From positions 6,736-70,735 of the IMG/VR virus record IMGVR_UViG_3300042880_000408: a stretch of 64,000 nucleotides of DNA. One strand, 5' to 3'. The notes below the pieces were generated by a model. It saw only the letters and a program-made list of their open reading frames with translations. It searched no databases and was not told the origin of the DNA. Below, in pieces: positions 1 to 64,000 of this stretch. Position numbers and translations under genes: made by a program. The stretch is from a virus. The stretch's first letter is position 1. Each line of letters begins with the position of its first letter.

Positions 1-2
1 AA

Positions 3-2009
3 ATGGCAGAACTCAATAGCATTACAAACGTACCGAAGATAGCTCCTGGGCAGAATCCAATTGAGCTTGGTTCTGTTCCGAACCCGATGACTTCGGGCTT
101 GTGGTGGACAACGCAGACTATTTCTGACCTTCCAGAAAATGTCATGGGTTGGCTTGTGGCTCAAGGCTTTGAGATTACTGGCATTCGGCAGGACAAAACC
201 ACAGTACCGCCGACAAATTACTTCTCCGTCAGAAAGGATAGCTTGCAGCCTCAATTGGCTTTGCTGGCTCTTTGCAACACCTACACGGTTGCTGCGAATG
301 AGGCTAGGACTGCCAATCAACAGAGGTATACCGAGGTTCTTGCCAACTATACATCGTTGATTGATTCATCGCACTTGCAGTTCGATGCTCAGGTAGAAGA
401 GCAAAACGCTCAGTCCGGCGTCTTCCTCACTGACCTCGATGAGTACATGACCGAAGTTGAGGCGATGATTCTCGACAACCAGACGCAGATTATTATCGAT
501 GCGGAAAACGCAAAGGATGCGCTGGATCAGATGATGCTTCGCCTTGGAGATCTCGAGACGAATGCAGCGAACAATGCTACGGTGATCAAGGCTTTGTTTA
601 CCAAGCAGGATTCTGCTTTAACAACCTACGTGAGCGACTACGACAGCAAGCTCGCGGAGTTAGATCAAAACTTTGCCTCATATCTTGGCGAAGTGCTTTC
701 GAAGATATCGTCGCTCGATGGAGTGCTTGATGGGCATATTGCCGAATACAGCGCTCAGTTCGTCACGCTTTCTAACAATTACACGGCGCATGCCGAAGAC
801 CTCGCTGCTCAATTGGCAAAAGTGGAAGTCAATGTAAGTGAGTACACAAGCGATGTTGAAGACATACTTACTTCGATCGAGGCAGATTACGATCAGGTCG
901 CTAACGATCTCGACCAGTATATCCTGGAGTCCGGAAGTGCTCTTTCTGGGTACTCCGGTAATTACGATGCTGTACTTGAGTTGATGCAGAGTGATTACGA
1001 TGCTCACGCTCCGGTGACTCGTGCGTTTCTTACCAATCTCGGGCAGACGGAACTGGCTAGGATCAACGAGCAATTCGCTTCAAGCTTGTCCTCGCAAATG
1101 CAGATGCTGGTCTCTCGAGGATTGTCTATGTCCACGATACCAGTGGATGTTACAGCTCGCAGCGACAGAGATAAGGATGAGCAAATCCAGTTGCTCAACG
1201 ACAGGCTCAACCGCGAGAAGCTCGAGAACGAAAACTTGCTGTACAGCAAGCAATTGGATATCCGAACGAGGAAGCTTGAGATCGTGGAGCGAAGGCATGC
1301 TGCTCAGCAGGACGTCATCCGCTTCAAGGCTTCGCTGGTTAGCAGTGTTTACGGATTGCGAAGCGAGGCGACCAATCGCGTTCTAGCTGGGAAGCAGGCA
1401 GTTTTCGCTGCAAAGGATGCGAACATCAAGTACGGCATGCAGATCAGTGCCGACTTGTACGCCAAGTTGCAAGACATCAGGCAGAGGACAATCGATTCCG
1501 TCGATCGGATTTACCAACTCAGGGACATTTTTGCCAAGTGGGACACCGAAGAGGCAAGTCGCAGGTATGAAAGGATCCAGCAGATCGAATCGCAGTTCCT
1601 GGAAAGCATACAGCGTCAGTATGTTGCTGGTCAGGATATCATCAAGACCGAGATGGGCGAAAGGCATACATTGCTTACTCAGTTGCAAGCCGCACTGACC
1701 GCCTTGATGTCTGGCAAGGAGCGATACGCCGTGCTGTTGATGCAGAACGCGAACACCCTCGCGGAACACAAGCACCGAGCAATTGTCCAGATGATGGAAA
1801 CTGCGGTTCGTCGTCTCGATGGATGGAAGACGATCGCAGATCAGAATCGAACGCTCATGGCTTACCAGCTCGACGAGAGGAACAAACTGTTGATCGGTTT
1901 GTATTCCTTCGTTGAACGGCGCGAAGATGTTGCGCCAGAATGGAAGGACATGACGAAGATGATTGCTGGGCTTGCCGACAGTGGTGGTGGTTGGTTGACC
2001 CCGAACTAG
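3..2009 (+). CDS. Coiled-coil virion/tail-associated protein (putative)
   Basis: 668-aa helical, heptad-rich ORF at the start of a co-oriented structural-looking cluster; no catalytic motif seen. Confidence 0.5.
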   Translation: MAELNSITNVPKIAPGQNPIELGSVPNPMTSGLWWTTQTISDLPENVMGWLVAQGFEITGIRQDKTTVPPTNYFSVRKDSLQPQLALLALCNTYTVAANEARTANQQRYTEVLANYTSLIDSSHLQFDAQVEEQNAQSGVFLTDLDEYMTEVEAMILDNQTQIIIDAENAKDALDQMMLRLGDLETNAANNATVIKALFTKQDSALTTYVSDYDSKLAELDQNFASYLGEVLSKISSLDGVLDGHIAEYSAQFVTLSNNYTAHAEDLAAQLAKVEVNVSEYTSDVEDILTSIEADYDQVANDLDQYILESGSALSGYSGNYDAVLELMQSDYDAHAPVTRAFLTNLGQTELARINEQFASSLSSQMQMLVSRGLSMSTIPVDVTARSDRDKDEQIQLLNDRLNREKLENENLLYSKQLDIRTRKLEIVERRHAAQQDVIRFKASLVSSVYGLRSEATNRVLAGKQAVFAAKDANIKYGMQISADLYAKLQDIRQRTIDSVDRIYQLRDIFAKWDTEEASRRYERIQQIESQFLESIQRQYVAGQDIIKTEMGERHTLLTQLQAALTALMSGKERYAVLLMQNANTLAEHKHRAIVQMMETAVRRLDGWKTIADQNRTLMAYQLDERNKLLIGLYSFVERREDVAPEWKDMTKMIAGLADSGGGWLTPN

Positions 2010-2016
2010 GTGAAGA

Positions 2017-2790
2017 ATGTTTCGTAAAATACGAAGACCTACCCCTGACTTCAAAATACCAACGCCGTTCAATGCAATGCGCGGTGGTTTTGATGATCTT
2101 CAGACCAACGGCGTATTTCCGTACTGCACGATGATGCAGGTCGCATGCGAGGACAAGTACGGCGATTATGTCGTGTGTCGCGGGTTCGACACTCGCATGT
2201 TGAGGTTCGTAGATTACGCCGAGGGAAGTTCGGAAAAGCCGGGAATATCCGTGGCTAAACCCTATGGATGCAGAGTTTCTACAGGGGGGGCGAAACGCTA
2301 TCGGATCGGCGAGGTGTTCACAGCATTTCTTCCGACACAGGGAATGTCTGATATCGACCCGCATTTTGTTCCACCATCGCCGGTCGAAGTGAATTGGAGG
2401 CTTGGTCAGAATCCTGGAACTGTTGGTGGCGCAGTCTACGGCGGTCATCCTACGTGCTTGACAGATGAAATATCCATCATGTACGACCACAACGGGCAGG
2501 TTGTAAACTGGATGCTTGTTCACACGGAAACGAAGCTTTTCAGGTTTCAATCGCAAGAGACACTCACTGGCTCCTTTTGTTCGGCATGCGTTCGCCACAT
2601 GTCCGGAGGGTGGCCGCACATCGCAAACATTTACGATCCCGAAGGAGTGTTTAGCGGAATGGAATCTGGAACGAAGGGGTACGTTTTATTTCAAGAGGGC
2701 AGATACTACATCCTGAACGCCAAGTGCGATCCCGATCTATTGGAGGATTGCGAGTGCGATCTCGAGCTAGATGCTGATTGCGAGTGCTAG
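2017..2790 (+). CDS. Cys-rich hypothetical virion protein
   Basis: 257 aa, about 12 Cys by hand count, acidic C-terminal DCEC repeats; tightly packed in the operon. Confidence 0.55.
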   Translation: MFRKIRRPTPDFKIPTPFNAMRGGFDDLQTNGVFPYCTMMQVACEDKYGDYVVCRGFDTRMLRFVDYAEGSSEKPGISVAKPYGCRVSTGGAKRYRIGEVFTAFLPTQGMSDIDPHFVPPSPVEVNWRLGQNPGTVGGAVYGGHPTCLTDEISIMYDHNGQVVNWMLVHTETKLFRFQSQETLTGSFCSACVRHMSGGWPHIANIYDPEGVFSGMESGTKGYVLFQEGRYYILNAKCDPDLLEDCECDLELDADCEC

Positions 2791-2811
2791 GTAGGGAAAG
2801 GTGAGTGTTTC

Positions 2812-4026
2812 ATGGGTTGGTGGAAATGTTGCTGTGCGGAATGCTTGATTTTTGGAGATGACTTCACGCGAGATGAGCCTGGAACACCTATGGGGTATCG
2901 GGATTCCGCTCCGTTCGCCGGCAAAGGCTGGTGCGACAACCCGGGAGAATACTACATCGTTAATGTCCCTACCTGGAGAGCTCGTTGCGAGGTTCCGAAC
3001 GCAAAGGCGATCTGTAACGTCAAGCATCCAAACGAAGTGGGGTCGATGTACGTTTCGATCAAAACGCAAGACGAAGAGCCAAGGACTGCATCTGCGTACG
3101 CCGAGGGTCAAAAATGGAGGGTTTACCTCAACGTCACCAGGAGTGTTTCAGGCAATCCTCCAGTTTGCACACCAATATCCTACTACTTTGCCGAGTACGA
3201 AAGGCTTGGCGGGTCGATTGATCCTGCCGACCGGAGTTGGATCAGGCTCGGCATTGGAAGTGGTGGCGCTGAAACGATCCTCAAAGAGTTGCCGGTGTTT
3301 TCCCAGGCTGGATTGTCGAGAAGGCTTTGGGCTGCGATTGACGAGGATAGTTTTTGCGCTGGCGTGACAGAAACCATACTTGGTTCCGTAACTATGAAAT
3401 CCCCCGGTTTATTTGAAAATGGATGGTACAGCGGATTTGGCATGAGCGAAGAAGACATGCTAGCTGACGATTTCGAGTTTTACCGTCACTACAACAGCGA
3501 TTTCCCGAAGACTCGAGATCAGGGTTGCCCTGGGTGTGCATCGTGCTTGTGCGAAGACAACACCAACTACGGGACGGATGACGGATTGGAAATCCCTCCG
3601 GTGCTTAACGTTTGTATATGGACGGATCCAGAGGGTTGCCCTCGACTCGAGAATCTTGAACCATGCTCTTTCGAGATTGAGTACGATCGTGTCGAAGGAC
3701 AGTGGATTCACGAAGGCTTTAAGTGTTGCGGATCGTTTCGCGTAGAGTTTGGGTGCGGAGGAGGCATCGGGGCAGAAAGATATCCGTTGACTAATATGGG
3801 GGCTTGCCATGACTCCGCGCTTGGGCCAGACAGTCGCTATCCGAATGGCTACACGTGTTCAAGCGAGACGGGTGAGATATGCTTTACGTACGGGCCGTAC
3901 TTCGTTGCTGAGCTGGATTTCGCTTGCCAGTGCCGAGACACTATCTTTGGGACTGGATCCTGCGAATACTACATAACCGTCACGGCAGGTGAACCATGCA
4001 CGAGAAAAGATTGCAGAAATGTGTAA
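2812..4026 (+). CDS. Cys-rich protein, possible tail/receptor-binding component
   Basis: 404 aa, about 27 Cys by hand count (N-terminal WWKCCCAEC, CPGCASCLC); overlaps the next gene. Confidence 0.55.
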   Translation: MGWWKCCCAECLIFGDDFTRDEPGTPMGYRDSAPFAGKGWCDNPGEYYIVNVPTWRARCEVPNAKAICNVKHPNEVGSMYVSIKTQDEEPRTASAYAEGQKWRVYLNVTRSVSGNPPVCTPISYYFAEYERLGGSIDPADRSWIRLGIGSGGAETILKELPVFSQAGLSRRLWAAIDEDSFCAGVTETILGSVTMKSPGLFENGWYSGFGMSEEDMLADDFEFYRHYNSDFPKTRDQGCPGCASCLCEDNTNYGTDDGLEIPPVLNVCIWTDPEGCPRLENLEPCSFEIEYDRVEGQWIHEGFKCCGSFRVEFGCGGGIGAERYPLTNMGACHDSALGPDSRYPNGYTCSSETGEICFTYGPYFVAELDFACQCRDTIFGTGSCEYYITVTAGEPCTRKDCRNV

Positions 4027-5836
4027 ATGCCCTCATTGCGACCAGGAATGCACGAATGAAATCCGTCCCTACGTTTGCGCTTGCGGATCGGTACTAGGCA
4101 AGAACGGGTGGGTCAGAACGATTACTGTTCGAAGGAGCACCGCCACGGTGTTTCATGACCACCACACGAAAAGAGCCACAGAGGGTCGGAACGCATGGTC
4201 GAAAATTCACAGCATCGAGCATGGCACTCCGGAAAGCTTTGAAGCTTGGAAGAAATACATGCCGGCAGGTTGCGAATGCCGAAAGAAGGTAGATGCGATC
4301 TTGCAGAAGATGCCTCCGAGATACGAATCTCCGACCGACTGGTTCGAATGGACGGTCGACTTCCACAATGAAGTCAACCTTTCGCTCGACAAGCCTACCG
4401 TTTCCATGAATCGCGCATACATGATCTGGAAGCACAGGAGACCCGCCAGCGGACGAAAGCGAGCTGTGATCACGGTGGCGAACGGCATTGAGTTTTCGAA
4501 GGTGCTCGCTGTGTCTCGACCTTACATGCAAGCTTACGCAGACCGGGTGGACGCTGATTTGATCGATCTGGACAACGACACGGAGTCCTGGGCTCCGATG
4601 GAGAAGTTTAGGGTTTATCATTTTGCCGAGCAGTACGACGAGGTGTTGTTTGTCGATGCCGACTGCATCATCACGGACAAATGCCCAGACCTGTTCGATA
4701 TTCCCGGCGACGTTGTGATCCACGATGACTACGAAGTGTTGAAATCGCCATCGATCATGGATGAGGAAAGAAAGCGAGTTTCAGCGTTGTCCAGATTTGA
4801 GATACCTATGTCTCAAACTGCGATGAACACTGGGGTGGTACTCACTCGCAAGCCGGCAAGCCATATTTGGAAGCGACCGGAAGTATCGATCGGGACGACG
4901 CGGTTTGCAGAGCAGGTTTGGATCGAGGGGCAGATAAACGCTGACTGCTTGTCAGTGACGCGACTTCCGCATGAGGCTAATTGGCAGTTTTGGTACGGTA
5001 GGCACAGCCAGCCGATCGATGTTTTCGAAAGCAAAATTCGTGATGCTTGGATAGCGCATGCCGCGGCGAGCACTCAGAAAGTGTCGACAATGCGGAAGAT
5101 CGCTGACCATTTGTCAGTCGTAGTGCCGCAGCCACCGATCGAAGGTCTCACGGCAGTCACCTCGCTCTCCCTGCTTCCTCACCACATAGGTGTTCAGGAG
5201 CGTTGTTTGCGGACATGGTTGGACATGGGACTGAAGATCGTCGCCGGTAACTCCGAGCAGGACATCGAGAAACTAAGAGGCATTTACCCCTACGTGGAAT
5301 TCCGTCCATGCGGTCAATCTGCATCCTACGATCGACCGACAGCTCGCATTTACGACCTAATGCGATTGGTTGATGAGCCGATATTGCTGATTAACTCCGA
5401 TATCGAGATGCACGGATCGCAGTCGATGCTTCTTGATGCCCTAAGATCGCAAGAATCGATCGTTGGATTGCGTCATAATTACGACACTGGGATATTTGAT
5501 GCAATCGTCGAGCCGTGGGGCGTTGATGCGTTTTTGTTGTTCCCGGAGGCGATAGCGACATTCCCCGACTTGGATTTCGCGATCGGTCAGACGATGTGGG
5601 ATTACTGGATCCCAAAGCATTTGGAAAGCATTGGTGCTAAAATGCGGTGGGCGGGAGAGCCTTTTTTCTTCCACAAGTCGCATCCTGTGCATTGGAAGCA
5701 TGAATCGCTGGAAACTGGTCGCAAAATGCTCGCAGATTTATACGGAATTGAAGATTCCATGGCTGCTTGGCAGAAATGGCGAATGGAGAGACCGTACGGA
5801 TTAGGGTATAAAGGCACAAACTCGAAGCCAAGTTGA
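4019..5836 (+). CDS. Erv1/ALR-like sulfhydryl oxidase domain fused to two glycosyltransferase-like (GT-A) domains
   Basis: GRNAWSKIH...PAGCECR...FEWTVDFHNEVNLSLDKP matches the Erv/ALR FAD-binding pattern; then VLFVDADC, NTGV, EQ (GT-A, DxD) and LINSDI...GVDAF...WDYW; start placed at ATG 4019 (ORF track starts at 3989). Confidence 0.75.
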   Translation: MCKCPHCDQECTNEIRPYVCACGSVLGKNGWVRTITVRRSTATVFHDHHTKRATEGRNAWSKIHSIEHGTPESFEAWKKYMPAGCECRKKVDAILQKMPPRYESPTDWFEWTVDFHNEVNLSLDKPTVSMNRAYMIWKHRRPASGRKRAVITVANGIEFSKVLAVSRPYMQAYADRVDADLIDLDNDTESWAPMEKFRVYHFAEQYDEVLFVDADCIITDKCPDLFDIPGDVVIHDDYEVLKSPSIMDEERKRVSALSRFEIPMSQTAMNTGVVLTRKPASHIWKRPEVSIGTTRFAEQVWIEGQINADCLSVTRLPHEANWQFWYGRHSQPIDVFESKIRDAWIAHAAASTQKVSTMRKIADHLSVVVPQPPIEGLTAVTSLSLLPHHIGVQERCLRTWLDMGLKIVAGNSEQDIEKLRGIYPYVEFRPCGQSASYDRPTARIYDLMRLVDEPILLINSDIEMHGSQSMLLDALRSQESIVGLRHNYDTGIFDAIVEPWGVDAFLLFPEAIATFPDLDFAIGQTMWDYWIPKHLESIGAKMRWAGEPFFFHKSHPVHWKHESLETGRKMLADLYGIEDSMAAWQKWRMERPYGLGYKGTNSKPS

Positions 5837-5899
5837 GGCGTTCTCGGGATTGTTTGCACACAAGCAGTAAAATAGTTCAATTCGAAGGAGTAACGAGAT

Positions 5900-8842
5900 A
5901 TGCCTATCAAAGTAATTCATGATGTACCTGGAATTGTTCCAAGCCAAGACGAAGGCATGAGCAAGTATGGTGGGCCGATGGTCATGCAGCAGCGCAAGTA
6001 TGATCTTGAGCAGATGCAGGGTCAGCAAAACAATCAAAACAGAATGAATGCGATTGGGGCAATGCAAAACTACAACGCAGAGCCTTCAATCGGCGAAGAT
6101 GATGCGATGCTCGACCAGGAAATACGTGGCGGGCTGTACGATCCGGATACGGTAAGGTCGCTACGGGATGATCAACGCGCGATGAGGGAGATCATGCGAG
6201 ATAGGAATATCGACGGCACGCAAAGAGCTCAGGCGATTGACAATGTGCGTTCTCGCATGCGAATGACTAGATCTACTGGCAAAGTCCCGCCGATGATGCA
6301 ACAGATGCCGCCTGCGGCAGTGCAAGGAAAGCCGCCCATGACGGAGGCAGAATACTTTGCCGATCAAAAGAACTACGACGGTGCTTATGCCGCCGCGCGG
6401 TCTAGATTGCAAGAAGGGGGATCTCCTGTCACTGAGGAAAACATTCATGCTCAAATGCACAACGATTACCTAACGAAGCAGAAATTTTTTCAGAGTCTAA
6501 GACAACCGCAAGGGCAGATGCCACCACAGCAATCTGCCCCGCCTGTCGGTCAGCTGCAAGCCTCGTACACTTCCCCGCAGGTGTTTGGTTCTCCTGGGGT
6601 GCTGGCTCAAGGTGGATTTTCGCAGAGCGGCGGCCAGCAATATAATCCATGGATGGTGCCACTAATTGGAGATTCGATGAGGACTCCTGTTGCTGGATAT
6701 CCGGCGACAAATCGAAACGGTTCTGCGATTTCTCATGGTATTGCGCTAGCCCCTGGGCACCCAGACTACAAAGCGCCTCCAACACCAACTAACCAGAGAG
6801 ACGCGGAAGGCTATGTCATCATGAGTGACGGAAGCAGGGTCGACCCAAGAGACAAGTTCGCCATGAGCACCGGAGGTCGGGGGCAGCAGTCTGACGTAAA
6901 ACTGACTCATCCAAACGGAACTCCGAAAGAACAAAAACCAGCCAAGATGCTTGAGTATGCGGCAGAACGAAGTCTTGCCAGCAATGGTTCTCCTATGATG
7001 CAAGGGCAGATGCAACCACAGCAATCTGCCGGCATAGGCTCGTTCGGTGGCGAGACCGTGTTTGGTGCTCAAGATCTTCTCGCGATGCCTGCATCTGCAC
7101 CTTTGCCCGGGGTTACGACCGGCGCAGTGCTTCCTGGATCTCCGATGCCGCAGCAATCTTCGCAACAGCAGCCAATGTATCCGATGGAGGCTGTAGCAAA
7201 CTCCAGGGTGGATGCTGGTTACATGGCAAGGCCAGACAGTGGTTTTACGGGAGAAAGGACTTTCACCAGTGCGGACGGTCGGTCGCTTGTGGGTAGTATC
7301 GTCCAAGTAAACCAGCCAACCGAAAGTGGAGGTTACTCGGTCGTTCGCATCAAGAAAAAATCTGACAATCTGGTTTACGATGTACCGCTGGATCGGCTAA
7401 GTCAACAGGATCAGCAATTTGTATTGAGCGGAGGCAATGCTGACACTATGTACGACCTTGCTAATCCAGGCAGATCCATAGGCACGAATTTATTCGATCC
7501 GCAAAATCCAGCAAACGTAGCAATGTCAACACCGGATCCAAATGTCGTCAATCCTCAAAAGAGAACGATGGGTGAACCTGGAGGGGCGTATGGTTTGGGG
7601 CAAGTGAACTACGGTCAATCTCCGAGCGGTAAAAACGTGTACGCCGACATTATCCCTGGTGGCACAATGCCAGTAGCCAGATCGTCAAGCGGCGGAAGAA
7701 CGCCAGAGGAACGCGATGCAGATGTGAAACGGATGAAAGACTTCAGGAATAAGCAATCGCGAATGACCAGTGGCGCGCAGGCACCTGCTGCCGCGACGGA
7801 TCCTGCGTTGACGCAGTTGCTTGCGACGATGACACCTAGCCAGCGCAGGGACTTCTCAAAGTGGCTCGGTGAAGAGCCTTCCAGGTACGCAAACCGCAAC
7901 GAAATAGCCCGTCAGCAGTCGACTGAGTGGGGTGATCAAGTCTCTAAGGGCCAGTACCAAAAATATCCAGGCATGGAGGCTCGTAGGGAAAAACAGCAGT
8001 CGACGCAAGGGCAGCAATTGTTGCCGAAAGGGCAACAGCCAGCACCTCAGCAGCCAGCGACAACGCAGCCAGTTCCAGGTCAAAAACCAGCGAGTCAACA
8101 GGTGAAACCCGATGCGTCAAACCCGAAAATTAAAGCAGAGTTAGACCGCGTAAACTCTGGCAATGCGACAAAAAGGGATAGAGAAGCAGCCATTGAAGCA
8201 TTGAGAAGTCAGGGTATTACCTCTGATATGCTTGAGGAAGTTGATGGCATAGTAAGGTTAAAGACGCAACCTAAGCCTTCGTCTTCAGAAAAGAACTCTG
8301 TTAAGCCGGTCAGTCCTCAGCCAACCGCACCTCCTGGAAGCAGTCCTTCAGCACCAACAGGCCCTAGACGTATTAATGGACAATGGGTGCTTGACCCTCT
8401 TCCATTTAGAGATGAGCCAGCTAGAGGAGCTTACGTTAAGCCTAGAAGTGCTGATGGTAGCCCAGCGAAAGTCAAACCTTCAGTTGCACCCAAACAACAG
8501 GAGTCACCCACTAAGCTTCCTGCCTCTTCGGAAATACCTTCCGTCGCGTCGCAGGAGAATGCAGATTGGCAGGATTGGTGGTCAAGGAATATTCCTGAAT
8601 TTGAATCCGATGGTGGCACTTCACTAAGCACGTGGACGAGTGCAGGTGACAGCAAGAAGGAATTCAAGGGATCTGTAATCCGTATTTCCAAGTTTACGGA
8701 AGGCACACGGTATGCTTCATTTAAGGACGAAATGGGCCGTGTTTACACAATAGACATCAAGCTGTTGAGTGAGGCGGATCAAAATAGGCTGAAAGACATA
8801 TACAAATCCGGTCAAGCGAAATCTTCCCGTGCTGGCAAGTAG
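5900..8842 (+). CDS. Q/P-rich protein with two SHD1-like domains, probable internal virion (ejection) protein
   Basis: RTFTSADG...VPLDRLSQQDQQFV (~7253-7423) and TWTSAGD...IDIKLLSEADQNRL (~8627-8794); AGGAG RBS; precedes the giant ORF. Confidence 0.65.
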   Translation: MPIKVIHDVPGIVPSQDEGMSKYGGPMVMQQRKYDLEQMQGQQNNQNRMNAIGAMQNYNAEPSIGEDDAMLDQEIRGGLYDPDTVRSLRDDQRAMREIMRDRNIDGTQRAQAIDNVRSRMRMTRSTGKVPPMMQQMPPAAVQGKPPMTEAEYFADQKNYDGAYAAARSRLQEGGSPVTEENIHAQMHNDYLTKQKFFQSLRQPQGQMPPQQSAPPVGQLQASYTSPQVFGSPGVLAQGGFSQSGGQQYNPWMVPLIGDSMRTPVAGYPATNRNGSAISHGIALAPGHPDYKAPPTPTNQRDAEGYVIMSDGSRVDPRDKFAMSTGGRGQQSDVKLTHPNGTPKEQKPAKMLEYAAERSLASNGSPMMQGQMQPQQSAGIGSFGGETVFGAQDLLAMPASAPLPGVTTGAVLPGSPMPQQSSQQQPMYPMEAVANSRVDAGYMARPDSGFTGERTFTSADGRSLVGSIVQVNQPTESGGYSVVRIKKKSDNLVYDVPLDRLSQQDQQFVLSGGNADTMYDLANPGRSIGTNLFDPQNPANVAMSTPDPNVVNPQKRTMGEPGGAYGLGQVNYGQSPSGKNVYADIIPGGTMPVARSSSGGRTPEERDADVKRMKDFRNKQSRMTSGAQAPAAATDPALTQLLATMTPSQRRDFSKWLGEEPSRYANRNEIARQQSTEWGDQVSKGQYQKYPGMEARREKQQSTQGQQLLPKGQQPAPQQPATTQPVPGQKPASQQVKPDASNPKIKAELDRVNSGNATKRDREAAIEALRSQGITSDMLEEVDGIVRLKTQPKPSSSEKNSVKPVSPQPTAPPGSSPSAPTGPRRINGQWVLDPLPFRDEPARGAYVKPRSADGSPAKVKPSVAPKQQESPTKLPASSEIPSVASQENADWQDWWSRNIPEFESDGGTSLSTWTSAGDSKKEFKGSVIRISKFTEGTRYASFKDEMGRVYTIDIKLLSEADQNRLKDIYKSGQAKSSRAGK

Positions 8843-8912
8843 AACTTCGCCGGGTGAGTTGTGGTTGACGTTTTCATTAAAAAAGCAATCTAAATAGGCA
8901 GAGGTTCGTCAA

Positions 8913-11900
8913 ATGGGTGATTTCCTAGAAATGTTTCGTGAAGCAGAGAGGCAGAGTGCTACTGGTAGCTTGGCGCAAACTACAACACCAGAGGTAGACG
9001 GCGATTCTGCTTCGCGGCTGTTTGCTGAAACGACATACGAAGACCCTCGCGAACAAGCTATTATCGACAGCAGGAAGAAGTATCCAGGGAACGAATTTCT
9101 CGATATGTTTTCGCTCGTGGAAAAGAAAGACGAAGTTGATGTTCGCCGTCGGCAGCGTGCCTTTGCCGAGAGGTCATCGCTTAGCGATCCGGATACTTAC
9201 ATTGCAGCAACTAGAATGTTGCTTAGTACTGGAGATCGCTACGATCAGCTTGCCACCCTTCGCAAGCTTACTCCTGAGCAGCGAAAGTTGGCGTTGAAGT
9301 TAGCTCCTGGAATAGGACAGCAATTGGGAGACGATCGCGGCGGAGCGGTTTCGCAAACTATTGATGCCTTTAGTCGTGGTGTATCTGGCTACGTACAGGC
9401 TGGCATGGAGTTTGTGGGGATGGGCGGAACACAGGAGGAGGTAGACTACCTTCGTAAGCTCAACTCGGCATCTCAGGAGTTCGCTCCTGCGCGCCCAGAC
9501 GATCCTTGGTATCAGAGAGGTGCGATGCAAGCTGCCGAAATGACTCCTGCCATGGTGACGATGGGAGGGGCTGGCGTTCTCGGAGGCGTGGCTGGGAAGG
9601 CTGCTGGTACGGCGATTGGAAGAGCAGCTGCTGCTGGTGTCCCTGGAGCGAAAGCGGCGTTTCAGGCTGCTGGTGCGGTTGGTCGAATTCCAGCCGCAAT
9701 CGGGATGAAAGGCGCAACGACAAAATCTGTGTTTGCTGGCGCCGGAAGTTCGGCTGGTGTTGCGGCATCGTCATTGCCTCAGATGTATTCGCAGGAAAGA
9801 GAATCGCTTAGAGAACTTGGGATGGAGGATGATTGGAAGTTGCGACTGCTTGCTGGTGCTACAGCGGTAGTAGGCGGGTTGGTGGAAAGTATTGTTCCGA
9901 ATCCTTTCGCAGGTAGCATGTCCATTAGGAACGGGGCGATGAACGCAGCTCGCAAATACCTTTGGGAGGCGGTGAAAAGGTATCCTTTGGAACTTTCAGA
10001 AGAAGGACTGCAAGGCGTTACGAGTGGGCTTGGTGAATACGTTGCTCAATACATTGCGAGCGAGAAAGAGCTTGATTTTGGTGACGGAGAAGTTGTCAAA
10101 AGCAACGGAGTAAAGAAAAAAACGATTGCCGATGCGTTTAAGAAGGGTTGGGAGCAAACTAAAGAATCTGCTCTTCCTCTGGCGTTTTTAATTGGCGTTC
10201 CTGCGGTTGGAGGTGCAGGTGTGTCTGCGGCGAATGCAAGGCGATATCAACTTGAGTCCGAAACATTTAGAAATGGCTTGTTTGGTGATGATGGGGAGAA
10301 CGCATTTCCAGACGTTTCATCGTTCAAAGATATTGGTGGTGGTGAAGAAGATTTAGCTTCCGTTCGGGCTAGGAGAATGCTTTTAGAAGGTGTTGTTGCA
10401 CAGGAAAGCGTTTCCAGGGATGAAGCAAGACAGTTCGGTCTTATTGGAAAAAGAGAAAAGGTCAATGCAAAAGAGCGATTAGTGAGAGCTACGGAGGAGC
10501 TTAATAGACTAAGAGAAAGGGAAAACAGCTTAATGTCTGTGTCAGGTCAATCCGATCTGCAGGCTGCGACCCAGATGCCTATTCCATCGCCGGAAATCAC
10601 TGACACCGCGTCACCGACATCGATTCCGCAGCCATCGCAAGCTAGTTCTCCGCCTGCCCCCTCTGCCATACCTCCATCACAAGGGAACACCGCAAGGAGA
10701 AGCGATTACTTGGTTCAAACCCAAAGTAACGGGGAGGTGAATGTAGCAGTATTGCGTAGTGAAGACGGTTCTGCTGCGTTGTTCGTAGGTGACGCAAGAG
10801 TTCCTATTCAATACAACGCTGAAGCTGCCGCTGGCAAGAGCGATCAGGAGTTGTTGGCTTACTCGTTGGATCCTCTCGGATTCCAGGGGGCCGTTGAAAT
10901 GCCACAGGCAGGATCTCCTCAAGGTCAGCCAGTGCAGCAAAGTAGCGTTGCGGATGTTCGGGCTCCGATCGCTCCACCGCAAGCAACTGGCCAGCAAGCT
11001 GGCGTCGGAACGGTGCAGCCACAGGTTCAGCCTCAACAAGCACAACCCGGTATGCAGCAACCCCTCCAGCCTCCTCCTGTCGTCTCCCCAGGCGTGAACG
11101 GGGCTGTTCCGTTGCAGACCGCAACGCAAAACATGCCGTTGCGGAACCAGCAAGCTCCAGCACCAGCAAGCCCATTTGATTCGCAACTCGCGGGCTCGCA
11201 AGTTCAGGGCGTGAATACGCAGCAATCTCCTTCTGCGATAGCTCGGCCTACAGTTCAAGCTGGAATACAATCCGGACAGCTTCCAACAAACCCGTTTGTG
11301 GAGGGCGAACAGCAGCAGGAGACTCCACAACAGCCCAAAGGGGGGTTGCAGGGTGCTGTTGAATCTCTCGACAGAGCAGCAGACAACGATCACAAAAGCA
11401 TTAGGAGAGCGGGTGATAGCGTAGATGATGTGCTTTCATACCATGGGGAGATGGGAATAAAAGCCGATGGTTCAGAGGATCCATACGAAACAGTAGACCC
11501 AAGCGTAGGTGTTAAATTTGATGCTCATGGTTTATCAAAGGGAACACCAGATTCGCAAGCCAGACAGCTAGACAGTTTGCTAAGTAATGGGGTTGACTCA
11601 AGCAGGGATTTTTTTACTGCGCCTTTTGAAGTAGATAAAGATAACAAGGCAGCATTAGCGGCAGGACTTGGTACGGCAGGCGGCACTGCGCGGAAAAATG
11701 GCGTGGCAGTTGTGACTGGAGGGTATGGTCTTTCAATAAAAGACGGAGGCATTGTCAATGTGTTCATTAACGATGCAATGAAGGAGTTGAAGGCTGCTGT
11801 AGAAGCAAAGTACGGTAAAATCTACAACGTGCATTTTCTGTCTGAGCAAAAAGCTGTCCTTGAGTCACAGGCAGCCAAGCAATCCGAACAGCTTCCAACA

Positions 11901-14900
11901 AACCCGTTTGATTCGCAACAAGAGCTTCCGCAAAGTACAAATCCATTTGATGAAGAAAGCGGGCAGCATTCGCCGCAAGTCGGTAAGGAGCTATGGCAGA
12001 AGCGGCTGGAAGAAGTCGAGTCTGGATTAACTTCAACCGACGATTACGTGCAATGGGAGTCTGCTGTGCGGCAGGCTATCTCCAACGGTGAGGACGTTCC
12101 TGCTGATGTTCTGGAGGATTTTCAAAATTGGGAGGAGCTTGGAGCGGCATTGGATGGATCCACCAAAGAATCGCAACCGACAACTCAGAGCAATTCGGTG
12201 GCTAAGTCTGAGACGTCCAGTAAAACCGATGAAGGACGACCAGGGCCTAGCGAGCAAGCCGCTGCCGATTCAACTGAACCTCCTGTTGAGAGGAAATTAA
12301 AGCGTGGCAAGAAGCTAAAGGTTGGAAGCTCCGTCACTGATAGCAAGACAGGTGAGCAACTAACTGTTGACGAAGTCATTCACAGTAACTGGGGCCTCGC
12401 GAAGTCTGGCGATCAGGTAGTGTTGGTTAATTTGAACAATGGTTCAACTTACGAAAGGGGACGCCGCGAAAGAATCCTCGAAAAGATGAAGATGGAGGGG
12501 ATAGGCGGTCTCTCATCCGAGCAAGAGCCAGCGGTCACTAAAGGTAAAAAGGCTCCTGGTGAAGAAGCACCTAAGGCGTCAAAAAAGAAAAAGAAGCGAG
12601 CTGCTGGTAATAAAAGCACCGCGAAGAAGAGTGCAGGTGCAAAATCCTCTCTTAGTGGGTTGAGCGATCAAGACCTGAGGAATTTGGCTACCGCCATGGG
12701 GGTTGATGTAGCTGATCGAGATAACGCTTCCATTATCGAAGAGCTGGCTAATAACGAGAGCGTAAAGCGATTTTTTGAAAACGCAAAACCGGAAGCTGAT
12801 GCTACGCCAAGTTCGAAGAGAAACCGACCGGCAGCGCCACGCGATGATCGCAAATCGAAAGATTCGATTCCTGGCGAGATCCTAAATGGAGACGAGAACA
12901 CTAGAGAGGTTCCGTCGAGCGAATTCAACAGCAACGAGCAGAAGCAGGAAAGAATTCTCAAGCGTCTAGGCGTTACCTTGCGAATAATCGAAGGTAACAA
13001 CTGGGGCATTCCTGGAATGTTTTTTCCGCGATCTATGTCGATTTGGCTGAACCGCCGCTACATATCCAGTTTCGACAAGATGTGGTTGAATTCCGGTCGG
13101 CCGAAGGAATCAATGACCTGGGGACTTTTTGCGCACGAATTGTTCCACGCGATCAAAGAAGTCGCGCCGAAAACATGGAACAGGCTGTACACATGGGTCA
13201 GCAAAAACGACCCAAGCAATCTGGGTAAGGCAAAGGTCGCTTACCTCGCTAACTTTATTGACTTGTTCGAAAATGTCTTGCAGGAGGATATCGATGCTTG
13301 GGTTGCTAGAGATCCAAAAAACAGGTCGAAGGCAAACATAAAGATACCCAGCAAGGTGTCGGTTGCTGAGCAGCTTGATTCCGTCATTAAGGCGATGGAG
13401 AAGTTTCCATCGATCGAAGGTGAATCACTCATCAGCGATTTGACGAGCAATGCGGCGGAGAACGTTAGAGAAGTACTTGGAAGCAAAGACATCCAAAACA
13501 ACGAAGGTCTGTCTCGATACTTGGAAGACAGGGCGGGGTTCTTCAATTTCTGGGATAAGCTTGGGGAGAAAGATCCCGGTTTGTTGGCCAAGGTCGGCCG
13601 CTGGATCCTTCGCGTGTTGCGGCTTGCAGAGCCAGGAGAGACCAATCCGAACACGCTTGCTGGACAGGCACGCCAAGCGATTGAAAGGGCGATGAAGGAG
13701 CGGAGTGTTGATTACCCGCCTCGCCAGCGACGCGCTGCTGCAACAAGGCAAAAAGATCGCAAAGCTCGTACGTTAGACGAAGTGCGGTCGCGTGTGGCAA
13801 AGGACTACGCCCTAACTGTATCAACTGACCCAATGCTTCAGATCAATGGCGAGCCGTTTGCTAAGCTGGATCCTAATAAAACAGGCGATGGATTACTAAT
13901 CGATGATGCGGACAACTCGATGCGACGCATGATGGATGAGTCGCTTAGGGAGGCGGGTGTCCCAGAAGAAATAGCATCAACTGTAAAAGTGCCTTCGAGT
14001 GAAGAAGTTGATTACGCATTTCGTTTAACGAATGGGTCTCGCTACTGGTACGAGCTGTCTGCTGTGGGCTTCGTAAAGGACTTTTTTGGATTAAGTAGCA
14101 AGTTAACAGAGCGGCTAATTGACATTATTGCTGGAACCTCTGGAGGGCAAAAGCCGACAGACAACCTGAGGATTGGCGTTGCAGCCATGTCTCAAGACAT
14201 GCAGGGTAGGCCCGTGTCTGTGGGGACTAGAGATGAATCGTCGTTAACTGCCGCTCTTTCTCCAGCTACGCTAGAGACCCATAAGTTCGGAAACTTTTCT
14301 GACACTATGCAGGTGCTTGGAGGATTGCGTCCAGGTGTCAAGCCATTGCCAACAATTGACTTGCAAATGGCCAAGGTGTTTGGTGTTCAACATGCTGCAA
14401 TCGCCAGCGACCCTCGCATGTATGAGGCAATGTCGCGTTTCCTAATTAAACTGCGAAATGCACAGAACGACATGCTTAAGGATAATGAGCAGCCGTACGA
14501 GTCTTGGCAGATACAGGCGATGCTTTGGGTTGCCCAGCGAGACACAAGCGATCCAGACTCCTACAATATTGGGATGCCAAAGGTAGTTGCTCAATTAAAG
14601 CAAGCTGGGATCGCAACTCCAGGAGGAAGAATCACTATAGAGACATTGATGGATCCACGCACATCTGATGTGCTTGCTCCAACGTCAAAAATTATTCCCG
14701 AGGCGTACACTGCTACGATAGAAACGCGAACAAAGCTAACTAAGGTTGGCAAAGAATCTGCTGGAATATTTGAAAAACTAAAATCAATTGATGCTCCGTG
14801 GGCCAGAAATCTGATTGATGAGTTTGAAAAGATTCAGCGGCGTACCATGCGTGCTATTGGTAATCGCCAGCCTCCAAAGCCAGGGAATAAAACACGCCAG

Positions 14901-17900
14901 CGAAGCGTAGCGTCGCAGTTGATATCCGTAATCATGAACAAGTCTCCAGGGTCGCACGAGCTGTCTCGGGTTGACACGGAGGCGTGGGGTACTTTTGAGG
15001 GTGATGCCAGTCCTAACGTGAGGCTTCCGCTCAACCTGAGCCAAACTGGCAGCAGCGAAGAGGGCGGTGGAACGAAGCGATACACGCCGACAACTAATCA
15101 CAAACAGCAGTTTTTGTCTGTTTTGGGTAAGCATCTCAAGCAGGCAGCACAAGCGGCAAGTCAGTTTGTTTCAACGACGTACGGATCTCACGATACGTTC
15201 TCCATTCTTGTCCGTAGATATGACAAGGTGGACATTACCGAGGCTGAATTAGCAGGAATCAGCGCTGGTCTTGGTCGACCAGTCAGTTATAAGAAAGTTC
15301 CAAACGGTTGGCAGTTAGATGTCAATATAGGTGGGATGGATGAGACGGCGGAGCAGAAGGCTGAGAACCGTGATGTCCAACGAATCCACGCCGTTATGCA
15401 GGAATTCGCGTCAACCGGATCGATTGAGTACAAAATTCTTCCAAGGGCGTACGATTCTGTTTATATTGATGCGTCCGAGTATAGCAAACACATAAGGAGA
15501 CTGGAAAATGAAATTCAGCGGAATGTTGACACCGGAGGAAGCCGAGAAGGAGTGGGGTATCCCTCAGAACGGAGAGCTAGTGATTACGCCAATGTCGTCG
15601 AGCAAATCAAAAGCATCGCAGCCGAGCAAGAGTCAGCCTTCAGGAGGTGGACAAAAGACGCAAGAGAGATCGCAGCAAAGCGAGGGATCAATCTTGAAGG
15701 CGAACGAGAGGGTGGACGACGAGCCTCCCCAGGACGAAGAGGTAAAGACGCAACCATCGCCATCAGACGAAGTCTTGGGGCTGATGGAAGAGTATGGAGT
15801 AGATCGTCAGACCGCAGAAAAGTGGGCGGATATGATCTAGTTGCTAGATACCGAGCCGACGCGCCTGAATGGGCCGAGGCTGGTGTCAGTGCTCCTGTTT
15901 TTGTTGAGCTGAAGAAGTCAGAAAAATCAGCAAGGCAGTTCAGCGAGGCTATCACTGCAGCTCGCGAGAGCCAGGGCAAGATGGGAGCCTCCGTTTATGT
16001 CTATCCCGATCAAGACTATCGCGATATGCGTTTGTTCTTGACCGAGGATGGAGAGACTGGCTTTGCGCTTAAGGATACCGGCGAGGCTGGAATCACTGAC
16101 ATCGTGTCGGTGTTTAACACATCCGGAGGGACGCACCGTGGTGTCGTTTATTCGATGATACGGTTAGCCGTCGAAGAGGGTGGGAACACCCTCGACGCAT
16201 TCGACACGTTCTTGCCCGGAGTTTACTCAGCAAACGGATTCAAGGCGGTATCCCGCATCAAGTGGAGCGATGATTTTGCTCTTGAAGGCTGGGATAAAGC
16301 TAGTTACGCTGAGTTCAACAACGGCGAGCCAGATATTGTTTTTATGGCGTATGATCCTCAACAAACGGATCTTTACACCAACGACAGTGGCGATGGTGAG
16401 GTTTTTGGTGATTACTACGAAGCTGTAGCGTCACAGCGTGCAGCGGCAATTAAGAGCAAAGGCAAGCGCAATGGAAAGAAAAAGCAAGGCGGCAGAAGAA
16501 GAGCGTCTCCAGGCAGAGGAGATGAGGGCTTACGCGAAGATCCAGGACAGGATCGATCAGAATATGATAAAAAACGGATGGGTGAAACCCCAGCCTACGG
16601 AAAGCCTCGAGAAGGAGCCGTCAGTTACGTCGGAAGGCACTACTCTCCCCAGCCGCAAGTATCGCTAAGCGGTAAATTTTACGCAACCAACGTCTCTAAG
16701 TTTAGTGGCGGAGAAAGCAAGAGGCTGCGAAACTCCAGCGACAGTCGCATAAAGAATCGCGTCTACTTCTATATCAATACGGCAGGGGAGATTAAGCCGG
16801 AGATGGGGGTAGGCGTGTACGCTCACGAGGTGCAGCTTGATAACCTTTATGATCCAGATTCAAATCTCATTCCCACTAGTCTTAACGCCAATGACTTCGA
16901 GTCGGCAGTTATCGATGCGGGTTTCGATGGATACATAGCAAAGCCGTACGGAATGGCGGTGTTGCTTGGCCCGCAACATGCGGAAGTTCCTGTGCGACGA
17001 GCAACGGAATACGATGTCGGTCGTCGAGCAAGTGTTGGAAGAACGGGATTAGCAAACAAGGAAATAGGCGATGAAACGAAAGTATCCAAAGGTTCGGGCG
17101 GTAGAGCGTCTCCAGTACGAAAAGAAGGCGGACGACCCGAATCGACCAGAGACGGAAGAGGACGGGATCAGGGCAGGAAAATTGCGCCTCTTGCAGGCTC
17201 GCCATCGGTCTCAGGCTTTAACGGGCCGGATCCCGAAATCGTTGCAGTTGCCGAGCGATACGCAAAAGAAAACGGAATCGAGCTCAAGCGACAAGCAGAA
17301 TACGTCAACGTAGACGAAGATAGGGCTAAGCGTATAGCCTCTGCGTACGAGCAAATGAAGCACGATCCTCAGGATCCGAGGGTTAAAGAGGCTTATCAAG
17401 AGCTAATCAAGCAAACCATTGCGCAATACAAGGCGTTGGCTGACGCTGGCTACAAATTCTGGTTCACTGACTTGAACGTTCCGAGCAACGTTGAATACCT
17501 GTCTAGCCCGTACAATTCGTTGCGTGATCTGCGAAATAACAAGCAGATGGGAGTTTTTCCAACCTCGGACGGATTTGGCACTAGCGATCTTGATGTCAAC
17601 GACAATCCATTGCTAGCCGACACAGGGTTCATGTGGCCGTCAGGGGGGATAGACGGTGAGCTAAAACCTGTACTCGCTAATGATCTTTTCCGTGCCGTTC
17701 ATGACGCGTTTGGACATAGTCTGGAGGGGGCTGGGTTCAGGGCAAGAGGCGAGGAGAATGCTTGGCAGGCTCACGTTAGGCTGTTTTATGGGTCTGCTGT
17801 TGGTGCGATCACGAGCGAGACTAGAGGTCAAAATTCCTGGTTAAACTATGGGCCTTACGGAGAGAAGAACCGCACTGCCAAAGTTGAGGACACGGTATTT

Positions 17901-20900
17901 GCGGATCAGAAGACCGGCTTGATGCCTGAGTGGACATGGACTGAAGGTCGTGCTGCTGACATGGAAGAGGCGGGCGATGAAGTTGTTCGCTACTCTCCAG
18001 GTCGTCGAGCAAGTGTTGGAAGAACGGGATTAGCAAACAAGGAAATAGGCGATGAAACGAAAGTATCCAAAGGTTCGGGCGGTAGAGCGTCTCCAGTACG
18101 AAAAGAAGGCGGACGATCCGAATCGACCGGAGACGGAAGAGGACGATATTCGGGCAGGGGCCTTGCGCCGCTTGAGGGCGTCCCATCAAAGCAAGGCTTT
18201 TATGGCCCAGACCCGAGACTGGTTGAAGTCGCAGAAAGATACGCAAAAGAAAACGGAATCGAATTAAAGCGACAAGCCGAGTACGTTGAGGTAGATGTCG
18301 ATCGCGCAAAGCGTATAGCTAACGCATACGCTGAGATGAAGCACGACCCTCAAGACCCCGCAGTAAAAGAGGCGTACGATGAATTGATCAAGCAAACCAC
18401 ATCGCAATACAAAGCGTTGTCGGATGCTGGATACGAGTTTTACTTTATCGACTTGAACAGCGCGGACGGACAGGAGTATGCCTCTACTCCTTGGAACGCT
18501 TTAAGAGATGTTCGCGCCAACAAGCGGATGGGTGTGTTCGCTACTGAGGAGGGGTTTGGATCCTCGGAGGACTTCAATCCGGAGGCTAATCCGCTGCTTG
18601 CGGACACTGGATTTAAGTGGAGTTTAGGAAAAGACGGCCCTAAGAAAAGGGTTCTTGCAAACGATCTGTTTCGCGCCGTGCATGATGCTTTTGGTCATGG
18701 TCTGGAAGGTGCCTCGTTCAGAGCGCGAGGCGAAGAGAACGCATGGCAAGCTCATATTCGTTTGTTTACTGGGCCGGCTCAAGGCGCGATTACCAGCGAG
18801 ACTCGCGGTCAGAACTCGTGGCTGAATTACGGGCCTCACGGTGAGAGCAATCGAAACGCCAAGGTCGAGGACACGATTTTTGCGGATCAGAAGACAGGCT
18901 TGATGCCTGAGTGGACATGGACAGAGGGTCGTGCTGCTGACATGGAAGAGGCAGGCGATGAAGTTGTTCGCTACTCTCCAGGTCGTCAAGCAAAGAGAAA
19001 ACGTGATCCCGAGATCACGAAAGCTGCACAGGATCTGAAAGCTGGTTTGATCGATCGTGATCAGTATCAGAGGATCGTGGATATGCGAATGCCTCTCCGC
19101 AAGTTTGACGAGGTTCCGATTCCGGCCGGCAAAGAAGATATGCTTCGCGGATTAGGCGATCGCAAAGCTGGAGAGCGACTGAAGAGAGATTTAATTCAGA
19201 ATCCAGAAGACATTGCCAAGGGAAGGTTGCTCGAAGCACGATTGGATATTCCGGCCTACGATGAAGAAAACGTCTGGGTGGTCTCTTTACATGAACCTCG
19301 CCCAGATCTGAACAAGGGAAGTGCCGGTCGAGTTGTCGCCTACACTCCGACATCTGTATTTAGAAATGTTACTTTTGGGGTTACCGAAACCGCCGCTCTG
19401 AATATTGCCGCTGGCAAGCCCAAGTCGACAATTGCCACCATGCGAGGCGAGTATGTCCCGATGACTTCGCAGCAAGCTTACGAACTGGCATTGGGTAACA
19501 AGGATCTGTGGGTTGAGATTGGTATGAATCCCATACGTCACACCTACTTCTATGATAAAGACACGCAGACCCCAGTGGTGTCAGCGAAAGAGGTGGTGCA
19601 AGTTGGCGGAATGGTATTAGCTAAGAACCCAGTGTTTGGAAAACGAGAGAACTATCGTTACTCTCCGGGTCGAGGCAATAAAGACGACGTTCTCGCTGCG
19701 TTGTACAAGCACCTCGAGAAGGAAGGGGTAATAAAACCGCAGGCTGTAAATCTTCCGCAAGCCGCTGATGAGAAGACGACCAGTGTTAAGAATCGCAAGA
19801 CAGATGAATTGCGAGAAGAAGCTGGTTATCCACCAAGAACACCGCCAGCAAAGGAGTCCTTTGAAGCATGGGAGTCGCAAGCTCGCCAGAAGTATCCAAC
19901 GGCGAAAGATCGTTTGGAGCTTTTGTCGCAAGCGGAGAGAAACCCAGAGATGCTTGGGAAGATAGAAAGCGCAGCTATTGGTCAGCATATCGCGTATCTG
20001 AACAATCGCAGAGAAGCTGGAGAAAACGTCAGCGCAGAGCTGTTGCGTACGATTAAAGTGGCCAACGTTGTCGGCACGGAAGCTGGTCGCGCGTTAGTTA
20101 GTCGCAAGGCAGAACGCTTCAGCGACTTCTCATTGGCTGGTCTCATTAGCGAACACATCAGGACGGTGGGCAAAGATCCGAGCGAAGCACAGATGCGTGA
20201 GTACGCCGAGCTTGCTGATCGAATCGCGAAGCTTGAGGCTGACAACAGAAAGTTGTCGAGAAAGCTGGCAAGAGAGACCATCAAGAGGAAGAAAGCCGAA
20301 GCAGGCAAGGAGACAGCTCCAAAGCCACAGCCAGAGGAGCCCAAGAAGGGTACTAAGAAGGCGGCATTGGTTAAGAAAGTATCCGATGCCTTTTCGGTGT
20401 TCCAGAATTTGTGGAGCGGTGGCAATCGTCCTGCGGCTCGTCGCAATCTGCGGCCTCAAACAGAAGCTTCTTCACTTAAGATAGCTGGAGATGTAGTTGA
20501 CGGAAGAAAAGTTAAAATTCCTGTTCCTAATATGTCTTCGATAAAAGCAAGCTTAGAAGATTACGAAGTATTAGAAGGAATTCGTGAAGTTCCGCTATCG
20601 AAGTTTAGTGTCACTGGAAAACCAAAGTACTATTCAGTTAGCGAAGAGTCGAGAACCAAGAAGCTCTCGCAACAGATAAAAGACTCTGGCATCATATCTC
20701 CGTTGATAGTTGTTGAAGATAATGAAGGATTTTATGTCCTTGAGGGTGGTCATAGGTTTGATGCACTCAGAGAGTTGGATGCAAAATCGTTTCCCGCTGT
20801 AGTTGTTCGAGACCTTAGCACTGCAAACAGGACTCGTTACTCTCCAGGTCGCCAGACAGAATCATCTGCGTTTAGAGAGTGGTTTGGCGATAGTAAAGTA

Positions 20901-23900
20901 GTGGGCAAGGATGGGAAGCCGTTGGTTGTTTACCACGGAACTTCCTCGGAGTTCACGACTTTTCGAAGGACTAGAACTGGTGAATTTGGGCCTGCTATCT
21001 ATACAACAGCCGACCCGAAGGAAGCTGCGCAATATGGCGTTGGGGCTGGAGCCGGTTTAATGGGCGAACCGCCTGTCAGGGTAATGCCTGTTTATGTTAG
21101 CCTTCAGACTCCATTTACGGGTGGAGTAGATGCTTTCTGGAAGCAATTCGGAGGCGAAGGAGTCACTGATGCCGAGGCTGTACAGAATGCTATAAGCGAA
21201 GGCTACGATGGAGTTATTGCTACTCGCAAGGAGTGGAACGACAAGATACTGACTCATTATATTGCCTTCGAACCCACCCAGATTAAGTCCGCCACTGGCA
21301 ATCGCGGTACGTTCGATCCAAAGAATCCAGACATTCGTTATTCAGCTGGCAGACAACAACCAACTGACGTACGTTCAGCTGCTGAAGGCGTCGTAGCTGC
21401 TCTTAGAGAAGCTGGTGTCAGCTCGGACATTGAACTTGAATTGCAAATCAAGGCAAACATTCCAAACGTCACACCCGAGCAGATGCAGTTGTTCCGAGAT
21501 GCTTGGAACGCCAGCACTGCGAAAAGCAAGATCGATTCTCCAATTGGAAGTAACCCAGACAACGCGGCGATCGGAGCCAGAGCAAAAGAGCTCATGAAGG
21601 CTGCTATCGAGCTTGGATACGGTGCCAAGAAAGAAGACTGGATGGAAATCGTCGATGTTGTTCACTCGCAACTATCGATCGAGGTGCCTGGGATTTCAAA
21701 GTATGAAACCATGCAGGCAATGTCCGACTATGGGTCGTGGCGAGAACTCGACAAGGGCGAAATCGCTGTGAAGACCAGGGCTATTCGAGGTAAGGTAAGG
21801 CAGTCGCTCAAGATTGAAGACACAATCAAGGCGATCGCGCAGAGTCAGGAATGGCTCAAGGCTGGAGTCAGCCCAGATGAGGTGGCTCGTCGTCTGCGAG
21901 ACAAAGGTTTGCTTCCAAAGGCGACTGGTCAGGAACGTGCTACGCCAGACAGCATCGAACGAGATCTCATATCCGAGTTCAACAAACTGAAGAAAACTCT
22001 TCCTGTTCCAGCTGAATCGCGAGAGGGACAATTGAAGTCTGCTCTGAGCACAGCTAAGACGGCAGCGAACAACAGGCTTGAGATGCTTGATAAAGACATT
22101 GCTGCTTTGGAGGAGGCGTTAAAAGATCGCAAGCCACTTGTAAGACCAGTTGCCGAAAAGACCGAGCTCAAGCCCGACGAGGAGCTTGCGAAACTTCGCG
22201 ACCGGTTGGAACAGAAACGACGCCAAAGGGACGAGCTTAAGGCTCAGTACGAAAAGATATTCCCATCCACCAAGCCCAAGAAAGGCCGTAAGACGCTCAC
22301 TGAAGAGCAAAAGCTTGAGGCTGCGATCAAAATGCTAGGAAGACAGATCGTCGCTGTGAAGGCCGACGTAGAGGCTTTAGAGAGTGGGACATGGGCTCCG
22401 CCTTCAGGGCGTTCCAGTGTTACTTCGGATCGCAAAGAAGAGCTCGCGGATGAACTGGCGTCGTTAAGGAAGATTCAAAAGCAAGCGAGGATGGCGAATC
22501 CCGTGTATCAAGCGAGGGAGGAGGCGAAGTACTGGGAGCGTTACCGAAAGGCTCAAGAGAGGCGGCTTGCGTTCTGGGAAAAGCGTCGCGATGAAGCTAA
22601 AGCGGGACGTCTTCCGGTGCCACTGCAAAAGCGAACGGTTACCGAGAAGGCAATACTGGAGAAGAATCTCGAGATCGAGGAAATGCAGTATGAGGCAATG
22701 ATTGCGATCGAAAAGGCGAAGAGAGCTACTTGGAATTTTGGCCAATGGATAGGCCAGGGGATCCTTGAGGCTACCTCGTTGCTTCCTCGCACTCTGATGC
22801 TTGGTATGGAAATGTCCTTCGTGTTGCGTCAGGGGTTCTTCTACACCTACTCGCAGCCTATGAAGGCTTTTGCCGCGCTCGTTGAAGCGGTGCCTGCGGT
22901 GTTCAGTCAGCGTTTAGCATTGGCTTCCATGGAAGACATCGAGAACAGGCCGAACGCGAAAGAGTACGAGCTTGCTAAGGTCGATTTCACACGAGCGACA
23001 GGCCCTCAGGCAAAGCTCGAGGAGTTGTACCAGTCTTCAATTATTAAATGGCTGGAAAGCACCGGTACAAACCTGCTTCTTCCGCTACGTACCTGGGCTA
23101 AGTTGTACGCCATGGCAGAGCGTGGTAACCGCACGTTTTCAAACATCATGAAAGCGGACATGTACGACATTCAAAAACGAGACACGTTAGCGGCAAGAGA
23201 GTTTTTTGGGATAAGCACGGATTGGACTGAGCAGGACATTAAAGAGACGGGTCGCATAGCGAACATTTTTAGCGGTAGAGGCACTGGTCTGAGAGGAAAC
23301 AACCCATGGATGGATTGGCTGTTCCTTGCTAGACGTTGGACTTGGTCTCGCATTCAGGCAGACTTCATTGTTCCTTTCCAGCTCGCGACTCCAGAGTGGA
23401 TCGGTCAGTGGAATGCCGATCGCGGCATGCGAGTCGCTCTCGCAAAGCTTTATATTCGATCACTTGTTGGGCACGCTGCAAAAATGGCTGCGGCGTACTT
23501 CGCGTATTCAATGCTCGCCGGCGACGACGAGGAGGAAAAACCTACGATCGAATTCGACTTGAGATCAAGCGATGCGTTGGCGCTCAAGATCGGTGAGACC
23601 CGGTTCAAGGATGAAGGTGGCTTGATGCCGGCGATCGTGCTTGCATCTCGAATAATGACCGGCACAATCAAGACCGGAAAGGGTGAGATAAAGTCGATCT
23701 ACGGCGAGGACATTGAGTATGGGGGACAAACTGCTGCGGACTTCCTGTTAAATTACGGCAGGTATAAACTGGGCACTGCGCCATCTGCAATACTCGAGTG
23801 GATATCTGGGAGAGACGCGGTGGGAAATGTCGTGAAGAAAACCGACATCGTCACATCGCGAATAGTACCTTTGACATACCGCGAAATATACGCTGCCGAA

Positions 23901-24404
23901 AGCGAGCTCGGGCTTGCCAGAGGCACGTTGGCTGCACTGGAGGCTTTCTTTGGTGTATCGGTGTCGACGCACGGAGAACGAACCAAGTACAAGAAAGCAA
24001 GCGAGCAGGATCGCAAAAAGCAGTTCGAACAAGATCTCAAAGGCATGGAATGGGATTCTCCAGACTTTGCGTACGAAGACCTGCTGACTGACAAGCAAGT
24101 TCAGCAAATGATTGGCCAGCGAGAAAACAAGAAGCAGTCGGTTGTGTATGCGGCGTTGGCCAACCCACAGCGAAACTCGCATCGCAGCGACGAGTCTTAT
24201 CAGCAGTCGATCAAAGAGCGAGACGAGGCGGTTTCCAAGCTGCGGAGAATGAAGGTCGATTTCAACGAGGCGAGACTTCTTCTGCTGGCGTATTACAAGC
24301 GGCAATATGGTTCCGCATACGAAATGCGAGGGAAATCCTACGTTTTGAGAGAAAGCTTTACTCAGCGACTATCGCAACTAAGGAAAGCACTCGAGCAAAA
24401 ATAG
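8913..24404 (+). CDS. Giant polyvalent protein (HExxH metallopeptidase, HhH/glycosylase-like, GNAT, two ART-like, duplicated HDxxGH domain, ParB-like, coiled coil), probable ejection protein
   Basis: 5163-aa ORF; AHELFH 13131-13148; DIVSVFN...LDAFD...GF GNAT-like ~15900-16430; VLEGGHRFDAL ParB-like ~20480-20820; FREWFGDSKVV..GKPLVVYHGT...FEPTQIKSATGNRGTFDPKNPDIRYS ART-PolyVal-like ~20860-21345. Confidence 0.85.
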   Translation: MGDFLEMFREAERQSATGSLAQTTTPEVDGDSASRLFAETTYEDPREQAIIDSRKKYPGNEFLDMFSLVEKKDEVDVRRRQRAFAERSSLSDPDTYIAATRMLLSTGDRYDQLATLRKLTPEQRKLALKLAPGIGQQLGDDRGGAVSQTIDAFSRGVSGYVQAGMEFVGMGGTQEEVDYLRKLNSASQEFAPARPDDPWYQRGAMQAAEMTPAMVTMGGAGVLGGVAGKAAGTAIGRAAAAGVPGAKAAFQAAGAVGRIPAAIGMKGATTKSVFAGAGSSAGVAASSLPQMYSQERESLRELGMEDDWKLRLLAGATAVVGGLVESIVPNPFAGSMSIRNGAMNAARKYLWEAVKRYPLELSEEGLQGVTSGLGEYVAQYIASEKELDFGDGEVVKSNGVKKKTIADAFKKGWEQTKESALPLAFLIGVPAVGGAGVSAANARRYQLESETFRNGLFGDDGENAFPDVSSFKDIGGGEEDLASVRARRMLLEGVVAQESVSRDEARQFGLIGKREKVNAKERLVRATEELNRLRERENSLMSVSGQSDLQAATQMPIPSPEITDTASPTSIPQPSQASSPPAPSAIPPSQGNTARRSDYLVQTQSNGEVNVAVLRSEDGSAALFVGDARVPIQYNAEAAAGKSDQELLAYSLDPLGFQGAVEMPQAGSPQGQPVQQSSVADVRAPIAPPQATGQQAGVGTVQPQVQPQQAQPGMQQPLQPPPVVSPGVNGAVPLQTATQNMPLRNQQAPAPASPFDSQLAGSQVQGVNTQQSPSAIARPTVQAGIQSGQLPTNPFVEGEQQQETPQQPKGGLQGAVESLDRAADNDHKSIRRAGDSVDDVLSYHGEMGIKADGSEDPYETVDPSVGVKFDAHGLSKGTPDSQARQLDSLLSNGVDSSRDFFTAPFEVDKDNKAALAAGLGTAGGTARKNGVAVVTGGYGLSIKDGGIVNVFINDAMKELKAAVEAKYGKIYNVHFLSEQKAVLESQAAKQSEQLPTNPFDSQQELPQSTNPFDEESGQHSPQVGKELWQKRLEEVESGLTSTDDYVQWESAVRQAISNGEDVPADVLEDFQNWEELGAALDGSTKESQPTTQSNSVAKSETSSKTDEGRPGPSEQAAADSTEPPVERKLKRGKKLKVGSSVTDSKTGEQLTVDEVIHSNWGLAKSGDQVVLVNLNNGSTYERGRRERILEKMKMEGIGGLSSEQEPAVTKGKKAPGEEAPKASKKKKKRAAGNKSTAKKSAGAKSSLSGLSDQDLRNLATAMGVDVADRDNASIIEELANNESVKRFFENAKPEADATPSSKRNRPAAPRDDRKSKDSIPGEILNGDENTREVPSSEFNSNEQKQERILKRLGVTLRIIEGNNWGIPGMFFPRSMSIWLNRRYISSFDKMWLNSGRPKESMTWGLFAHELFHAIKEVAPKTWNRLYTWVSKNDPSNLGKAKVAYLANFIDLFENVLQEDIDAWVARDPKNRSKANIKIPSKVSVAEQLDSVIKAMEKFPSIEGESLISDLTSNAAENVREVLGSKDIQNNEGLSRYLEDRAGFFNFWDKLGEKDPGLLAKVGRWILRVLRLAEPGETNPNTLAGQARQAIERAMKERSVDYPPRQRRAAATRQKDRKARTLDEVRSRVAKDYALTVSTDPMLQINGEPFAKLDPNKTGDGLLIDDADNSMRRMMDESLREAGVPEEIASTVKVPSSEEVDYAFRLTNGSRYWYELSAVGFVKDFFGLSSKLTERLIDIIAGTSGGQKPTDNLRIGVAAMSQDMQGRPVSVGTRDESSLTAALSPATLETHKFGNFSDTMQVLGGLRPGVKPLPTIDLQMAKVFGVQHAAIASDPRMYEAMSRFLIKLRNAQNDMLKDNEQPYESWQIQAMLWVAQRDTSDPDSYNIGMPKVVAQLKQAGIATPGGRITIETLMDPRTSDVLAPTSKIIPEAYTATIETRTKLTKVGKESAGIFEKLKSIDAPWARNLIDEFEKIQRRTMRAIGNRQPPKPGNKTRQRSVASQLISVIMNKSPGSHELSRVDTEAWGTFEGDASPNVRLPLNLSQTGSSEEGGGTKRYTPTTNHKQQFLSVLGKHLKQAAQAASQFVSTTYGSHDTFSILVRRYDKVDITEAELAGISAGLGRPVSYKKVPNGWQLDVNIGGMDETAEQKAENRDVQRIHAVMQEFASTGSIEYKILPRAYDSVYIDASEYSKHIRRLENEIQRNVDTGGSREGVGYPSERRASDYANVVEQIKSIAAEQESAFRRWTKDAREIAAKRGINLEGEREGGRRASPGRRGKDATIAIRRSLGADGRVWSRSSDRRKVGGYDLVARYRADAPEWAEAGVSAPVFVELKKSEKSARQFSEAITAARESQGKMGASVYVYPDQDYRDMRLFLTEDGETGFALKDTGEAGITDIVSVFNTSGGTHRGVVYSMIRLAVEEGGNTLDAFDTFLPGVYSANGFKAVSRIKWSDDFALEGWDKASYAEFNNGEPDIVFMAYDPQQTDLYTNDSGDGEVFGDYYEAVASQRAAAIKSKGKRNGKKKQGGRRRASPGRGDEGLREDPGQDRSEYDKKRMGETPAYGKPREGAVSYVGRHYSPQPQVSLSGKFYATNVSKFSGGESKRLRNSSDSRIKNRVYFYINTAGEIKPEMGVGVYAHEVQLDNLYDPDSNLIPTSLNANDFESAVIDAGFDGYIAKPYGMAVLLGPQHAEVPVRRATEYDVGRRASVGRTGLANKEIGDETKVSKGSGGRASPVRKEGGRPESTRDGRGRDQGRKIAPLAGSPSVSGFNGPDPEIVAVAERYAKENGIELKRQAEYVNVDEDRAKRIASAYEQMKHDPQDPRVKEAYQELIKQTIAQYKALADAGYKFWFTDLNVPSNVEYLSSPYNSLRDLRNNKQMGVFPTSDGFGTSDLDVNDNPLLADTGFMWPSGGIDGELKPVLANDLFRAVHDAFGHSLEGAGFRARGEENAWQAHVRLFYGSAVGAITSETRGQNSWLNYGPYGEKNRTAKVEDTVFADQKTGLMPEWTWTEGRAADMEEAGDEVVRYSPGRRASVGRTGLANKEIGDETKVSKGSGGRASPVRKEGGRSESTGDGRGRYSGRGLAPLEGVPSKQGFYGPDPRLVEVAERYAKENGIELKRQAEYVEVDVDRAKRIANAYAEMKHDPQDPAVKEAYDELIKQTTSQYKALSDAGYEFYFIDLNSADGQEYASTPWNALRDVRANKRMGVFATEEGFGSSEDFNPEANPLLADTGFKWSLGKDGPKKRVLANDLFRAVHDAFGHGLEGASFRARGEENAWQAHIRLFTGPAQGAITSETRGQNSWLNYGPHGESNRNAKVEDTIFADQKTGLMPEWTWTEGRAADMEEAGDEVVRYSPGRQAKRKRDPEITKAAQDLKAGLIDRDQYQRIVDMRMPLRKFDEVPIPAGKEDMLRGLGDRKAGERLKRDLIQNPEDIAKGRLLEARLDIPAYDEENVWVVSLHEPRPDLNKGSAGRVVAYTPTSVFRNVTFGVTETAALNIAAGKPKSTIATMRGEYVPMTSQQAYELALGNKDLWVEIGMNPIRHTYFYDKDTQTPVVSAKEVVQVGGMVLAKNPVFGKRENYRYSPGRGNKDDVLAALYKHLEKEGVIKPQAVNLPQAADEKTTSVKNRKTDELREEAGYPPRTPPAKESFEAWESQARQKYPTAKDRLELLSQAERNPEMLGKIESAAIGQHIAYLNNRREAGENVSAELLRTIKVANVVGTEAGRALVSRKAERFSDFSLAGLISEHIRTVGKDPSEAQMREYAELADRIAKLEADNRKLSRKLARETIKRKKAEAGKETAPKPQPEEPKKGTKKAALVKKVSDAFSVFQNLWSGGNRPAARRNLRPQTEASSLKIAGDVVDGRKVKIPVPNMSSIKASLEDYEVLEGIREVPLSKFSVTGKPKYYSVSEESRTKKLSQQIKDSGIISPLIVVEDNEGFYVLEGGHRFDALRELDAKSFPAVVVRDLSTANRTRYSPGRQTESSAFREWFGDSKVVGKDGKPLVVYHGTSSEFTTFRRTRTGEFGPAIYTTADPKEAAQYGVGAGAGLMGEPPVRVMPVYVSLQTPFTGGVDAFWKQFGGEGVTDAEAVQNAISEGYDGVIATRKEWNDKILTHYIAFEPTQIKSATGNRGTFDPKNPDIRYSAGRQQPTDVRSAAEGVVAALREAGVSSDIELELQIKANIPNVTPEQMQLFRDAWNASTAKSKIDSPIGSNPDNAAIGARAKELMKAAIELGYGAKKEDWMEIVDVVHSQLSIEVPGISKYETMQAMSDYGSWRELDKGEIAVKTRAIRGKVRQSLKIEDTIKAIAQSQEWLKAGVSPDEVARRLRDKGLLPKATGQERATPDSIERDLISEFNKLKKTLPVPAESREGQLKSALSTAKTAANNRLEMLDKDIAALEEALKDRKPLVRPVAEKTELKPDEELAKLRDRLEQKRRQRDELKAQYEKIFPSTKPKKGRKTLTEEQKLEAAIKMLGRQIVAVKADVEALESGTWAPPSGRSSVTSDRKEELADELASLRKIQKQARMANPVYQAREEAKYWERYRKAQERRLAFWEKRRDEAKAGRLPVPLQKRTVTEKAILEKNLEIEEMQYEAMIAIEKAKRATWNFGQWIGQGILEATSLLPRTLMLGMEMSFVLRQGFFYTYSQPMKAFAALVEAVPAVFSQRLALASMEDIENRPNAKEYELAKVDFTRATGPQAKLEELYQSSIIKWLESTGTNLLLPLRTWAKLYAMAERGNRTFSNIMKADMYDIQKRDTLAAREFFGISTDWTEQDIKETGRIANIFSGRGTGLRGNNPWMDWLFLARRWTWSRIQADFIVPFQLATPEWIGQWNADRGMRVALAKLYIRSLVGHAAKMAAAYFAYSMLAGDDEEEKPTIEFDLRSSDALALKIGETRFKDEGGLMPAIVLASRIMTGTIKTGKGEIKSIYGEDIEYGGQTAADFLLNYGRYKLGTAPSAILEWISGRDAVGNVVKKTDIVTSRIVPLTYREIYAAESELGLARGTLAALEAFFGVSVSTHGERTKYKKASEQDRKKQFEQDLKGMEWDSPDFAYEDLLTDKQVQQMIGQRENKKQSVVYAALANPQRNSHRSDESYQQSIKERDEAVSKLRRMKVDFNEARLLLLAYYKRQYGSAYEMRGKSYVLRESFTQRLSQLRKALEQK
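11268..11910 (+). repeat. 31-bp direct repeat (30/31 identical, QLPTNPF) flanking a ~190-aa module
   Basis: caatccggacagcttccaacaaacccgtttg at 11268-11298 and caatccgaacagcttccaacaaacccgtttg at 11880-11910. Confidence 0.9.
17019..18986 (+). repeat. Tandem in-frame 981-bp duplication inside the giant ORF
   Basis: Units start at 17019 and 18000; first ~117 bp identical, last ~105 bp nearly identical, middle diverged; both encode NDLFRAVHDAFGH...RARGEENAWQAH...ETRGQNSWLNYGP. Confidence 0.95.
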
Positions 24405-24528
24405 TCCGCAAAACATCCATAAAAATTCCCGCCATGCTATTGTATGGTGGGGTGCAGATGCTAGGATTGAATGCTAAGTCGAGTGTCGTACTCGATTGTT
24501 CCTTTCAAGCATTTTTGGAGATTTGCTT

Positions 24529-25365
24529 ATGACTGACACAGCGTCAGTGAAGTTTCGTGCGTCGTCTGTTGGTCAATTGCTGGTTGGTGGTAATGCCATC
24601 ACTGATAAGCAGCTCGACCGTCTGAAAGAGTTGGCAGCTCGCAAGTCGGCATCTTTGGTAGACGAAAAGGTAAAGCCTCTGACCGCGACCATGCAGCAGG
24701 AGTTTGAGGAATTGGTCGCGAAGCGTGACGGTGAGTTCAAGTTCGGTGCGACAGCTTTGAATTACATTCGCGATTGTTGGTTGCGAAACACGTACAATTA
24801 CGACGAGCCGGTTGTCACGAACGAGATCTTGAAAGGTCTTATGTGCGAGGACGAGGCGATCGGAGTTTTGTCTCGTCAGGTCGAGGGGAGTTTTCGGTTC
24901 AAGAATTCGCAGTCCTATGAGGACAGTCACTTCACTGGGACTCCAGACGTCGTTGGCGACGAGTGGGTTGAGGATCTTAAGTGTGCATGGACGTTGCGAA
25001 CGTTCGTGGAGACCACCAAGCCGGATCCGATGTATTACTCGCAGGGGCAGGTGTATATGGCCCTCACAGGGAGAGAGTACTTCCGTCTCGCGCATGTTCT
25101 TGTCGATACTCCGGATGAGATCGTCAACGAAGAGATCAAGCGGTTTTATTTTCGATTCAACTGCGACGAGTTGAATCCGCATTACATTGAGGCGTCGGAC
25201 AAGGTGCTGAGGATGCACAAGTGCAGTCATTTGATCCCTGAATCGGAGCGGATCAAGTACTTTGAGTTTCGTCGCAATGACCAGTATATCGCTAACTTGC
25301 GGTCGAAGGTCGAACTCGCTCGTAAGGTTTATTCCTCGATGACATTGAAAGGTAATTATGAATAG
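24529..25365 (+). CDS. YqaJ/lambda-Exo-family recombination exonuclease
   Basis: FRASS...G..CEDEAI...TGTPD...EDLKC...QGQVYM PD-(D/E)xK pattern; GGAG RBS before ATG 24529. Confidence 0.8.
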   Translation: MTDTASVKFRASSVGQLLVGGNAITDKQLDRLKELAARKSASLVDEKVKPLTATMQQEFEELVAKRDGEFKFGATALNYIRDCWLRNTYNYDEPVVTNEILKGLMCEDEAIGVLSRQVEGSFRFKNSQSYEDSHFTGTPDVVGDEWVEDLKCAWTLRTFVETTKPDPMYYSQGQVYMALTGREYFRLAHVLVDTPDEIVNEEIKRFYFRFNCDELNPHYIEASDKVLRMHKCSHLIPESERIKYFEFRRNDQYIANLRSKVELARKVYSSMTLKGNYE

Positions 25366-26143
25366 CGAAACGTTGAATTTGCATCAGCGCATTGTGCGTA
25401 TCATGGCCACCATGGGTGCTGTTGGTAAGGGTGGGAGAACTAGTTACGGCGATAAGTTTGCGTATCATAAAATCGATGATGTGGACGACAAACTTCGTGG
25501 TGCTTTGATCGAGCATGGTGTGGTGGCTACGATTTCCGCTATCAAGCACTACAAGTTGGCAAGCTACCAAGGGCAAGACAAAGGCGGCAATCCGCGAACA
25601 GAATGGTACGCTGAGTGTTTGATCGACATTGAGCTGGTGAATGCTGATAATCCTTCGGATCGGTCGGTGATCGTTGGTTGGGGGCAAGGATTGGATTACT
25701 CAGACAAAGCAACTGGCAAGGCGGTGAGTTATGCTGCAAAATCGGCATATCTGTCAGCGTTCCACTTGCGTGGTCAGCCGGACAATGAGGCGGATGATAT
25801 CCCCAGGACGCAAAATCAACCGAAGGTGGCACCGCCGGAGCCGCAGGTAACAGCGGTTATGCAAGGTTGGATTGACGCTATGAATCAATGCGACGACTTT
25901 GATTCATTCGTAAAGCTTGACGCTAAGCTTGCAGCCGAGACGGTCTTGCGAGATTCGCTTGATGGTTGGAGGCAGCAGACCGCGATCCGTTGTCTGACGC
26001 GAAGTGTAGAGGCGTCCAGAGACATGGCGGAACTCGCTAAGCTTGCGGAAGTGATCAAGGGCCAGCCCGAAGCTGTGCAAAGACCACTGCGAGCAGTGTA
26101 TCCGATCAAGTACAAGGCGCTTAAGCAAGTCGCTCAGGCGTAA
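25358..26143 (+). CDS. ERF-family single-strand annealing protein
   Basis: DKATGKAVSYAAKSAYLSAF..DNE ERF-type motif; next to the exonuclease. Confidence 0.75.
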   Translation: MNSETLNLHQRIVRIMATMGAVGKGGRTSYGDKFAYHKIDDVDDKLRGALIEHGVVATISAIKHYKLASYQGQDKGGNPRTEWYAECLIDIELVNADNPSDRSVIVGWGQGLDYSDKATGKAVSYAAKSAYLSAFHLRGQPDNEADDIPRTQNQPKVAPPEPQVTAVMQGWIDAMNQCDDFDSFVKLDAKLAAETVLRDSLDGWRQQTAIRCLTRSVEASRDMAELAKLAEVIKGQPEAVQRPLRAVYPIKYKALKQVAQA

Positions 26144-26172
26144 GTTTTGGTTTTTTACTGGAGAATGGTGAG

Positions 26173-27108
26173 ATGAAAAGTTCGGTAGCGAGAATCGATT
26201 GGAAGCGAGACGGTGCAGCTGAAGAGACAATGAATCAGCTGAAGATTGGCTATTCTGTGGCGGACATGAAGCTTTCAGAAATAGACTGGAAGCAGTCCAA
26301 AGAAAACAGAGCGAGAGTCGAGTGGGTTAACGTGGAGCACAAAGACTCCATCAAGCACTCGATGGAGACGAATTGTTCCGTTCCGATGATTGTGGTCAAC
26401 AAGACTCCATCTGGGCATGTGATTGTCAGTGGTAATCATCGAGGGTTAGCAGCTCGCGAGTTTTTAGGCGATCACGGTGAGATTCCGGTGTTCGTTGTGC
26501 AGTGTACTCCGTCGGAATTTGAAGTGTTAAGCGTCATGCTTAACATGAAGAACGGAATGCCGATCAATCGAGATGAGAAAATATCCAAGGCTGTGGAATT
26601 CCATCGCGTTCTCGGGATGAAGCTTGCTGAAGCATGCAAAATGCTTGGTGTTAGCTCGAAGGCTGCAAGAGACAAGATGAGGACTTCGGATTTCGCTGTT
26701 GCTATGGGAGTTGAAATCCTGCCCGGTATGCAGTCGACTATTGCGCGAATACCAGAGCGACACTTGCAATTTGAGCCTGTGATGAGAGCGTACGGGAACC
26801 TCCTAAAGTCAAGAAAGAACAGAATCGGAAGGGAGGAAATGCAAGGGATCATTAACGACGTCAGCTCTGCTAAGAGTGAATCTGACATGGTTAAGAAGCT
26901 CGAGGATTTTACTGTCAAGCCGAGAGCTATTGTCGTTGACTTTGACAAGCCAAGGACGGATCTGATCAAGGCGATTGAAAGGCTTGCTGTCGCTGTAGAC
27001 AAGGCTAAGGAAGCTAACGTCAGCATGGTCGGAATTGTTGAAGAAAAGAGAAAGGAGGTCGTCGAAAAATGGATAGTAATCAAGAGAAATATCGGAACTT
27101 TTCTTTAG
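26173..27108 (+). CDS. ParB/Srx-like N-terminal domain protein
   Basis: PMIVV...IVSGNHR..AA motif followed by an HTH-like segment. Confidence 0.65.
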   Translation: MKSSVARIDWKRDGAAEETMNQLKIGYSVADMKLSEIDWKQSKENRARVEWVNVEHKDSIKHSMETNCSVPMIVVNKTPSGHVIVSGNHRGLAAREFLGDHGEIPVFVVQCTPSEFEVLSVMLNMKNGMPINRDEKISKAVEFHRVLGMKLAEACKMLGVSSKAARDKMRTSDFAVAMGVEILPGMQSTIARIPERHLQFEPVMRAYGNLLKSRKNRIGREEMQGIINDVSSAKSESDMVKKLEDFTVKPRAIVVDFDKPRTDLIKAIERLAVAVDKAKEANVSMVGIVEEKRKEVVEKWIVIKRNIGTFL

Positions 27109-27488
27109 CAGGAAAGTGGATAAAGCTCGCATCTCAGGTGATTGAGGACAATCCAGGAATCACCGAGTACGAATACATGCGGATCGTGTGTCCTTTCATG
27201 CCAACGCATATTGTTCGGAATCAAAGGCGAGCGACGAAAGTGGAGCTTGCTAGGGAGGCACTGCGAATGATCAAGCTCGAAGTCAAAGACGGAAAGATGT
27301 TTATCTCGCGTGTCAGATCTGGAAAGCCTGGATTTGCGGCGGAGATTATTCGAGTTGCGAAGGACAATGAAGAGGTTACTAAGAAGTCTCTACCTCACAT
27401 TGAAAATTTTTCACGGATAGCCGACTATTTAGTGGCTCGAAGTCTTCTGAGGAAGATAAGTCCTGGTGTTTACAAGAGCATGTCCTAG
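27069..27488 (+). CDS. Hypothetical protein (possible winged HTH)
   Basis: Fills the gap between the two ParB-like genes; ends LLRKISPGVY. Confidence 0.45.
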   Translation: MDSNQEKYRNFSLAGKWIKLASQVIEDNPGITEYEYMRIVCPFMPTHIVRNQRRATKVELAREALRMIKLEVKDGKMFISRVRSGKPGFAAEIIRVAKDNEEVTKKSLPHIENFSRIADYLVARSLLRKISPGVYKSMS

Positions 27489-27502
27489 AGAAGGTGACGT
27501 AA

Positions 27503-28270
27503 ATGGAAAAGCAACCATTTGAAGGCAAGATACGTGTGATTGAGCAGCTCAAGACGTTAATTCCTCCGTTGTCCGGCGATGAGTTTAGTATGCTTGAGCA
27601 GTCTTTGGTCGAAGAAGGAAGGGCGTACAGTGCTCTTTGGTTATGGGGCGATGTGCTGGTTGATGGGCATCATAGGCTTGAGATCTGCGATAAGCACAAC
27701 ATCCCGTATCAGGTGGTACAGGTGTATCAGTCTGCAAAGACCATCGAAGAGGTTAAGTATCGCATGCAAAGAGATTCCGTGGGGCGTCGAAACTTGTCCC
27801 CGGCAGTTCTGGCGAAGTGTCGAGCTGGAATGGTTGCTTACCACGTAAACAGTGGCAAAGGCAAGCAGGAGTCTGTAGCTCTTGTTGCTAAGGAAGCGGA
27901 AGTTTCTGAGCGACAGGTCTATCGAGATGTAGAGCGATCAGAGCTGATCGATAGAGTTGACGAGGATGTCAGGCCGTTGACTGAATCGATGTCATCAGCT
28001 GGAGTAAAGCGGCTTGCTGAAATGCCTAAGGAAAAGCAGAAGGAAGCTGCTAGTAAGGCTGGAGGAGATGGGAGGAAACTTGAAGGAGAGATCAAGAAAA
28101 GGAAAGCGGAAGATTTGTCTCCCGAAGAGTCCGCGCAGAGGATTAAGAATGTTGCGAATCAGCACCGCGACAAGTTGGTTCTTGCGATCGATGATTACGC
28201 TCGCATCAAGAAAAACCATTCGGAGCAAAACCGGTTGGTCAGGTTGGTGCAAAGCGTTTCACTTTGGTAA
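27503..28270 (+). CDS. ParB-like nuclease-domain protein
   Basis: LIPPLSGDEF..LEQSL..EG...LVDGHHRLEIC...GRRNLS. Confidence 0.75.
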   Translation: MEKQPFEGKIRVIEQLKTLIPPLSGDEFSMLEQSLVEEGRAYSALWLWGDVLVDGHHRLEICDKHNIPYQVVQVYQSAKTIEEVKYRMQRDSVGRRNLSPAVLAKCRAGMVAYHVNSGKGKQESVALVAKEAEVSERQVYRDVERSELIDRVDEDVRPLTESMSSAGVKRLAEMPKEKQKEAASKAGGDGRKLEGEIKKRKAEDLSPEESAQRIKNVANQHRDKLVLAIDDYARIKKNHSEQNRLVRLVQSVSLW

Positions 28271-28386
28271 TTGGAGGAAAAAAGGCGACAAGTCTGCTAG
28301 TGTGCGTTCGTGGCGTGATCGGAATTGACTTTGGAAACTTGGGTCGTTCTGAGCTAGTGGTTTACGAAATCGATTGTCGTCTTTAC

Positions 28387-28459
28387 GCTCCCATAGCGTA
28401 TTGGTAGCGCGTCGCAACCTTTGCGTTGCGAAGGAACGGTTCGAATCCGGTAAGGGGCT
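28387..28459 (+). tRNA. Degenerate tRNA-like element (possibly Gln/TTG-derived)
   Basis: TAGC..TGGTA D-loop, GGTTCGAATCC T-loop; anticodon arm TCGCAAC/GTTGCGA with a non-canonical loop; imperfect acceptor and T stems. Confidence 0.5.
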
Positions 28460-28494
28460 TTTGTTTGTTTGTTTTCTGTTTTGAAGGGTTAGCC

Positions 28495-29160
28495 ATGTTG
28501 CGTTTTATGTGTGCGGTTGCGTTGAGTTTGTTTTGTTTTGTTGCATCGGCACAGGATCCATTTCCTGTTCGCACGGTGCTTGCTGGAGAGGTTGCTGTTG
28601 TGCCAGCGGGAGACTACGTCTTGTCAAAGCAAGTCGCGGTCAAGAGTGGTGGTAAACTGATCATCGAGTCCGGAGTCAAGATTCGAGTCCAAATCGGTCT
28701 TCCTATTTCCGTCTACGGGGAGCTAGATATTCGTGGTACATCAACTGATCCTGTTGTCATTGTGCCGGATGTTGTCGGTGCTTGCGGTACGATTGCTGCG
28801 TTTCCAATTGCTGGTGCGCCGCGACCAAAATTTACCGCCAGCTTCCTCCAGTTGACGCACAACAAAGACAGCAATTCGATTTTTCTTAGCGGTTGCGATT
28901 TCATGTTGAGCAACAGCATCGTAAGCAATCTGTCCCCATCTGCTAATCGTGCGTGCGTCGCGGTGGCTAATGGTGCAAGCGGATTGATTTCCGGATGTTT
29001 TTTAGATGGTTGCAAAGATCGGATTAAAACTTCGGTTACTGGAGTGACGGTAGACAAGGACGAGCAATCCAGATTAGAGATTGATGGATCAGTTATCGCT
29101 AACGGCGATCTGATTAGATCGGCAAAGCCATTCACTTCTGTCAGCGCATTGATCGAGTAG
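28495..29160 (+). CDS. Secreted beta-helix-like protein
   Basis: Signal peptide MLRFMCAVALSLFCFVASA|QD; KLIIESGVKI...GELDIRGTSTDPVVI beta-helix cap pattern. Confidence 0.55.
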   Translation: MLRFMCAVALSLFCFVASAQDPFPVRTVLAGEVAVVPAGDYVLSKQVAVKSGGKLIIESGVKIRVQIGLPISVYGELDIRGTSTDPVVIVPDVVGACGTIAAFPIAGAPRPKFTASFLQLTHNKDSNSIFLSGCDFMLSNSIVSNLSPSANRACVAVANGASGLISGCFLDGCKDRIKTSVTGVTVDKDEQSRLEIDGSVIANGDLIRSAKPFTSVSALIE

Positions 29161-29180
29161 TTGCTGTTGCTTCCAGCAGC

Positions 29181-29247
29181 AGGATCGGCGGCGTGGTCGG
29201 AACATCGAGTATCCCGCGCCAAGCAGGTTCGAGTCCTGCCCGATCCT
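29181..29247 (+). ncRNA. tRNA-like RNA, family member 1 (acceptor and T arm, no anticodon arm)
   Basis: AGGATCGG/CCGATCCT stem; GCAGG-TTCGAGT-CCTGC T arm; shares the GATCGRCGGCGTGG head with the elements at 48305 and 48543. Confidence 0.65.
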
Positions 29248-29297
29248 TTTTTGTTTTGCAAGTTTTCATTTGTGTTTTTTGATTTGGAGTTAGTCAC

Positions 29298-30350
29298 GTG
29301 GAAAGTGAAGTTGTTGTAGAGTCGCAGGTTGTGAACGAGGACGTCAGTGTGGTCAAGAGTGTTCCTGAATACAGCGATCTTGTGAGTGACGCAAAGCTTG
29401 CTGAGTATCGCGAGGAGTTCGCTAATCTTTCAGCGCAAACAAGGGAGGGATACGACGCTGTCCGGAAGGCGATTGCCGTTTGCCGGACGACACGAACTGG
29501 CATCGAGAGGAAACGCAAGTTCCTGAACGAAGGAGCACAGACTTACATCCGTACTGTCAACGGTGAGGCAAAGCGACTGACGGAAGCAATCGAGGCAATC
29601 GAGGAGCCTCTAAAGGATAAAAAACAAGCGGCTGACGATGAGCGAGAGCGACTGAAAGCTGAGGCTGAGGAAGCTAAACGGAACAAGATCGACGAACGCA
29701 TATCGAGATTCGTTTTAGAGGCTGGAAGCCCATGCTCTCCGAGACAAGCTGAGGTATGGACTGATGCGGAATTTGAAAGCGAGTTGTCGCTTGCGAGGGA
29801 GGCTTTTCAAGTTCGAATGAAGGCCGAGCAAGAAGCGGAGGAGGAGCGTAAAAGGGCTGAAGCATGGAAGGAGGAGCAAATTCGCAAGCAGCGAGAGGAA
29901 ATCGCAAAGCAGCAGGCGGAGATTGAGAAGATCCGAGCCGAACACGAGGCTGAGCTTCAACGAGTTCGAGCCGAGCAAGCCGAGCGAGATCGTATTGATC
30001 GCGAAAAGCTTGAGTTTGAGAAAGCTGCTTTGAAAGCGGAAAACGAGCGATTAGCGAAGATCGAGTCAGATCGTTTGGAGGCGATACGGAAGGAGCAAGA
30101 AGCCTCTCGCAAGGCTGAGGAAGAACGAATTGCGGCGGAGAGAGCAGAGCAGCGGCGCATTGCAGAAATGAAGCGACTCGAAGCACTCAAGCCGGATCTC
30201 GAAAAGGTGGATTTGTTCAGCAAAGCGTTGTTGGAGGCAATCAATTCTGTTCCGGTTCCAGTCGTTGCTTCGAATGTTATTCGCGACCACTTCAAATCTC
30301 AGGTGCAGCAGTTGGTGGTGATCGCCTCTTCAAAGCCGCACGTTGAGTAG
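29298..30350 (+). CDS. Coiled-coil phage protein (DUF1351-like)
   Basis: RTTRTGIERKRK...INGEAK-type N-terminus, long E/K/R-rich helix; GGAG RBS before GTG. Confidence 0.55.
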   Translation: MESEVVVESQVVNEDVSVVKSVPEYSDLVSDAKLAEYREEFANLSAQTREGYDAVRKAIAVCRTTRTGIERKRKFLNEGAQTYIRTVNGEAKRLTEAIEAIEEPLKDKKQAADDERERLKAEAEEAKRNKIDERISRFVLEAGSPCSPRQAEVWTDAEFESELSLAREAFQVRMKAEQEAEEERKRAEAWKEEQIRKQREEIAKQQAEIEKIRAEHEAELQRVRAEQAERDRIDREKLEFEKAALKAENERLAKIESDRLEAIRKEQEASRKAEEERIAAERAEQRRIAEMKRLEALKPDLEKVDLFSKALLEAINSVPVPVVASNVIRDHFKSQVQQLVVIASSKPHVE

Positions 30351-30406
30351 CGTGCGTTTTCAAATTGGATATTGATTGTGAGCATTGGCGTCGTGGAGGT
30401 GGTGAG

Positions 30407-31984
30407 ATGATTGATTTGCCAACGTTGCGTCCTTACCAGGAAGCTTTGGTGCAAGAGTTGCGAGTAAGAATTGCTAAGCTCGGTAGCGTGATCGCTTGCA
30501 TGCCTCCTGGCGCTGGGAAAACGGTTACTGCGAAGTTCATCCTTGGTAGTTACATGAATCGCGTAAAGAAGCATGATGAATCTGGATTTGCCGCATTTAT
30601 GGTGCACAGGAGAGGGCTTGTGGAAAACGCCAGCAATTCCTTTCTGGAGAATCCCAGGCTTCCGCACGGTGTGATCATGTCGGGTTGCAACACGGACTAT
30701 TCCGCTGCCGTGCAGGTCGCTTCGATCGACACAAAAAACAGTTGGTATGTGAATGGGAAGAACTATGACACTAAGTTCACCTATGACTTCTTAGTGTTTG
30801 ACGAGATACATTCGCACGTTGCAAAGTTCCGAACGTTTCTTGAGGCGCACAACGCCAAGCGTGTTGAATTGGGGTTGAGACCACCTTTTGTTCTTGGTCT
30901 GTCGGCTACTCCGCAGCATCAGGAGCTGAACAAGCTGTTCAAAGAGATCGTCAGCGGGCCGGATCCATCTTGGTTGATCAACAATGGTTTTCTATCTCCA
31001 TTTCGATACTTCCAGGTAACTCAAGGGAATCTTGGGTTGCTGGTCAAAAGAGGCGATGAGTACACGGAGAACAGCGTTGCTTCAGCTATGGAGGGGCTTG
31101 GTGGTGACTTGGTAAAAGACTGGATGAAGCTTGCGGAAGGGCGTGCGACAGTAGGTTTTTTCCCAAGGAGATCTCAAGCTCAGGAAGCGGTGGAATTGCT
31201 TAGGAAAAGCGGGGTCAATGCTCATTACGTTGATGGAGAAACCGAGGACGAAGAGCGGAATGCATTATTCCGAAAACTAAACGATGGGCGAATCGACTAT
31301 TTGTGCAACGTCGGCGTTATCGAGCGAGGGACTGACATCCCGCGAGTCGGATGCGTTCAGCTCTGCACCGCGATCGGAAGTGTTGTGCGGTATCGGCAGA
31401 TGATTGGCCGAGGATCTCGAGTGCATCCAGAAGTTAGCGACTGCATTGTCCTGGATCACGCGAACAACATTCGAAAGCATGGATTTTTTGAGGATGATGT
31501 AGACTGGACGTTAGAATGGGGGGAAAGGCCGGCTAAGACGCATGAGGCGAAAGCTACTGTGTGTTGCCCGTCTTGCGGATCGATGTACCGAGGCGGTAAG
31601 TGTAAGTATTGCGGATACGAGCCAACCCCTAAGGAGCGAAAGAGTCAGGGTTTGGAATTCGTTGGTGGTGAGTTGCGCGAAGTCACAAGGAAAGATCGCA
31701 AAGAAACCAAGAAGAGTACATGCGAAGAGCTAATGATTGCAGCGTTGTACAAAACTGGAAAGCGTGGAGGCAACTGGAAGCAAGCTTGGTGGCTAGCGAA
31801 CGCGGCTGCTAAGGAGCAAGGCACGAAGTTTCGAGTTCCTGCATACGTGGAAGTGGCTGGCCAAAAATACAAAATGGTTCCGTACGGTCACGATGACGGA
31901 AAACGCCGCGTCAGAGACATGTACGGATTTACAGTCGGCAATCACGATAACCTTTCCAATCCATACCGAGTGACAAAAGCATGA
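30407..31984 (+). CDS. SF2 (DEAD/DEAH-like) helicase with C-terminal Zn finger
   Basis: PPGAGKT, FDEIH, LSATP, QMIGRGSR, CPSC...CKYC. Confidence 0.92.
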   Translation: MIDLPTLRPYQEALVQELRVRIAKLGSVIACMPPGAGKTVTAKFILGSYMNRVKKHDESGFAAFMVHRRGLVENASNSFLENPRLPHGVIMSGCNTDYSAAVQVASIDTKNSWYVNGKNYDTKFTYDFLVFDEIHSHVAKFRTFLEAHNAKRVELGLRPPFVLGLSATPQHQELNKLFKEIVSGPDPSWLINNGFLSPFRYFQVTQGNLGLLVKRGDEYTENSVASAMEGLGGDLVKDWMKLAEGRATVGFFPRRSQAQEAVELLRKSGVNAHYVDGETEDEERNALFRKLNDGRIDYLCNVGVIERGTDIPRVGCVQLCTAIGSVVRYRQMIGRGSRVHPEVSDCIVLDHANNIRKHGFFEDDVDWTLEWGERPAKTHEAKATVCCPSCGSMYRGGKCKYCGYEPTPKERKSQGLEFVGGELREVTRKDRKETKKSTCEELMIAALYKTGKRGGNWKQAWWLANAAAKEQGTKFRVPAYVEVAGQKYKMVPYGHDDGKRRVRDMYGFTVGNHDNLSNPYRVTKA

Positions 31985-32850
31985 GCGGCGAATGGAAGCG
32001 ATCGTCAAAACGCGAACCGTGCGTGATATGCGGAAAACCTGATTACTGTGGCCGATCGATCGATGGCAGCGTGGTCAGGTGTATGCGAGTCGAATCGGAA
32101 AAACCGAACGCAGGCAGAGACGGAAGCATGGGGTGGATACATGTACTTGCAAATCCGCTTCCACCGGTGCCTGCTCCTAAAGCTGTGGAAAAGAAGGCCG
32201 ACTGGACGAAAGAATGTAAAGCGATGTTCGATCACGAAAAGGCTCACGATAAGCGTTGCTCGCTCGCTGACATGTTGTCAGTAAGCGTCGATGCATTGGA
32301 GTCACTTCGCGTCGGAATCGGATGGGATGACTGGAATAAAGCTGAGTTTTCCAGTTGGCCAAGTCGCGATCATAACGGCCGCTGCATCGGGTATGTACGC
32401 CGATACGCCGACGGTTCAAAGAGGACTAACGAGGGGGGGTCTGTGGGGTTGTTCTACACTTCTGAGTGGTTTAGTAGAAAAGGCCCGCTTTGGATCGTTG
32501 AAGGAGGCTCTGACGTCGCTGCATGCGAATCTGCGGGGTTGTCAGCTATTGGGCGAGGAACCAACACCCACGGCGCGGAATACCTCAAGCGAATGATCCA
32601 ATCGCGTTGCCTAGACAAGCGGGTTATTGTTGTCGGGGAGCGAGACGAGGTTCCGGAAAAACGCGGAAGAGTCTCGAGCTGCACAATTAACTGTCGTGGT
32701 TGCTCATATTGTTGGCCAGGATTTTTTGGTGCGAAAAAAATAGCTGCTGAATTGGGTGTGGCTTGGGTCATGACTCCTAAGCCGCACAAAGATATGAGAG
32801 ACTTATTGGCCGCAGGTGGTCTGTGGTTGGACTTAATGGAAGTGTTGTGA
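31981..32850 (+). CDS. Primase-like protein (Zn finger + TOPRIM)
   Basis: CVICGKPDYC...C; IVEGGSDVAA; VVGERD; KDMRD; ATGA overlap with the helicase. Confidence 0.75.
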   Translation: MSGEWKRSSKREPCVICGKPDYCGRSIDGSVVRCMRVESEKPNAGRDGSMGWIHVLANPLPPVPAPKAVEKKADWTKECKAMFDHEKAHDKRCSLADMLSVSVDALESLRVGIGWDDWNKAEFSSWPSRDHNGRCIGYVRRYADGSKRTNEGGSVGLFYTSEWFSRKGPLWIVEGGSDVAACESAGLSAIGRGTNTHGAEYLKRMIQSRCLDKRVIVVGERDEVPEKRGRVSSCTINCRGCSYCWPGFFGAKKIAAELGVAWVMTPKPHKDMRDLLAAGGLWLDLMEVL

Positions 32851-32870
32851 ACAATGAAGGATTGCGTAAG

Positions 32871-33296
32871 ATGGCGAAGCGAGCACCGAAAACCGAAACA
32901 ACAAAGCCGAAGGCGAAGAAGAAGCCAACGTCTCCTAGAGTTCCTAGAACACGCGCCGGATCCACAATGACCGAGGCTCAGTTCTGGAGTTTCCTTCGAT
33001 GCAATTTGCGACTTATGTCTCGCAAGTGGGCTCCTCGCAGATTGGTCTTAGGAGCTTGCCGAAGAGACAGCCAGAGTGACAATAAACGGCTGAAGTTTGA
33101 GCATCAGTGCAGTAAGTGTTTGCAGTGGTTTCCTGCTAAGCAAGTTGAAGTTGATCACGTTATTCCAGTCGGAAGATTGCTGAGCTTTCAGGATCTTCCA
33201 GGATTTGTAGAGCGTTTGCTGTGTGAAGTAAACGGACTTGTGGTACTTTGCAGACAGTGCCATCAGGAAAAAACTTACAGTCTGCACAAGGAATGA
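32871..33296 (+). CDS. HNH endonuclease
   Basis: CSKC...EVDHVIPV...VLCRQCHQEKT. Confidence 0.8.
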   Translation: MAKRAPKTETTKPKAKKKPTSPRVPRTRAGSTMTEAQFWSFLRCNLRLMSRKWAPRRLVLGACRRDSQSDNKRLKFEHQCSKCLQWFPAKQVEVDHVIPVGRLLSFQDLPGFVERLLCEVNGLVVLCRQCHQEKTYSLHKE

Positions 33297-33568
33297 TCGA
33301 GATGTACGAGCAGAAAAACAACAATGGGTCGCTTTTCAAAAACGACAAGAAGGACAAGAACAACCCTGATCACGAAAGATTGCCCGACTATAAGGGTGAC
33401 GCTACGGTGAACGGTAAGCCGATGTGGATGTCCGCTTGGATAAAGACAGGCAAGAGCGGTCAGTTCATGAGTATTGCTTTCACCGCTAAAGATGGGCAGG
33501 GGAAGCAACAATCGAATAATCGACCGGCAAACAATTCAGGGCATTACGACGAAGAGACACCCTTCTAG
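33293..33568 (+). CDS. Small ssDNA-binding protein
   Basis: GSLFKN...PDYKG...WMSAW OB-like pattern and acidic C-terminal DEETPF. Confidence 0.7.
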   Translation: MIEMYEQKNNNGSLFKNDKKDKNNPDHERLPDYKGDATVNGKPMWMSAWIKTGKSGQFMSIAFTAKDGQGKQQSNNRPANNSGHYDEETPF

Positions 33569-33579
33569 GGCACAATCCA

Positions 33580-34167
33580 ATGAAACGAATGAGCGACAAA
33601 GCGAGAGCAAGGTATTCGCAGGCAAAGCCAGTGCGAGATGGATTGCGTGAGTCCGTCGGTCTGTGCGAGGTATGCGGAAGCTTACCTTACTTCGGGAATG
33701 TCGCTGCATTAGATGTCCACGAGATCTCGAGAGGCGTTCATCGCCAGAAGAGTCTCGATAAGCTATTTGCTTTGCTTGTTGTGTGCCGATTGTGTCACGA
33801 CAAGCTTGGCGACGCGGGGCAGTGGCCAGAGGCTCGACAACTGGCGTTGCTAGCAGAGAGGCGACTGCTTGATTGGGATCTGCAAGCCTACTTGGAATTA
33901 ACAAATCCGAGAGCACCTCGGAGGATAGAAATAGAGGAAGTGGTGGCCTACATGCCTGATACGCTGCTAAAAGTCGAAGAGGTTGCGGGTAAGATGCGAG
34001 TGAACAGACGAACAGCTCAAACATGGATCGATAGCGGTGAACTGCCGGCGATCGACGTTCGTCCTGATGGAGCGCAGAGAAGCATGTGGAGAGTGCAGAG
34101 ATCTGATTTGCTGAAGTTCGCACAAGGCAGGAAGTCTGACAATCGGTCAGGTCGTGAGTCGCAATAA
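33580..34167 (+). CDS. HNH-like domain fused to an excisionase-type HTH
   Basis: CEVC...VHEISRG...VCRLCH then LLKVEEVAGKMRVNRRTAQTWIDSGELPA. Confidence 0.7.
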   Translation: MKRMSDKARARYSQAKPVRDGLRESVGLCEVCGSLPYFGNVAALDVHEISRGVHRQKSLDKLFALLVVCRLCHDKLGDAGQWPEARQLALLAERRLLDWDLQAYLELTNPRAPRRIEIEEVVAYMPDTLLKVEEVAGKMRVNRRTAQTWIDSGELPAIDVRPDGAQRSMWRVQRSDLLKFAQGRKSDNRSGRESQ

Positions 34168-34196
34168 AAAACCGCTAGCGTTGTCACGTTAGCGGT
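34165..34196 (-). terminator. Hairpin terminator between convergent operons
   Basis: ACCGCTAGCG/CGTTAGCGGT stem with an A-run on + (U-tail on -). Confidence 0.65.
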
Positions 34197-34230
34197 GTAG
34201 GTGTTCAGGATTAGCATTCAGTCAGTGGTG

Positions 34231-35307
34231 CTACTTGCATCCGCAAGGAGCGTCAATCTTTGTGAGCCATGCTTGGAGAAAAACATAATCAGAGCAGCCC
34301 TCAAGCTTAGCTCCTCCACCTCGGAATTTAGTAACCCTGCGGGATACTCCATCGAAAACGTCCATGTCGGGAATCATCCACCCGCCCTTAGGGTCTTCCG
34401 GTTTCCGAACCGTCACCCAATCACCGACCTTCAGCAGCGAATCTTCGGGCAATGGCTCCAGATACTGTTCTAGGAATCGAGATCCACTGCAAACGGTCGT
34501 GCTGTAATAGACCCCTTCTGCGTGGTTCGGGTCGACCTCAGTGATAGTGCCGTCCATGCCATCGAAGACGTACCATTCATCTTCCCAGCTATTGCCGAAA
34601 TGACTTTCATCAGGAGCGCAAACCCGAATGCGATCTCCGACCTTGAATCGCGGAGTGTGTACAGCGCGTAGGTATGCCTCAAGAAACTTATAATCGTTGG
34701 TGATGTCGAGAGTGTAAAGTCGCCTATAGGGATCGCATTCAACTTTCACGACGATTCCTTGCTTGCCATAGTAATCAGTGTACGACAGGCCGAAAACACA
34801 CTGCATCTCTGGCTTGCAGATGCGAACCAAATCACCAACCTTGAACTGCTGATCATTGAATGGCAACGCTTTTTTGATACGAGCGAATTTCCAGGTATAG
34901 CATGGTGCATTTTGCTCGGTCTTGTTTCTGCGATGGCAAACAAAAGTGCCTTTGTATGGCGACATGTCTACCAGGATAGCGACCAGCTTGCGGTCGACCC
35001 ATTCCAAGTCCTCGGTGTCTCTAACCTGGATCATTGAACCAACATCGCTAGGACACGGAACTCGCCACTCGTCAGGAGTCTCGGCAGCTTGGAAACGTTC
35101 TTCTTCAGCAATCGATGACTCGACTTCAGCAACTTGATTCTCTGCCGTCTCTCGCTCCTCGCGCAACGCAACTTGCAGGCGAACGGCGAGAATTTCGATT
35201 TTCCTCAATCGGTCTAATCTGTCTTTTGCACTCACGGTAATCTCCAAATCCAGCGATGAAAAAACCATGCAAAACCGCTGGTCGAATTGCAAGGCATGGT
35301 GATTCAC
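34231..35307 (-). CDS. Hypothetical protein with three KOW/SH3-like repeats
   Basis: Three (F/L)KVGD.(V/I) ... F..YL units in the C-terminal half. Confidence 0.6.
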   Translation of the reverse strand: MNHHALQFDQRFCMVFSSLDLEITVSAKDRLDRLRKIEILAVRLQVALREERETAENQVAEVESSIAEEERFQAAETPDEWRVPCPSDVGSMIQVRDTEDLEWVDRKLVAILVDMSPYKGTFVCHRRNKTEQNAPCYTWKFARIKKALPFNDQQFKVGDLVRICKPEMQCVFGLSYTDYYGKQGIVVKVECDPYRRLYTLDITNDYKFLEAYLRAVHTPRFKVGDRIRVCAPDESHFGNSWEDEWYVFDGMDGTITEVDPNHAEGVYYSTTVCSGSRFLEQYLEPLPEDSLLKVGDWVTVRKPEDPKGGWMIPDMDVFDGVSRRVTKFRGGGAKLEGCSDYVFLQAWLTKIDAPCGCK

Positions 35308-35753
35308 TTAACGAACTTGAAAAGATAAGCGTCTTCGCTTGTCTCCTCGTACGCATTCCGTCTTATTTTGACTGCACGGAATTTTGATTGTCTTAAAAAC
35401 AACTGGGCTGGTACATTGGTTTCTCGCACCTCGGCAACAATGCGATTGCGGGTCTTACCAAGCTTTGCAATCAGCTTGTTGATCATTGCCGAGCCAACGC
35501 CAAGCAATCTGCACTCTGGATGCACTGCGATTGATGCAAGCAAAAGGTGATTAGGGTGCATTTCGTATAGCATGTAGCCGTGAATACTTCCATCCGCCTC
35601 TGCAACCATGCCGATGCAGTTGCGTTGTCGAAGAAAGGTAAGGAAGTCCTGGCGATCCATTGGGAAGCCAAAACTGAGTTGCTCGATTGACAACACCGGA
35701 TCGAGATCGCTTCGCACCATCCACCGCACTTTCAGTTTATTGCTCATCAACAT
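35304..35753 (-). CDS. rimI: RimI-like GNAT N-acetyltransferase
   Basis: VRWMVRSDL..VLSIEQLSF...LRQRNCIGMVAE...IAVHPECR..GVG...EVRETNVPAQLF...EDAY. Confidence 0.8.
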   Translation of the reverse strand: MLMSNKLKVRWMVRSDLDPVLSIEQLSFGFPMDRQDFLTFLRQRNCIGMVAEADGSIHGYMLYEMHPNHLLLASIAVHPECRLLGVGSAMINKLIAKLGKTRNRIVAEVRETNVPAQLFLRQSKFRAVKIRRNAYEETSEDAYLFKFVK

Positions 35754-35855
35754 TTTTGCTTTCTTTCAATGATTGATTGATCACTGTTTCAAAAACTGTG
35801 GATGCAACCCAGAAGATTGCGTATGCGACAGCTCCCGCCAGAAATGCTAGCAATA

Positions 35856-36215
35856 TCATGCTACATCTCCTTTGTCGTTGTCGTCAGCGTTGCGATGGCA
35901 ATTGTGCAAGTCTTTCGGCTCCACTCCAGCTCTGGCTATTGTCACAGATTTGTCCGCATGGATTGCCATTCGCACCTTGGTTGTTGTGATCTCGGTGACG
36001 AGCAGTGAGTATTGTGTGAAGTACGCTTCCGTGCCTTCAGCGTACCACAGCTCATTGCCTGTAGAATTGCGCAGCATCGCTTCGTTGTAGCGATTTCCAC
36101 GCATTCCAGGCTTGCTAACGATTGCTGCAACGAAAACGTCACAGTCTCCAATTCGCACACTGCTCCCAAGAGGAATCGTGAGGCACAGTCGTGTTCGCTC
36201 AATTGTTTGTGTCAT
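35856..36215 (-). CDS. CsrA-like protein (divergent, possibly two half-repeats)
   Basis: LCLTIPLGSSVRIGD and KVRMAIHADKSVTIAR resemble the CsrA N- and C-terminal motifs. Confidence 0.55.
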   Translation of the reverse strand: MTQTIERTRLCLTIPLGSSVRIGDCDVFVAAIVSKPGMRGNRYNEAMLRNSTGNELWYAEGTEAYFTQYSLLVTEITTTKVRMAIHADKSVTIARAGVEPKDLHNCHRNADDNDKGDVA

Positions 36216-36412
36216 TGTTTGATCTCCGTTTGAGTGTTGTTATTAATAAACTTCCGAACACATTCGAAAGTTCCCAAGTTGATTTTCGTTTTGCCGACCG
36301 ATACCTCGATCGACACTTCAGAAGTCAGGTCACCGGCCCAGCCTACGATTCTTGATTGCCATCCTCGTTTGATGATCATCAGGTGTGCAACGCGAGCTTC
36401 ACGACGATTCAT
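36212..36412 (-). CDS. Small hypothetical protein
   Basis: ATG at 36412, overlapping neighbours in the operon. Confidence 0.45.
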   Translation of the reverse strand: MNRREARVAHLMIIKRGWQSRIVGWAGDLTSEVSIEVSVGKTKINLGTFECVRKFINNNTQTEIKQ

Positions 36413-36638
36413 GTTTTGCTTCGGTTTCTGCGAGTTTCCTGAGCATACTGTCCGCTGCGATAATCGCATAATCCACGCATGTATCAAGAGTTGTGTTTCC
36501 AGGACTTGCAAGAAGTCCTTCCATTGCCTTTCCAGCAAACCACTCGCGCTTGGTTAGTCCACACGACATTTCATTTGGAAAAGCGTTGTCCCTTCCGTTG
36601 TACTTCGCTTTGCTTTCAATATAGTTCAATCTACTCAC
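36399..36638 (-). CDS. Conserved small phage protein
   Basis: AFP...GLTKREWFAGKAMEGLL...ADSML motif; GGAGG RBS. Confidence 0.65.
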   Translation of the reverse strand: MSRLNYIESKAKYNGRDNAFPNEMSCGLTKREWFAGKAMEGLLASPGNTTLDTCVDYAIIAADSMLRKLAETEAKHESS

Positions 36639-36878
36639 CTCCCATTAAAAGCCATAACACCAAAGCCACAAAACCGAGTACCGCACTCAGTTCCGCCAAA
36701 TCTTCCAATAAATAGTTCATTTGTCTTTGCGATCCTTTGACTCTTCGATCTCAAAACTGATCGCTGGTTCTCCGTCAATCCGCGTCAGCGTGACTCTTGT
36801 CCTATGTCCTGCGCATCCGCAGCACAGGCACAACACTAGCAAAATCCATTTCGCCATGACAATATTCCTTGTTGGAAA

Positions 36879-37085
36879 TTAGTAGTCTCTTCCGTCTAAA
36901 TTCAATCCGTTCATGATGCCGTCTGCCCAGCGTTTCATGTAAGACGGCTGATTCCTTGCCTCGTTTGTCTTTCGCTGTTTGCTTCGACATTCCTTGCAAT
37001 GCGAACTAACTCCACGCTTCTTTTTTGATTCTTTATGAAACTCGACCAGCGGTTTCTCTTGTTTGCATTTGGTGCATTTCTTCAT
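36879..37085 (-). CDS. Small Zn-finger protein
   Basis: MKKCTKCKQEKPLVEF...CKECR; AGGAGG RBS. Confidence 0.6.
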   Translation of the reverse strand: MKKCTKCKQEKPLVEFHKESKKKRGVSSHCKECRSKQRKTNEARNQPSYMKRWADGIMNGLNLDGRDY

Positions 37086-37170
37086 GCTACATCCTCCTAA
37101 GTAAATTGTTCCTGCGACGTTGCAGGCAGTCGGCCACTGCGGGCTCAGTGACCTCGTGCATGAAACGTCA

Positions 37171-37971
37171 CTAATCCATGTTGTGCTTGGCGACGTAGAA
37201 GCGTCCTTCGTCGTCGTTTGGGCTTTCGATCCATCCCCACGCACCGTTGCTAATCGCATCCGATGGGATTTGTTCCGAAAGCCAGTCACATGCATGCTTC
37301 CACGTTGCCGCTACCACTGATCCAGATTCACTGTCGGTCGAGTACATGCACTCGATCGCGCCAGTGAGTCTTTCCGAATTCCGCTCGCCGAGCTCTTGCA
37401 ACACAGGCGGAAGAGATCCGGATCCCAGTGTGCAGATCGCTCTCTCGTCTGCATTAGACTGCTGCGCGTGCCATGGCGAGTCGAACACGCCATAGATTCT
37501 TCCGTTGGGGGTGAGTCCTCCCTCGGTCAAGAAAATTTCAGTCTCCACGCCAACGGGTAAGGGCAAGTCAACCAGCTCAAAGCCTAGGGTCGTGAGCTGG
37601 TGATTAAATTCCGCAAGTGCTTCGAACTTCGCGAAGGTCTCACTGAGCAGCTTGCGAACAGCCTTCCTGGCGTCGTCCTCGGTTGATTGGCCAGATTCCC
37701 ATCCAGCAGCTGCCAGCTCGTCAGTGAGCTGATCCAGCGTCGCCTCGTCGAGGTCGGAATGCGAGAATGGCTTCATCCGCACTGCTTCGGTAGCATGCTT
37801 CGGGCCATGGTTAAAGCCAAGCAGTTGCTTGATCTCAATCCATTGCTGATCGGTCACCAGCGTTGACCCGTCTCGTCGGATCGCTTCTGCGATATCAGGA
37901 AAGTTGCGATCCATGCGTCCCCAGAACAGCTCGGCATTGTTTTCCGAATCTGCAAAAATTCGCACCGTCAT
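37171..37971 (-). CDS. Hypothetical protein
   Basis: 266-aa ORF with AGGAG RBS. Confidence 0.6.
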   Translation of the reverse strand: MTVRIFADSENNAELFWGRMDRNFPDIAEAIRRDGSTLVTDQQWIEIKQLLGFNHGPKHATEAVRMKPFSHSDLDEATLDQLTDELAAAGWESGQSTEDDARKAVRKLLSETFAKFEALAEFNHQLTTLGFELVDLPLPVGVETEIFLTEGGLTPNGRIYGVFDSPWHAQQSNADERAICTLGSGSLPPVLQELGERNSERLTGAIECMYSTDSESGSVVAATWKHACDWLSEQIPSDAISNGAWGWIESPNDDEGRFYVAKHNMD

Positions 37972-38024
37972 GTTTAACTCCTATTAGTGATATAAAACAA
38001 CATTGTTACGTGTCAAAACCTTAC

Positions 38025-38351
38025 CTACTCTTTGTTGTCGGCATCAAAGAGAATTCCGTTTATGAAAAACACTCTAGCACGACAATTTATGCCTTCTGCC
38101 TTGCGTTCCTTTTCGTATTCGCGATAGCCTTCGATCTGCTCTCTGATCCAACGCTTTGCGGAAATCTCTGAGCAAGCGTATCCCCTGCGAAAACGCTTGA
38201 CCTGCGTTCTTACTGGGGTAACCATGTTAACGGTACACCCGCAGCGAGTCAGTCGCGTTGTGAATCTAATTTCAGCGGGCGTTACACTTGATCCATCGTT
38301 TGTTGGTTTCTTGAGATCTTCTGGAAGATCGCCTTGGCTTGCTGCGCTCAC
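38025..38351 (-). CDS. Hypothetical protein
   Basis: Overlaps the stop of the upstream gene by 4 nt. Confidence 0.5.
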   Translation of the reverse strand: MSAASQGDLPEDLKKPTNDGSSVTPAEIRFTTRLTRCGCTVNMVTPVRTQVKRFRRGYACSEISAKRWIREQIEGYREYEKERKAEGINCRARVFFINGILFDADNKE

Positions 38352-38809
38352 TGCTTCACCTCGATTCCGAATGGGCTTCCGTCATCGAACACTCGCCCCT
38401 GAAACGCCTGCTCCCACGTTGCGGTCAGCAAACCGTTTTCGCCATATCCGATCGGAGGAAAAGTTGTGTCGCAAGGCTCGACGGGGTCTTTCCATTTCCA
38501 CCAACGAGCGCGATGCGGTTCGTACTCAGCTTTGTTCGCAAACGCGCGATACTTCTTCGGCTTTTCGATCTTGCGGATGATGGGCCAAACTTGGCCGTGT
38601 CCATGTTCGGCTGGAAGAGGCTTGCCATCAACACCGACAAACCACTCTCCTTTCATTGGTACACGTACCGCCAATAACCCCCAGCCCTCCGGTACGCCCG
38701 GAATACCGCAAAACAGCTGCTCATGAAGTTCGCTGTGTTGTTTATTGTTATGCGGATGTGCAGGGCAGTCGCACTTGTTGTTGTTCAGGTAGTGAGCAAG
38801 ATCTTTCAT
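38348..38809 (-). CDS. Hypothetical protein, paralog of 46815-47207
   Basis: GIPGVP.GW.LLA.RVP.KGEWF...VWPIIRKIEKPK.YR.FAN...FDDG.PFG.EV shared. Confidence 0.7.
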   Translation of the reverse strand: MKDLAHYLNNNKCDCPAHPHNNKQHSELHEQLFCGIPGVPEGWGLLAVRVPMKGEWFVGVDGKPLPAEHGHGQVWPIIRKIEKPKKYRAFANKAEYEPHRARWWKWKDPVEPCDTTFPPIGYGENGLLTATWEQAFQGRVFDDGSPFGIEVKQ

Positions 38810-38850
38810 GGCAAATCTCCAAAGTAAAAAGGTTGATAAACAAAAGAAGT

Positions 38851-39297
38851 TTAGAATCGGTATTCACTGATCGATAAGCAGGATTCGCCAATCACGAGGT
38901 GATCGAGAACGCGAACGCCAATGATATTGCCGGCCTCCGTTAGGCGATCCGTGACGGCGATATCCTCTTTACTTGGCGTTGGATCCCCTGAAGGATGGTT
39001 ATGCACAAGCAGAACAGCTGCTGCGGCGTCGAGGATTGCCGGCCTGAACACTTCCCGGGGATGCACGAGCGAAGCATCGAGCGTGCCCCGAGTGATGCGT
39101 ACGATGCGAATGGGGCGGTATTTGGTGTCGAGCGTGACAAGCACGAATTCTTCTTGGTTTCGCTTGTCTTCAAAATACGGGCGGAGCACCGCGTCTGCGA
39201 ATTGCAAAGCATCTCCTGTGCTGTTGATTTTGTAAGACCGGTAGTGTTCTGTGGTCTCGCCGACTTTTGCGTATCGGGTCTCAAAAACTGCGTTCAT
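38851..39297 (-). CDS. radC: RadC-like JAB/MPN domain protein
   Basis: QEEF...GTLDASLVHPREVF...HNHPSGDPTPSKED...VLDHLVIG; JAB domain only. Confidence 0.9.
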   Translation of the reverse strand: MNAVFETRYAKVGETTEHYRSYKINSTGDALQFADAVLRPYFEDKRNQEEFVLVTLDTKYRPIRIVRITRGTLDASLVHPREVFRPAILDAAAAVLLVHNHPSGDPTPSKEDIAVTDRLTEAGNIIGVRVLDHLVIGESCLSISEYRF

Positions 39298-39329
39298 CTT
39301 TAGGATTCTTTCCCTGTTGATGTTGTCTA

Positions 39330-39397
39330 TCCGTTCCAGTTGGCACAATGCCAGCGTTGGGGACGCGCCCGAAGGCGCCGCACTCAGCCTAACCCCA
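39330..39397 (-). ncRNA. Repeated structured intergenic element, copy 1
   Basis: On -: TGGGG...GCGCC-TTCG-GGCGC..CCCCA then TGGCA-TTG-TGCCA, ending GAACGGA; homologous to 40389-40458. Confidence 0.6.
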
Positions 39398-39404
39398 CTG
39401 AGTC

Positions 39405-40373
39405 TTAGTATTTTGGCCTGTCTCGCCATTCGAGCGTAACACCATCCGGAAGATTCGCTGTGCTGAATGCCTTGAAAGCTTCTGCCATGGCATCGAACTC
39501 TTCCTTCGTTACTAGCTTTTGTCCGCCCGTCCAGTTAACAGTCAATTCGTTTGTGTGATCGTAGTAAATGCAGTTGACGTCAGTTCCGAAGTTGTCGAGG
39601 ACAAACAAGGCAACCGCTAGCTTGTTCTCAAGCTTCCGAACTGACTTGTCGTAATCATCGAGCAGTTGCTTTCGCTTCTTGGCTTTCTTCGCAGCTAGTC
39701 CCTCGGCATCGCGAGCAGCGATCGCTTCTGGATTGTAGTATCCAGAATTGCGACGATCAGCTGCCAGCTTGCGAGCTTCCTTCGTCACAGGCTCCCACAG
39801 TCCGCGAGTGGATGCGGTTTCGAACTCCTTTCCAGTCCATTCCTCGAGTTGCTTAATCGCAGCTTCAGCTTCCTCTCTCCATCGCTTTACCATGCCGAGA
39901 TCCTCGAAGGCAATCTGCAATTCCTCTTGAGATCGGCACTCAAGCAGAGCTGGTAATTCCGCGTCTGTGCAGCGAACGTGATCCTTGAAGATCCGCAAGC
40001 ACTCTTCCTTGCTTTTGGCACTGCTTCCGGCTCCTCCGTGGTGCTCGACATAGTTTAGCTCGAGCGCGCCGGCAAGCCAAAAGAACGCATTTGCGGCGCA
40101 GTGCATTGGCACGCCCTGCCATGTGGACAAATGCAAGTCTACGAACAGTTTGAGGTCTGGACGGAGCGACAGGATGTGCTCGTGACAAGCACCTCCGCCG
40201 GCATCGAGCATTCGCCCGCGACCGTTCTTCTCCCTGATGTTGGCAGTAATGGAGAAGTCTTCGTGCCCGTTCTTGCAGTCGTCATGCAATGCAATCCGGA
40301 TTTCAGTGATTTGATCGCCATTCTTAACAACGATTAAATGGCTAAGGGTGTTTGTCTTGATCATGGTCATCAT
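39405..40373 (-). CDS. Hypothetical protein
   Basis: 322-aa ORF; DDCKNGH.DFSIT...GGACHE...LHLS...GVPMH conserved-looking motifs. Confidence 0.65.
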   Translation of the reverse strand: MMTMIKTNTLSHLIVVKNGDQITEIRIALHDDCKNGHEDFSITANIREKNGRGRMLDAGGGACHEHILSLRPDLKLFVDLHLSTWQGVPMHCAANAFFWLAGALELNYVEHHGGAGSSAKSKEECLRIFKDHVRCTDAELPALLECRSQEELQIAFEDLGMVKRWREEAEAAIKQLEEWTGKEFETASTRGLWEPVTKEARKLAADRRNSGYYNPEAIAARDAEGLAAKKAKKRKQLLDDYDKSVRKLENKLAVALFVLDNFGTDVNCIYYDHTNELTVNWTGGQKLVTKEEFDAMAEAFKAFSTANLPDGVTLEWRDRPKY

Positions 40374-40388
40374 TCCTTATGAAGGTTT

Positions 40389-40458
40389 TCCGTTCCAGCT
40401 GACACAGTGTCAGCGTTGGGGACGCAGGGTCTCCCCTGCCGCGCTTGACCTAACCCCA
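40389..40458 (-). ncRNA. Repeated structured intergenic element, copy 2
   Basis: On -: TGGGG...GCAGGG-GAGA-CCCTGC..CCCCA then CTGACA-CTG-TGTCAG, ending GAACGGA; compensatory changes relative to copy 1. Confidence 0.6.
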
Positions 40459-40731
40459 TCAAGCCTGATCTGGATCTCCGTAAACCGAAAGATCCTTGTT
40501 GCATTGGTCGCAGTTGTGAATCCCTTCCCACAGGATGTCGATTCCTGCGACTTGCCATCCGTCGCCGATTTGTTTCTTGGTGCTGTCTACGATGTTTCGG
40601 AAGTTCTCCTTGCAGCACTCCATGCAAAGCGCCGCACCGTCTTGAGTGATGGCAGAGAGCTCGTAACCTCCCGGAAATGCGTAACGATGGCGAATGGCGT
40701 TCTTGAGCTGCTTGATTGTTTCGTTAACCAT
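40459..40731 (-). CDS. Small Zn-binding hypothetical protein
   Basis: YAFPGGY...DGAALCMEC...CDQC. Confidence 0.6.
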   Translation of the reverse strand: MVNETIKQLKNAIRHRYAFPGGYELSAITQDGAALCMECCKENFRNIVDSTKKQIGDGWQVAGIDILWEGIHNCDQCNKDLSVYGDPDQA

Positions 40732-41266
40732 GGATCACCCCATCAACTACATAGAGATCAAAACTTCCGTAAGGCTTCGACGCTTCGGTGAGCTTGTTTC
40801 CGACATGCCCGAGATTGCGATCCCAGAATCCGGCGCCGTGCCCGTTGCGAGTCAACCAAAAATCATGCCCTGATTGTGATGCATCGAGGTTCTCGAGCAG
40901 TTTCGCGTTAGCTTCGGCGAAGTGCTTGCAATCGCGTCGCATCGCTTCAAGGGTCTCAGGAGAGATGTCGTCCTGAGAGAACGACTTATCGAGTGGTTCG
41001 CCTTCGTCGTCGGTAGACGACCACAGGGCACACTCGACGTATGCTTTAAAAAACTCATCGTCGCCAGCGAGCAGCAGCGTGAACCCGAGCTCCTTGGCGA
41101 CGGCCTGTGCTGTCGCATCGAACAGGCTGCGGTATTGGCTCACTGGCACGTTCACACCGGTCGTTGGTGTGTTCTGGTGCAAGCAGTCGAGCGAGGCGGC
41201 AGTGGTGCCGTTGCGACGCATTTCAGCGATCGCTTTACGAATGTTACGTCTAATCTGAGTGGTCAT
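40724..41266 (-). CDS. Conserved phage hypothetical protein
   Basis: AYVECALWSS...GHDFWLTRNGHGAGFWDR; AGGAGG RBS. Confidence 0.7.
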   Translation of the reverse strand: MTTQIRRNIRKAIAEMRRNGTTAASLDCLHQNTPTTGVNVPVSQYRSLFDATAQAVAKELGFTLLLAGDDEFFKAYVECALWSSTDDEGEPLDKSFSQDDISPETLEAMRRDCKHFAEANAKLLENLDASQSGHDFWLTRNGHGAGFWDRNLGHVGNKLTEASKPYGSFDLYVVDGVIHG

Positions 41267-41324
41267 GTTTTAGCCTCCTGGCTGATATCAAAAGTGGTTT
41301 CCATGTCGGTGTTCCGACGCTGTA

Positions 41325-41359
41325 ATCCTATCGACAACTCATTCCGTGTCAATTAGGGT
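41325..41359 (-). promoter_or_regulatory. Sigma70-type leftward promoter with conserved upstream box
   Basis: ACCCTAA-TTGACA-16 nt-TAGGAT on -. Confidence 0.6.
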
Positions 41360-41409
41360 ATCAAGGTTATTTGGCTATTATTTTTGAAAAATTTCCCAAG
41401 GTGTCAGAG

Positions 41410-41793
41410 CTAGTTGTAATTTCCTCGCTCAAAGACATCGCCCCAGTTAGCGACTCTGAATCTCTCGTAGATATAGATGATTGTCAGCTCGTAGGTGTCG
41501 CCAGTGTTGAGATAATCGATCGCGGGTGAGTGGAATCCATTTCCTGCCGATATGTGCTCCACTCCAGAAGTTCCGAGGTCAGGAAACCACTGCTCGACGA
41601 CCAAAAGTGTGTCGCGAATCAGAAAGCTTCTGTGGCAGTTCCTGTATTCGCCCGAATCCTCAAGCTTAGCCTTCACTACGTTGCACGCGCGACGGGCTCG
41701 ATTCAAATATGCCAACCGTGTCTCGCCCGTCTTCTGGAGCCTTTTGCAGCCATTGGATGCCAAGTCGATCGCACTTTGGAAGTTCGTAATCAT
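41410..41793 (-). CDS. Hypothetical protein, tandem paralog B
   Basis: YLNTGDTYELTIIY...WGDVFERGNYN; start at ATG 41793 (ORF track over-extends). Confidence 0.7.
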   Translation of the reverse strand: MITNFQSAIDLASNGCKRLQKTGETRLAYLNRARRACNVVKAKLEDSGEYRNCHRSFLIRDTLLVVEQWFPDLGTSGVEHISAGNGFHSPAIDYLNTGDTYELTIIYIYERFRVANWGDVFERGNYN

Positions 41794-41815
41794 TTCAAAT
41801 CTCTTTTGTTGTGTG

Positions 41816-42307
41816 TTAGTTGTAATTTCCGCGCTCGACAACGTCACCCCAGGTTCCGACGCGGAAGCGACCGTTGATGTACAGGATGGTGAGTTCGTAA
41901 GTGTCGCCGGCATTGAGAAACGTGATCGCTGGTGATCGCTTGTTGTTTCCGCGATCGATTTGGCCGACCCCGAACGTTCCCAGGTCAGCGAAGATCTCTT
42001 GGACTGCCAGCAGTGCATCTCGAACGAGGAAAGACTCGTGGCAGTGGTTGTACTCGCCGGACTGCTTAAGCTTGGCCATCGCCACTCGGCAGTGCTTGCG
42101 AGCTCGCTCGAGGTACTTCTGTCCTGACTCTCCGACCTTTTGCAGGCGGGTCTTGGGGGATGACTTAGCTGCCTTAGGTGTGACGGTGGCCTCCTGTACG
42201 ACTTCGCCACAATCCGCACACACGGACTCCCAGTTGGACGAGGTGGCGTGACTGATGTTCTCGTGCTTGCAACCGTTGCTGGCCGACGCGATGTGACTTG
42301 CTGACAT
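41816..42307 (-). CDS. Hypothetical protein, tandem paralog A
   Basis: FLNAGDTYELTILY...WGDVVERGNYN. Confidence 0.7.
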   Translation of the reverse strand: MSASHIASASNGCKHENISHATSSNWESVCADCGEVVQEATVTPKAAKSSPKTRLQKVGESGQKYLERARKHCRVAMAKLKQSGEYNHCHESFLVRDALLAVQEIFADLGTFGVGQIDRGNNKRSPAITFLNAGDTYELTILYINGRFRVGTWGDVVERGNYN

Positions 42308-42383
42308 AACCTATCTCCAAGAAAAAAGAAACTCAAACCCAGACGCCCGAGGGCGTTTCGACCTTCCGGTCATCATCAGTGGG

Positions 42384-42593
42384 TCACCAATCTTTGAGAC
42401 CAAAATTGCAGTACGACTCGTATTTGTAGTCGCGGAGATCGTCGTAAATCGAGGCGTTTTCCCCGTTTGGTCTGCCGATGAGATCGTTAATCGCATCAAC
42501 GCAGTCGCCTTCAGACAGATGCCCTTCAGCTTGCAAGAAATGGTATCCGTCAATTTTTCCCTTGATTTCCTCAAGACTCATTGGCTTTGTCAT
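42384..42593 (-). CDS. Small hypothetical protein
   Basis: AAGGA RBS, acidic 69-aa ORF. Confidence 0.5.
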   Translation of the reverse strand: MTKPMSLEEIKGKIDGYHFLQAEGHLSEGDCVDAINDLIGRPNGENASIYDDLRDYKYESYCNFGLKDW

Positions 42594-42612
42594 GATGTCG
42601 TGTTCCTTGTGG

Positions 42613-42825
42613 TTACTTGTTCGCAAAGTGATTGCTGAGCTCCTCGAAGTCGTACAGCTCGCCGTCGTCTCCGACGAAGCCATCGTAACCGTTGATCACC
42701 AAGCGTGTGACGATGTCGCCGCCGCGACCGGCTTTGATCTCAGCTTTCAGCTTGTCATACCTGCGTCCTTGATAAGCGTGGTTCGCGCCGGTTTCCTTGT
42801 GCCGTATGTACAATGTGTTTTCCAT
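42613..42825 (-). CDS. Small hypothetical protein
   Basis: 70-aa ORF in the leftward operon. Confidence 0.55.
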   Translation of the reverse strand: MENTLYIRHKETGANHAYQGRRYDKLKAEIKAGRGGDIVTRLVINGYDGFVGDDGELYDFEELSNHFANK

Positions 42826-42840
42826 GTTTGAGATGACTTT

Positions 42841-43095
42841 CTAGATGAGTTCGAAAAGGGAGGCGGTGCGGACGGCGAAGCGTGCAGAGGCATTGCTGAT
42901 TTCGGAGTAGCCGAAGCCAGCGTCTTCCGTGATGCCCAGATCCATGCAAGTGTCGGTGCCGTTGGTGTAGCAAGAGTGCTTGCAAATGCCATCCGTGCCC
43001 ACAGTGTCTTCAGGCAAAGCCTCAAACTTGCGAAGCTGCTGGATCTCGCGATCGCTTAGCTCGGCGACGGCTTCGAGCTGTTCTTCGGTTCTCAT
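42841..43095 (-). CDS. Small hypothetical protein, first gene of the leftward operon
   Basis: GGAG RBS, downstream of the promoter at 43150-43185. Confidence 0.55.
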   Translation of the reverse strand: MRTEEQLEAVAELSDREIQQLRKFEALPEDTVGTDGICKHSCYTNGTDTCMDLGITEDAGFGYSEISNASARFAVRTASLFELI

Positions 43096-43149
43096 GGTCG
43101 TGCTCCAAAAAAGGTGTTGTCGTCGTCGGCAAAACAGCCGACTGCCAAG

Positions 43150-43185
43150 ACTCTATCGTCTAACGCAAAACGTGTCAATTAGGGT
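43150..43185 (-). promoter_or_regulatory. Sigma70-type leftward promoter with conserved upstream box
   Basis: ACCCTAA-TTGACA-17 nt-TAGAGT on -; same 14-mer as at 41346. Confidence 0.6.
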
Positions 43186-43501
43186 GATTGAAGATTTTAT
43201 TTGACTATGTGTGTTTGCTCAATGATTTGACAGGGGAAGTGGGGTCGGATATTTTTGGAAAAAATGTTTTTGGGTGTGCAGTGGCACCTAGCGTCCGAGG
43301 CGCAAGCACAGACTGAGCCACTGCCGAGCGATCCAACCGGAGTTGGGTTACTTGCTGGTGATCCGCGAGAGCGACGCTGCCAGCTAGACGCGAGGGGCAG
43401 CCGGAAGGCTGATCGGGGGCGGGAGCCCAATTGCGGCGTCGATAAAAAACCTGCGGCTACATAGGGATTCTTGCGCGAACAGACCTCGCGAAGGGGACAC
43501 G

Positions 43502-44107
43502 ATGGACATCCTGGAGCTCACGAAGAACTGGCAACGAGACGGACGATGGAAAGAGATTGAGCCACTCCGAGACACGATGATGAGAGAGGCCAGACGAAGC
43601 GGACTCGACCTCGAAAAAGCACGCGAAGAAGTCTACACGAAACTGCTCGCAAAATACCCGCAAGCGAGTGCTGGCCAGGAGGGAGGGAGCGAAGCGGGGG
43701 TCGCCGGCGAACAGCTCACCCGCGACGACCCGCAGAGCGGTCAGCCACGCACGCACGCAGTTGAGCCCTCAGTGAGCGGGCTCGACGCGATCCCGGTGGA
43801 CTGGCCAACGCTTCCACCCAACGCGCCGCTCGTGCAAGAGATCCAATGGGTACAGGCGAACCGGCTGTCCATCGTTAAAGACCTCGGCGACCGGTCGGTG
43901 GTCGACCTCACCCGAGCGATGAGCCCAGCTCCGTCGTGGGCATCGCTTGGCTGGCTGGAAACCAGCATTCGAGCCTACGCCAAATTCGTTGACGTCGTCG
44001 CTAAGGCTTCAGCCACGCTCGAGGATGAGCGGGACATGACGAGGCGTGAGCGACTCGCTGTCGACGAGATCCGATCGCTGCTGGCGGAGATGACGTCAGA
44101 GAGCTGA
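43502..44107 (+). CDS. Hypothetical protein (terminase small subunit candidate)
   Basis: 201-aa helical ORF, GC-rich, with RBS; TerS role is inference only (no TerS found next to TerL). Confidence 0.4.
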   Translation: MDILELTKNWQRDGRWKEIEPLRDTMMREARRSGLDLEKAREEVYTKLLAKYPQASAGQEGGSEAGVAGEQLTRDDPQSGQPRTHAVEPSVSGLDAIPVDWPTLPPNAPLVQEIQWVQANRLSIVKDLGDRSVVDLTRAMSPAPSWASLGWLETSIRAYAKFVDVVAKASATLEDERDMTRRERLAVDEIRSLLAEMTSES

Positions 44108-44399
44108 CGTCGAGTCAGTTGCCAATCCGGCAGGCCGGCACGGGTATACCCCTCGTGGCACCGCACTTCGTGGTATGTTTTTCGTGGTTTTCCCTGCGTT
44201 TCTCGAGCTCGAAGATGTCTCACCCTATTTGGCGTGGCTTGATGCTGCTCGGTGGATGTCGCAGAGCTCGTGGATCCTGGCGGGAGCGACCGGTTCGAAG
44301 CGCGGAAGGCGACGAGCGCAACGGAAATCAACCCAGACCCCCCCAGCCACCGAACGGGACTCCCAACGTTATCCCCTTCCACTGCATGCCAATTTTCAA

Positions 44400-44584
44400 T
44401 TGCGTTGCCGGGGCAATGCTCGGGGCATCATATATGCTCTACCCTGCTCCTGCTTGTGTGTCCGGTATATGTTGGCGCTTTTTTCTGGAGCCGAAGTGGT
44501 AACGTTACCACCCTGCTGTCCTGCGATGGCTTTGCAAAACCTCTTTTTGGCTTACCTAAGCCGTTGCGTTGCCGGGGCAATGCT
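44400..44584. repeat. Two identical 21-bp quasi-palindromes
   Basis: TTGCGTTGCCGGGGCAATGCT at 44400-44420 and 44564-44584. Confidence 0.9.
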
Positions 44585-44599
44585 GATAGACTTGCTGGG

Positions 44600-45022
44600 A
44601 TGGAAAACACAGTTGATTTGAAAGTTGCTCCGTGTCCGTTTTGTGGCGTTGAGGCTCAGAAGCTTCGGCACAGTGGAGGATTGTGGAGGTTTTTTCACGT
44701 GGAGTCGTGTTACTTCGCGCAGGTTGATTTCGGCCGGAGTTTTCACATTCTCGATGCCGATCAGGTCGATGGCTGGAATGCCAGGGTGGCTCCGGAGGTC
44801 AAGCGATGCGAGACGTCTACGCTAAAAGTTGGCGATTTGGTTGAGCTTAGAGGCAGGAATCGCTTCAACGGCGAGAGAGGGCTTCTTACGCAGCGTCACC
44901 CAGACAACGGCTGGTTCTGGTTTGAAGCATCCGACCCAAGAAACCGACACATCAGTGGATGGCGAGAGGAAACTTGGGAAGACGAGGAGTACGGAACGTT
45001 CAGGCTTGTGAAGGTTGATTGA
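44600..45022 (+). CDS. Lar-like Zn-finger plus KOW-like domain protein
   Basis: LKVAPCPFCG...WNAR then LKVGDLVEL. Confidence 0.55.
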   Translation: MENTVDLKVAPCPFCGVEAQKLRHSGGLWRFFHVESCYFAQVDFGRSFHILDADQVDGWNARVAPEVKRCETSTLKVGDLVELRGRNRFNGERGLLTQRHPDNGWFWFEASDPRNRHISGWREETWEDEEYGTFRLVKVD

Positions 45023-45057
45023 GTTGTTGAGCCTCTGGGAAATTTGATGGTGGAAGC

Positions 45058-45594
45058 ATGATCCTCACAGACAGGCAGATGGAATTAGCTGTTCGTGTCG
45101 GCAAGATGCGAGCAAGCAGCGGGATAGGTCGTGGCGACTACCTGTCGTGCGATCGGTCTCCATCGGGTCATTCGCATGTTCAAGCTGCGATCGCTGAATG
45201 CGCAATGGCTTTGTACACCGGATTCCCATGGCGAGCTCACAAGCCGGCATCGGAGCATCAAGGCAGGAAGGTCTGCCAAGTTCCGGATGTCGGCCCGATC
45301 GAGGTGAAATCGATATCCCGGGCTCACCACAAGCTGATTTTGTACTCGACGCCACTGATGGAAATGCCGCATGTCAGGCTTCTGGTTCAAGGATCGGAGG
45401 TGACGTTTACGGGCTGGGCGTTCGGATTCGAGATATGGAACCCAAAGCACTGGGATGCATCATTGCCGACGCCGGCGTATGCTAGAAGAGAACTGTACGG
45501 AATCAAATCGTTTTTGAACTGGTGCAGGCAAAGTGGATGGAAAGTCAAACAGGTTGACTATCCGATTTTTGAAGATGGCTGGGAACCGAAATAG
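45058..45594 (+). CDS. PD-(D/E)xK-like nuclease-fold protein
   Basis: AIAECAMA...PDVG.IEVKS...GW. Confidence 0.5.
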   Translation: MILTDRQMELAVRVGKMRASSGIGRGDYLSCDRSPSGHSHVQAAIAECAMALYTGFPWRAHKPASEHQGRKVCQVPDVGPIEVKSISRAHHKLILYSTPLMEMPHVRLLVQGSEVTFTGWAFGFEIWNPKHWDASLPTPAYARRELYGIKSFLNWCRQSGWKVKQVDYPIFEDGWEPK

Positions 45595-45608
45595 ATTGGA
45601 GATTTACC

Positions 45609-46190
45609 ATGTTGAGTTGGAAAGAACGTGTTACGAAGTGGGCGGAAGATCGAAACTTGGTGACGGGCTCAAACCCCGTCTTGCAGATGGCGAAACTCAC
45701 GGAGGAAGTCCAGGAGTTGTCCGATGCTTTGCTTCGCAATGACACCGCAGAGATCTGCGATGCGATCGGTGACATCCAAGTGGTGCTTGCTGTGATGTGT
45801 GCTCAGCTCGGGCAGGATGTGGAAACGTGTCGCGAGATGGCTTGGGAGCAGATCAAGGATCGCAAAGGAAAGATGGTCGGTGGTGTGTTCGTCAAGGAGG
45901 ACACCGAGCGTGGCACCGGAAGAACAACAAGGCAAATGCAAACAGCGGCAAAAAACGCGATTTACGTGTGGCCGGTCGACAGAACAGTAAATTACGCAGT
46001 AATGCTTGCTAAATTTATCGGTCGTTCCGATCTCGAAATCGTGAGCCCTTTGCAATTCAGCGACCGTCGCAGCGAGTGCTTGCGAGGACGGATGATTTCC
46101 GAGATCGTGATCGATCACGGCACGGAACTGAACGCAGAGCAGCAACGGAATTACGAATGGGCTAAATCGGTGCTTGTGCCTCGCAGCTAG
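45609..46190 (+). CDS. MazG-like NTP pyrophosphohydrolase with C-terminal extension
   Basis: KLTEEVQEL...DAIGDIQVVL...AWEQIKDRKG..VGGVFVKE. Confidence 0.8.
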   Translation: MLSWKERVTKWAEDRNLVTGSNPVLQMAKLTEEVQELSDALLRNDTAEICDAIGDIQVVLAVMCAQLGQDVETCREMAWEQIKDRKGKMVGGVFVKEDTERGTGRTTRQMQTAAKNAIYVWPVDRTVNYAVMLAKFIGRSDLEIVSPLQFSDRRSECLRGRMISEIVIDHGTELNAEQQRNYEWAKSVLVPRS

Positions 46191-46215
46191 CACAAGCTTT
46201 GCTGACAAACGTCTA

Positions 46216-46244
46216 TTGCGTTTACGGGTCTATGCTGATAGAAT
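46216..46244 (+). promoter_or_regulatory. Putative promoter
   Basis: TTGCGT-17 nt-TAGAAT; spacer contains GGGTCTATGC, also in the promoter at 47640. Confidence 0.5.
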
Positions 46245-46282
46245 GCTTCAGGTGGTGAGTTTTCTATTTCAGCGCAGGAGAT

Positions 46283-46639
46283 TTGACGGTGGAAAAGATC
46301 AGCAAGGACAAGCAGTACAAAACGCGGGACGGTCGAGAGGTGCGGATATACGCGACTGATGGGGGTGGGGCATATCCAATTCACGGCGCGATAAAGCGTC
46401 CCGAAGGGTGGGTTGGTGCAACGTGGGGAAGCACTGGATACGTTTTCTCGCCGGGCAGGGGGATGCTTGAAGACCTCATCGAAGTCAAGCCGCGAATGAA
46501 GTTTGAGCGGTGGGTTGTAGTTTTTCCTACGGGGGCTTGCCATACGCACCTTGCAAAGCCAGATCCAGAATTTTTGCGTGATGCTTTTGCAGTCAAGCAC
46601 ATCGTTTTTGAAGTCGAAAAAGGCGAGGGGCTCGAGTGA
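46283..46639 (+). CDS. Conserved phage hypothetical protein
   Basis: YKTRDGREVRIYATD...YPIHGAI...DLIE; AGGAG RBS before TTG. Confidence 0.65.
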   Translation: MTVEKISKDKQYKTRDGREVRIYATDGGGAYPIHGAIKRPEGWVGATWGSTGYVFSPGRGMLEDLIEVKPRMKFERWVVVFPTGACHTHLAKPDPEFLRDAFAVKHIVFEVEKGEGLE

Positions 46640-46818
46640 TTGATCGCGAATGCTGCAACGTTTGTAATTTCATCATGTCCATCCTAGATTCTCTAGTTGT
46701 ATGGGCGATCGGGATCACTATTTACGCGCTGATCGTGCTTGCTGCTTTACTCTGGTATGAAGTGAGCATCGCGAGGGCGATACGCAAGATTAAAAAAGAG
46801 AAAGAGGTAAATAAATGA
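46636..46818 (+). CDS. Small membrane protein
   Basis: One hydrophobic helix; overlapping start/stop with neighbours. Confidence 0.5.
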   Translation: MIDRECCNVCNFIMSILDSLVVWAIGITIYALIVLAALLWYEVSIARAIRKIKKEKEVNK

Positions 46819-47207
46819 GTAGCGAGCAAGGTTTCAAGGGTATTCCAGGCGTGCCGGATGGCTGGGAGTTGTTGGCGATACGTGTACCAAAGAAAGGAGA
46901 GTGGTTTCTCGGTACTGATGGCAAACCTTTGCGAGCCGATCATGATCGCGGCCTCGTGTGGCCCATCATACGCAAGATCGAAAAGCCGAAGCAGTACCGA
47001 CCGTTTGCAAATGCGGAAGAATTCAAGCCGCATCGTGATCGGTGGACGATGCACCCACAAGAGCCGGACAAGCGATTCAGGCCGGGAGACTATAACGATA
47101 TAGGCGTGTGGAGCGACAATCATTCGTTTTACTCCTATGCCGAACTGCTAAAAAGCGGATTGTTGTTCGACGATGGCACCCCATTCGGCGTGGAGGTGAC
47201 AGAGTGA
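46815..47207 (+). CDS. Hypothetical protein, paralog of 38348-38809
   Basis: Shared motifs and visible nucleotide similarity in inverted orientation. Confidence 0.7.
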   Translation: MSSEQGFKGIPGVPDGWELLAIRVPKKGEWFLGTDGKPLRADHDRGLVWPIIRKIEKPKQYRPFANAEEFKPHRDRWTMHPQEPDKRFRPGDYNDIGVWSDNHSFYSYAELLKSGLLFDDGTPFGVEVTE

Positions 47208-47389
47208 GTAACGATAAACCGACAATCGAGCATTTTTCAAAAGTAGCGTCGGGGCTTGCCTACATTGGCGATCACATCGCAGCATTGCTCAAGGTAATTC
47301 AACGCTACGAAGTTGAGATCGAACGACTGCGAGCCGAAGTCAAGCGGCTTGAGGGCGAGCTTGAGAAGCTTCAAGACCGGACGGAATAG
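47204..47389 (+). CDS. Small coiled-coil protein
   Basis: GTGA overlap; EIERLRAEVKRL. Confidence 0.5.
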   Translation: MSNDKPTIEHFSKVASGLAYIGDHIAALLKVIQRYEVEIERLRAEVKRLEGELEKLQDRTE

Positions 47390-47406
47390 AGTTTCAGCGA
47401 AGGGTT

Positions 47407-47607
47407 TTGAATATGACCGAAGGAAGTAAAAGCATGGTTTGGTTGGCAATCGCGTTGATTGCGGTGATTTTTGTCATCGTCAGTTCGGAAATGCGCCGCA
47501 AACCAAAGAGCGATGAGATCTCCGACAGCTCGGAAGACCTGATGTCGCAAATGCAGTCAATTCAGCATACGATCCGCCGAAAAGCAGACGAAGATTGCGG
47601 CGAGTAA
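47407..47607 (+). CDS. Small membrane-anchored protein
   Basis: VWLAIALIAVIFVIV helix. Confidence 0.5.
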   Translation: MNMTEGSKSMVWLAIALIAVIFVIVSSEMRRKPKSDEISDSSEDLMSQMQSIQHTIRRKADEDCGE

Positions 47608-47639
47608 CCTCGTCGCAGTGCATCTTCAAAGACTGCTAG

Positions 47640-47667
47640 TTGCGTTGCAGGGTCTATGCGGTATAAT
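47640..47667 (+). promoter_or_regulatory. Putative promoter
   Basis: TTGCGT-16 nt-TATAAT with GGGTCTATGC. Confidence 0.55.
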
Positions 47668-47711
47668 GTAAGCTCAGGTTGTTTAGTTTCTGGTTTATGG
47701 AGGATGGTCAG

Positions 47712-48263
47712 ATGAAGTTTTCAAAGATGAAAACGCTCGTTGCGATGTTGATGGTCGTTTTGATGTCAGGGTTGATCTATGGACAAGATTGCGCAAGCGG
47801 ACAGTGTTCAAGAGTTCGAGGAGTCTTGTCTGCTCCAGTCGAAGGTGCTAGCTATGTACTGCGAACAGGAGCAGCAGTTACTCGGACAGCCGTTAATTCA
47901 ACGGTTGCAGTTGGTGAACGAATTGTCGATGCTACGGGAAACATTCTGGAAGCAACAGTTGATGGGGTCGGTAACATTGTTTATCGAACCGCCAGAGTCG
48001 CTACCGCCCCGGTACGATCCGTTAGTTCAGGACTTGCTGAACAGAAATCTCGGCAACAAGCTGCACGACAATCGTGTTGTCATGTCGGAGGATCATTTAA
48101 CGGAACTAGATATGAAGGTGTCGGTTTCTCGACTTACTCCGAAGAAGATGCAATCCGACGTTGTTGCTACTCCAACCGATCTATCCGAGAGAGTGGAGTT
48201 GCCTACGGATACAATCGACGGCTAGGAGCATGGGGATGGTTTGCAACCATCTTCTGTGACTAA
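47712..48263 (+). CDS. Secreted Cys-containing protein
   Basis: Signal peptide, QDCASGQC, CCHVGG...YEGVGFS...RRCCY; GGAGG RBS. Confidence 0.6.
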   Translation: MKFSKMKTLVAMLMVVLMSGLIYGQDCASGQCSRVRGVLSAPVEGASYVLRTGAAVTRTAVNSTVAVGERIVDATGNILEATVDGVGNIVYRTARVATAPVRSVSSGLAEQKSRQQAARQSCCHVGGSFNGTRYEGVGFSTYSEEDAIRRCCYSNRSIRESGVAYGYNRRLGAWGWFATIFCD

Positions 48264-48304
48264 CCTTCCTTACAAGGAAAGGTGGCAACTACCTAAGTTG
48301 CGAG

Positions 48305-48461
48305 GATCGACGGCGTGGACAGTGACACGCAGGCTGGCTCGATCGAGTGCATAGGGCTCGAGCTATACCAAATGCCGTAGATACTTGTGCTAAGCCGATA
48401 AGAGTTGAGCCTTGTTTCGGTAGCTCAGCAGTCTACTAACAGGTGTAATTCCTGTTCGATC
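48305..48461 (+). ncRNA. tRNA-like RNA, family member 2 (~90-nt insert in place of the anticodon loop)
   Basis: GATCGA/TCGATC; GCGTG-GACAGTGA-CACGC; AGGCTG/CAGTCT; ACAGG-TGTAATT-CCTGT; followed by a T run. Confidence 0.65.
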
Positions 48462-48471
48462 GTTTTGATTT

Positions 48472-48540
48472 TGCGGGTGGGCGTAGGCCCAACGGAGTTT
48501 CATAAGCTCCGACTGCTGGGTGCGACACCCAGACCCGCAA
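48472..48540 (+). tRNA. tRNA-Met/Ile(CAT)-like with a short D arm
   Basis: TGCGGGT/ACCCGCA acceptor; GGGC-GTAG-GCCC; CGGAGT-TTCATAA-GCTCCG; CTGGG-TGCGACA-CCCAG. Confidence 0.65.
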
Positions 48541-48542
48541 CT

Positions 48543-48656
48543 AGATCGGCGGCGTGGTGAGAACACGCAGGATTGTTCACGAAGATTACTGAGTGGGTGC
48601 GACCAAGTGTGAAATGGACAACCAGCACTATAGCGGATATCAGATCTGCCCGATCT
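48543..48656 (+). ncRNA. tRNA-like RNA, family member 3 (~35-nt central loop)
   Basis: AGATCGG/CCGATCT; GCGTG-GTGAGAA-CACGC; TTGTTCA/TGGACAA; GCGGA-TATCAGA-TCTGC; followed by a T run. Confidence 0.65.
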
Positions 48657-48683
48657 TTTTAACTTTAACCTCGGAACTGCGAC

Positions 48684-49070
48684 ATGCTTTGCAAATGCTG
48701 CGAAAGACCGCTATCCGCTTGCTATTTGAAAAGCGGCGAAAAGCATTGCAGTGCATGCTCTCGCGGGCTATCAGCCGGCTCGAAGTATTCCGAAATCGTG
48801 GGTGGCATGCTAAAGCGATCGAAAGATCATCGCACGATCAAACGTCTCGAGGTGCTTATTGCAAAGCACCAGAAGAACGAGTTGAGCAAAATGTCGGACG
48901 GCAAGGCTGATCGCTTGCGCAGGGTTCGAGAGAACATTCGACCGATGAAGCCAAGAGTTTGCGGTTATGGCGATGAATCAAAAGCAAAGTGGTGGTGCGG
49001 AACGTGCAACAGCCGCCTAAATGAAAAGCGTTGCTTGAAGTGTGAACTGGAAGTGATAAATGGAGATTAG
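48684..49070 (+). CDS. Zn-finger hypothetical protein
   Basis: CKCC...CSAC and CGTC...CLKC. Confidence 0.55.
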   Translation: MLCKCCERPLSACYLKSGEKHCSACSRGLSAGSKYSEIVGGMLKRSKDHRTIKRLEVLIAKHQKNELSKMSDGKADRLRRVRENIRPMKPRVCGYGDESKAKWWCGTCNSRLNEKRCLKCELEVINGD

Positions 49071-50169
49071 TGAGATGGAAGAGCAGAAGGTCGAGCAGTT
49101 TTGGCGTGACGCAGACGGTGCGGACGTTATGCGGGTGATGGACGGTCAGGGAGTTCAGGCGAGGTTTCGGGATAGGACAGACCGCAGTTGGAAGCATGGA
49201 CTGCTTTCAGGGTGGAGTAAAATAGACAAACCGGACGATCTTCAATGGGCATCATCCGAAGGTACGTTTTGGCGATTCTGCCAAGTCTACGACCCGCCTG
49301 AGTGGTACGTAAACAAGCCCGAGCCGGGCGAAGGGTGGAGACTGCTGGAGAAGTTTCCGCCGGAGCCAAAGCTAGGAACGGATGAGGTGTGGAGGCTTTT
49401 CAAAACGTGGGAGACGACTGCAAATGATAACGGCGTACAGGAAGAAGACTGCTGGTATCGCCGACGCATTGAAACGAAGCCGACGCAATGTGCTGAGCGT
49501 GTTTGCGGCCTGGCTGAGTCTACTGGAGTAACATGCCCGCACGATTCGTGTGATCTTGAAACGGGAGTCCGCGAAGCCAGCAATACGGAAATCTCGAATG
49601 AATCTTCCGAGTTAGTTGCGATTGCAATGCAAATGGCTTGCGAGGAATTTGGCAGGGGCGACGGAGTTTTTAACAGCGCAAATTTTGAACACGCTTGTCG
49701 GAAAATTGCTGGATCGTCATGCAGTCTTGATGGTCATGTTATAGCGTTCATTTTAGATGGTCGAAAAGATGTTGAAGTTTTGAAGGGCGGTAGGCATTAT
49801 CGATATCTGAAATACGCAAGTAGAAATTGTTCAGCCCAAGAGCAACAATCTAACAATCCTGAAATCCCGGATAGTTGCAACTCTTCGGAGATCTCGAACA
49901 GTTGCCGATCCAGCGACACAATACCAAGCGGTTGGCGCGTACTTGGAGAGGGCGAAGAGCGACTGGCAAGCGATGCGTATTGGTCGCTAGGGTGCAAAGA
50001 GTGGCTGTTGATCGGTGATGACCGGGTGGAGTACGCAAACGAGTTGCCGAAGTGGCACGCGATCCGGCAGGTAGTTGTAGCTGATTTCTTTTTGCTTGAA
50101 GGATATGACTACAGCATGCCAGGCGGTCAGACGATCCGCATTACCGCGAAAGGCTTTGAGGTGGTGTGA
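49060..50169 (+). CDS. Mosaic hypothetical protein
   Basis: 369 aa; two GWR.L modules and SN..EI repeats. Confidence 0.6.
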   Translation: MEISEMEEQKVEQFWRDADGADVMRVMDGQGVQARFRDRTDRSWKHGLLSGWSKIDKPDDLQWASSEGTFWRFCQVYDPPEWYVNKPEPGEGWRLLEKFPPEPKLGTDEVWRLFKTWETTANDNGVQEEDCWYRRRIETKPTQCAERVCGLAESTGVTCPHDSCDLETGVREASNTEISNESSELVAIAMQMACEEFGRGDGVFNSANFEHACRKIAGSSCSLDGHVIAFILDGRKDVEVLKGGRHYRYLKYASRNCSAQEQQSNNPEIPDSCNSSEISNSCRSSDTIPSGWRVLGEGEERLASDAYWSLGCKEWLLIGDDRVEYANELPKWHAIRQVVVADFFLLEGYDYSMPGGQTIRITAKGFEVV

Positions 50170-50393
50170 TGGCGCAAACAAAATGCAAACGGTGCGAGTT
50201 TGTCGATCAGATAATTTTGCACGGTAAGCCGCTTACAAAAGAACTTGTCGGCAATTACCAAGATCGGCTCGATGCACTACTCGACAGATCAGGCATGGAC
50301 ATTTCGCCATGTCACAAGTGTGGCATCGCGGTTATCTCAATTCCTGACGGTTTAACACTGTGCAAGCCATGCGCAGAAAAGGCAGGTAACTGA
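50166..50393 (+). CDS. Small Zn-finger protein
   Basis: CKRC, CHKC, CKPC. Confidence 0.5.
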   Translation: MMAQTKCKRCEFVDQIILHGKPLTKELVGNYQDRLDALLDRSGMDISPCHKCGIAVISIPDGLTLCKPCAEKAGN

Positions 50394-50395
50394 CA

Positions 50396-50896
50396 ATGCT
50401 GAAGATTATTCTAGAATGCGTATTGAACGGTCTTGCTAAGCTGTTCATGGTTTTTGTTGTAATCGGCTTGTTTGCTCCGGCTGTTTTTACTCTTTTGCGG
50501 CATTCAGATGAAGTGTTCGATTTTCCTGGGAACAAGAATTCAGCAATTCCCGAAGAACCGATCGATCAGATTACCGAGTCGATCGACGTTAGCACGGCAG
50601 AAGATGAGCGTTCAAGCAAGTGGCGATCTGTCAGGGATGATTTCGTGAGAAGGTTTCCCACCTGCGCTGCGTGCGGATCCACGAAGTCATTGAACGTTCA
50701 TCATGTAGTTCCGTTTCACACTCGCCCTGATCTCGAGTTGTACCCACCGAATTTGATTACGTTGTGTCGTGAGCATCATTTTTTCATTGGTCACGATCCC
50801 GATGGGCCGTGGAAACCTGGAAAGCCGAGCTGGTCGGCATCGAACCCTCTCGTTAGGCGACACTCCAGGCAGCACCTGGAAGGTCGCAAGTATTGA
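50396..50896 (+). CDS. HNH endonuclease with N-terminal hydrophobic segment
   Basis: RSSKWRSVR...CAACG...VHHVVPFH...NLITLC..HH. Confidence 0.8.
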   Translation: MLKIILECVLNGLAKLFMVFVVIGLFAPAVFTLLRHSDEVFDFPGNKNSAIPEEPIDQITESIDVSTAEDERSSKWRSVRDDFVRRFPTCAACGSTKSLNVHHVVPFHTRPDLELYPPNLITLCREHHFFIGHDPDGPWKPGKPSWSASNPLVRRHSRQHLEGRKY

Positions 50897-50923
50897 TCGA
50901 AGTAGCAATCATGGAGTATTTGC

Positions 50924-51586
50924 ATGTCCTATCTCAACGTAAACATCCCGTTCTTTTGGGGTTTTCTCGATACTGCGTTTCTGCACGACAAGGAACCCAG
51001 CGCGAAGAACGAGCGGATCCCGATGGAATTCTTCCTGTACACATCGATTCCGAATCGGTGCGGACTGTTTACCGGCATGAGCGAGTACGGAACTCAGCAT
51101 GCAAGGATCCCCATTCACTACATCCACACCGAGCCATCCGGAGGCAAAGACTACCCTCTCGATTTCCTGCAACTGTGGGACAGCTTCAGTTACCATTGCT
51201 CGGCGTTGACCTTTGACTACGTGAAGAATCGCAGTTGCAAGGTGCTTCTTAAAGATCGATCAATCGTCGACGGAACTTACATGTTCACGCTCGATTGGTG
51301 TAACGGAGGGTACAGCGAGATCGCTGCCGGTCACAAGACTGGTCACGTGATCAACGCAGACGGTCGCGTGTTCATTCAGCCCAACAACCGCATCGTGCGA
51401 TGGAATGACGGTGGTGCGTTTACAAGCAAGACGATCAAGGGGCGTCCCGACTGGAAAGTGTTCAGCCAGGAGTTTAGTTGCGAGGCATCTGCTGGTCGCT
51501 GGGTGGCCGACAGCGACGAGGAGCTGTATTGGTACGACTTCAAAGAAGCAGATGGGGTGGTTGACGGCAAAGCCCCAGGATCGTAA
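50924..51586 (+). CDS. Conserved phage hypothetical protein
   Basis: MSYLNVNIP...LQLWDSFSY...YMFTLDW...HKTGH...QPNNR; GGAG RBS. Confidence 0.7.
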   Translation: MSYLNVNIPFFWGFLDTAFLHDKEPSAKNERIPMEFFLYTSIPNRCGLFTGMSEYGTQHARIPIHYIHTEPSGGKDYPLDFLQLWDSFSYHCSALTFDYVKNRSCKVLLKDRSIVDGTYMFTLDWCNGGYSEIAAGHKTGHVINADGRVFIQPNNRIVRWNDGGAFTSKTIKGRPDWKVFSQEFSCEASAGRWVADSDEELYWYDFKEADGVVDGKAPGS

Positions 51587-52040
51587 CATTGGAAGTGCTG
51601 AGTGGATTCGGCACAGAGAAAGAGACATAATTCGATCATCAACATTCGCCTTCGGGCGTCTATTCGTGCGTGTCTCTTTCGCACCGCTCTCCCCTAAATC
51701 CACATCTGGGGGAGAGCACGTATATGGCATGAGTGTAATGCCGGGCAACCGGCGCTTGTGCCTGCAATCGTTTGAGCTTTTTGCCCGATCTGTGGAAGAC
51801 CGCCAAAGTGCATGGGATTGAGTCAGCGAAGCGTCCTACGGCGTGGAGGGGCTCTTAACCTCAAGGGTCGAACAGGAGCAGCAGGCTGGCGGCGAGTGGA
51901 CGCAGGAAGAGGGAACGGCGAGAAAGCAATGTAGGTTGCTCGCCTCTTAACTTTTCCGAGTAAGCTCGCTGGTCAGTACCAGGAAAATATCCTGGTTTCC
52001 GGCAACGAGCGAGATTGCATACCTTATATGGGCCTGGGGT
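51572..52040 (+). ncRNA. Large putative structured ncRNA (~470 nt)
   Basis: Terminal helix 51572-51585/52027-52040, about ten internal helices, cUUCGg and GCAA tetraloops, no convincing ORF. Confidence 0.65.
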
Positions 52041-52047
52041 GCGCCAA

Positions 52048-52656
52048 TTACTGAATTGTTGTCAGCTGCTCTGACTTCTTAGAATACCGCACAGCGGTGC
52101 GCAAGCTGACGCCAAGCACCTTTGCCACCTCTTCGTGAGTCAAGCCTTTCTTCCGTAGCTCTATCGCTTGAGCTGGATCAACTCCAGCCTTTACCGCTCC
52201 TGGCTTCCGTCCAGTGTAAACACCTCGTTCCTTCGCCGCTGCAATTCCTGCTGCTTGGCGATTTCTTCGAGAAAGCGTCTCCCACTTGGCTATAGTAAAC
52301 ATGATTGCAGCAAACATCTGCCCAATTGGGCCTGAGTAGTCCATCTGCTCTGATGTCGAGACAAGCCGAATTCCCTTCTTGCACCATTCACCAAGAACTA
52401 AAACTCCGTCGTGCATATCTCGAGAAATTCGATCGAGCTTGTAGACTACGACGGTGTTGATCGTACCGTTAAAAATGTCCTTCTGCAGTTGTTCAAACTC
52501 AGGACGCTTAAGCGTTTCTCCGCTTTCCTTATCGGTGTACCACATCGCATCGCTTGGATTGATTCCGTTGCCAGTCAACCACTTCATGACTTCTCGCCTT
52601 TGCCCAGCCTCATTCTGCGATGCCGTGCTAACTCGAATGTAAACCGCTACCGTCAT
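52048..52656 (-). CDS. Small serine recombinase (resolvase/invertase)
   Basis: YIRVST, DKESG...RP, VYKLDRISR, GIAAAKERG...GRKPG, C-terminal HTH. Confidence 0.93.
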   Translation of the reverse strand: MTVAVYIRVSTASQNEAGQRREVMKWLTGNGINPSDAMWYTDKESGETLKRPEFEQLQKDIFNGTINTVVVYKLDRISRDMHDGVLVLGEWCKKGIRLVSTSEQMDYSGPIGQMFAAIMFTIAKWETLSRRNRQAAGIAAAKERGVYTGRKPGAVKAGVDPAQAIELRKKGLTHEEVAKVLGVSLRTAVRYSKKSEQLTTIQ

Positions 52657-52702
52657 TGAAAATCTCCATTGCAATAAAAACCATCGATGAAAAACCATCG
52701 GA

Positions 52703-52742
52703 ATTGTACGTACGGCCGTAATTGTGTCAAGTAGGGTGGCAC
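52703..52742 (-). promoter_or_regulatory. Resolvase promoter / res-like site
   Basis: TTGACA-16 nt-TACAAT on -, overlapped by the inverted repeat GTGTCA-N7-TGGCAC. Confidence 0.6.
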
Positions 52743-52826
52743 GCTAATTGGCAAAGTATTGCTGAAGGGGGGGCATGTTGTTACGCTATCGAGTGTGATG
52801 CGTGACAGCGAAATGAATGGTGAATA

Positions 52827-53123
52827 ATGAAGCGGATCGAAGTAAAAACAGGATCGAAATACGGAAGTCTTACGGTCGTGCGCGAGGTTGCGAACCTTGG
52901 AAAGCGCAAATTCCGATGCAAGTGTTCTTGTGGAAACGAAGTTGACATCCGCCTTGATCACCTTCAAAGCGGTCACACCTCATCGTGTGGAAGTTGCGGA
53001 ATCGAGCATGCCGGCAAGAGGATGACGCTCAAGCAGTGGGCAAGCTTGTACGGACTCAAGGAATCGACTTTGAGGGCAAGGTTGAAGACGATGGACATGC
53101 GAGAAGCGTTGGAGCGATCGTGA
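52827..53123 (+). CDS. Truncated homing-endonuclease-like protein (DNA-binding ends only)
   Basis: G.KYG.LTVV...CKCSCGN...L.SG.TSSCG joined directly to GKRMTLKQWA...TLRARL; no HNH core. Confidence 0.6.
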   Translation: MKRIEVKTGSKYGSLTVVREVANLGKRKFRCKCSCGNEVDIRLDHLQSGHTSSCGSCGIEHAGKRMTLKQWASLYGLKESTLRARLKTMDMREALERS

Positions 53124-53129
53124 AACTTG

Positions 53130-53157
53130 TTGACACGGAAAATTGCTCAGGTATAGT
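53130..53157 (+). promoter_or_regulatory. Putative promoter of the packaging/head operon
   Basis: TTGACA-16 nt-TATAGT. Confidence 0.55.
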
Positions 53158-53194
53158 TTGGTTTCTTGCTCACTCACCAGAGCAAATCTCCAGG

Positions 53195-53227
53195 GGCTGT
53201 GTGACGCGAGTTACGCAGCCTTTTTTT
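53195..53227 (+). terminator. Rho-independent terminator upstream of terL
   Basis: GGCTGTGTGAC-GCGA-GTTACGCAGCC followed by T7. Confidence 0.8.
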
Positions 53228-53258
53228 ATTCACTAGGCGAATGTTGCAAGAGTGGTAG

Positions 53259-55163
53259 ATGTCGTCGCCTTTCTACGATCTAGTTCCAAAAGACCCTGTT
53301 GAAAACCTCAAGTGGCGAATCCGTTGCCGCGAGCGAGCTTTGGTCGACGAGCGATTCCGAGATGCCTTGATGCAGGCATGCGAGCTTGATGTTCTTTTCT
53401 TCTTTGCGTTCGCTCTGTGGGTGCATGAACCTCGAGCCAAGATTAAAACCAAGCCGTTCATCCCCTGGAAGCACCAAGAGTCCGTGATCACGATGATGGA
53501 CGATGCGATCACAGAGGCGATGAACATTGAACACCCCGTTTCAGTCACGATCAAGAAAAGCCGAGCCCAGGGGGGGACATACACGTATCTGGGGGTTCAA
53601 ATTCGCAGGGCGCTGATCGAAAAGGGATTTTCCACTGGATTGGTGACGCGGAATGAAAAGACGGTGGATTCCAAGGATCCGTCTGCGGTGATGAACAAGT
53701 TGTCGGAAATGCTCGACAAGCTTCCGTTTTGGATGCTGGGTGAGCCTTACCAGAGAAACACCACCGACCATACGATTCGCTTACCGAAAACCGATTCGGT
53801 GTGGATCGGATACTCGGCAACTGCTGACGTCGCTCGTGGTGGTCGAACGACGCTGTTCGCTTTCGACGAAGTTGGCTCGGAGGAGTTCATTTCCGGTGGG
53901 ATCGACTACAAGATCATGTCTAGCGTTGCCTATGTAACGAACTGCATATTCTTGTGCTCAACCTTCGGCGCCGATGCCGGCGTGTTCTACGAGTCTGCAA
54001 CCGATCCGGACAACCCGGGTGTATGCTCGCTCGATTGGCGAGACAATCCGGAGCATGCAAGGCTTTCGTACATCAGGAAAGACGGCGAATACAAGGCGGT
54101 CAATCCCGAAGACCAGGAAGAGGTTGATAAGTACATCGCATCGCACGAGCGAGAATTGCGATCGATCGAGCGAAAAGGCTTTAAGATCGATGGGAAGGTC
54201 AGATCGCCATGGTACGACTCGCACTGCTTGGCTCCCGGGGCGACTCCGAGGTACATTGCTCGAGAATTGGACATGGATCCAAAAGGATCGGCAGGAAAGG
54301 TGTTCATGCCCGATCTGCTCGACCGCATGAAAAAGGAGCACAGCAAAAAGCCAGTCTGGAGAGGGGTTCCAGTATTCGACAGCGAAACCCTCAAGCTTAC
54401 TGGATTGGTTCCTCGGGATGACGGCCCGTTGTCTCTTTGGTTCAAGCCAGGGATCGATGATAGCGTTCCTGCCGGCCCGTTTGCGATCGCTTGCGATATT
54501 GCATCAGGTGGCGTTGGTGCTTACTCCTCGAACTCTGTAGCTTCTGGACTGGACACTCGCACCGGCGAGCAGGTTCTTGAGTACGCGATCAAGGGACTTG
54601 AGCCAAGACCGTTTGCGAGGATGGTGGTCGGTCTGAGCTTGTGGATGCGAAAGGCGCTTCTTGGATGGGAAGACTCCGGAGTGTCCGGTGGCTTTGCAAA
54701 GGAAGTTGTCGAGGTATGCAACTACGGCAATGTCTATTACCGCGAGGTCATGCAGCTCGGGTCGCAGAAGAAAAGTCGCAAAGCTGGGTTTCCATGCCGA
54801 GACGCGGACAAGTCGGACATGTTCGAACGGTTTGCGTTAGCGATGGAGCAAGGTAGCTACATTCCGCGATCGGAAGAGATGCTTACTGAGTGCGGCGAGT
54901 ACGAATGGGACGGAGGCAAGATCATCCATGCACCGACCAAGAATAAGGGTGCTACGGAGAAGAATCACGGCGACCGAGCGATCTCTGCCGCTGGCGTGTG
55001 GCTTGTCTTCGCAAGCGATTATTTGGTCGGTAAAGTTGACAGTGACGTTGAAACAGGTCAGAATCCAGAATATGGTAGCTTCTTATGGAGGGAGCAGCAG
55101 GAGAGACGCAAGGTGAATGCTGGTAGTCCGAGTTACGGAATACGCAACGTACTGCGATCTTGA
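53259..55163 (+). CDS. terL: Terminase large subunit
   Basis: KSRAQGGT Walker A, FAFDE Walker B, IACDIASG and HGDRAIS nuclease motifs. Confidence 0.9.
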   Translation: MSSPFYDLVPKDPVENLKWRIRCRERALVDERFRDALMQACELDVLFFFAFALWVHEPRAKIKTKPFIPWKHQESVITMMDDAITEAMNIEHPVSVTIKKSRAQGGTYTYLGVQIRRALIEKGFSTGLVTRNEKTVDSKDPSAVMNKLSEMLDKLPFWMLGEPYQRNTTDHTIRLPKTDSVWIGYSATADVARGGRTTLFAFDEVGSEEFISGGIDYKIMSSVAYVTNCIFLCSTFGADAGVFYESATDPDNPGVCSLDWRDNPEHARLSYIRKDGEYKAVNPEDQEEVDKYIASHERELRSIERKGFKIDGKVRSPWYDSHCLAPGATPRYIARELDMDPKGSAGKVFMPDLLDRMKKEHSKKPVWRGVPVFDSETLKLTGLVPRDDGPLSLWFKPGIDDSVPAGPFAIACDIASGGVGAYSSNSVASGLDTRTGEQVLEYAIKGLEPRPFARMVVGLSLWMRKALLGWEDSGVSGGFAKEVVEVCNYGNVYYREVMQLGSQKKSRKAGFPCRDADKSDMFERFALAMEQGSYIPRSEEMLTECGEYEWDGGKIIHAPTKNKGATEKNHGDRAISAAGVWLVFASDYLVGKVDSDVETGQNPEYGSFLWREQQERRKVNAGSPSYGIRNVLRS

Positions 55164-55195
55164 TTTCAAGGATAAAACCTGAAGGATAGTGCAAG

Positions 55196-55378
55196 ATGGA
55201 AAACGAGATTAACGAAAAAGCTGATCAAGCAATCGCCAAGATGTTCGATCAGGCAAAGGCTCAACCCGACCCGCAGAAAGCTTTGCACTACTCGCAAGCT
55301 GCGTTGAACATGGCGCATGCAAAGTCTGTTCTCGAGGGGATTAAATCCCCACAAAAGAAAAGCCCGACTGACAAGTAG
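55196..55378 (+). CDS. Small hypothetical protein
   Basis: 60 aa with RBS; ALHYSQAALNMAHA. Confidence 0.55.
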   Translation: MENEINEKADQAIAKMFDQAKAQPDPQKALHYSQAALNMAHAKSVLEGIKSPQKKSPTDK

Positions 55379-55390
55379 TCAGTGGGTTTT
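55358..55390 (+). terminator. Terminator-like hairpin
   Basis: GCCC-G-ACTGAC/GTCAGT-GGGT with flanking A and T runs. Confidence 0.55.
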
Positions 55391-55457
55391 AGTGGATGGC
55401 TGGAGTTAGAACCCAGTTGAAATAAACGGAAAAATTCCGAAACAATTTCGACTGTAA

Positions 55458-57248
55458 ATGTTTGACCTATCCAATCCTGAAAAGCTGAGCAGACTGCACA
55501 AGGCGATACGCTCCTCGCGTGACGCATTGGAGCCTTTTCGTCGTGTTCGCAAGGAACTGATCAAGGATTATGTCGGCTCTTGGTACGCTGAATCCGGCGC
55601 TGAGAGCAAGACAATGGTTAACCTAATTAACCAGACAGCTCGCATTTACACGATTGCGTTAGCTGCAAACAATCCTAAGGTGTTGGTGTCCACACCTCGA
55701 GTCGAAACCCTGCCGTTTGCTAGGCGATTTGAAGTCAATCTGAGCAAGCTTATAGGCGACATGTCGCTTGATAAGACTTTCCGCTCAATCGTCATGGATG
55801 CGTTCTTCTGCCTCGGCTGTGGTGTCACCATGATGCGTGATACCGACACGAGGTTTCATGGACTGCTTGGGGCTGAGGAAGATGTCTGGCTGGATCCAGG
55901 TGAGCCATGGTTCAATAGGGTTTCGCTCGACGATCTGATTCTTGACATGCCGGCTAAAGAGCTGAGCAAAATGCGATACTGCGGTCATCGCTACCGAGCT
56001 GACTATGAAAAGGTCATGGATGAGCCCGGTTACAACAAGAAGGCAAAAGAAAAGCTGAAGCCAACATCGCGAGAGCATCATGATTCTGTGGGTGCAGCGA
56101 GAGACATTGCCTCTGATTGGGGGAGTGCAGAAGACGACGACCTGAAAGATATGGTCTGGTTGATGGACGTTTGGATCGCGGAAAACAACTCCATTGTGAC
56201 AATGGCGTGCGATCAGGAGGGAATCCCACCACTGATTGAGCGCAAATGGATCGGATCGCAAGCCGGCCCATACAAATTCCTTTCGCTCGGTGACACTCCG
56301 GACAACATTATTCCAACATCTCCGGCAATCAACCTCAAGGGTATGCACGATCTTCAGAATCGATTGCATAGGCGGATGGAAGAGGATTCAGACGCTCACC
56401 GCGTCGTAAATGTCTATCCTCCTGGCATGGATGACGAGGCTGAAAGGCTTAGAACTGCTCAAAGAAATGGTTGGTATCGCGCCAGGAATCCAGAGCAAAT
56501 TAAGCAATTCGAGAGTGGTGGTGTTGATCAGCGAGACATGGCTTTAGCTACGTTCTTGCAAGGCGAATTTGATCGGTTTGCTGGAAACTTGCAGGCGATG
56601 GGCGGTCTCGGTCAGCAAGCTTCGACGCTGGGTCAGGAAGAATTGATACACGGAAACGTTTCCAAAAACGTGGCAGACATGCGAATGGCGGTTGTCAACT
56701 TCGCCTCTGAGTGCATTCTCGATCTCGGAAGGCTGATGTGGGAAGACGCTTCGCTCGAGTTGAAAACGTCGATGCCTGTTGGAAATGCTGGGGTCATGGT
56801 CGATTCCGACTGGACTCCAGATTACCGAGTTGGAAATTTTGAGGATTACGAATTCCGAGTCGAGCCATATTCGATGGTGTTCAAGACTCCAGAGCAGAAG
56901 CTTCAAGAGTTGTTTCAAGTGTTGCGCGAGATCGCTCCGCTTTGGCCGATGTTCCAGGCTTCCGGTGCGACGATCGATGCGCAGGCAATTGTTGAGGAAA
57001 TAGCTCGCCTGAAGAACCGTCCGGAGTTTGAGAAATTCATTACGTTCGCCTCGCCTGCTGCGATGCTTGGTGGAGACGAGAACACGATCAGGCAGTCTCC
57101 GGTGACAACGAGAGAGACGATTCGAAGGAACGTTAGCAGCGGCGGCACAGAGCAAGCTAGAAACAACGCGATGATACAAACATTGATGGGCGGAAGTCCG
57201 CAGATCAATTCGCAGCAAAGAAGCTCAATGTTGCAGGGGATGGGGTGA
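55458..57248 (+). CDS. Portal protein
   Basis: 596 aa directly after terL; size, position and helical layout typical of podovirus-type portals. Confidence 0.75.
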   Translation: MFDLSNPEKLSRLHKAIRSSRDALEPFRRVRKELIKDYVGSWYAESGAESKTMVNLINQTARIYTIALAANNPKVLVSTPRVETLPFARRFEVNLSKLIGDMSLDKTFRSIVMDAFFCLGCGVTMMRDTDTRFHGLLGAEEDVWLDPGEPWFNRVSLDDLILDMPAKELSKMRYCGHRYRADYEKVMDEPGYNKKAKEKLKPTSREHHDSVGAARDIASDWGSAEDDDLKDMVWLMDVWIAENNSIVTMACDQEGIPPLIERKWIGSQAGPYKFLSLGDTPDNIIPTSPAINLKGMHDLQNRLHRRMEEDSDAHRVVNVYPPGMDDEAERLRTAQRNGWYRARNPEQIKQFESGGVDQRDMALATFLQGEFDRFAGNLQAMGGLGQQASTLGQEELIHGNVSKNVADMRMAVVNFASECILDLGRLMWEDASLELKTSMPVGNAGVMVDSDWTPDYRVGNFEDYEFRVEPYSMVFKTPEQKLQELFQVLREIAPLWPMFQASGATIDAQAIVEEIARLKNRPEFEKFITFASPAAMLGGDENTIRQSPVTTRETIRRNVSSGGTEQARNNAMIQTLMGGSPQINSQQRSSMLQGMG

Positions 57249-57571
57249 TGAGCGGAGTAGTTTACAAATACAACGGAAGAAACGTATCGGAGTCCGAACT
57301 GGACGAGCTTATTCCTCGCAAGAGCAATTGGCTTGAACGCCCGGCAATGGCTTCGAACACGTACACGGAACACGATCCTTTGGTGTCTGAGGGTTGTGGA
57401 GTCATGAAGAGTCAGGTTGGTGAAACTCGCGACCTGATTAAGAGACACAATATTCAGGGTGCTGCTGTCCTGAACAGCGGTCAAGTGCAGTTTACGAGTC
57501 GTCGCGCACGCAATGAGTTTTTGCGGATGCGCGGTTTCAGAGATTTAGATGGAGGATTTGGTGATGAGTAG
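57245..57571 (+). CDS. Hypothetical head-module protein
   Basis: Between portal and scaffold; FTSRRARNEFLR.RG..D. Confidence 0.6.
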   Translation: MMSGVVYKYNGRNVSESELDELIPRKSNWLERPAMASNTYTEHDPLVSEGCGVMKSQVGETRDLIKRHNIQGAAVLNSGQVQFTSRRARNEFLRMRGFRDLDGGFGDE

Positions 57572-58541
57572 CGAAGTTGAATTGAACGAAAACATGACCA
57601 CTGATGAAATCGTCGCGTATGCTGACACCATAGCCAAAGAGGTTGCGGCTGAGCGACAAGGTGAACGCAAGTCAGACGCTGCGATCGTGGCTGACACCGC
57701 GTCAGTGAACAAAACATCTGCCGAGAACAATTCCGGCAGTAAAGCCGTCCCTGAAGAAGATCGGGACGAGGGTTCCGGCGAAAGCCATTCGTCGCCCAAG
57801 TGGGTAGATGACAAGGTTAAAGCCGAGGTTGCCGCGTATGGCATTGATGAGTCCGATTTGTCGGATTTCGCCAGTCGCGAGGAGTTGGATAAGGCTTTGA
57901 AGCTTTTGGATAAAAAGGCTTTTGAGGCAGGCCGAAAGGCAATTGCTGATGAAGATGCTGGTCAGACTCGAAACGAGAGGGGTCAGTTTTCCAGAAATGA
58001 AGAGCTTTGGGATGATGAGCAGGAACCACCCAAGAAGAGTGGCGATCGCTACGAGGTGTCCTTAAGCAAAGAAGATTACGACGACGAGATTGTCGATGAG
58101 TTCACGCGATTGCGTGACCATTACGAAGATCGCTTAAAGCGATTGGAATCTCGGTTCGCTGATGCGAACGCAAGAGCTGAGGATCAGCAATTCGACACTT
58201 ATGTTGATTCGCTCGATTACTCGGAGCTGTTCGGGAAGACCGGCAGTGAATCCAACAAGGAGCTTGAGCGGCGCAAGGAATTGCATGTTGCCGTCAGGGC
58301 GCAATTGATTGGTCTCGAGCGTCTTGGTCGACCTGCTGAACTTACTGACCAGTTGGTAAGTCGAGTCGCGAACATGGTGTTCGCTGACGAAATGACAAAG
58401 AAACGTTTGAAGCAACACACCCAGAAGATTTCAAGGCAAAGCCAACTTCGCCAGGGCGGAAGTCCAACGAAGCCGCTTCCTCCTGGAGAAAATCCTCGAG
58501 AGCAGTTTGATCGGCTTTACAATGAAATGCAAAGGTCATAA
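57564..58541 (+). CDS. Capsid scaffolding protein
   Basis: Acidic, helical, RNERGQF motif, directly upstream of the capsid gene; GGAGG RBS. Confidence 0.65.
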   Translation: MSSEVELNENMTTDEIVAYADTIAKEVAAERQGERKSDAAIVADTASVNKTSAENNSGSKAVPEEDRDEGSGESHSSPKWVDDKVKAEVAAYGIDESDLSDFASREELDKALKLLDKKAFEAGRKAIADEDAGQTRNERGQFSRNEELWDDEQEPPKKSGDRYEVSLSKEDYDDEIVDEFTRLRDHYEDRLKRLESRFADANARAEDQQFDTYVDSLDYSELFGKTGSESNKELERRKELHVAVRAQLIGLERLGRPAELTDQLVSRVANMVFADEMTKKRLKQHTQKISRQSQLRQGGSPTKPLPPGENPREQFDRLYNEMQRS

Positions 58542-58562
58542 CTGAAAAGGATTTAGCCACAA

Positions 58563-59681
58563 ATGGCACTATCGATTGAACAAATTGACGATTTCGTTAA
58601 CAGCATTCATCAAAAGTTTGCTGGTGAAGAGTCCCTTGCAGCGCAGGACTTGTCCTTGCCGTTGCAGAACTACAAGTATGCATCGCGGCTTTTCTCGGGC
58701 AACCTGAAGAAAGACACGATGAGTACATCGCAGTGCAAGTGGAAGGTCAAGGTCAACACCAATGACAACTTCCAGACGGTCGGTCTGTACCACCGAGATT
58801 CTTCGACTCGGGTGAACACCCTCGATGAAGGCGAGTTGAAGTGGGCGTTGACCACGAACAACTATCATTACGACATCGACGAAGAGATCTTCCGAACTGG
58901 CGGAAAGCAGATTTACGATTACATCGAGGACATGGAACGTGACCTCATGACGTCGTTCTACACCGGCATGGAGGATTTGGTGTTCGGCCCAGGCCCGGTC
59001 GGCCCAACGCAAACACCGTTTTCGGTTGCTTCGCTCTTGTGGTGGATTACCGCTACGAACGATAGCGTGACTGAGAACAATGCCCCAGAAGGCTTCAATG
59101 GCTTCGAGCCAGTTGGTTGGGGAGCAAACGGTGTTGGAGGCATTTCCTGCTCGCAGTACCCACAATGGCGCAATCGTACTTTCCCGTACACCAGCGTCAC
59201 TCGAAGTGACTTCGTTGAAAAGACTATCAATTCGATGGATCTCTGCCAGTTCACTCCTCCCGTTCAGCGACCAGACATCGTTGACCAGAAGCGAAGCGAT
59301 TGGGAGCTTTTGACCACTCACAGCGTTTTGGCTAACGGTCGACGACTGTTGCAACTCGGCAACGACAACATTGGCGATGACATGGCTGCACACAGCGGCA
59401 CGGTGTACATTCGCGGTGTACCAATGACCTGGGTTCCAGCCTGGACGAACCAAGCGAGCGTTAACGCACGTACGGATGGTATCATCCTTGGTGTTAACTG
59501 GGCGACATTCCGAGCGTACTACGCTGCTGGTCGGCAGATGCGCAAGCGAAAGGCGTTCCAGCACCCAGAAATGAGCAACGTTCGCGTTCGCTGCATGGAT
59601 GACTCGGTTCAGATGGTTTGCTTCAATCGCCGTGGAAACTTCCGTGGCTATTGCACCCAAACCGTGACCGAAACTGCGTAG
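58563..59681 (+). CDS. Major capsid protein
   Basis: 372 aa after the scaffold; ...RGVPMTWVP...GVNW...CFNRR C-terminal pattern. Confidence 0.75.
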   Translation: MALSIEQIDDFVNSIHQKFAGEESLAAQDLSLPLQNYKYASRLFSGNLKKDTMSTSQCKWKVKVNTNDNFQTVGLYHRDSSTRVNTLDEGELKWALTTNNYHYDIDEEIFRTGGKQIYDYIEDMERDLMTSFYTGMEDLVFGPGPVGPTQTPFSVASLLWWITATNDSVTENNAPEGFNGFEPVGWGANGVGGISCSQYPQWRNRTFPYTSVTRSDFVEKTINSMDLCQFTPPVQRPDIVDQKRSDWELLTTHSVLANGRRLLQLGNDNIGDDMAAHSGTVYIRGVPMTWVPAWTNQASVNARTDGIILGVNWATFRAYYAAGRQMRKRKAFQHPEMSNVRVRCMDDSVQMVCFNRRGNFRGYCTQTVTETA

Positions 59682-59803
59682 TTCTCGATCTGACCTAGTG
59701 TCAGTGGAGATGTCGACGACGGGCGCGACATTAAATTACGCCCGTCATTTTTCGATATGGGACAACGCCCACCCAAAGCTGGGACAATCCCGCAACTTTC
59801 CTG

Positions 59804-60670
59804 ATGGGGAATACTATGATTAGTTACGAAGAGTTGGAAATTGGATACCTTCCGAGCACCAAAGTTTGGAAAAACATCCCGTCTCCGTTGATGTTTAATC
59901 CGTGGGGTGCTTCTTCGGTATCTCATTCTGGAAACCCAGCGTTTGGGTTTTGTGATCACTTCCACTCGTTTCATGCGACCACGGCAGAAGGCCCGTACCG
60001 AAAAGTTGTTGGGCTTAATTGTTCGATCGAGCAAATTGCCGACACGAACACCGAGAAGGGATTGATTCAGCTTGCGATTGATGGAAACGCCGCAAACGAC
60101 GAAGCAGTTCTTCAGTGGGGTCGCGGTCACGGGGCTCCGTTTTTGCTGGCAAACAACGACTTGGCTTTTGAGTGTCGGCTGAGCGTCAGTGCGGTCAATG
60201 CTTTGAAGTGGTCGTGGGCGGTTGGTCTTGCCAACGTTGGTGCGGGTGCGACCGATGGATTGTTTGCGGACACCACTGGTCTCCACGTTGCTGCAAGTTC
60301 GTTCGTCGGGTTTTCCCACCTTTCCGCAGAAGGTGCTGCTGTCGACGGTGCGTATAAAGCCGCCAGTCAGACGCTCCAGGATGGGTCGACGAAGACCAAG
60401 CTAAATGCCCTGGCGAACATGGTGGCAGACACCTATGTAAAGCTTGGGTTTCGCTACCGAGCTGTTCCAAAGACGGTCGAATACTACGTCAATGGCGTGT
60501 TGGCAGGAACGGGTTCCGCTCCTGCTCGGCTGACTTCGGCGGAAATCGACGCGGCTACTTTCCCAGACGACGTTTTGATGGCTCCGATCATCGGTATCAA
60601 GGATATCGGTGGAAACGCTGCCCTTAATTTGAAGGTCGACTGGATCGCTTGCGCTCAATTGTTGCTGTAA
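59804..60670 (+). CDS. Virion structural protein (capsid decoration/beta-sandwich)
   Basis: Ala/Gly-rich, FCDHF...YVKLGF...YYVNGV...VDWI pattern, follows the capsid gene. Confidence 0.55.
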   Translation: MGNTMISYEELEIGYLPSTKVWKNIPSPLMFNPWGASSVSHSGNPAFGFCDHFHSFHATTAEGPYRKVVGLNCSIEQIADTNTEKGLIQLAIDGNAANDEAVLQWGRGHGAPFLLANNDLAFECRLSVSAVNALKWSWAVGLANVGAGATDGLFADTTGLHVAASSFVGFSHLSAEGAAVDGAYKAASQTLQDGSTKTKLNALANMVADTYVKLGFRYRAVPKTVEYYVNGVLAGTGSAPARLTSAEIDAATFPDDVLMAPIIGIKDIGGNAALNLKVDWIACAQLLL

Positions 60671-60765
60671 GCGATTGCTTCGCGTAAGTAGTCCTGGGGG
60701 GCAGGCATGAGCCTGTCCCCCGGTGTTGTCGAGTCTTATCTATCTGAATTCTTTCGGTAAGCACC

Positions 60766-61695
60766 ATGCACGATACCAGCCCTCCAGTTTTTTTACCTCC
60801 AGACTTGGTTTCAGAAGTCCAAACGTTTGCCGCACCTAGCAATCTTTGGCATCTTCCGAAGGAAGTATTTGATCCGATCTGGAAGCGAGTAACTGGTGCT
60901 TCAGTGCGTGTCGCGGTGCTTGACACTGGAATGAATTCACACGACATCCTTCCTGAACCAGTAGAGGCAAAATCGTTTATCCGGAATGAAAACTGGAGAG
61001 ACGGCAATGGACATGGGACGCATTGCGCGGGAACAGTGCTTGGGAGAGAGGGCATCGGGCTGGCTCCTGCTGCGTCTCTGCTGGTCGGGAAGGTTTTAGC
61101 AAACAACGGTAGCGGTTCTTCCGAAGGTATCGCTCAAGGTATTTTGTGGGCTGTTGACGCGGGAGCGGATGTGATTTCCATGTCCCTCGGTTCGGGCAGT
61201 CCGTACGCTCCCATGCAGTCGGCTTTGAAGTACGCATGGCAAAAGGGAGTCATTGTCGTTTCTGCTGCCGGCAACTCAGGGTTCACTGGAAGAAACAATA
61301 CAATTGGATACCCTGCAAAGTATCCAGAATCGCTTTGCATCGGTGCGTATCGACAAGACGGTCAGCGAGCATCGTTCTCATCTGGCGGTCGTGAACTGGA
61401 CATGTGCTGCCCGGGACAGGATATCATCTCGTGCTCGACTACGAATGGCTATCGAGGTATGTCGGGAACGAGCATGGCGACTCCGTTCTCGGCAGGTTTG
61501 TTTGCCCTGATCATCGAATTGATGCGCAGGGAAGGTCATGCGGCTTTCACTGGCGTGGAAGCTGTTCGGAAGTTTCTGGCTCAGTACACTCAAGATAAGG
61601 GCGACCCTGGACACGATCCGTTTTGGGGATTCGGCATTCCGAAGACTCAGGACATCATCTCGGCTCTCGTTAACGATCAGATCACGTTTTTGTAA
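60766..61695 (+). CDS. S8 subtilisin-family serine protease
   Basis: VAVLDTG, HGTHCAG, AAGN, SGTSMATP catalytic motifs; no signal peptide. Confidence 0.95.
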   Translation: MHDTSPPVFLPPDLVSEVQTFAAPSNLWHLPKEVFDPIWKRVTGASVRVAVLDTGMNSHDILPEPVEAKSFIRNENWRDGNGHGTHCAGTVLGREGIGLAPAASLLVGKVLANNGSGSSEGIAQGILWAVDAGADVISMSLGSGSPYAPMQSALKYAWQKGVIVVSAAGNSGFTGRNNTIGYPAKYPESLCIGAYRQDGQRASFSSGGRELDMCCPGQDIISCSTTNGYRGMSGTSMATPFSAGLFALIIELMRREGHAAFTGVEAVRKFLAQYTQDKGDPGHDPFWGFGIPKTQDIISALVNDQITFL

Positions 61696-61756
61696 TTGCT
61701 TCTGCGTTGTTGCGGTAGCAAAGGTTAGCTAGTCCCATTTTAGTAAGGTTTTCACC

Positions 61757-62134
61757 ATGTCGTGCGAAAGCAAATTCAGCTCGGACGTATCTCTTTCTTG
61801 CATTCTTGGCTTGGTTGCCGATATTCGAAAAGGAATCACTCCAGCCACAATCGCTCAGGCTCTTTGGGTCGCCGGTTGCTTGATCACAAAACTTTCCCCA
61901 TCGGAAGCTGCTGACGGCACTCCAGAAGCTGGCATCGCGTCAGAAGCGAGCCTTGAGGATCTTCTCAACACTGTTGAACTCGAATGCGAAGGTCTTCAGC
62001 GAGAGGCTTCTGTGGCTGCAATGGCGAGCCCAGTTGCTGATACGCAAGGCTGGGAAGTGCTTATTCCGCTGTTTCTTGAGTTGGTCAAGATAATCATCGA
62101 GAACCGCAAGAAAAAGCAGCAACCTTCTGCTTAA
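61757..62134 (+). CDS. Hypothetical protein with amphipathic C-terminus
   Basis: WEVLIPLFLELVKIIIENRKKK. Confidence 0.55.
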   Translation: MSCESKFSSDVSLSCILGLVADIRKGITPATIAQALWVAGCLITKLSPSEAADGTPEAGIASEASLEDLLNTVELECEGLQREASVAAMASPVADTQGWEVLIPLFLELVKIIIENRKKKQQPSA

Positions 62135-62216
62135 GCTGCTGGTCAGACCATTTAACGAGCGGCGTATCAGTGCGCCGCTCTTCCTCGGACAACTCCCTCA
62201 AATCTCGGAATCACCC

Positions 62217-62930
62217 ATGCGACCCCTGCTTCTTTTTTTACTTTCAGTCCTGCCGGTTATGGGGCAGGATATCAAGGCAACGATCAAAGGCCCAACGACA
62301 GCTCTTGCTGGAACTCTTGTGTTCTTGTCGCATGAGGATTCGGTCGGTGACAACAAAGTCTGGATCATTCCGGAAGACCTGAAGTCGCAATCAGCTTCAT
62401 GCGGAGCGAACGTGTTCTTCTCGATACCGACACCCGGGAAGTATCAGTTCGGTTTGATTGTTGCCGACAAGCAGGCAAACATCACGTACAGTTGGCACAC
62501 AATAAACGTTACCTCGCCGATCGCTCCGACGCCTCCGTTTCAACCACCTACGCAGCCACCAGTCCAGCCGCCAGTTCCGCCTCCGGTTACATCTCCAAGC
62601 TACGAATCGATTCGGCTCACATCTAGGGCGGCGGTGGATACTTTGCAAGACGCAGCCACAACGTCGCTGTTAGCCGGATCTCTCACCGGACTTCTTCCAA
62701 AGCTTCCGAATTATCTGCCCGACGCTAAAGGCATGGTAACTAGCACGATCGAGACATGCTTTCTGATGAGGCAACCAACGAGTCGTTCAAAAGACTGGCT
62801 GAACGTATGGAGAATTCCTGTTGACAAGGAGATCGCAAAAGCCAATCCGCAGACCGTCGACGAGTTCAAGGAATGCCTGAAAGCGGCGATCCGTGGACTG
62901 TGCGTCAATGGAAATTGCCCGAATCCGTAA
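62217..62930 (+). CDS. Secreted protein, Ig/PKD-like domain plus Pro-rich linker
   Basis: Signal peptide, PTPGKYQFGLIV, PPTQPPVQPPVPPP linker. Confidence 0.6.
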   Translation: MRPLLLFLLSVLPVMGQDIKATIKGPTTALAGTLVFLSHEDSVGDNKVWIIPEDLKSQSASCGANVFFSIPTPGKYQFGLIVADKQANITYSWHTINVTSPIAPTPPFQPPTQPPVQPPVPPPVTSPSYESIRLTSRAAVDTLQDAATTSLLAGSLTGLLPKLPNYLPDAKGMVTSTIETCFLMRQPTSRSKDWLNVWRIPVDKEIAKANPQTVDEFKECLKAAIRGLCVNGNCPNP

Positions 62931-62971
62931 TCACGCCATCAACACCCCACCAATGCGCAGAAAGTTGAGCC

Positions 62972-63277
62972 TTGAAGATGAATGACGAAACGCTGAAATG
63001 GATTTTTAACAACGGACTTGCAGTTTCGATCATCGTTGCGATTTTCTACGGGATCTGGACGGGATTGCGAGCGTTGTTCACGGTCATTTTGATTCCGATG
63101 AAAGATGCTGCGATATCGCTTTTTCATTCGCAAACAGAGAATCTCGAAGAGCAAAGCACAATGATGCGAAAGCAAGGCGAGATGATGGAAAAGCAAGGCG
63201 AGACAATGAACTTGGTTTGCCTTGAGTTGCGAGAGTGCAGGAATGACATCGCGCATATCAAGCAACGTGTGAGCTAG
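62972..63277 (+). CDS. Holin-like membrane protein
   Basis: N-terminal hydrophobic helices plus coiled-coil C-terminus. Confidence 0.45.
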   Translation: MKMNDETLKWIFNNGLAVSIIVAIFYGIWTGLRALFTVILIPMKDAAISLFHSQTENLEEQSTMMRKQGEMMEKQGETMNLVCLELRECRNDIAHIKQRVS

Positions 63278-63314
63278 TGTTTTAATTCGCCGTAAACAAA
63301 CGAAGAGCTTTGCG

Positions 63315-63824
63315 ATGGAAATCTCAGACCTAATCAAGCAAATTGAAGGATGGCAATCCAAGACAATTCAAGAAGTATGGTTTGATTTGAACGCTCCAAA
63401 TGTTCACTTCATCGATTCTAGTTTGTGGACTTGGAGCGGCATTGCAGACATTCTGGGGAATGCTTCCACTGACGCTCTTCGACATGCCCTGGAGAACTTT
63501 GGATCGAAATGGGCTCTATATGCGTTAGGTGGCACTGGCTTGCCTCTGGCTCGCCAAGACATTCAGGAAAAGCTGTATTCTTTGCATGAGTCTGGCGTTG
63601 TTCCAGGTGCAGACAAACTAGCGTTGGAAGTGAATCGAATGGAGTCTGTCCTACAGAACCACAAGATCACAGCGACTTTGGAAGATGTAGATGCTGCTTT
63701 GGAGTCGTTGAAGCTGGAGTTGCTGCGACAAGCGAAAGATGACTCGTGGCAGGACAGGCTGCAAGCGGCAAGAGAGAAGCTGACAAAGTGGAATGGTGAT
63801 CCAGCAACGGAGCCACGGTTGTGA
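63315..63824 (+). CDS. Hypothetical protein
   Basis: 169-aa ORF in the late operon. Confidence 0.55.
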   Translation: MEISDLIKQIEGWQSKTIQEVWFDLNAPNVHFIDSSLWTWSGIADILGNASTDALRHALENFGSKWALYALGGTGLPLARQDIQEKLYSLHESGVVPGADKLALEVNRMESVLQNHKITATLEDVDAALESLKLELLRQAKDDSWQDRLQAAREKLTKWNGDPATEPRL

Positions 63825-64000
63825 CAATAAGTATTGCAGACAGTACATCTGTTTTGTCGAACAGCGTTAGCAGCATGCCGACACATGCAGCGGGGCATTT
63901 GCTTTTATGCTTTGCTTACAACGACGGCTCGTCCACAGCGGTAACACTGCCTAGCGGCTGGGTTGAGCGTTACGGCACCGCTGTCGGCGGCGTGGGTTAC
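63821..64000 (+). CDS. Partial structural protein (runs off the window)
   Basis: GTGA overlap; MTISIADS...MPTHAAGHLLL...TLPSGW open to the end. Confidence 0.5.
   Translation, partial: MTISIADSTSVLSNSVSSMPTHAAGHLLLCFAYNDGSSTAVTLPSGWVERYGTAVGGVGY

What the first reader, a model, noticed from the sequence alone, without database searches (positions are those of the whole stretch)
51572..52040. Large, closed, multi-branched putative ncRNA of unknown class
Seen on +: closing helix GCCCCAGGATCGTA(51572)/TATGGGCCTGGGGT(52027); GAAAGAGACA(51618)/TGTCTCTTTC(51671) enclosing CGCC-UUCG-GGCG; GCTCTCCCC(51686)/GGGGAGAGC; GGCATGAGT/GCTTGTGCC enclosing GCCGG-GCAA-CCGGC; long-range TGCAATC(51763)/GATTGCA(52013); nested GGCGAGT/GCTCGCT, GGAAGAG/CTTTTCC, GGCGAG/CTCGCC; ACCAGGA/TCCTGGT. 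G-U pairs and tetraloops favour the + strand. I see no RNase P, tmRNA or group I/II intron signature. Known: phages carry large RNAs of unclear function such as GOLLD and ROOL. Inference: a new large phage ncRNA, possibly catalytic or packaging-related given its position before terL.
Basis: partly seen in the sequence, partly recalled or inferred. Interest (0 to 1): 0.82.

Follow-up and report, generated by a model that had tools for sequence, protein, structure and literature searches.

The report
New large structured phage RNA gene
A freshwater phage carries a gene with its own promoter for a roughly 450-base, intricately folded non-coding RNA that matches no known RNA family, joining the few large phage RNAs whose job is still unknown.

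Summary
Window 51595-52045 (+) encodes a ~450-nt structured RNA. It folds far better than shuffles on + (z -5.8 and -4.4) than on - (z -2.9). It matches no Rfam 15 family. I found 27 distinct loci, all in uncultured phage or metagenome contigs, none in 185,579 reference genomes.

- **Structure:** on 24 distinct sequences, a curated 97-pair structure is 97% paired, against 37-43% when slid. 34 pairs carry double compensatory changes (0 of 500 shuffles reach this).
eight of nine are supported. The outermost "closing helix" is not: its 5' arm lies in the promoter spacer and is not conserved.
- **New here:** a conserved TTGAC-N17-TAnnnT promoter ending 4-8 nt before the first hairpin. In two divergent relatives a tRNA-Met sits between promoter and RNA. 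A 7-bp kissing interaction joins the P1 and P3 loops, with six compensated variants. An ~86-nt centre is nearly invariant.
- **Context:** a serine-recombinase-like gene always ends 0-66 nt after the RNA, convergently. Sister phages keep that gene without the RNA, so this looks like synteny.
- **Expression:** metatranscriptome contigs from four studies lie inside the RNA.

Function is unknown. My best guess is a stable trans-acting RNA particle, as ROOL and GOLLD are thought to be. Catalysis or a packaging role is untested.

The parts
51561..51589 (+). Sigma-70-type promoter of the RNA: -35 TTGACG (51561-51566), 17-nt spacer, -10 TAACAT (51584-51589). The -10 overlaps the stop codon TAA (51584-51586) of the upstream gene.
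   Evidence: Found by the consensus scan. A -35/-10 pair with a 16-17 nt spacer is present in 20 of 20 distinct upstream regions and ends 4-8 nt before P1. In L102/L103 it ends 6 nt before an interposed tRNA-Met.
51595..52045 (+). The non-coding RNA gene, about 451 nt here and 447-509 nt in relatives. The 5' end is inferred from the promoter. The 3' end is set at the last invariant base.
   Evidence: No Rfam family. No reading frame kept across homologues.
51595..51614 (+). P1 hairpin (GUGCUGA...UCGGCAC). Its loop carries GUGGAUU (51602-51608).
   Evidence: Forms in 18 of 19 distinct 5' domains folded alone. In L103 the segment folded began after P1, and P1 appears in the full fold. Compensated pairs.
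51618..51680 (+). P2, a long hairpin with a variable sequence and length and a UUCG-capped tip.
   Evidence: The basal stem differs in sequence but stays paired in all 19 distinct 5' domains, for example GAAAGAGACA/UGUCUCUUUC against GGUAGGAUU/AAUCCUACC and GACAGGAGC/GCUCCUGUC.
51686..51717 (+). P3 hairpin (GCUCUCCCC/GGGGGAGAGC). Its loop carries AAUCCAC (51697-51703).
   Evidence: Helix 1: 11 pairs, 4 with changes on both sides, 99.2% of cells paired.
51602..51703 (+). Loop-loop (kissing) interaction between the P1 loop GUGGAUU (51602-51608) and the P3 loop AAUCCAC (51697-51703).
   Evidence: 7 of 7 Watson-Crick pairs in 21 of 24 sequences and 6 of 7 in the other 3. Six compensated variants: AUU/AAU, UUU/AAA, CUU/AAG, AAU/AUU, CAC/GUG, AAA/GUU. 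Mismatched partners among the 7 distinct loop pairs give 7 of 7 in only 4 of 42 combinations.
51719..51724 (+). 5' strand (CGUAUA) of the helix that closes the core. It pairs with 52025-52030 (UAUAUG).
   Evidence: Helix 2: 6 pairs, 2 with changes on both sides (U-A to A-U in 5 sequences, A-U to U-A in 2), 93.6% paired. Register found.
51726..51762 (+). P4 and P4a hairpin (GGCAUGAGU...GCUUGUGCC around GCCGG-GCAA-CCGGC).
   Evidence: Helices 3 and 4: 7 of 14 pairs have changes on both sides, 99-100% paired.
51764..51788 (+). 5' strands of the long-range helices P5 (51764-51769) and P6 (51776-51778, 51782-51788). Their partners lie at 51998-52018.
   Evidence: Helices 5-7: 15 pairs, 4 with changes on both sides.
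51790..51875 (+). Nearly invariant central domain (P7 and sub-helices), including AGACCGCCAAAGUGCAUGGGA and UAACCUCAAGGGUCGAACAGG.
   Evidence: Helices 8-11 never vary in 24 sequences. Helices 12 and 13 each have one compensated pair. Invariant columns listed.
51885..51977 (+). P8-P9 long arm (GGCGAGU/GCUCGCU, GGAAGAG/CUUUUCC, GGCGAG/CUCGCC). In 9 relatives it holds an extra hairpin of about 31-37 nt.
   Evidence: Helices 14-17: 29 pairs, 15 with changes on both sides. Insertion seen.
51978..51996 (+). P10 hairpin (ACCAGGA/UCCUGGU).
   Evidence: All 9 distinct versions fold as a 6-8 bp hairpin with different stem sequences, for example CCAGG/CCUGG, CACGG/CCGUG, UACGGG/CCCGUA and UCAGGG/CCCUGA.
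51998..52030 (+). 3' strands of P6 (51998-52010), P5 (52013-52018) and the closing helix (52025-52030).
52031..52045 (+). 3' tail GGCCUGGGGUGCGCC. CCUGGGGUGCGC is invariant. Its partner, if any, is unknown.
   Evidence: Invariant in 24 of 24 sequences. It is complementary to the linker CGCAC(C) before P3 in many but not all sequences, so that pairing is unproven.
52048..52698 (-). Context only: a convergent small serine-recombinase-like gene (Resolvase domain plus HTH). Its stop codon lies 3 nt after the invariant RNA end. The true start is probably the internal ATG (about 202 aa).
   Evidence: Pfam Resolvase E 4.2e-31. PHROG 125 'DNA invertase' E 1.5e-47. Present next to the RNA in every locus that has downstream sequence. 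Also present without the RNA in sister phages.

Best explanation
Window 51595-52045 (+) is a free-standing gene for a new family of large (about 450-510 nt) structured non-coding RNA. It is carried by one lineage of uncultured freshwater tailed phages.

Shown:
- The RNA has its own conserved sigma-70-type promoter. In the most divergent relatives a tRNA-Met sits between that promoter and the RNA.
- It folds into a 5' domain of three hairpins (P1, variable P2, P3), locked by a 7-bp P1-loop/P3-loop pairing.
- A closed multi-helix core follows, whose roughly 86-nt centre is almost invariant.
- Homologues keep the pairs through many compensatory changes.

Inferred:
- Host RNA polymerase transcribes it as a discrete, stable RNA. 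In the tRNA-linked form it would be released by tRNA processing.
- It acts in trans as a compact RNA or RNA-protein particle, as is thought for the large phage-borne RNAs ROOL and GOLLD. It does not act as a cis-regulatory leader.
- The invariance of the centre, while the phage proteins around it drift to 39-60% identity, suggests it contacts a conserved host component or is itself catalytic.

The actual target and activity are unknown.
For: **Fold.** z -5.80 on + against -2.89 on -. z -4.42 for the trimmed RNA and -4.04 for homologue L103.

**Homologues.** 7 of 80 loci that share the upstream gene carry the RNA. Further loci came from three motif scans of viral contigs and one of metagenomes. 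That makes 27 distinct loci and 24 distinct full-length sequences including the window.

**Covariation.** RNAalifold finds 89 pairs, 28 of them compensated. The curated structure of 97 pairs is 97.1% paired, against 37-43% when slid by 1-3 columns. 34 pairs have changes on both sides, against 18.5 +/- 1.9 in shuffles (0 of 500 shuffles reach it).

**Strand.** Invariant G-U pairs occur on +.

**Promoter.** 20 of 20 distinct upstream regions have one (for the window). In L102/L103 the promoter is followed by a tRNA-Met (Rfam tRNA 51.8 bits; ARAGORN) and then by P1 five bases later.

**Kissing loops.** 21 of 24 sequences are fully complementary, with six compensated variants.

**Not coding.** The longest stop-free frame differs in strand, frame and place among homologues.

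**Not cis-regulatory for a downstream gene.** The next gene is convergent.

**Expression hint.** Contigs from four RNA libraries of four studies (165-411 nt) fall inside 51684-52011. The X17 contig also has an 81-nt end that does not fit this window's variable P2.

**Analogy.** ROOL and GOLLD are phage and prophage RNAs often found near tRNA islands. GOLLD env-38 lies downstream of a Met-tRNA. [quoted passage not shown]
Against: - No experiment shows a discrete transcript. The RNA-library evidence is contigs only, found with this sequence as bait. They show neither strand nor level, and DNA carry-over cannot be excluded.
- No terminator follows the RNA. In 17 of 24 distinct downstream regions (the window among them) the convergent gene's stop codon lies 0-12 nt after the last invariant base. 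So the 3' end is undefined, and read-through antisense to that gene is possible.
- All members come from one syntenic phage lineage. Part of the conservation is therefore shared ancestry, and the shuffle control overstates significance for related sequences.
- The central domain never varies, so its helices are untested by covariation.
- The trans-acting, ROOL/GOLLD-like mode of action is analogy only. Those RNAs themselves have no known function.
Confidence: 0.6

Rival explanations
1. A cis-antisense regulator. The promoter drives a transcript whose structured 5' part stabilises it. The transcript runs on into the convergent serine-recombinase-like gene and controls it by transcriptional interference or by forming duplex RNA.
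For: - There is no terminator-like site on + between the RNA end and 53192.
- The recombinase stop codon lies 0-12 nt after the RNA in 17 of 24 distinct downstream regions, and 41 or 66 nt in the rest.
- The RNA is never seen without that gene: 26 of 27 loci have it, and the 27th ends at the contig edge.
Against: - Sister phages keep the recombinase gene in the same place without any such RNA. 17 TerL loci have the gene and no RNA by nhmmer or by the covariance model. In 7 of 8 examined, a convergent reading frame abuts the gene instead.
- A 380-nt core with an invariant centre and a kissing loop is far more than an antisense RNA needs.
- In L102/L103 the recombinase has lost its catalytic residues, yet the RNA is kept.
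Confidence: 0.13
2. A new large ribozyme. It either processes itself (for example cutting near 52011 or forming its own 3' end) or acts on another RNA such as the phage or host tRNAs.
For: - The centre of about 86 nt is nearly invariant, inside a compact, pseudoknotted fold.
- The RNA is linked to a tRNA in L102/L103.
- Two RNA-library contigs from two studies both stop at 52011 without a loose end, 34 nt before the conserved 3' end. The tool itself calls this a weak hint.
Against: - There is no similarity to any ribozyme family in Rfam, even at E up to 10.
- The strands downstream of 52011 pair with the core with compensated changes, so they belong to the functional RNA.
- Contig ends can come from assembly.
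- ROOL, GOLLD and OLE are similarly large, conserved RNAs and have no known catalysis (my recollection; PMC12286853 passages say only that their functions are unknown).
Confidence: 0.09
3. An assembly or packaging RNA. The P1 and P3 loops pair between molecules, building a ring or cage that works with the terminase or portal (as phi29 pRNA does) or encloses cargo (as proposed for ROOL and GOLLD).
For: - The covarying loop-loop complementarity is the same kind of signal that defines the pRNA ring (my recollection).
- The RNA lies 1.1-2.7 kb upstream of terL in every locus.
- No small terminase subunit was recognised between the recombinase gene and terL.
Against: - Sister phages with TerL about 70% identical package DNA without this RNA.
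- P1 and P3 flank the same three-hairpin junction, so pairing within one molecule is the simpler reading.
- There is no match to the pRNA family.
Confidence: 0.07
4. A DNA-level element rather than an RNA: an invertible or recombination segment for the neighbouring serine recombinase, or a cos/pac region.
For: - A resolvase/invertase-type gene is adjacent.
- The window has the 7-bp inverted match CCCCAGG/CCTGGGG at the two ends and a 14-nt, 86% inverted repeat at 51552-51565/52574-52587.
Against: - Neither inverted repeat arm at the 5' side is conserved.
- All 27 loci have the same orientation relative to the recombinase and TerL.
- The G-U pairs and the strand asymmetry fit RNA, not DNA.
- The recombinase is catalytically dead in L102/L103 while the element is kept.
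Confidence: 0.03

Closest known systems
GOLLD RNA (Rfam RF01998) and ROOL RNA (Rfam RF03087), large 'ornate' RNAs of phages and prophages. The accession numbers are recalled, not taken from a call.
   Same: Like them, this is a large, multi-branched, pseudoknotted RNA encoded by a phage as a free-standing gene, sometimes right behind a tRNA. GOLLD env-38 lies downstream of a Met-tRNA, and here a tRNA-Met precedes the RNA in L102/L103. As in GOLLD, the 3' part is conserved and the 5' part is variable. Function is unknown in all three (PMC12286853 passages).
   Different: There is no sequence or structure match to either family, even at E up to 10. At about 450-510 nt it is shorter than the roughly 580 nt I recall for ROOL and the more than 800 nt reported for many GOLLD members. 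Its distribution is narrow: one freshwater phage lineage, with no hit in reference bacterial genomes. Oligomerisation is untested.
phi29-type packaging RNA (pRNA)
   Same: Both are phage-encoded structured RNAs with a covarying loop-loop complementarity, and this one lies near the packaging genes. The pRNA features are recalled, not tested.
   Different: This RNA is about 2.6 times longer, has no Rfam match and is absent from sister phages with the same terminase. The two loops here sit on neighbouring hairpins of one junction, so the pairing may be within one molecule.
IS110 bridge RNA / seekRNA (RNA partners of recombinases)
   Same: A structured RNA is encoded next to a recombinase gene, with one variable region (P2).
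   Different: The recombinase here is a small serine recombinase, not a DEDD IS110 enzyme. The RNA is convergent and has its own promoter. The recombinase family occurs without the RNA. The enzyme is inactive in L102/L103. No consistent complementarity of the variable region to flanking DNA was found.
Candidate structured RNAs of the IMG/VR catalogue (Fremin et al. 2023, PMC10690425)
   Same: That study mined the same data source, IMG/VR phage contigs, by covariation. Pieces of this RNA could be among its 8495 unnamed candidates.
   Different: Those candidates average 67 nt (passage seen). The text passages I saw mention candidates upstream of resolvase genes, not a 450-nt RNA downstream of one.

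Membership tests
Any Rfam 15 family (4227 models, including GOLLD, ROOL, OLE, raiA, HEARO, RNase P, tmRNA, group I/II introns and pRNA) | Score at or above the family's gathering threshold | tested here: not met
   There were 0 matches in the whole window. At E up to 10 on 51300-52300 only two structure-less eukaryotic lncRNA models matched (E 4.9 and 0.39), one at the 3' edge of the RNA and one outside it. On L103 the matches were the neighbouring tRNA, a - strand SscA match at 28.3 bits against a threshold of 60, and a - strand Plastid-ycf2 match over the tRNA (14.7 bits against a threshold of 65.7, E 5.9). On L085 only a miRNA model matched, at E 6.7.
tmRNA | tRNA-like domain plus a tag reading frame, detectable by ARAGORN | tested here: not met
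   ARAGORN found only tRNAs in the window, L102 and L103.
GOLLD / ROOL-type phage RNA (functional kind, not homology) | Free-standing large structured RNA gene in a phage, often beside tRNA genes | tested here: met
   Own promoter in 20 of 20 distinct upstream regions. tRNA-Met immediately upstream in L102/L103. Phage context with TerL and portal.
GOLLD / ROOL-type phage RNA (functional kind) | Homo-oligomeric cage formation | not testable with these tools
   This needs native gels or cryo-EM. The covarying loop-loop pairing could be within or between molecules.
Group I intron | Inserted in a host gene whose exons continue on the same strand, and a match to the Rfam model | tested here: not met
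   The upstream gene is complete (its match covers profile positions 1-213 of the 223 in PHROG 3704). The downstream gene is on the other strand. The tRNA-Met in L103 is complete. There is no Rfam match.
RNA partner of the adjacent recombinase (bridge-RNA-like) | Strict co-occurrence with the recombinase family, and guide segments complementary to target or donor DNA | tested here: not met
   The recombinase occurs without the RNA in 13 of 13 other contexts and in 17 sister TerL loci. Complementarity between the RNA and downstream DNA is inconsistent among loci.
Intrinsically terminated small-RNA gene | Stem-loop plus U-run at the 3' end | tested here: not met
   There is no terminator-like site on + between 51590 and 53192.

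The most novel reading that the evidence does not exclude
The covarying P1-loop/P3-loop pairing acts between molecules. The RNA then assembles into a homo-oligomeric ring or cage, a further natural RNA-only assembly after ROOL, GOLLD and phi29 pRNA, made late in infection next to the packaging genes.
Probability: 0.1. Interest if true: 0.8.

Novelty: new variant of a known kind. Interest (0 to 1): 0.66.

Why it matters
Large, intricately folded bacterial and phage RNAs are rare. Those studied so far proved to be ribozymes, ribonucleoprotein scaffolds or, recently, self-assembling cages. This one is well suited to experiment:

- It is only about 450 nt long.
- It has a defined promoter.
- A kissing loop with natural compensatory variants gives ready-made mutants.
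- An invariant centre marks a likely active or binding site.

If its function can be found, it may also shed light on why phages carry such RNAs beside tRNA genes, a question still open for ROOL and GOLLD.

Tried and rejected
1. **P2 loop as antisense to the terL leader.** In the window, 51640-51651 is perfectly complementary to 53235-53246, 13 nt before the terL start. No such match recurs in the other 22 distinct loci scanned. About 0.2-0.4 such matches are expected by chance (my estimate). Rejected.

2. **An 11-nt complementarity between P2 and terL codons.** It seemed to covary between the L008 and L004 groups. The site varies only by synonymous codon changes. L003 and the window do not match. 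Rejected as chance.

3. **The recombinase as an obligate partner.** The first search by close peptide words found no relatives. tblastn then showed the gene next to every RNA. A profile scan and a TerL scan showed the gene widely without the RNA.

4. **More distant RNA homologues.** A covariance model of the invariant core (R1) found nothing in 86 loci that lack the RNA. In the 80 TerL loci it found only the 12 loci that nhmmer had already found to carry the RNA, plus one 17-bit match at E 0.52. A full-length model could not be built, because the tool is limited to 400 columns and by calibration time.

5. **Reference genomes.** Two motif scans gave 0 hits, so no host or prophage was identified.

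6. **GenBank phages.** There was no DNA match. TerL is at most 27% identical over at most 51% of its length to cultured phages.

7. **Read laying.** The flanking genes had no cover in the four RNA-library contig sets. The runs were found with the RNA as bait and are contigs, so this is not evidence that the neighbours are silent.

9. **The paper 10.64898/2026.10.21.760802.** It has none of the terms resolvase, serine recombinase, invertase, terminase or phage in its main text.
Full report
**Where it lies.** The window is bases 6736-70735 of a 70,735-bp IMG/VR virus record rated 100% complete. The finding sits in a 461-nt gap between two genes:
- The + strand gene 50924-51586 (PHROG 3704, labelled 'ferredoxin', E 4.6e-37).
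- The - strand gene 52048-52698, a small serine recombinase (Pfam Resolvase E 4.2e-31 plus a helix-turn-helix; PHROG 125 'DNA invertase').

Further right on + are a 98-aa gene (52827-53123), the large terminase (53259-55163) and the portal (55458-57248). So the RNA is not directly 'before terL'. A convergent gene lies in between.

- The + strand of 51572-52040 folds to -198.2 kcal/mol. Shuffles average -163.1 +/- 6.1, giving z -5.80, and 0 of 100 do as well.
- The - strand gives z -2.89.
- Rfam 15 has no match at gathering thresholds in the whole window. At E up to 10 around the site there are only two chance matches, to eukaryotic lncRNA models that have no base pairs.
- Two divergent homologues were scanned the same way. 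They gave only the neighbouring tRNA and sub-threshold noise.
- ARAGORN finds no tmRNA.

**Homologues.**
- Of 80 viral loci that encode a relative of the upstream protein, 7 carry the RNA. These are the 82-91% identical ones, but not all of those. A profile search at E up to 10 adds none.
- Scans of IMG/VR for three invariant motifs gave 20, 21 and 21 stretches. One metagenome scan gave 13.
- After removing duplicates there are 27 distinct loci. Including the window, there are 24 distinct full-length RNA sequences of 447-509 nt.
- Two motif scans of one genome per 185,579 prokaryotic species found nothing. GenBank phages have no DNA match. The closest cultured-phage TerL is 27% identical.
- Public runs that hold the sequence are labelled lake, freshwater or aquatic metagenomes, with one marine. 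14 runs hold at least half of the sampled words.

**Promoter and 5' end.**
- All 20 distinct upstream regions have a -35-like hexamer (TTGACA or TTGACG in 16, with TCGACA, TTGCCA and TTGCGT in the rest), a 16-17-nt spacer and TAnnnT. The first hairpin begins 4-8 nt after the -10.
- In the window these are 51561-51566 and 51584-51589. The -10 overlaps the stop codon of the upstream gene.
That stretch is not conserved among homologues, while the 3' arm is invariant.
- In the two most divergent loci (L102, L103) the same kind of promoter is followed by a complete tRNA-Met, and the RNA's first hairpin starts five bases after the tRNA. That implies a tRNA-RNA co-transcript from which tRNA processing would free the RNA. 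The processing step is inference.

**Structure.**
- On the 24-sequence core alignment (A3) RNAalifold predicts 89 pairs, 28 of them compensated.
- I curated this to 97 pairs in 17 helices. I added the closing helix 51719-51724/52025-52030 and the P9 pairs, and removed a small 3' hairpin that clashed with them.
- Counting gives 97.1% of 2316 cells paired, against 37-43% when partners are slid by 1-3 columns.
- 34 pairs have changes on both sides, against 18.5 +/- 1.9 in shuffles. 150 cells have such changes, against 43.6. In each case 0 of 500 shuffles reach the observed value.
- The sequences are related, so the shuffle control is generous. The slide control is not affected by relatedness.
- Helices 8-11 (window about 51790-51875) never vary, so they are neither supported nor contradicted.
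- The 5' domain was folded sequence by sequence. P1 appears in 18 of the 19 distinct 5' domains folded alone, and for L103 it appears in the full fold, because the segment folded alone began after P1. A long P2 hairpin forms in all 19 versions although P2 differs widely in sequence and length. All 9 distinct P10 versions form a 6-8-bp hairpin with different stems.

- The P1 loop (GUGGAUU, 51602-51608) is complementary to the P3 loop (AAUCCAC, 51697-51703).
- Across the 24 sequences, 21 have 7 of 7 Watson-Crick pairs and 3 have 6 of 7.
- The three variable positions change together in six ways (AUU/AAU, UUU/AAA, CUU/AAG, AAU/AUU, CAC/GUG, AAA/GUU).
- Among the 7 distinct loop pairs, mismatched partners reach 7 of 7 in only 4 of 42 combinations.
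- This is either a kissing-loop lock of the 5' domain or an intermolecular contact. The sequence cannot tell which.

**The 3' end.**
- The last 12-15 nt (CCUGGGGUGCGC) are invariant. They are followed by no terminator.
- The convergent gene's stop codon lies 0-12 nt beyond them in 17 of 24 distinct downstream regions, 41 nt in 2 and 66 nt in 5.
- The tail is complementary to the linker CGCAC(C) before P3 in many members but not in all. I leave its partner open.

**The neighbouring recombinase.**
- It is present, convergent, in 26 of 27 loci. The 27th ends at the contig edge.
- In L102/L103 it is only 38-39% identical. It has lost the catalytic motif (YVRVST to YVFANK, and DRLSRS to NRIACS) while the RNA is kept.
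- The gene family is much wider than the RNA. 13 of 13 further viral loci with a relative have no RNA.
- Among 80 TerL loci, 12 have the RNA, all with TerL at least 79% identical. 17 have the recombinase in the same place without the RNA.
- In 7 of 8 of those that I read, a + strand reading frame ends within about 130 nt of the recombinase stop.
- A covariance model of the invariant core found no hidden copies.
- I therefore read the RNA as a gene inserted at a convergent junction in one clade, and the recombinase link as synteny.

**Expression.**
- Contigs from four metatranscriptomic libraries of four studies (165-411 nt, 85-99% identical) lie within 51684-52011.
- One carries 81 further bases that match a relative's P2.
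- Two contigs (X15 and X17) stop at 52011 with no loose end.
- These are contigs found with the RNA as bait, so they show presence in RNA libraries, not strand or level.
- The shared stop is a weak hint of a processed end. The downstream strands pair with the core with compensated changes, so the primary RNA extends further.

**What it is and how it may work.**
- Shown: a promoter-equipped, strongly structured, conserved + strand RNA of a new family.
- Inferred: it is a stable trans-acting particle.
- The nearest analogues are ROOL and GOLLD. Both are large phage and prophage RNAs, often next to tRNA islands. GOLLD env-38 lies behind a Met-tRNA, and GOLLD has a conserved 3' region and a variable 5' region. 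Their functions are unknown, and both assemble into cages (passages of PMC12286853).
- Membership in those families was tested by Rfam and failed. The likeness is of kind, not of descent.
- The rivals (an antisense regulator of the recombinase, a ribozyme, a packaging or assembly RNA, a DNA-level site) are listed with their tests.
- A protein-coding reading is excluded. The longest stop-free frame changes strand, frame and position among homologues, and the substitutions are pair-compensating.

**Novelty.**
- I found no description in Rfam 15 or in three full-text searches.
- The IMG/VR catalogue of short candidate RNAs (PMC10690425, passages only) may contain fragments of it.

Noticed in passing
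L102:7957-8565 (+) and L103:5258-5866 (-): The serine-recombinase-like protein next to the RNA in these two loci has lost the catalytic Arg and Ser (YVRVST becomes YVFANK) and part of the DRLSRS motif, but keeps its length and the C-terminal helix-turn-helix. It may survive as a DNA-binding protein only.
   Followed up: partly
window 53130-53223: A near-consensus + strand promoter (TTGACA-16-TATAGT, 11 of 12 matches) is followed within 35 nt by a 14-bp terminator-like hairpin with a T-run, just upstream of the terL start (53259). The layout recalls a late promoter under antitermination control.
   Followed up: no
window 52730-52703 (-) and 52698/52656: A near-consensus - strand promoter ends 5 nt before the first ATG of the recombinase reading frame. 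Homologues start 14-16 codons further in (M-x-V-A-A-Y-V-R-V-S-T), so the real start in the window is probably the internal ATG.
   Followed up: partly
window 8913-24404 (+): A single open reading frame of 5163 codons. Its first 2000 residues match no PHROG family.
   Followed up: partly
window 28387-28459 (+): ARAGORN calls a tRNA of undetermined identity with a two-base 'anticodon' (tt). It may be an odd tRNA-like element or a false call.
   Followed up: no
L216, L222, L193, L196, L227, L233 (TerL matches of about 2800 nt instead of about 1900 nt): In several relatives the TerL match spans about 900 extra bases, so the terminase gene seems to be interrupted by an insertion (an intron, intein or homing-endonuclease gene?).
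   Followed up: no
window 52827-53123 (+): A 98-aa gene lies between the recombinase gene and terL in all RNA-bearing loci that reach that far downstream and in most sister phages. It resembles an internal part of PHROG 374 'HNH endonuclease' (E 6.3e-15). No small terminase subunit was recognised in this module.
   Followed up: partly
window 52011: Two RNA-library contigs from different studies both end at this base, 34 nt before the conserved end of the RNA, with no loose end. Unexplained: it could be a processing site or an assembly effect.
   Followed up: no
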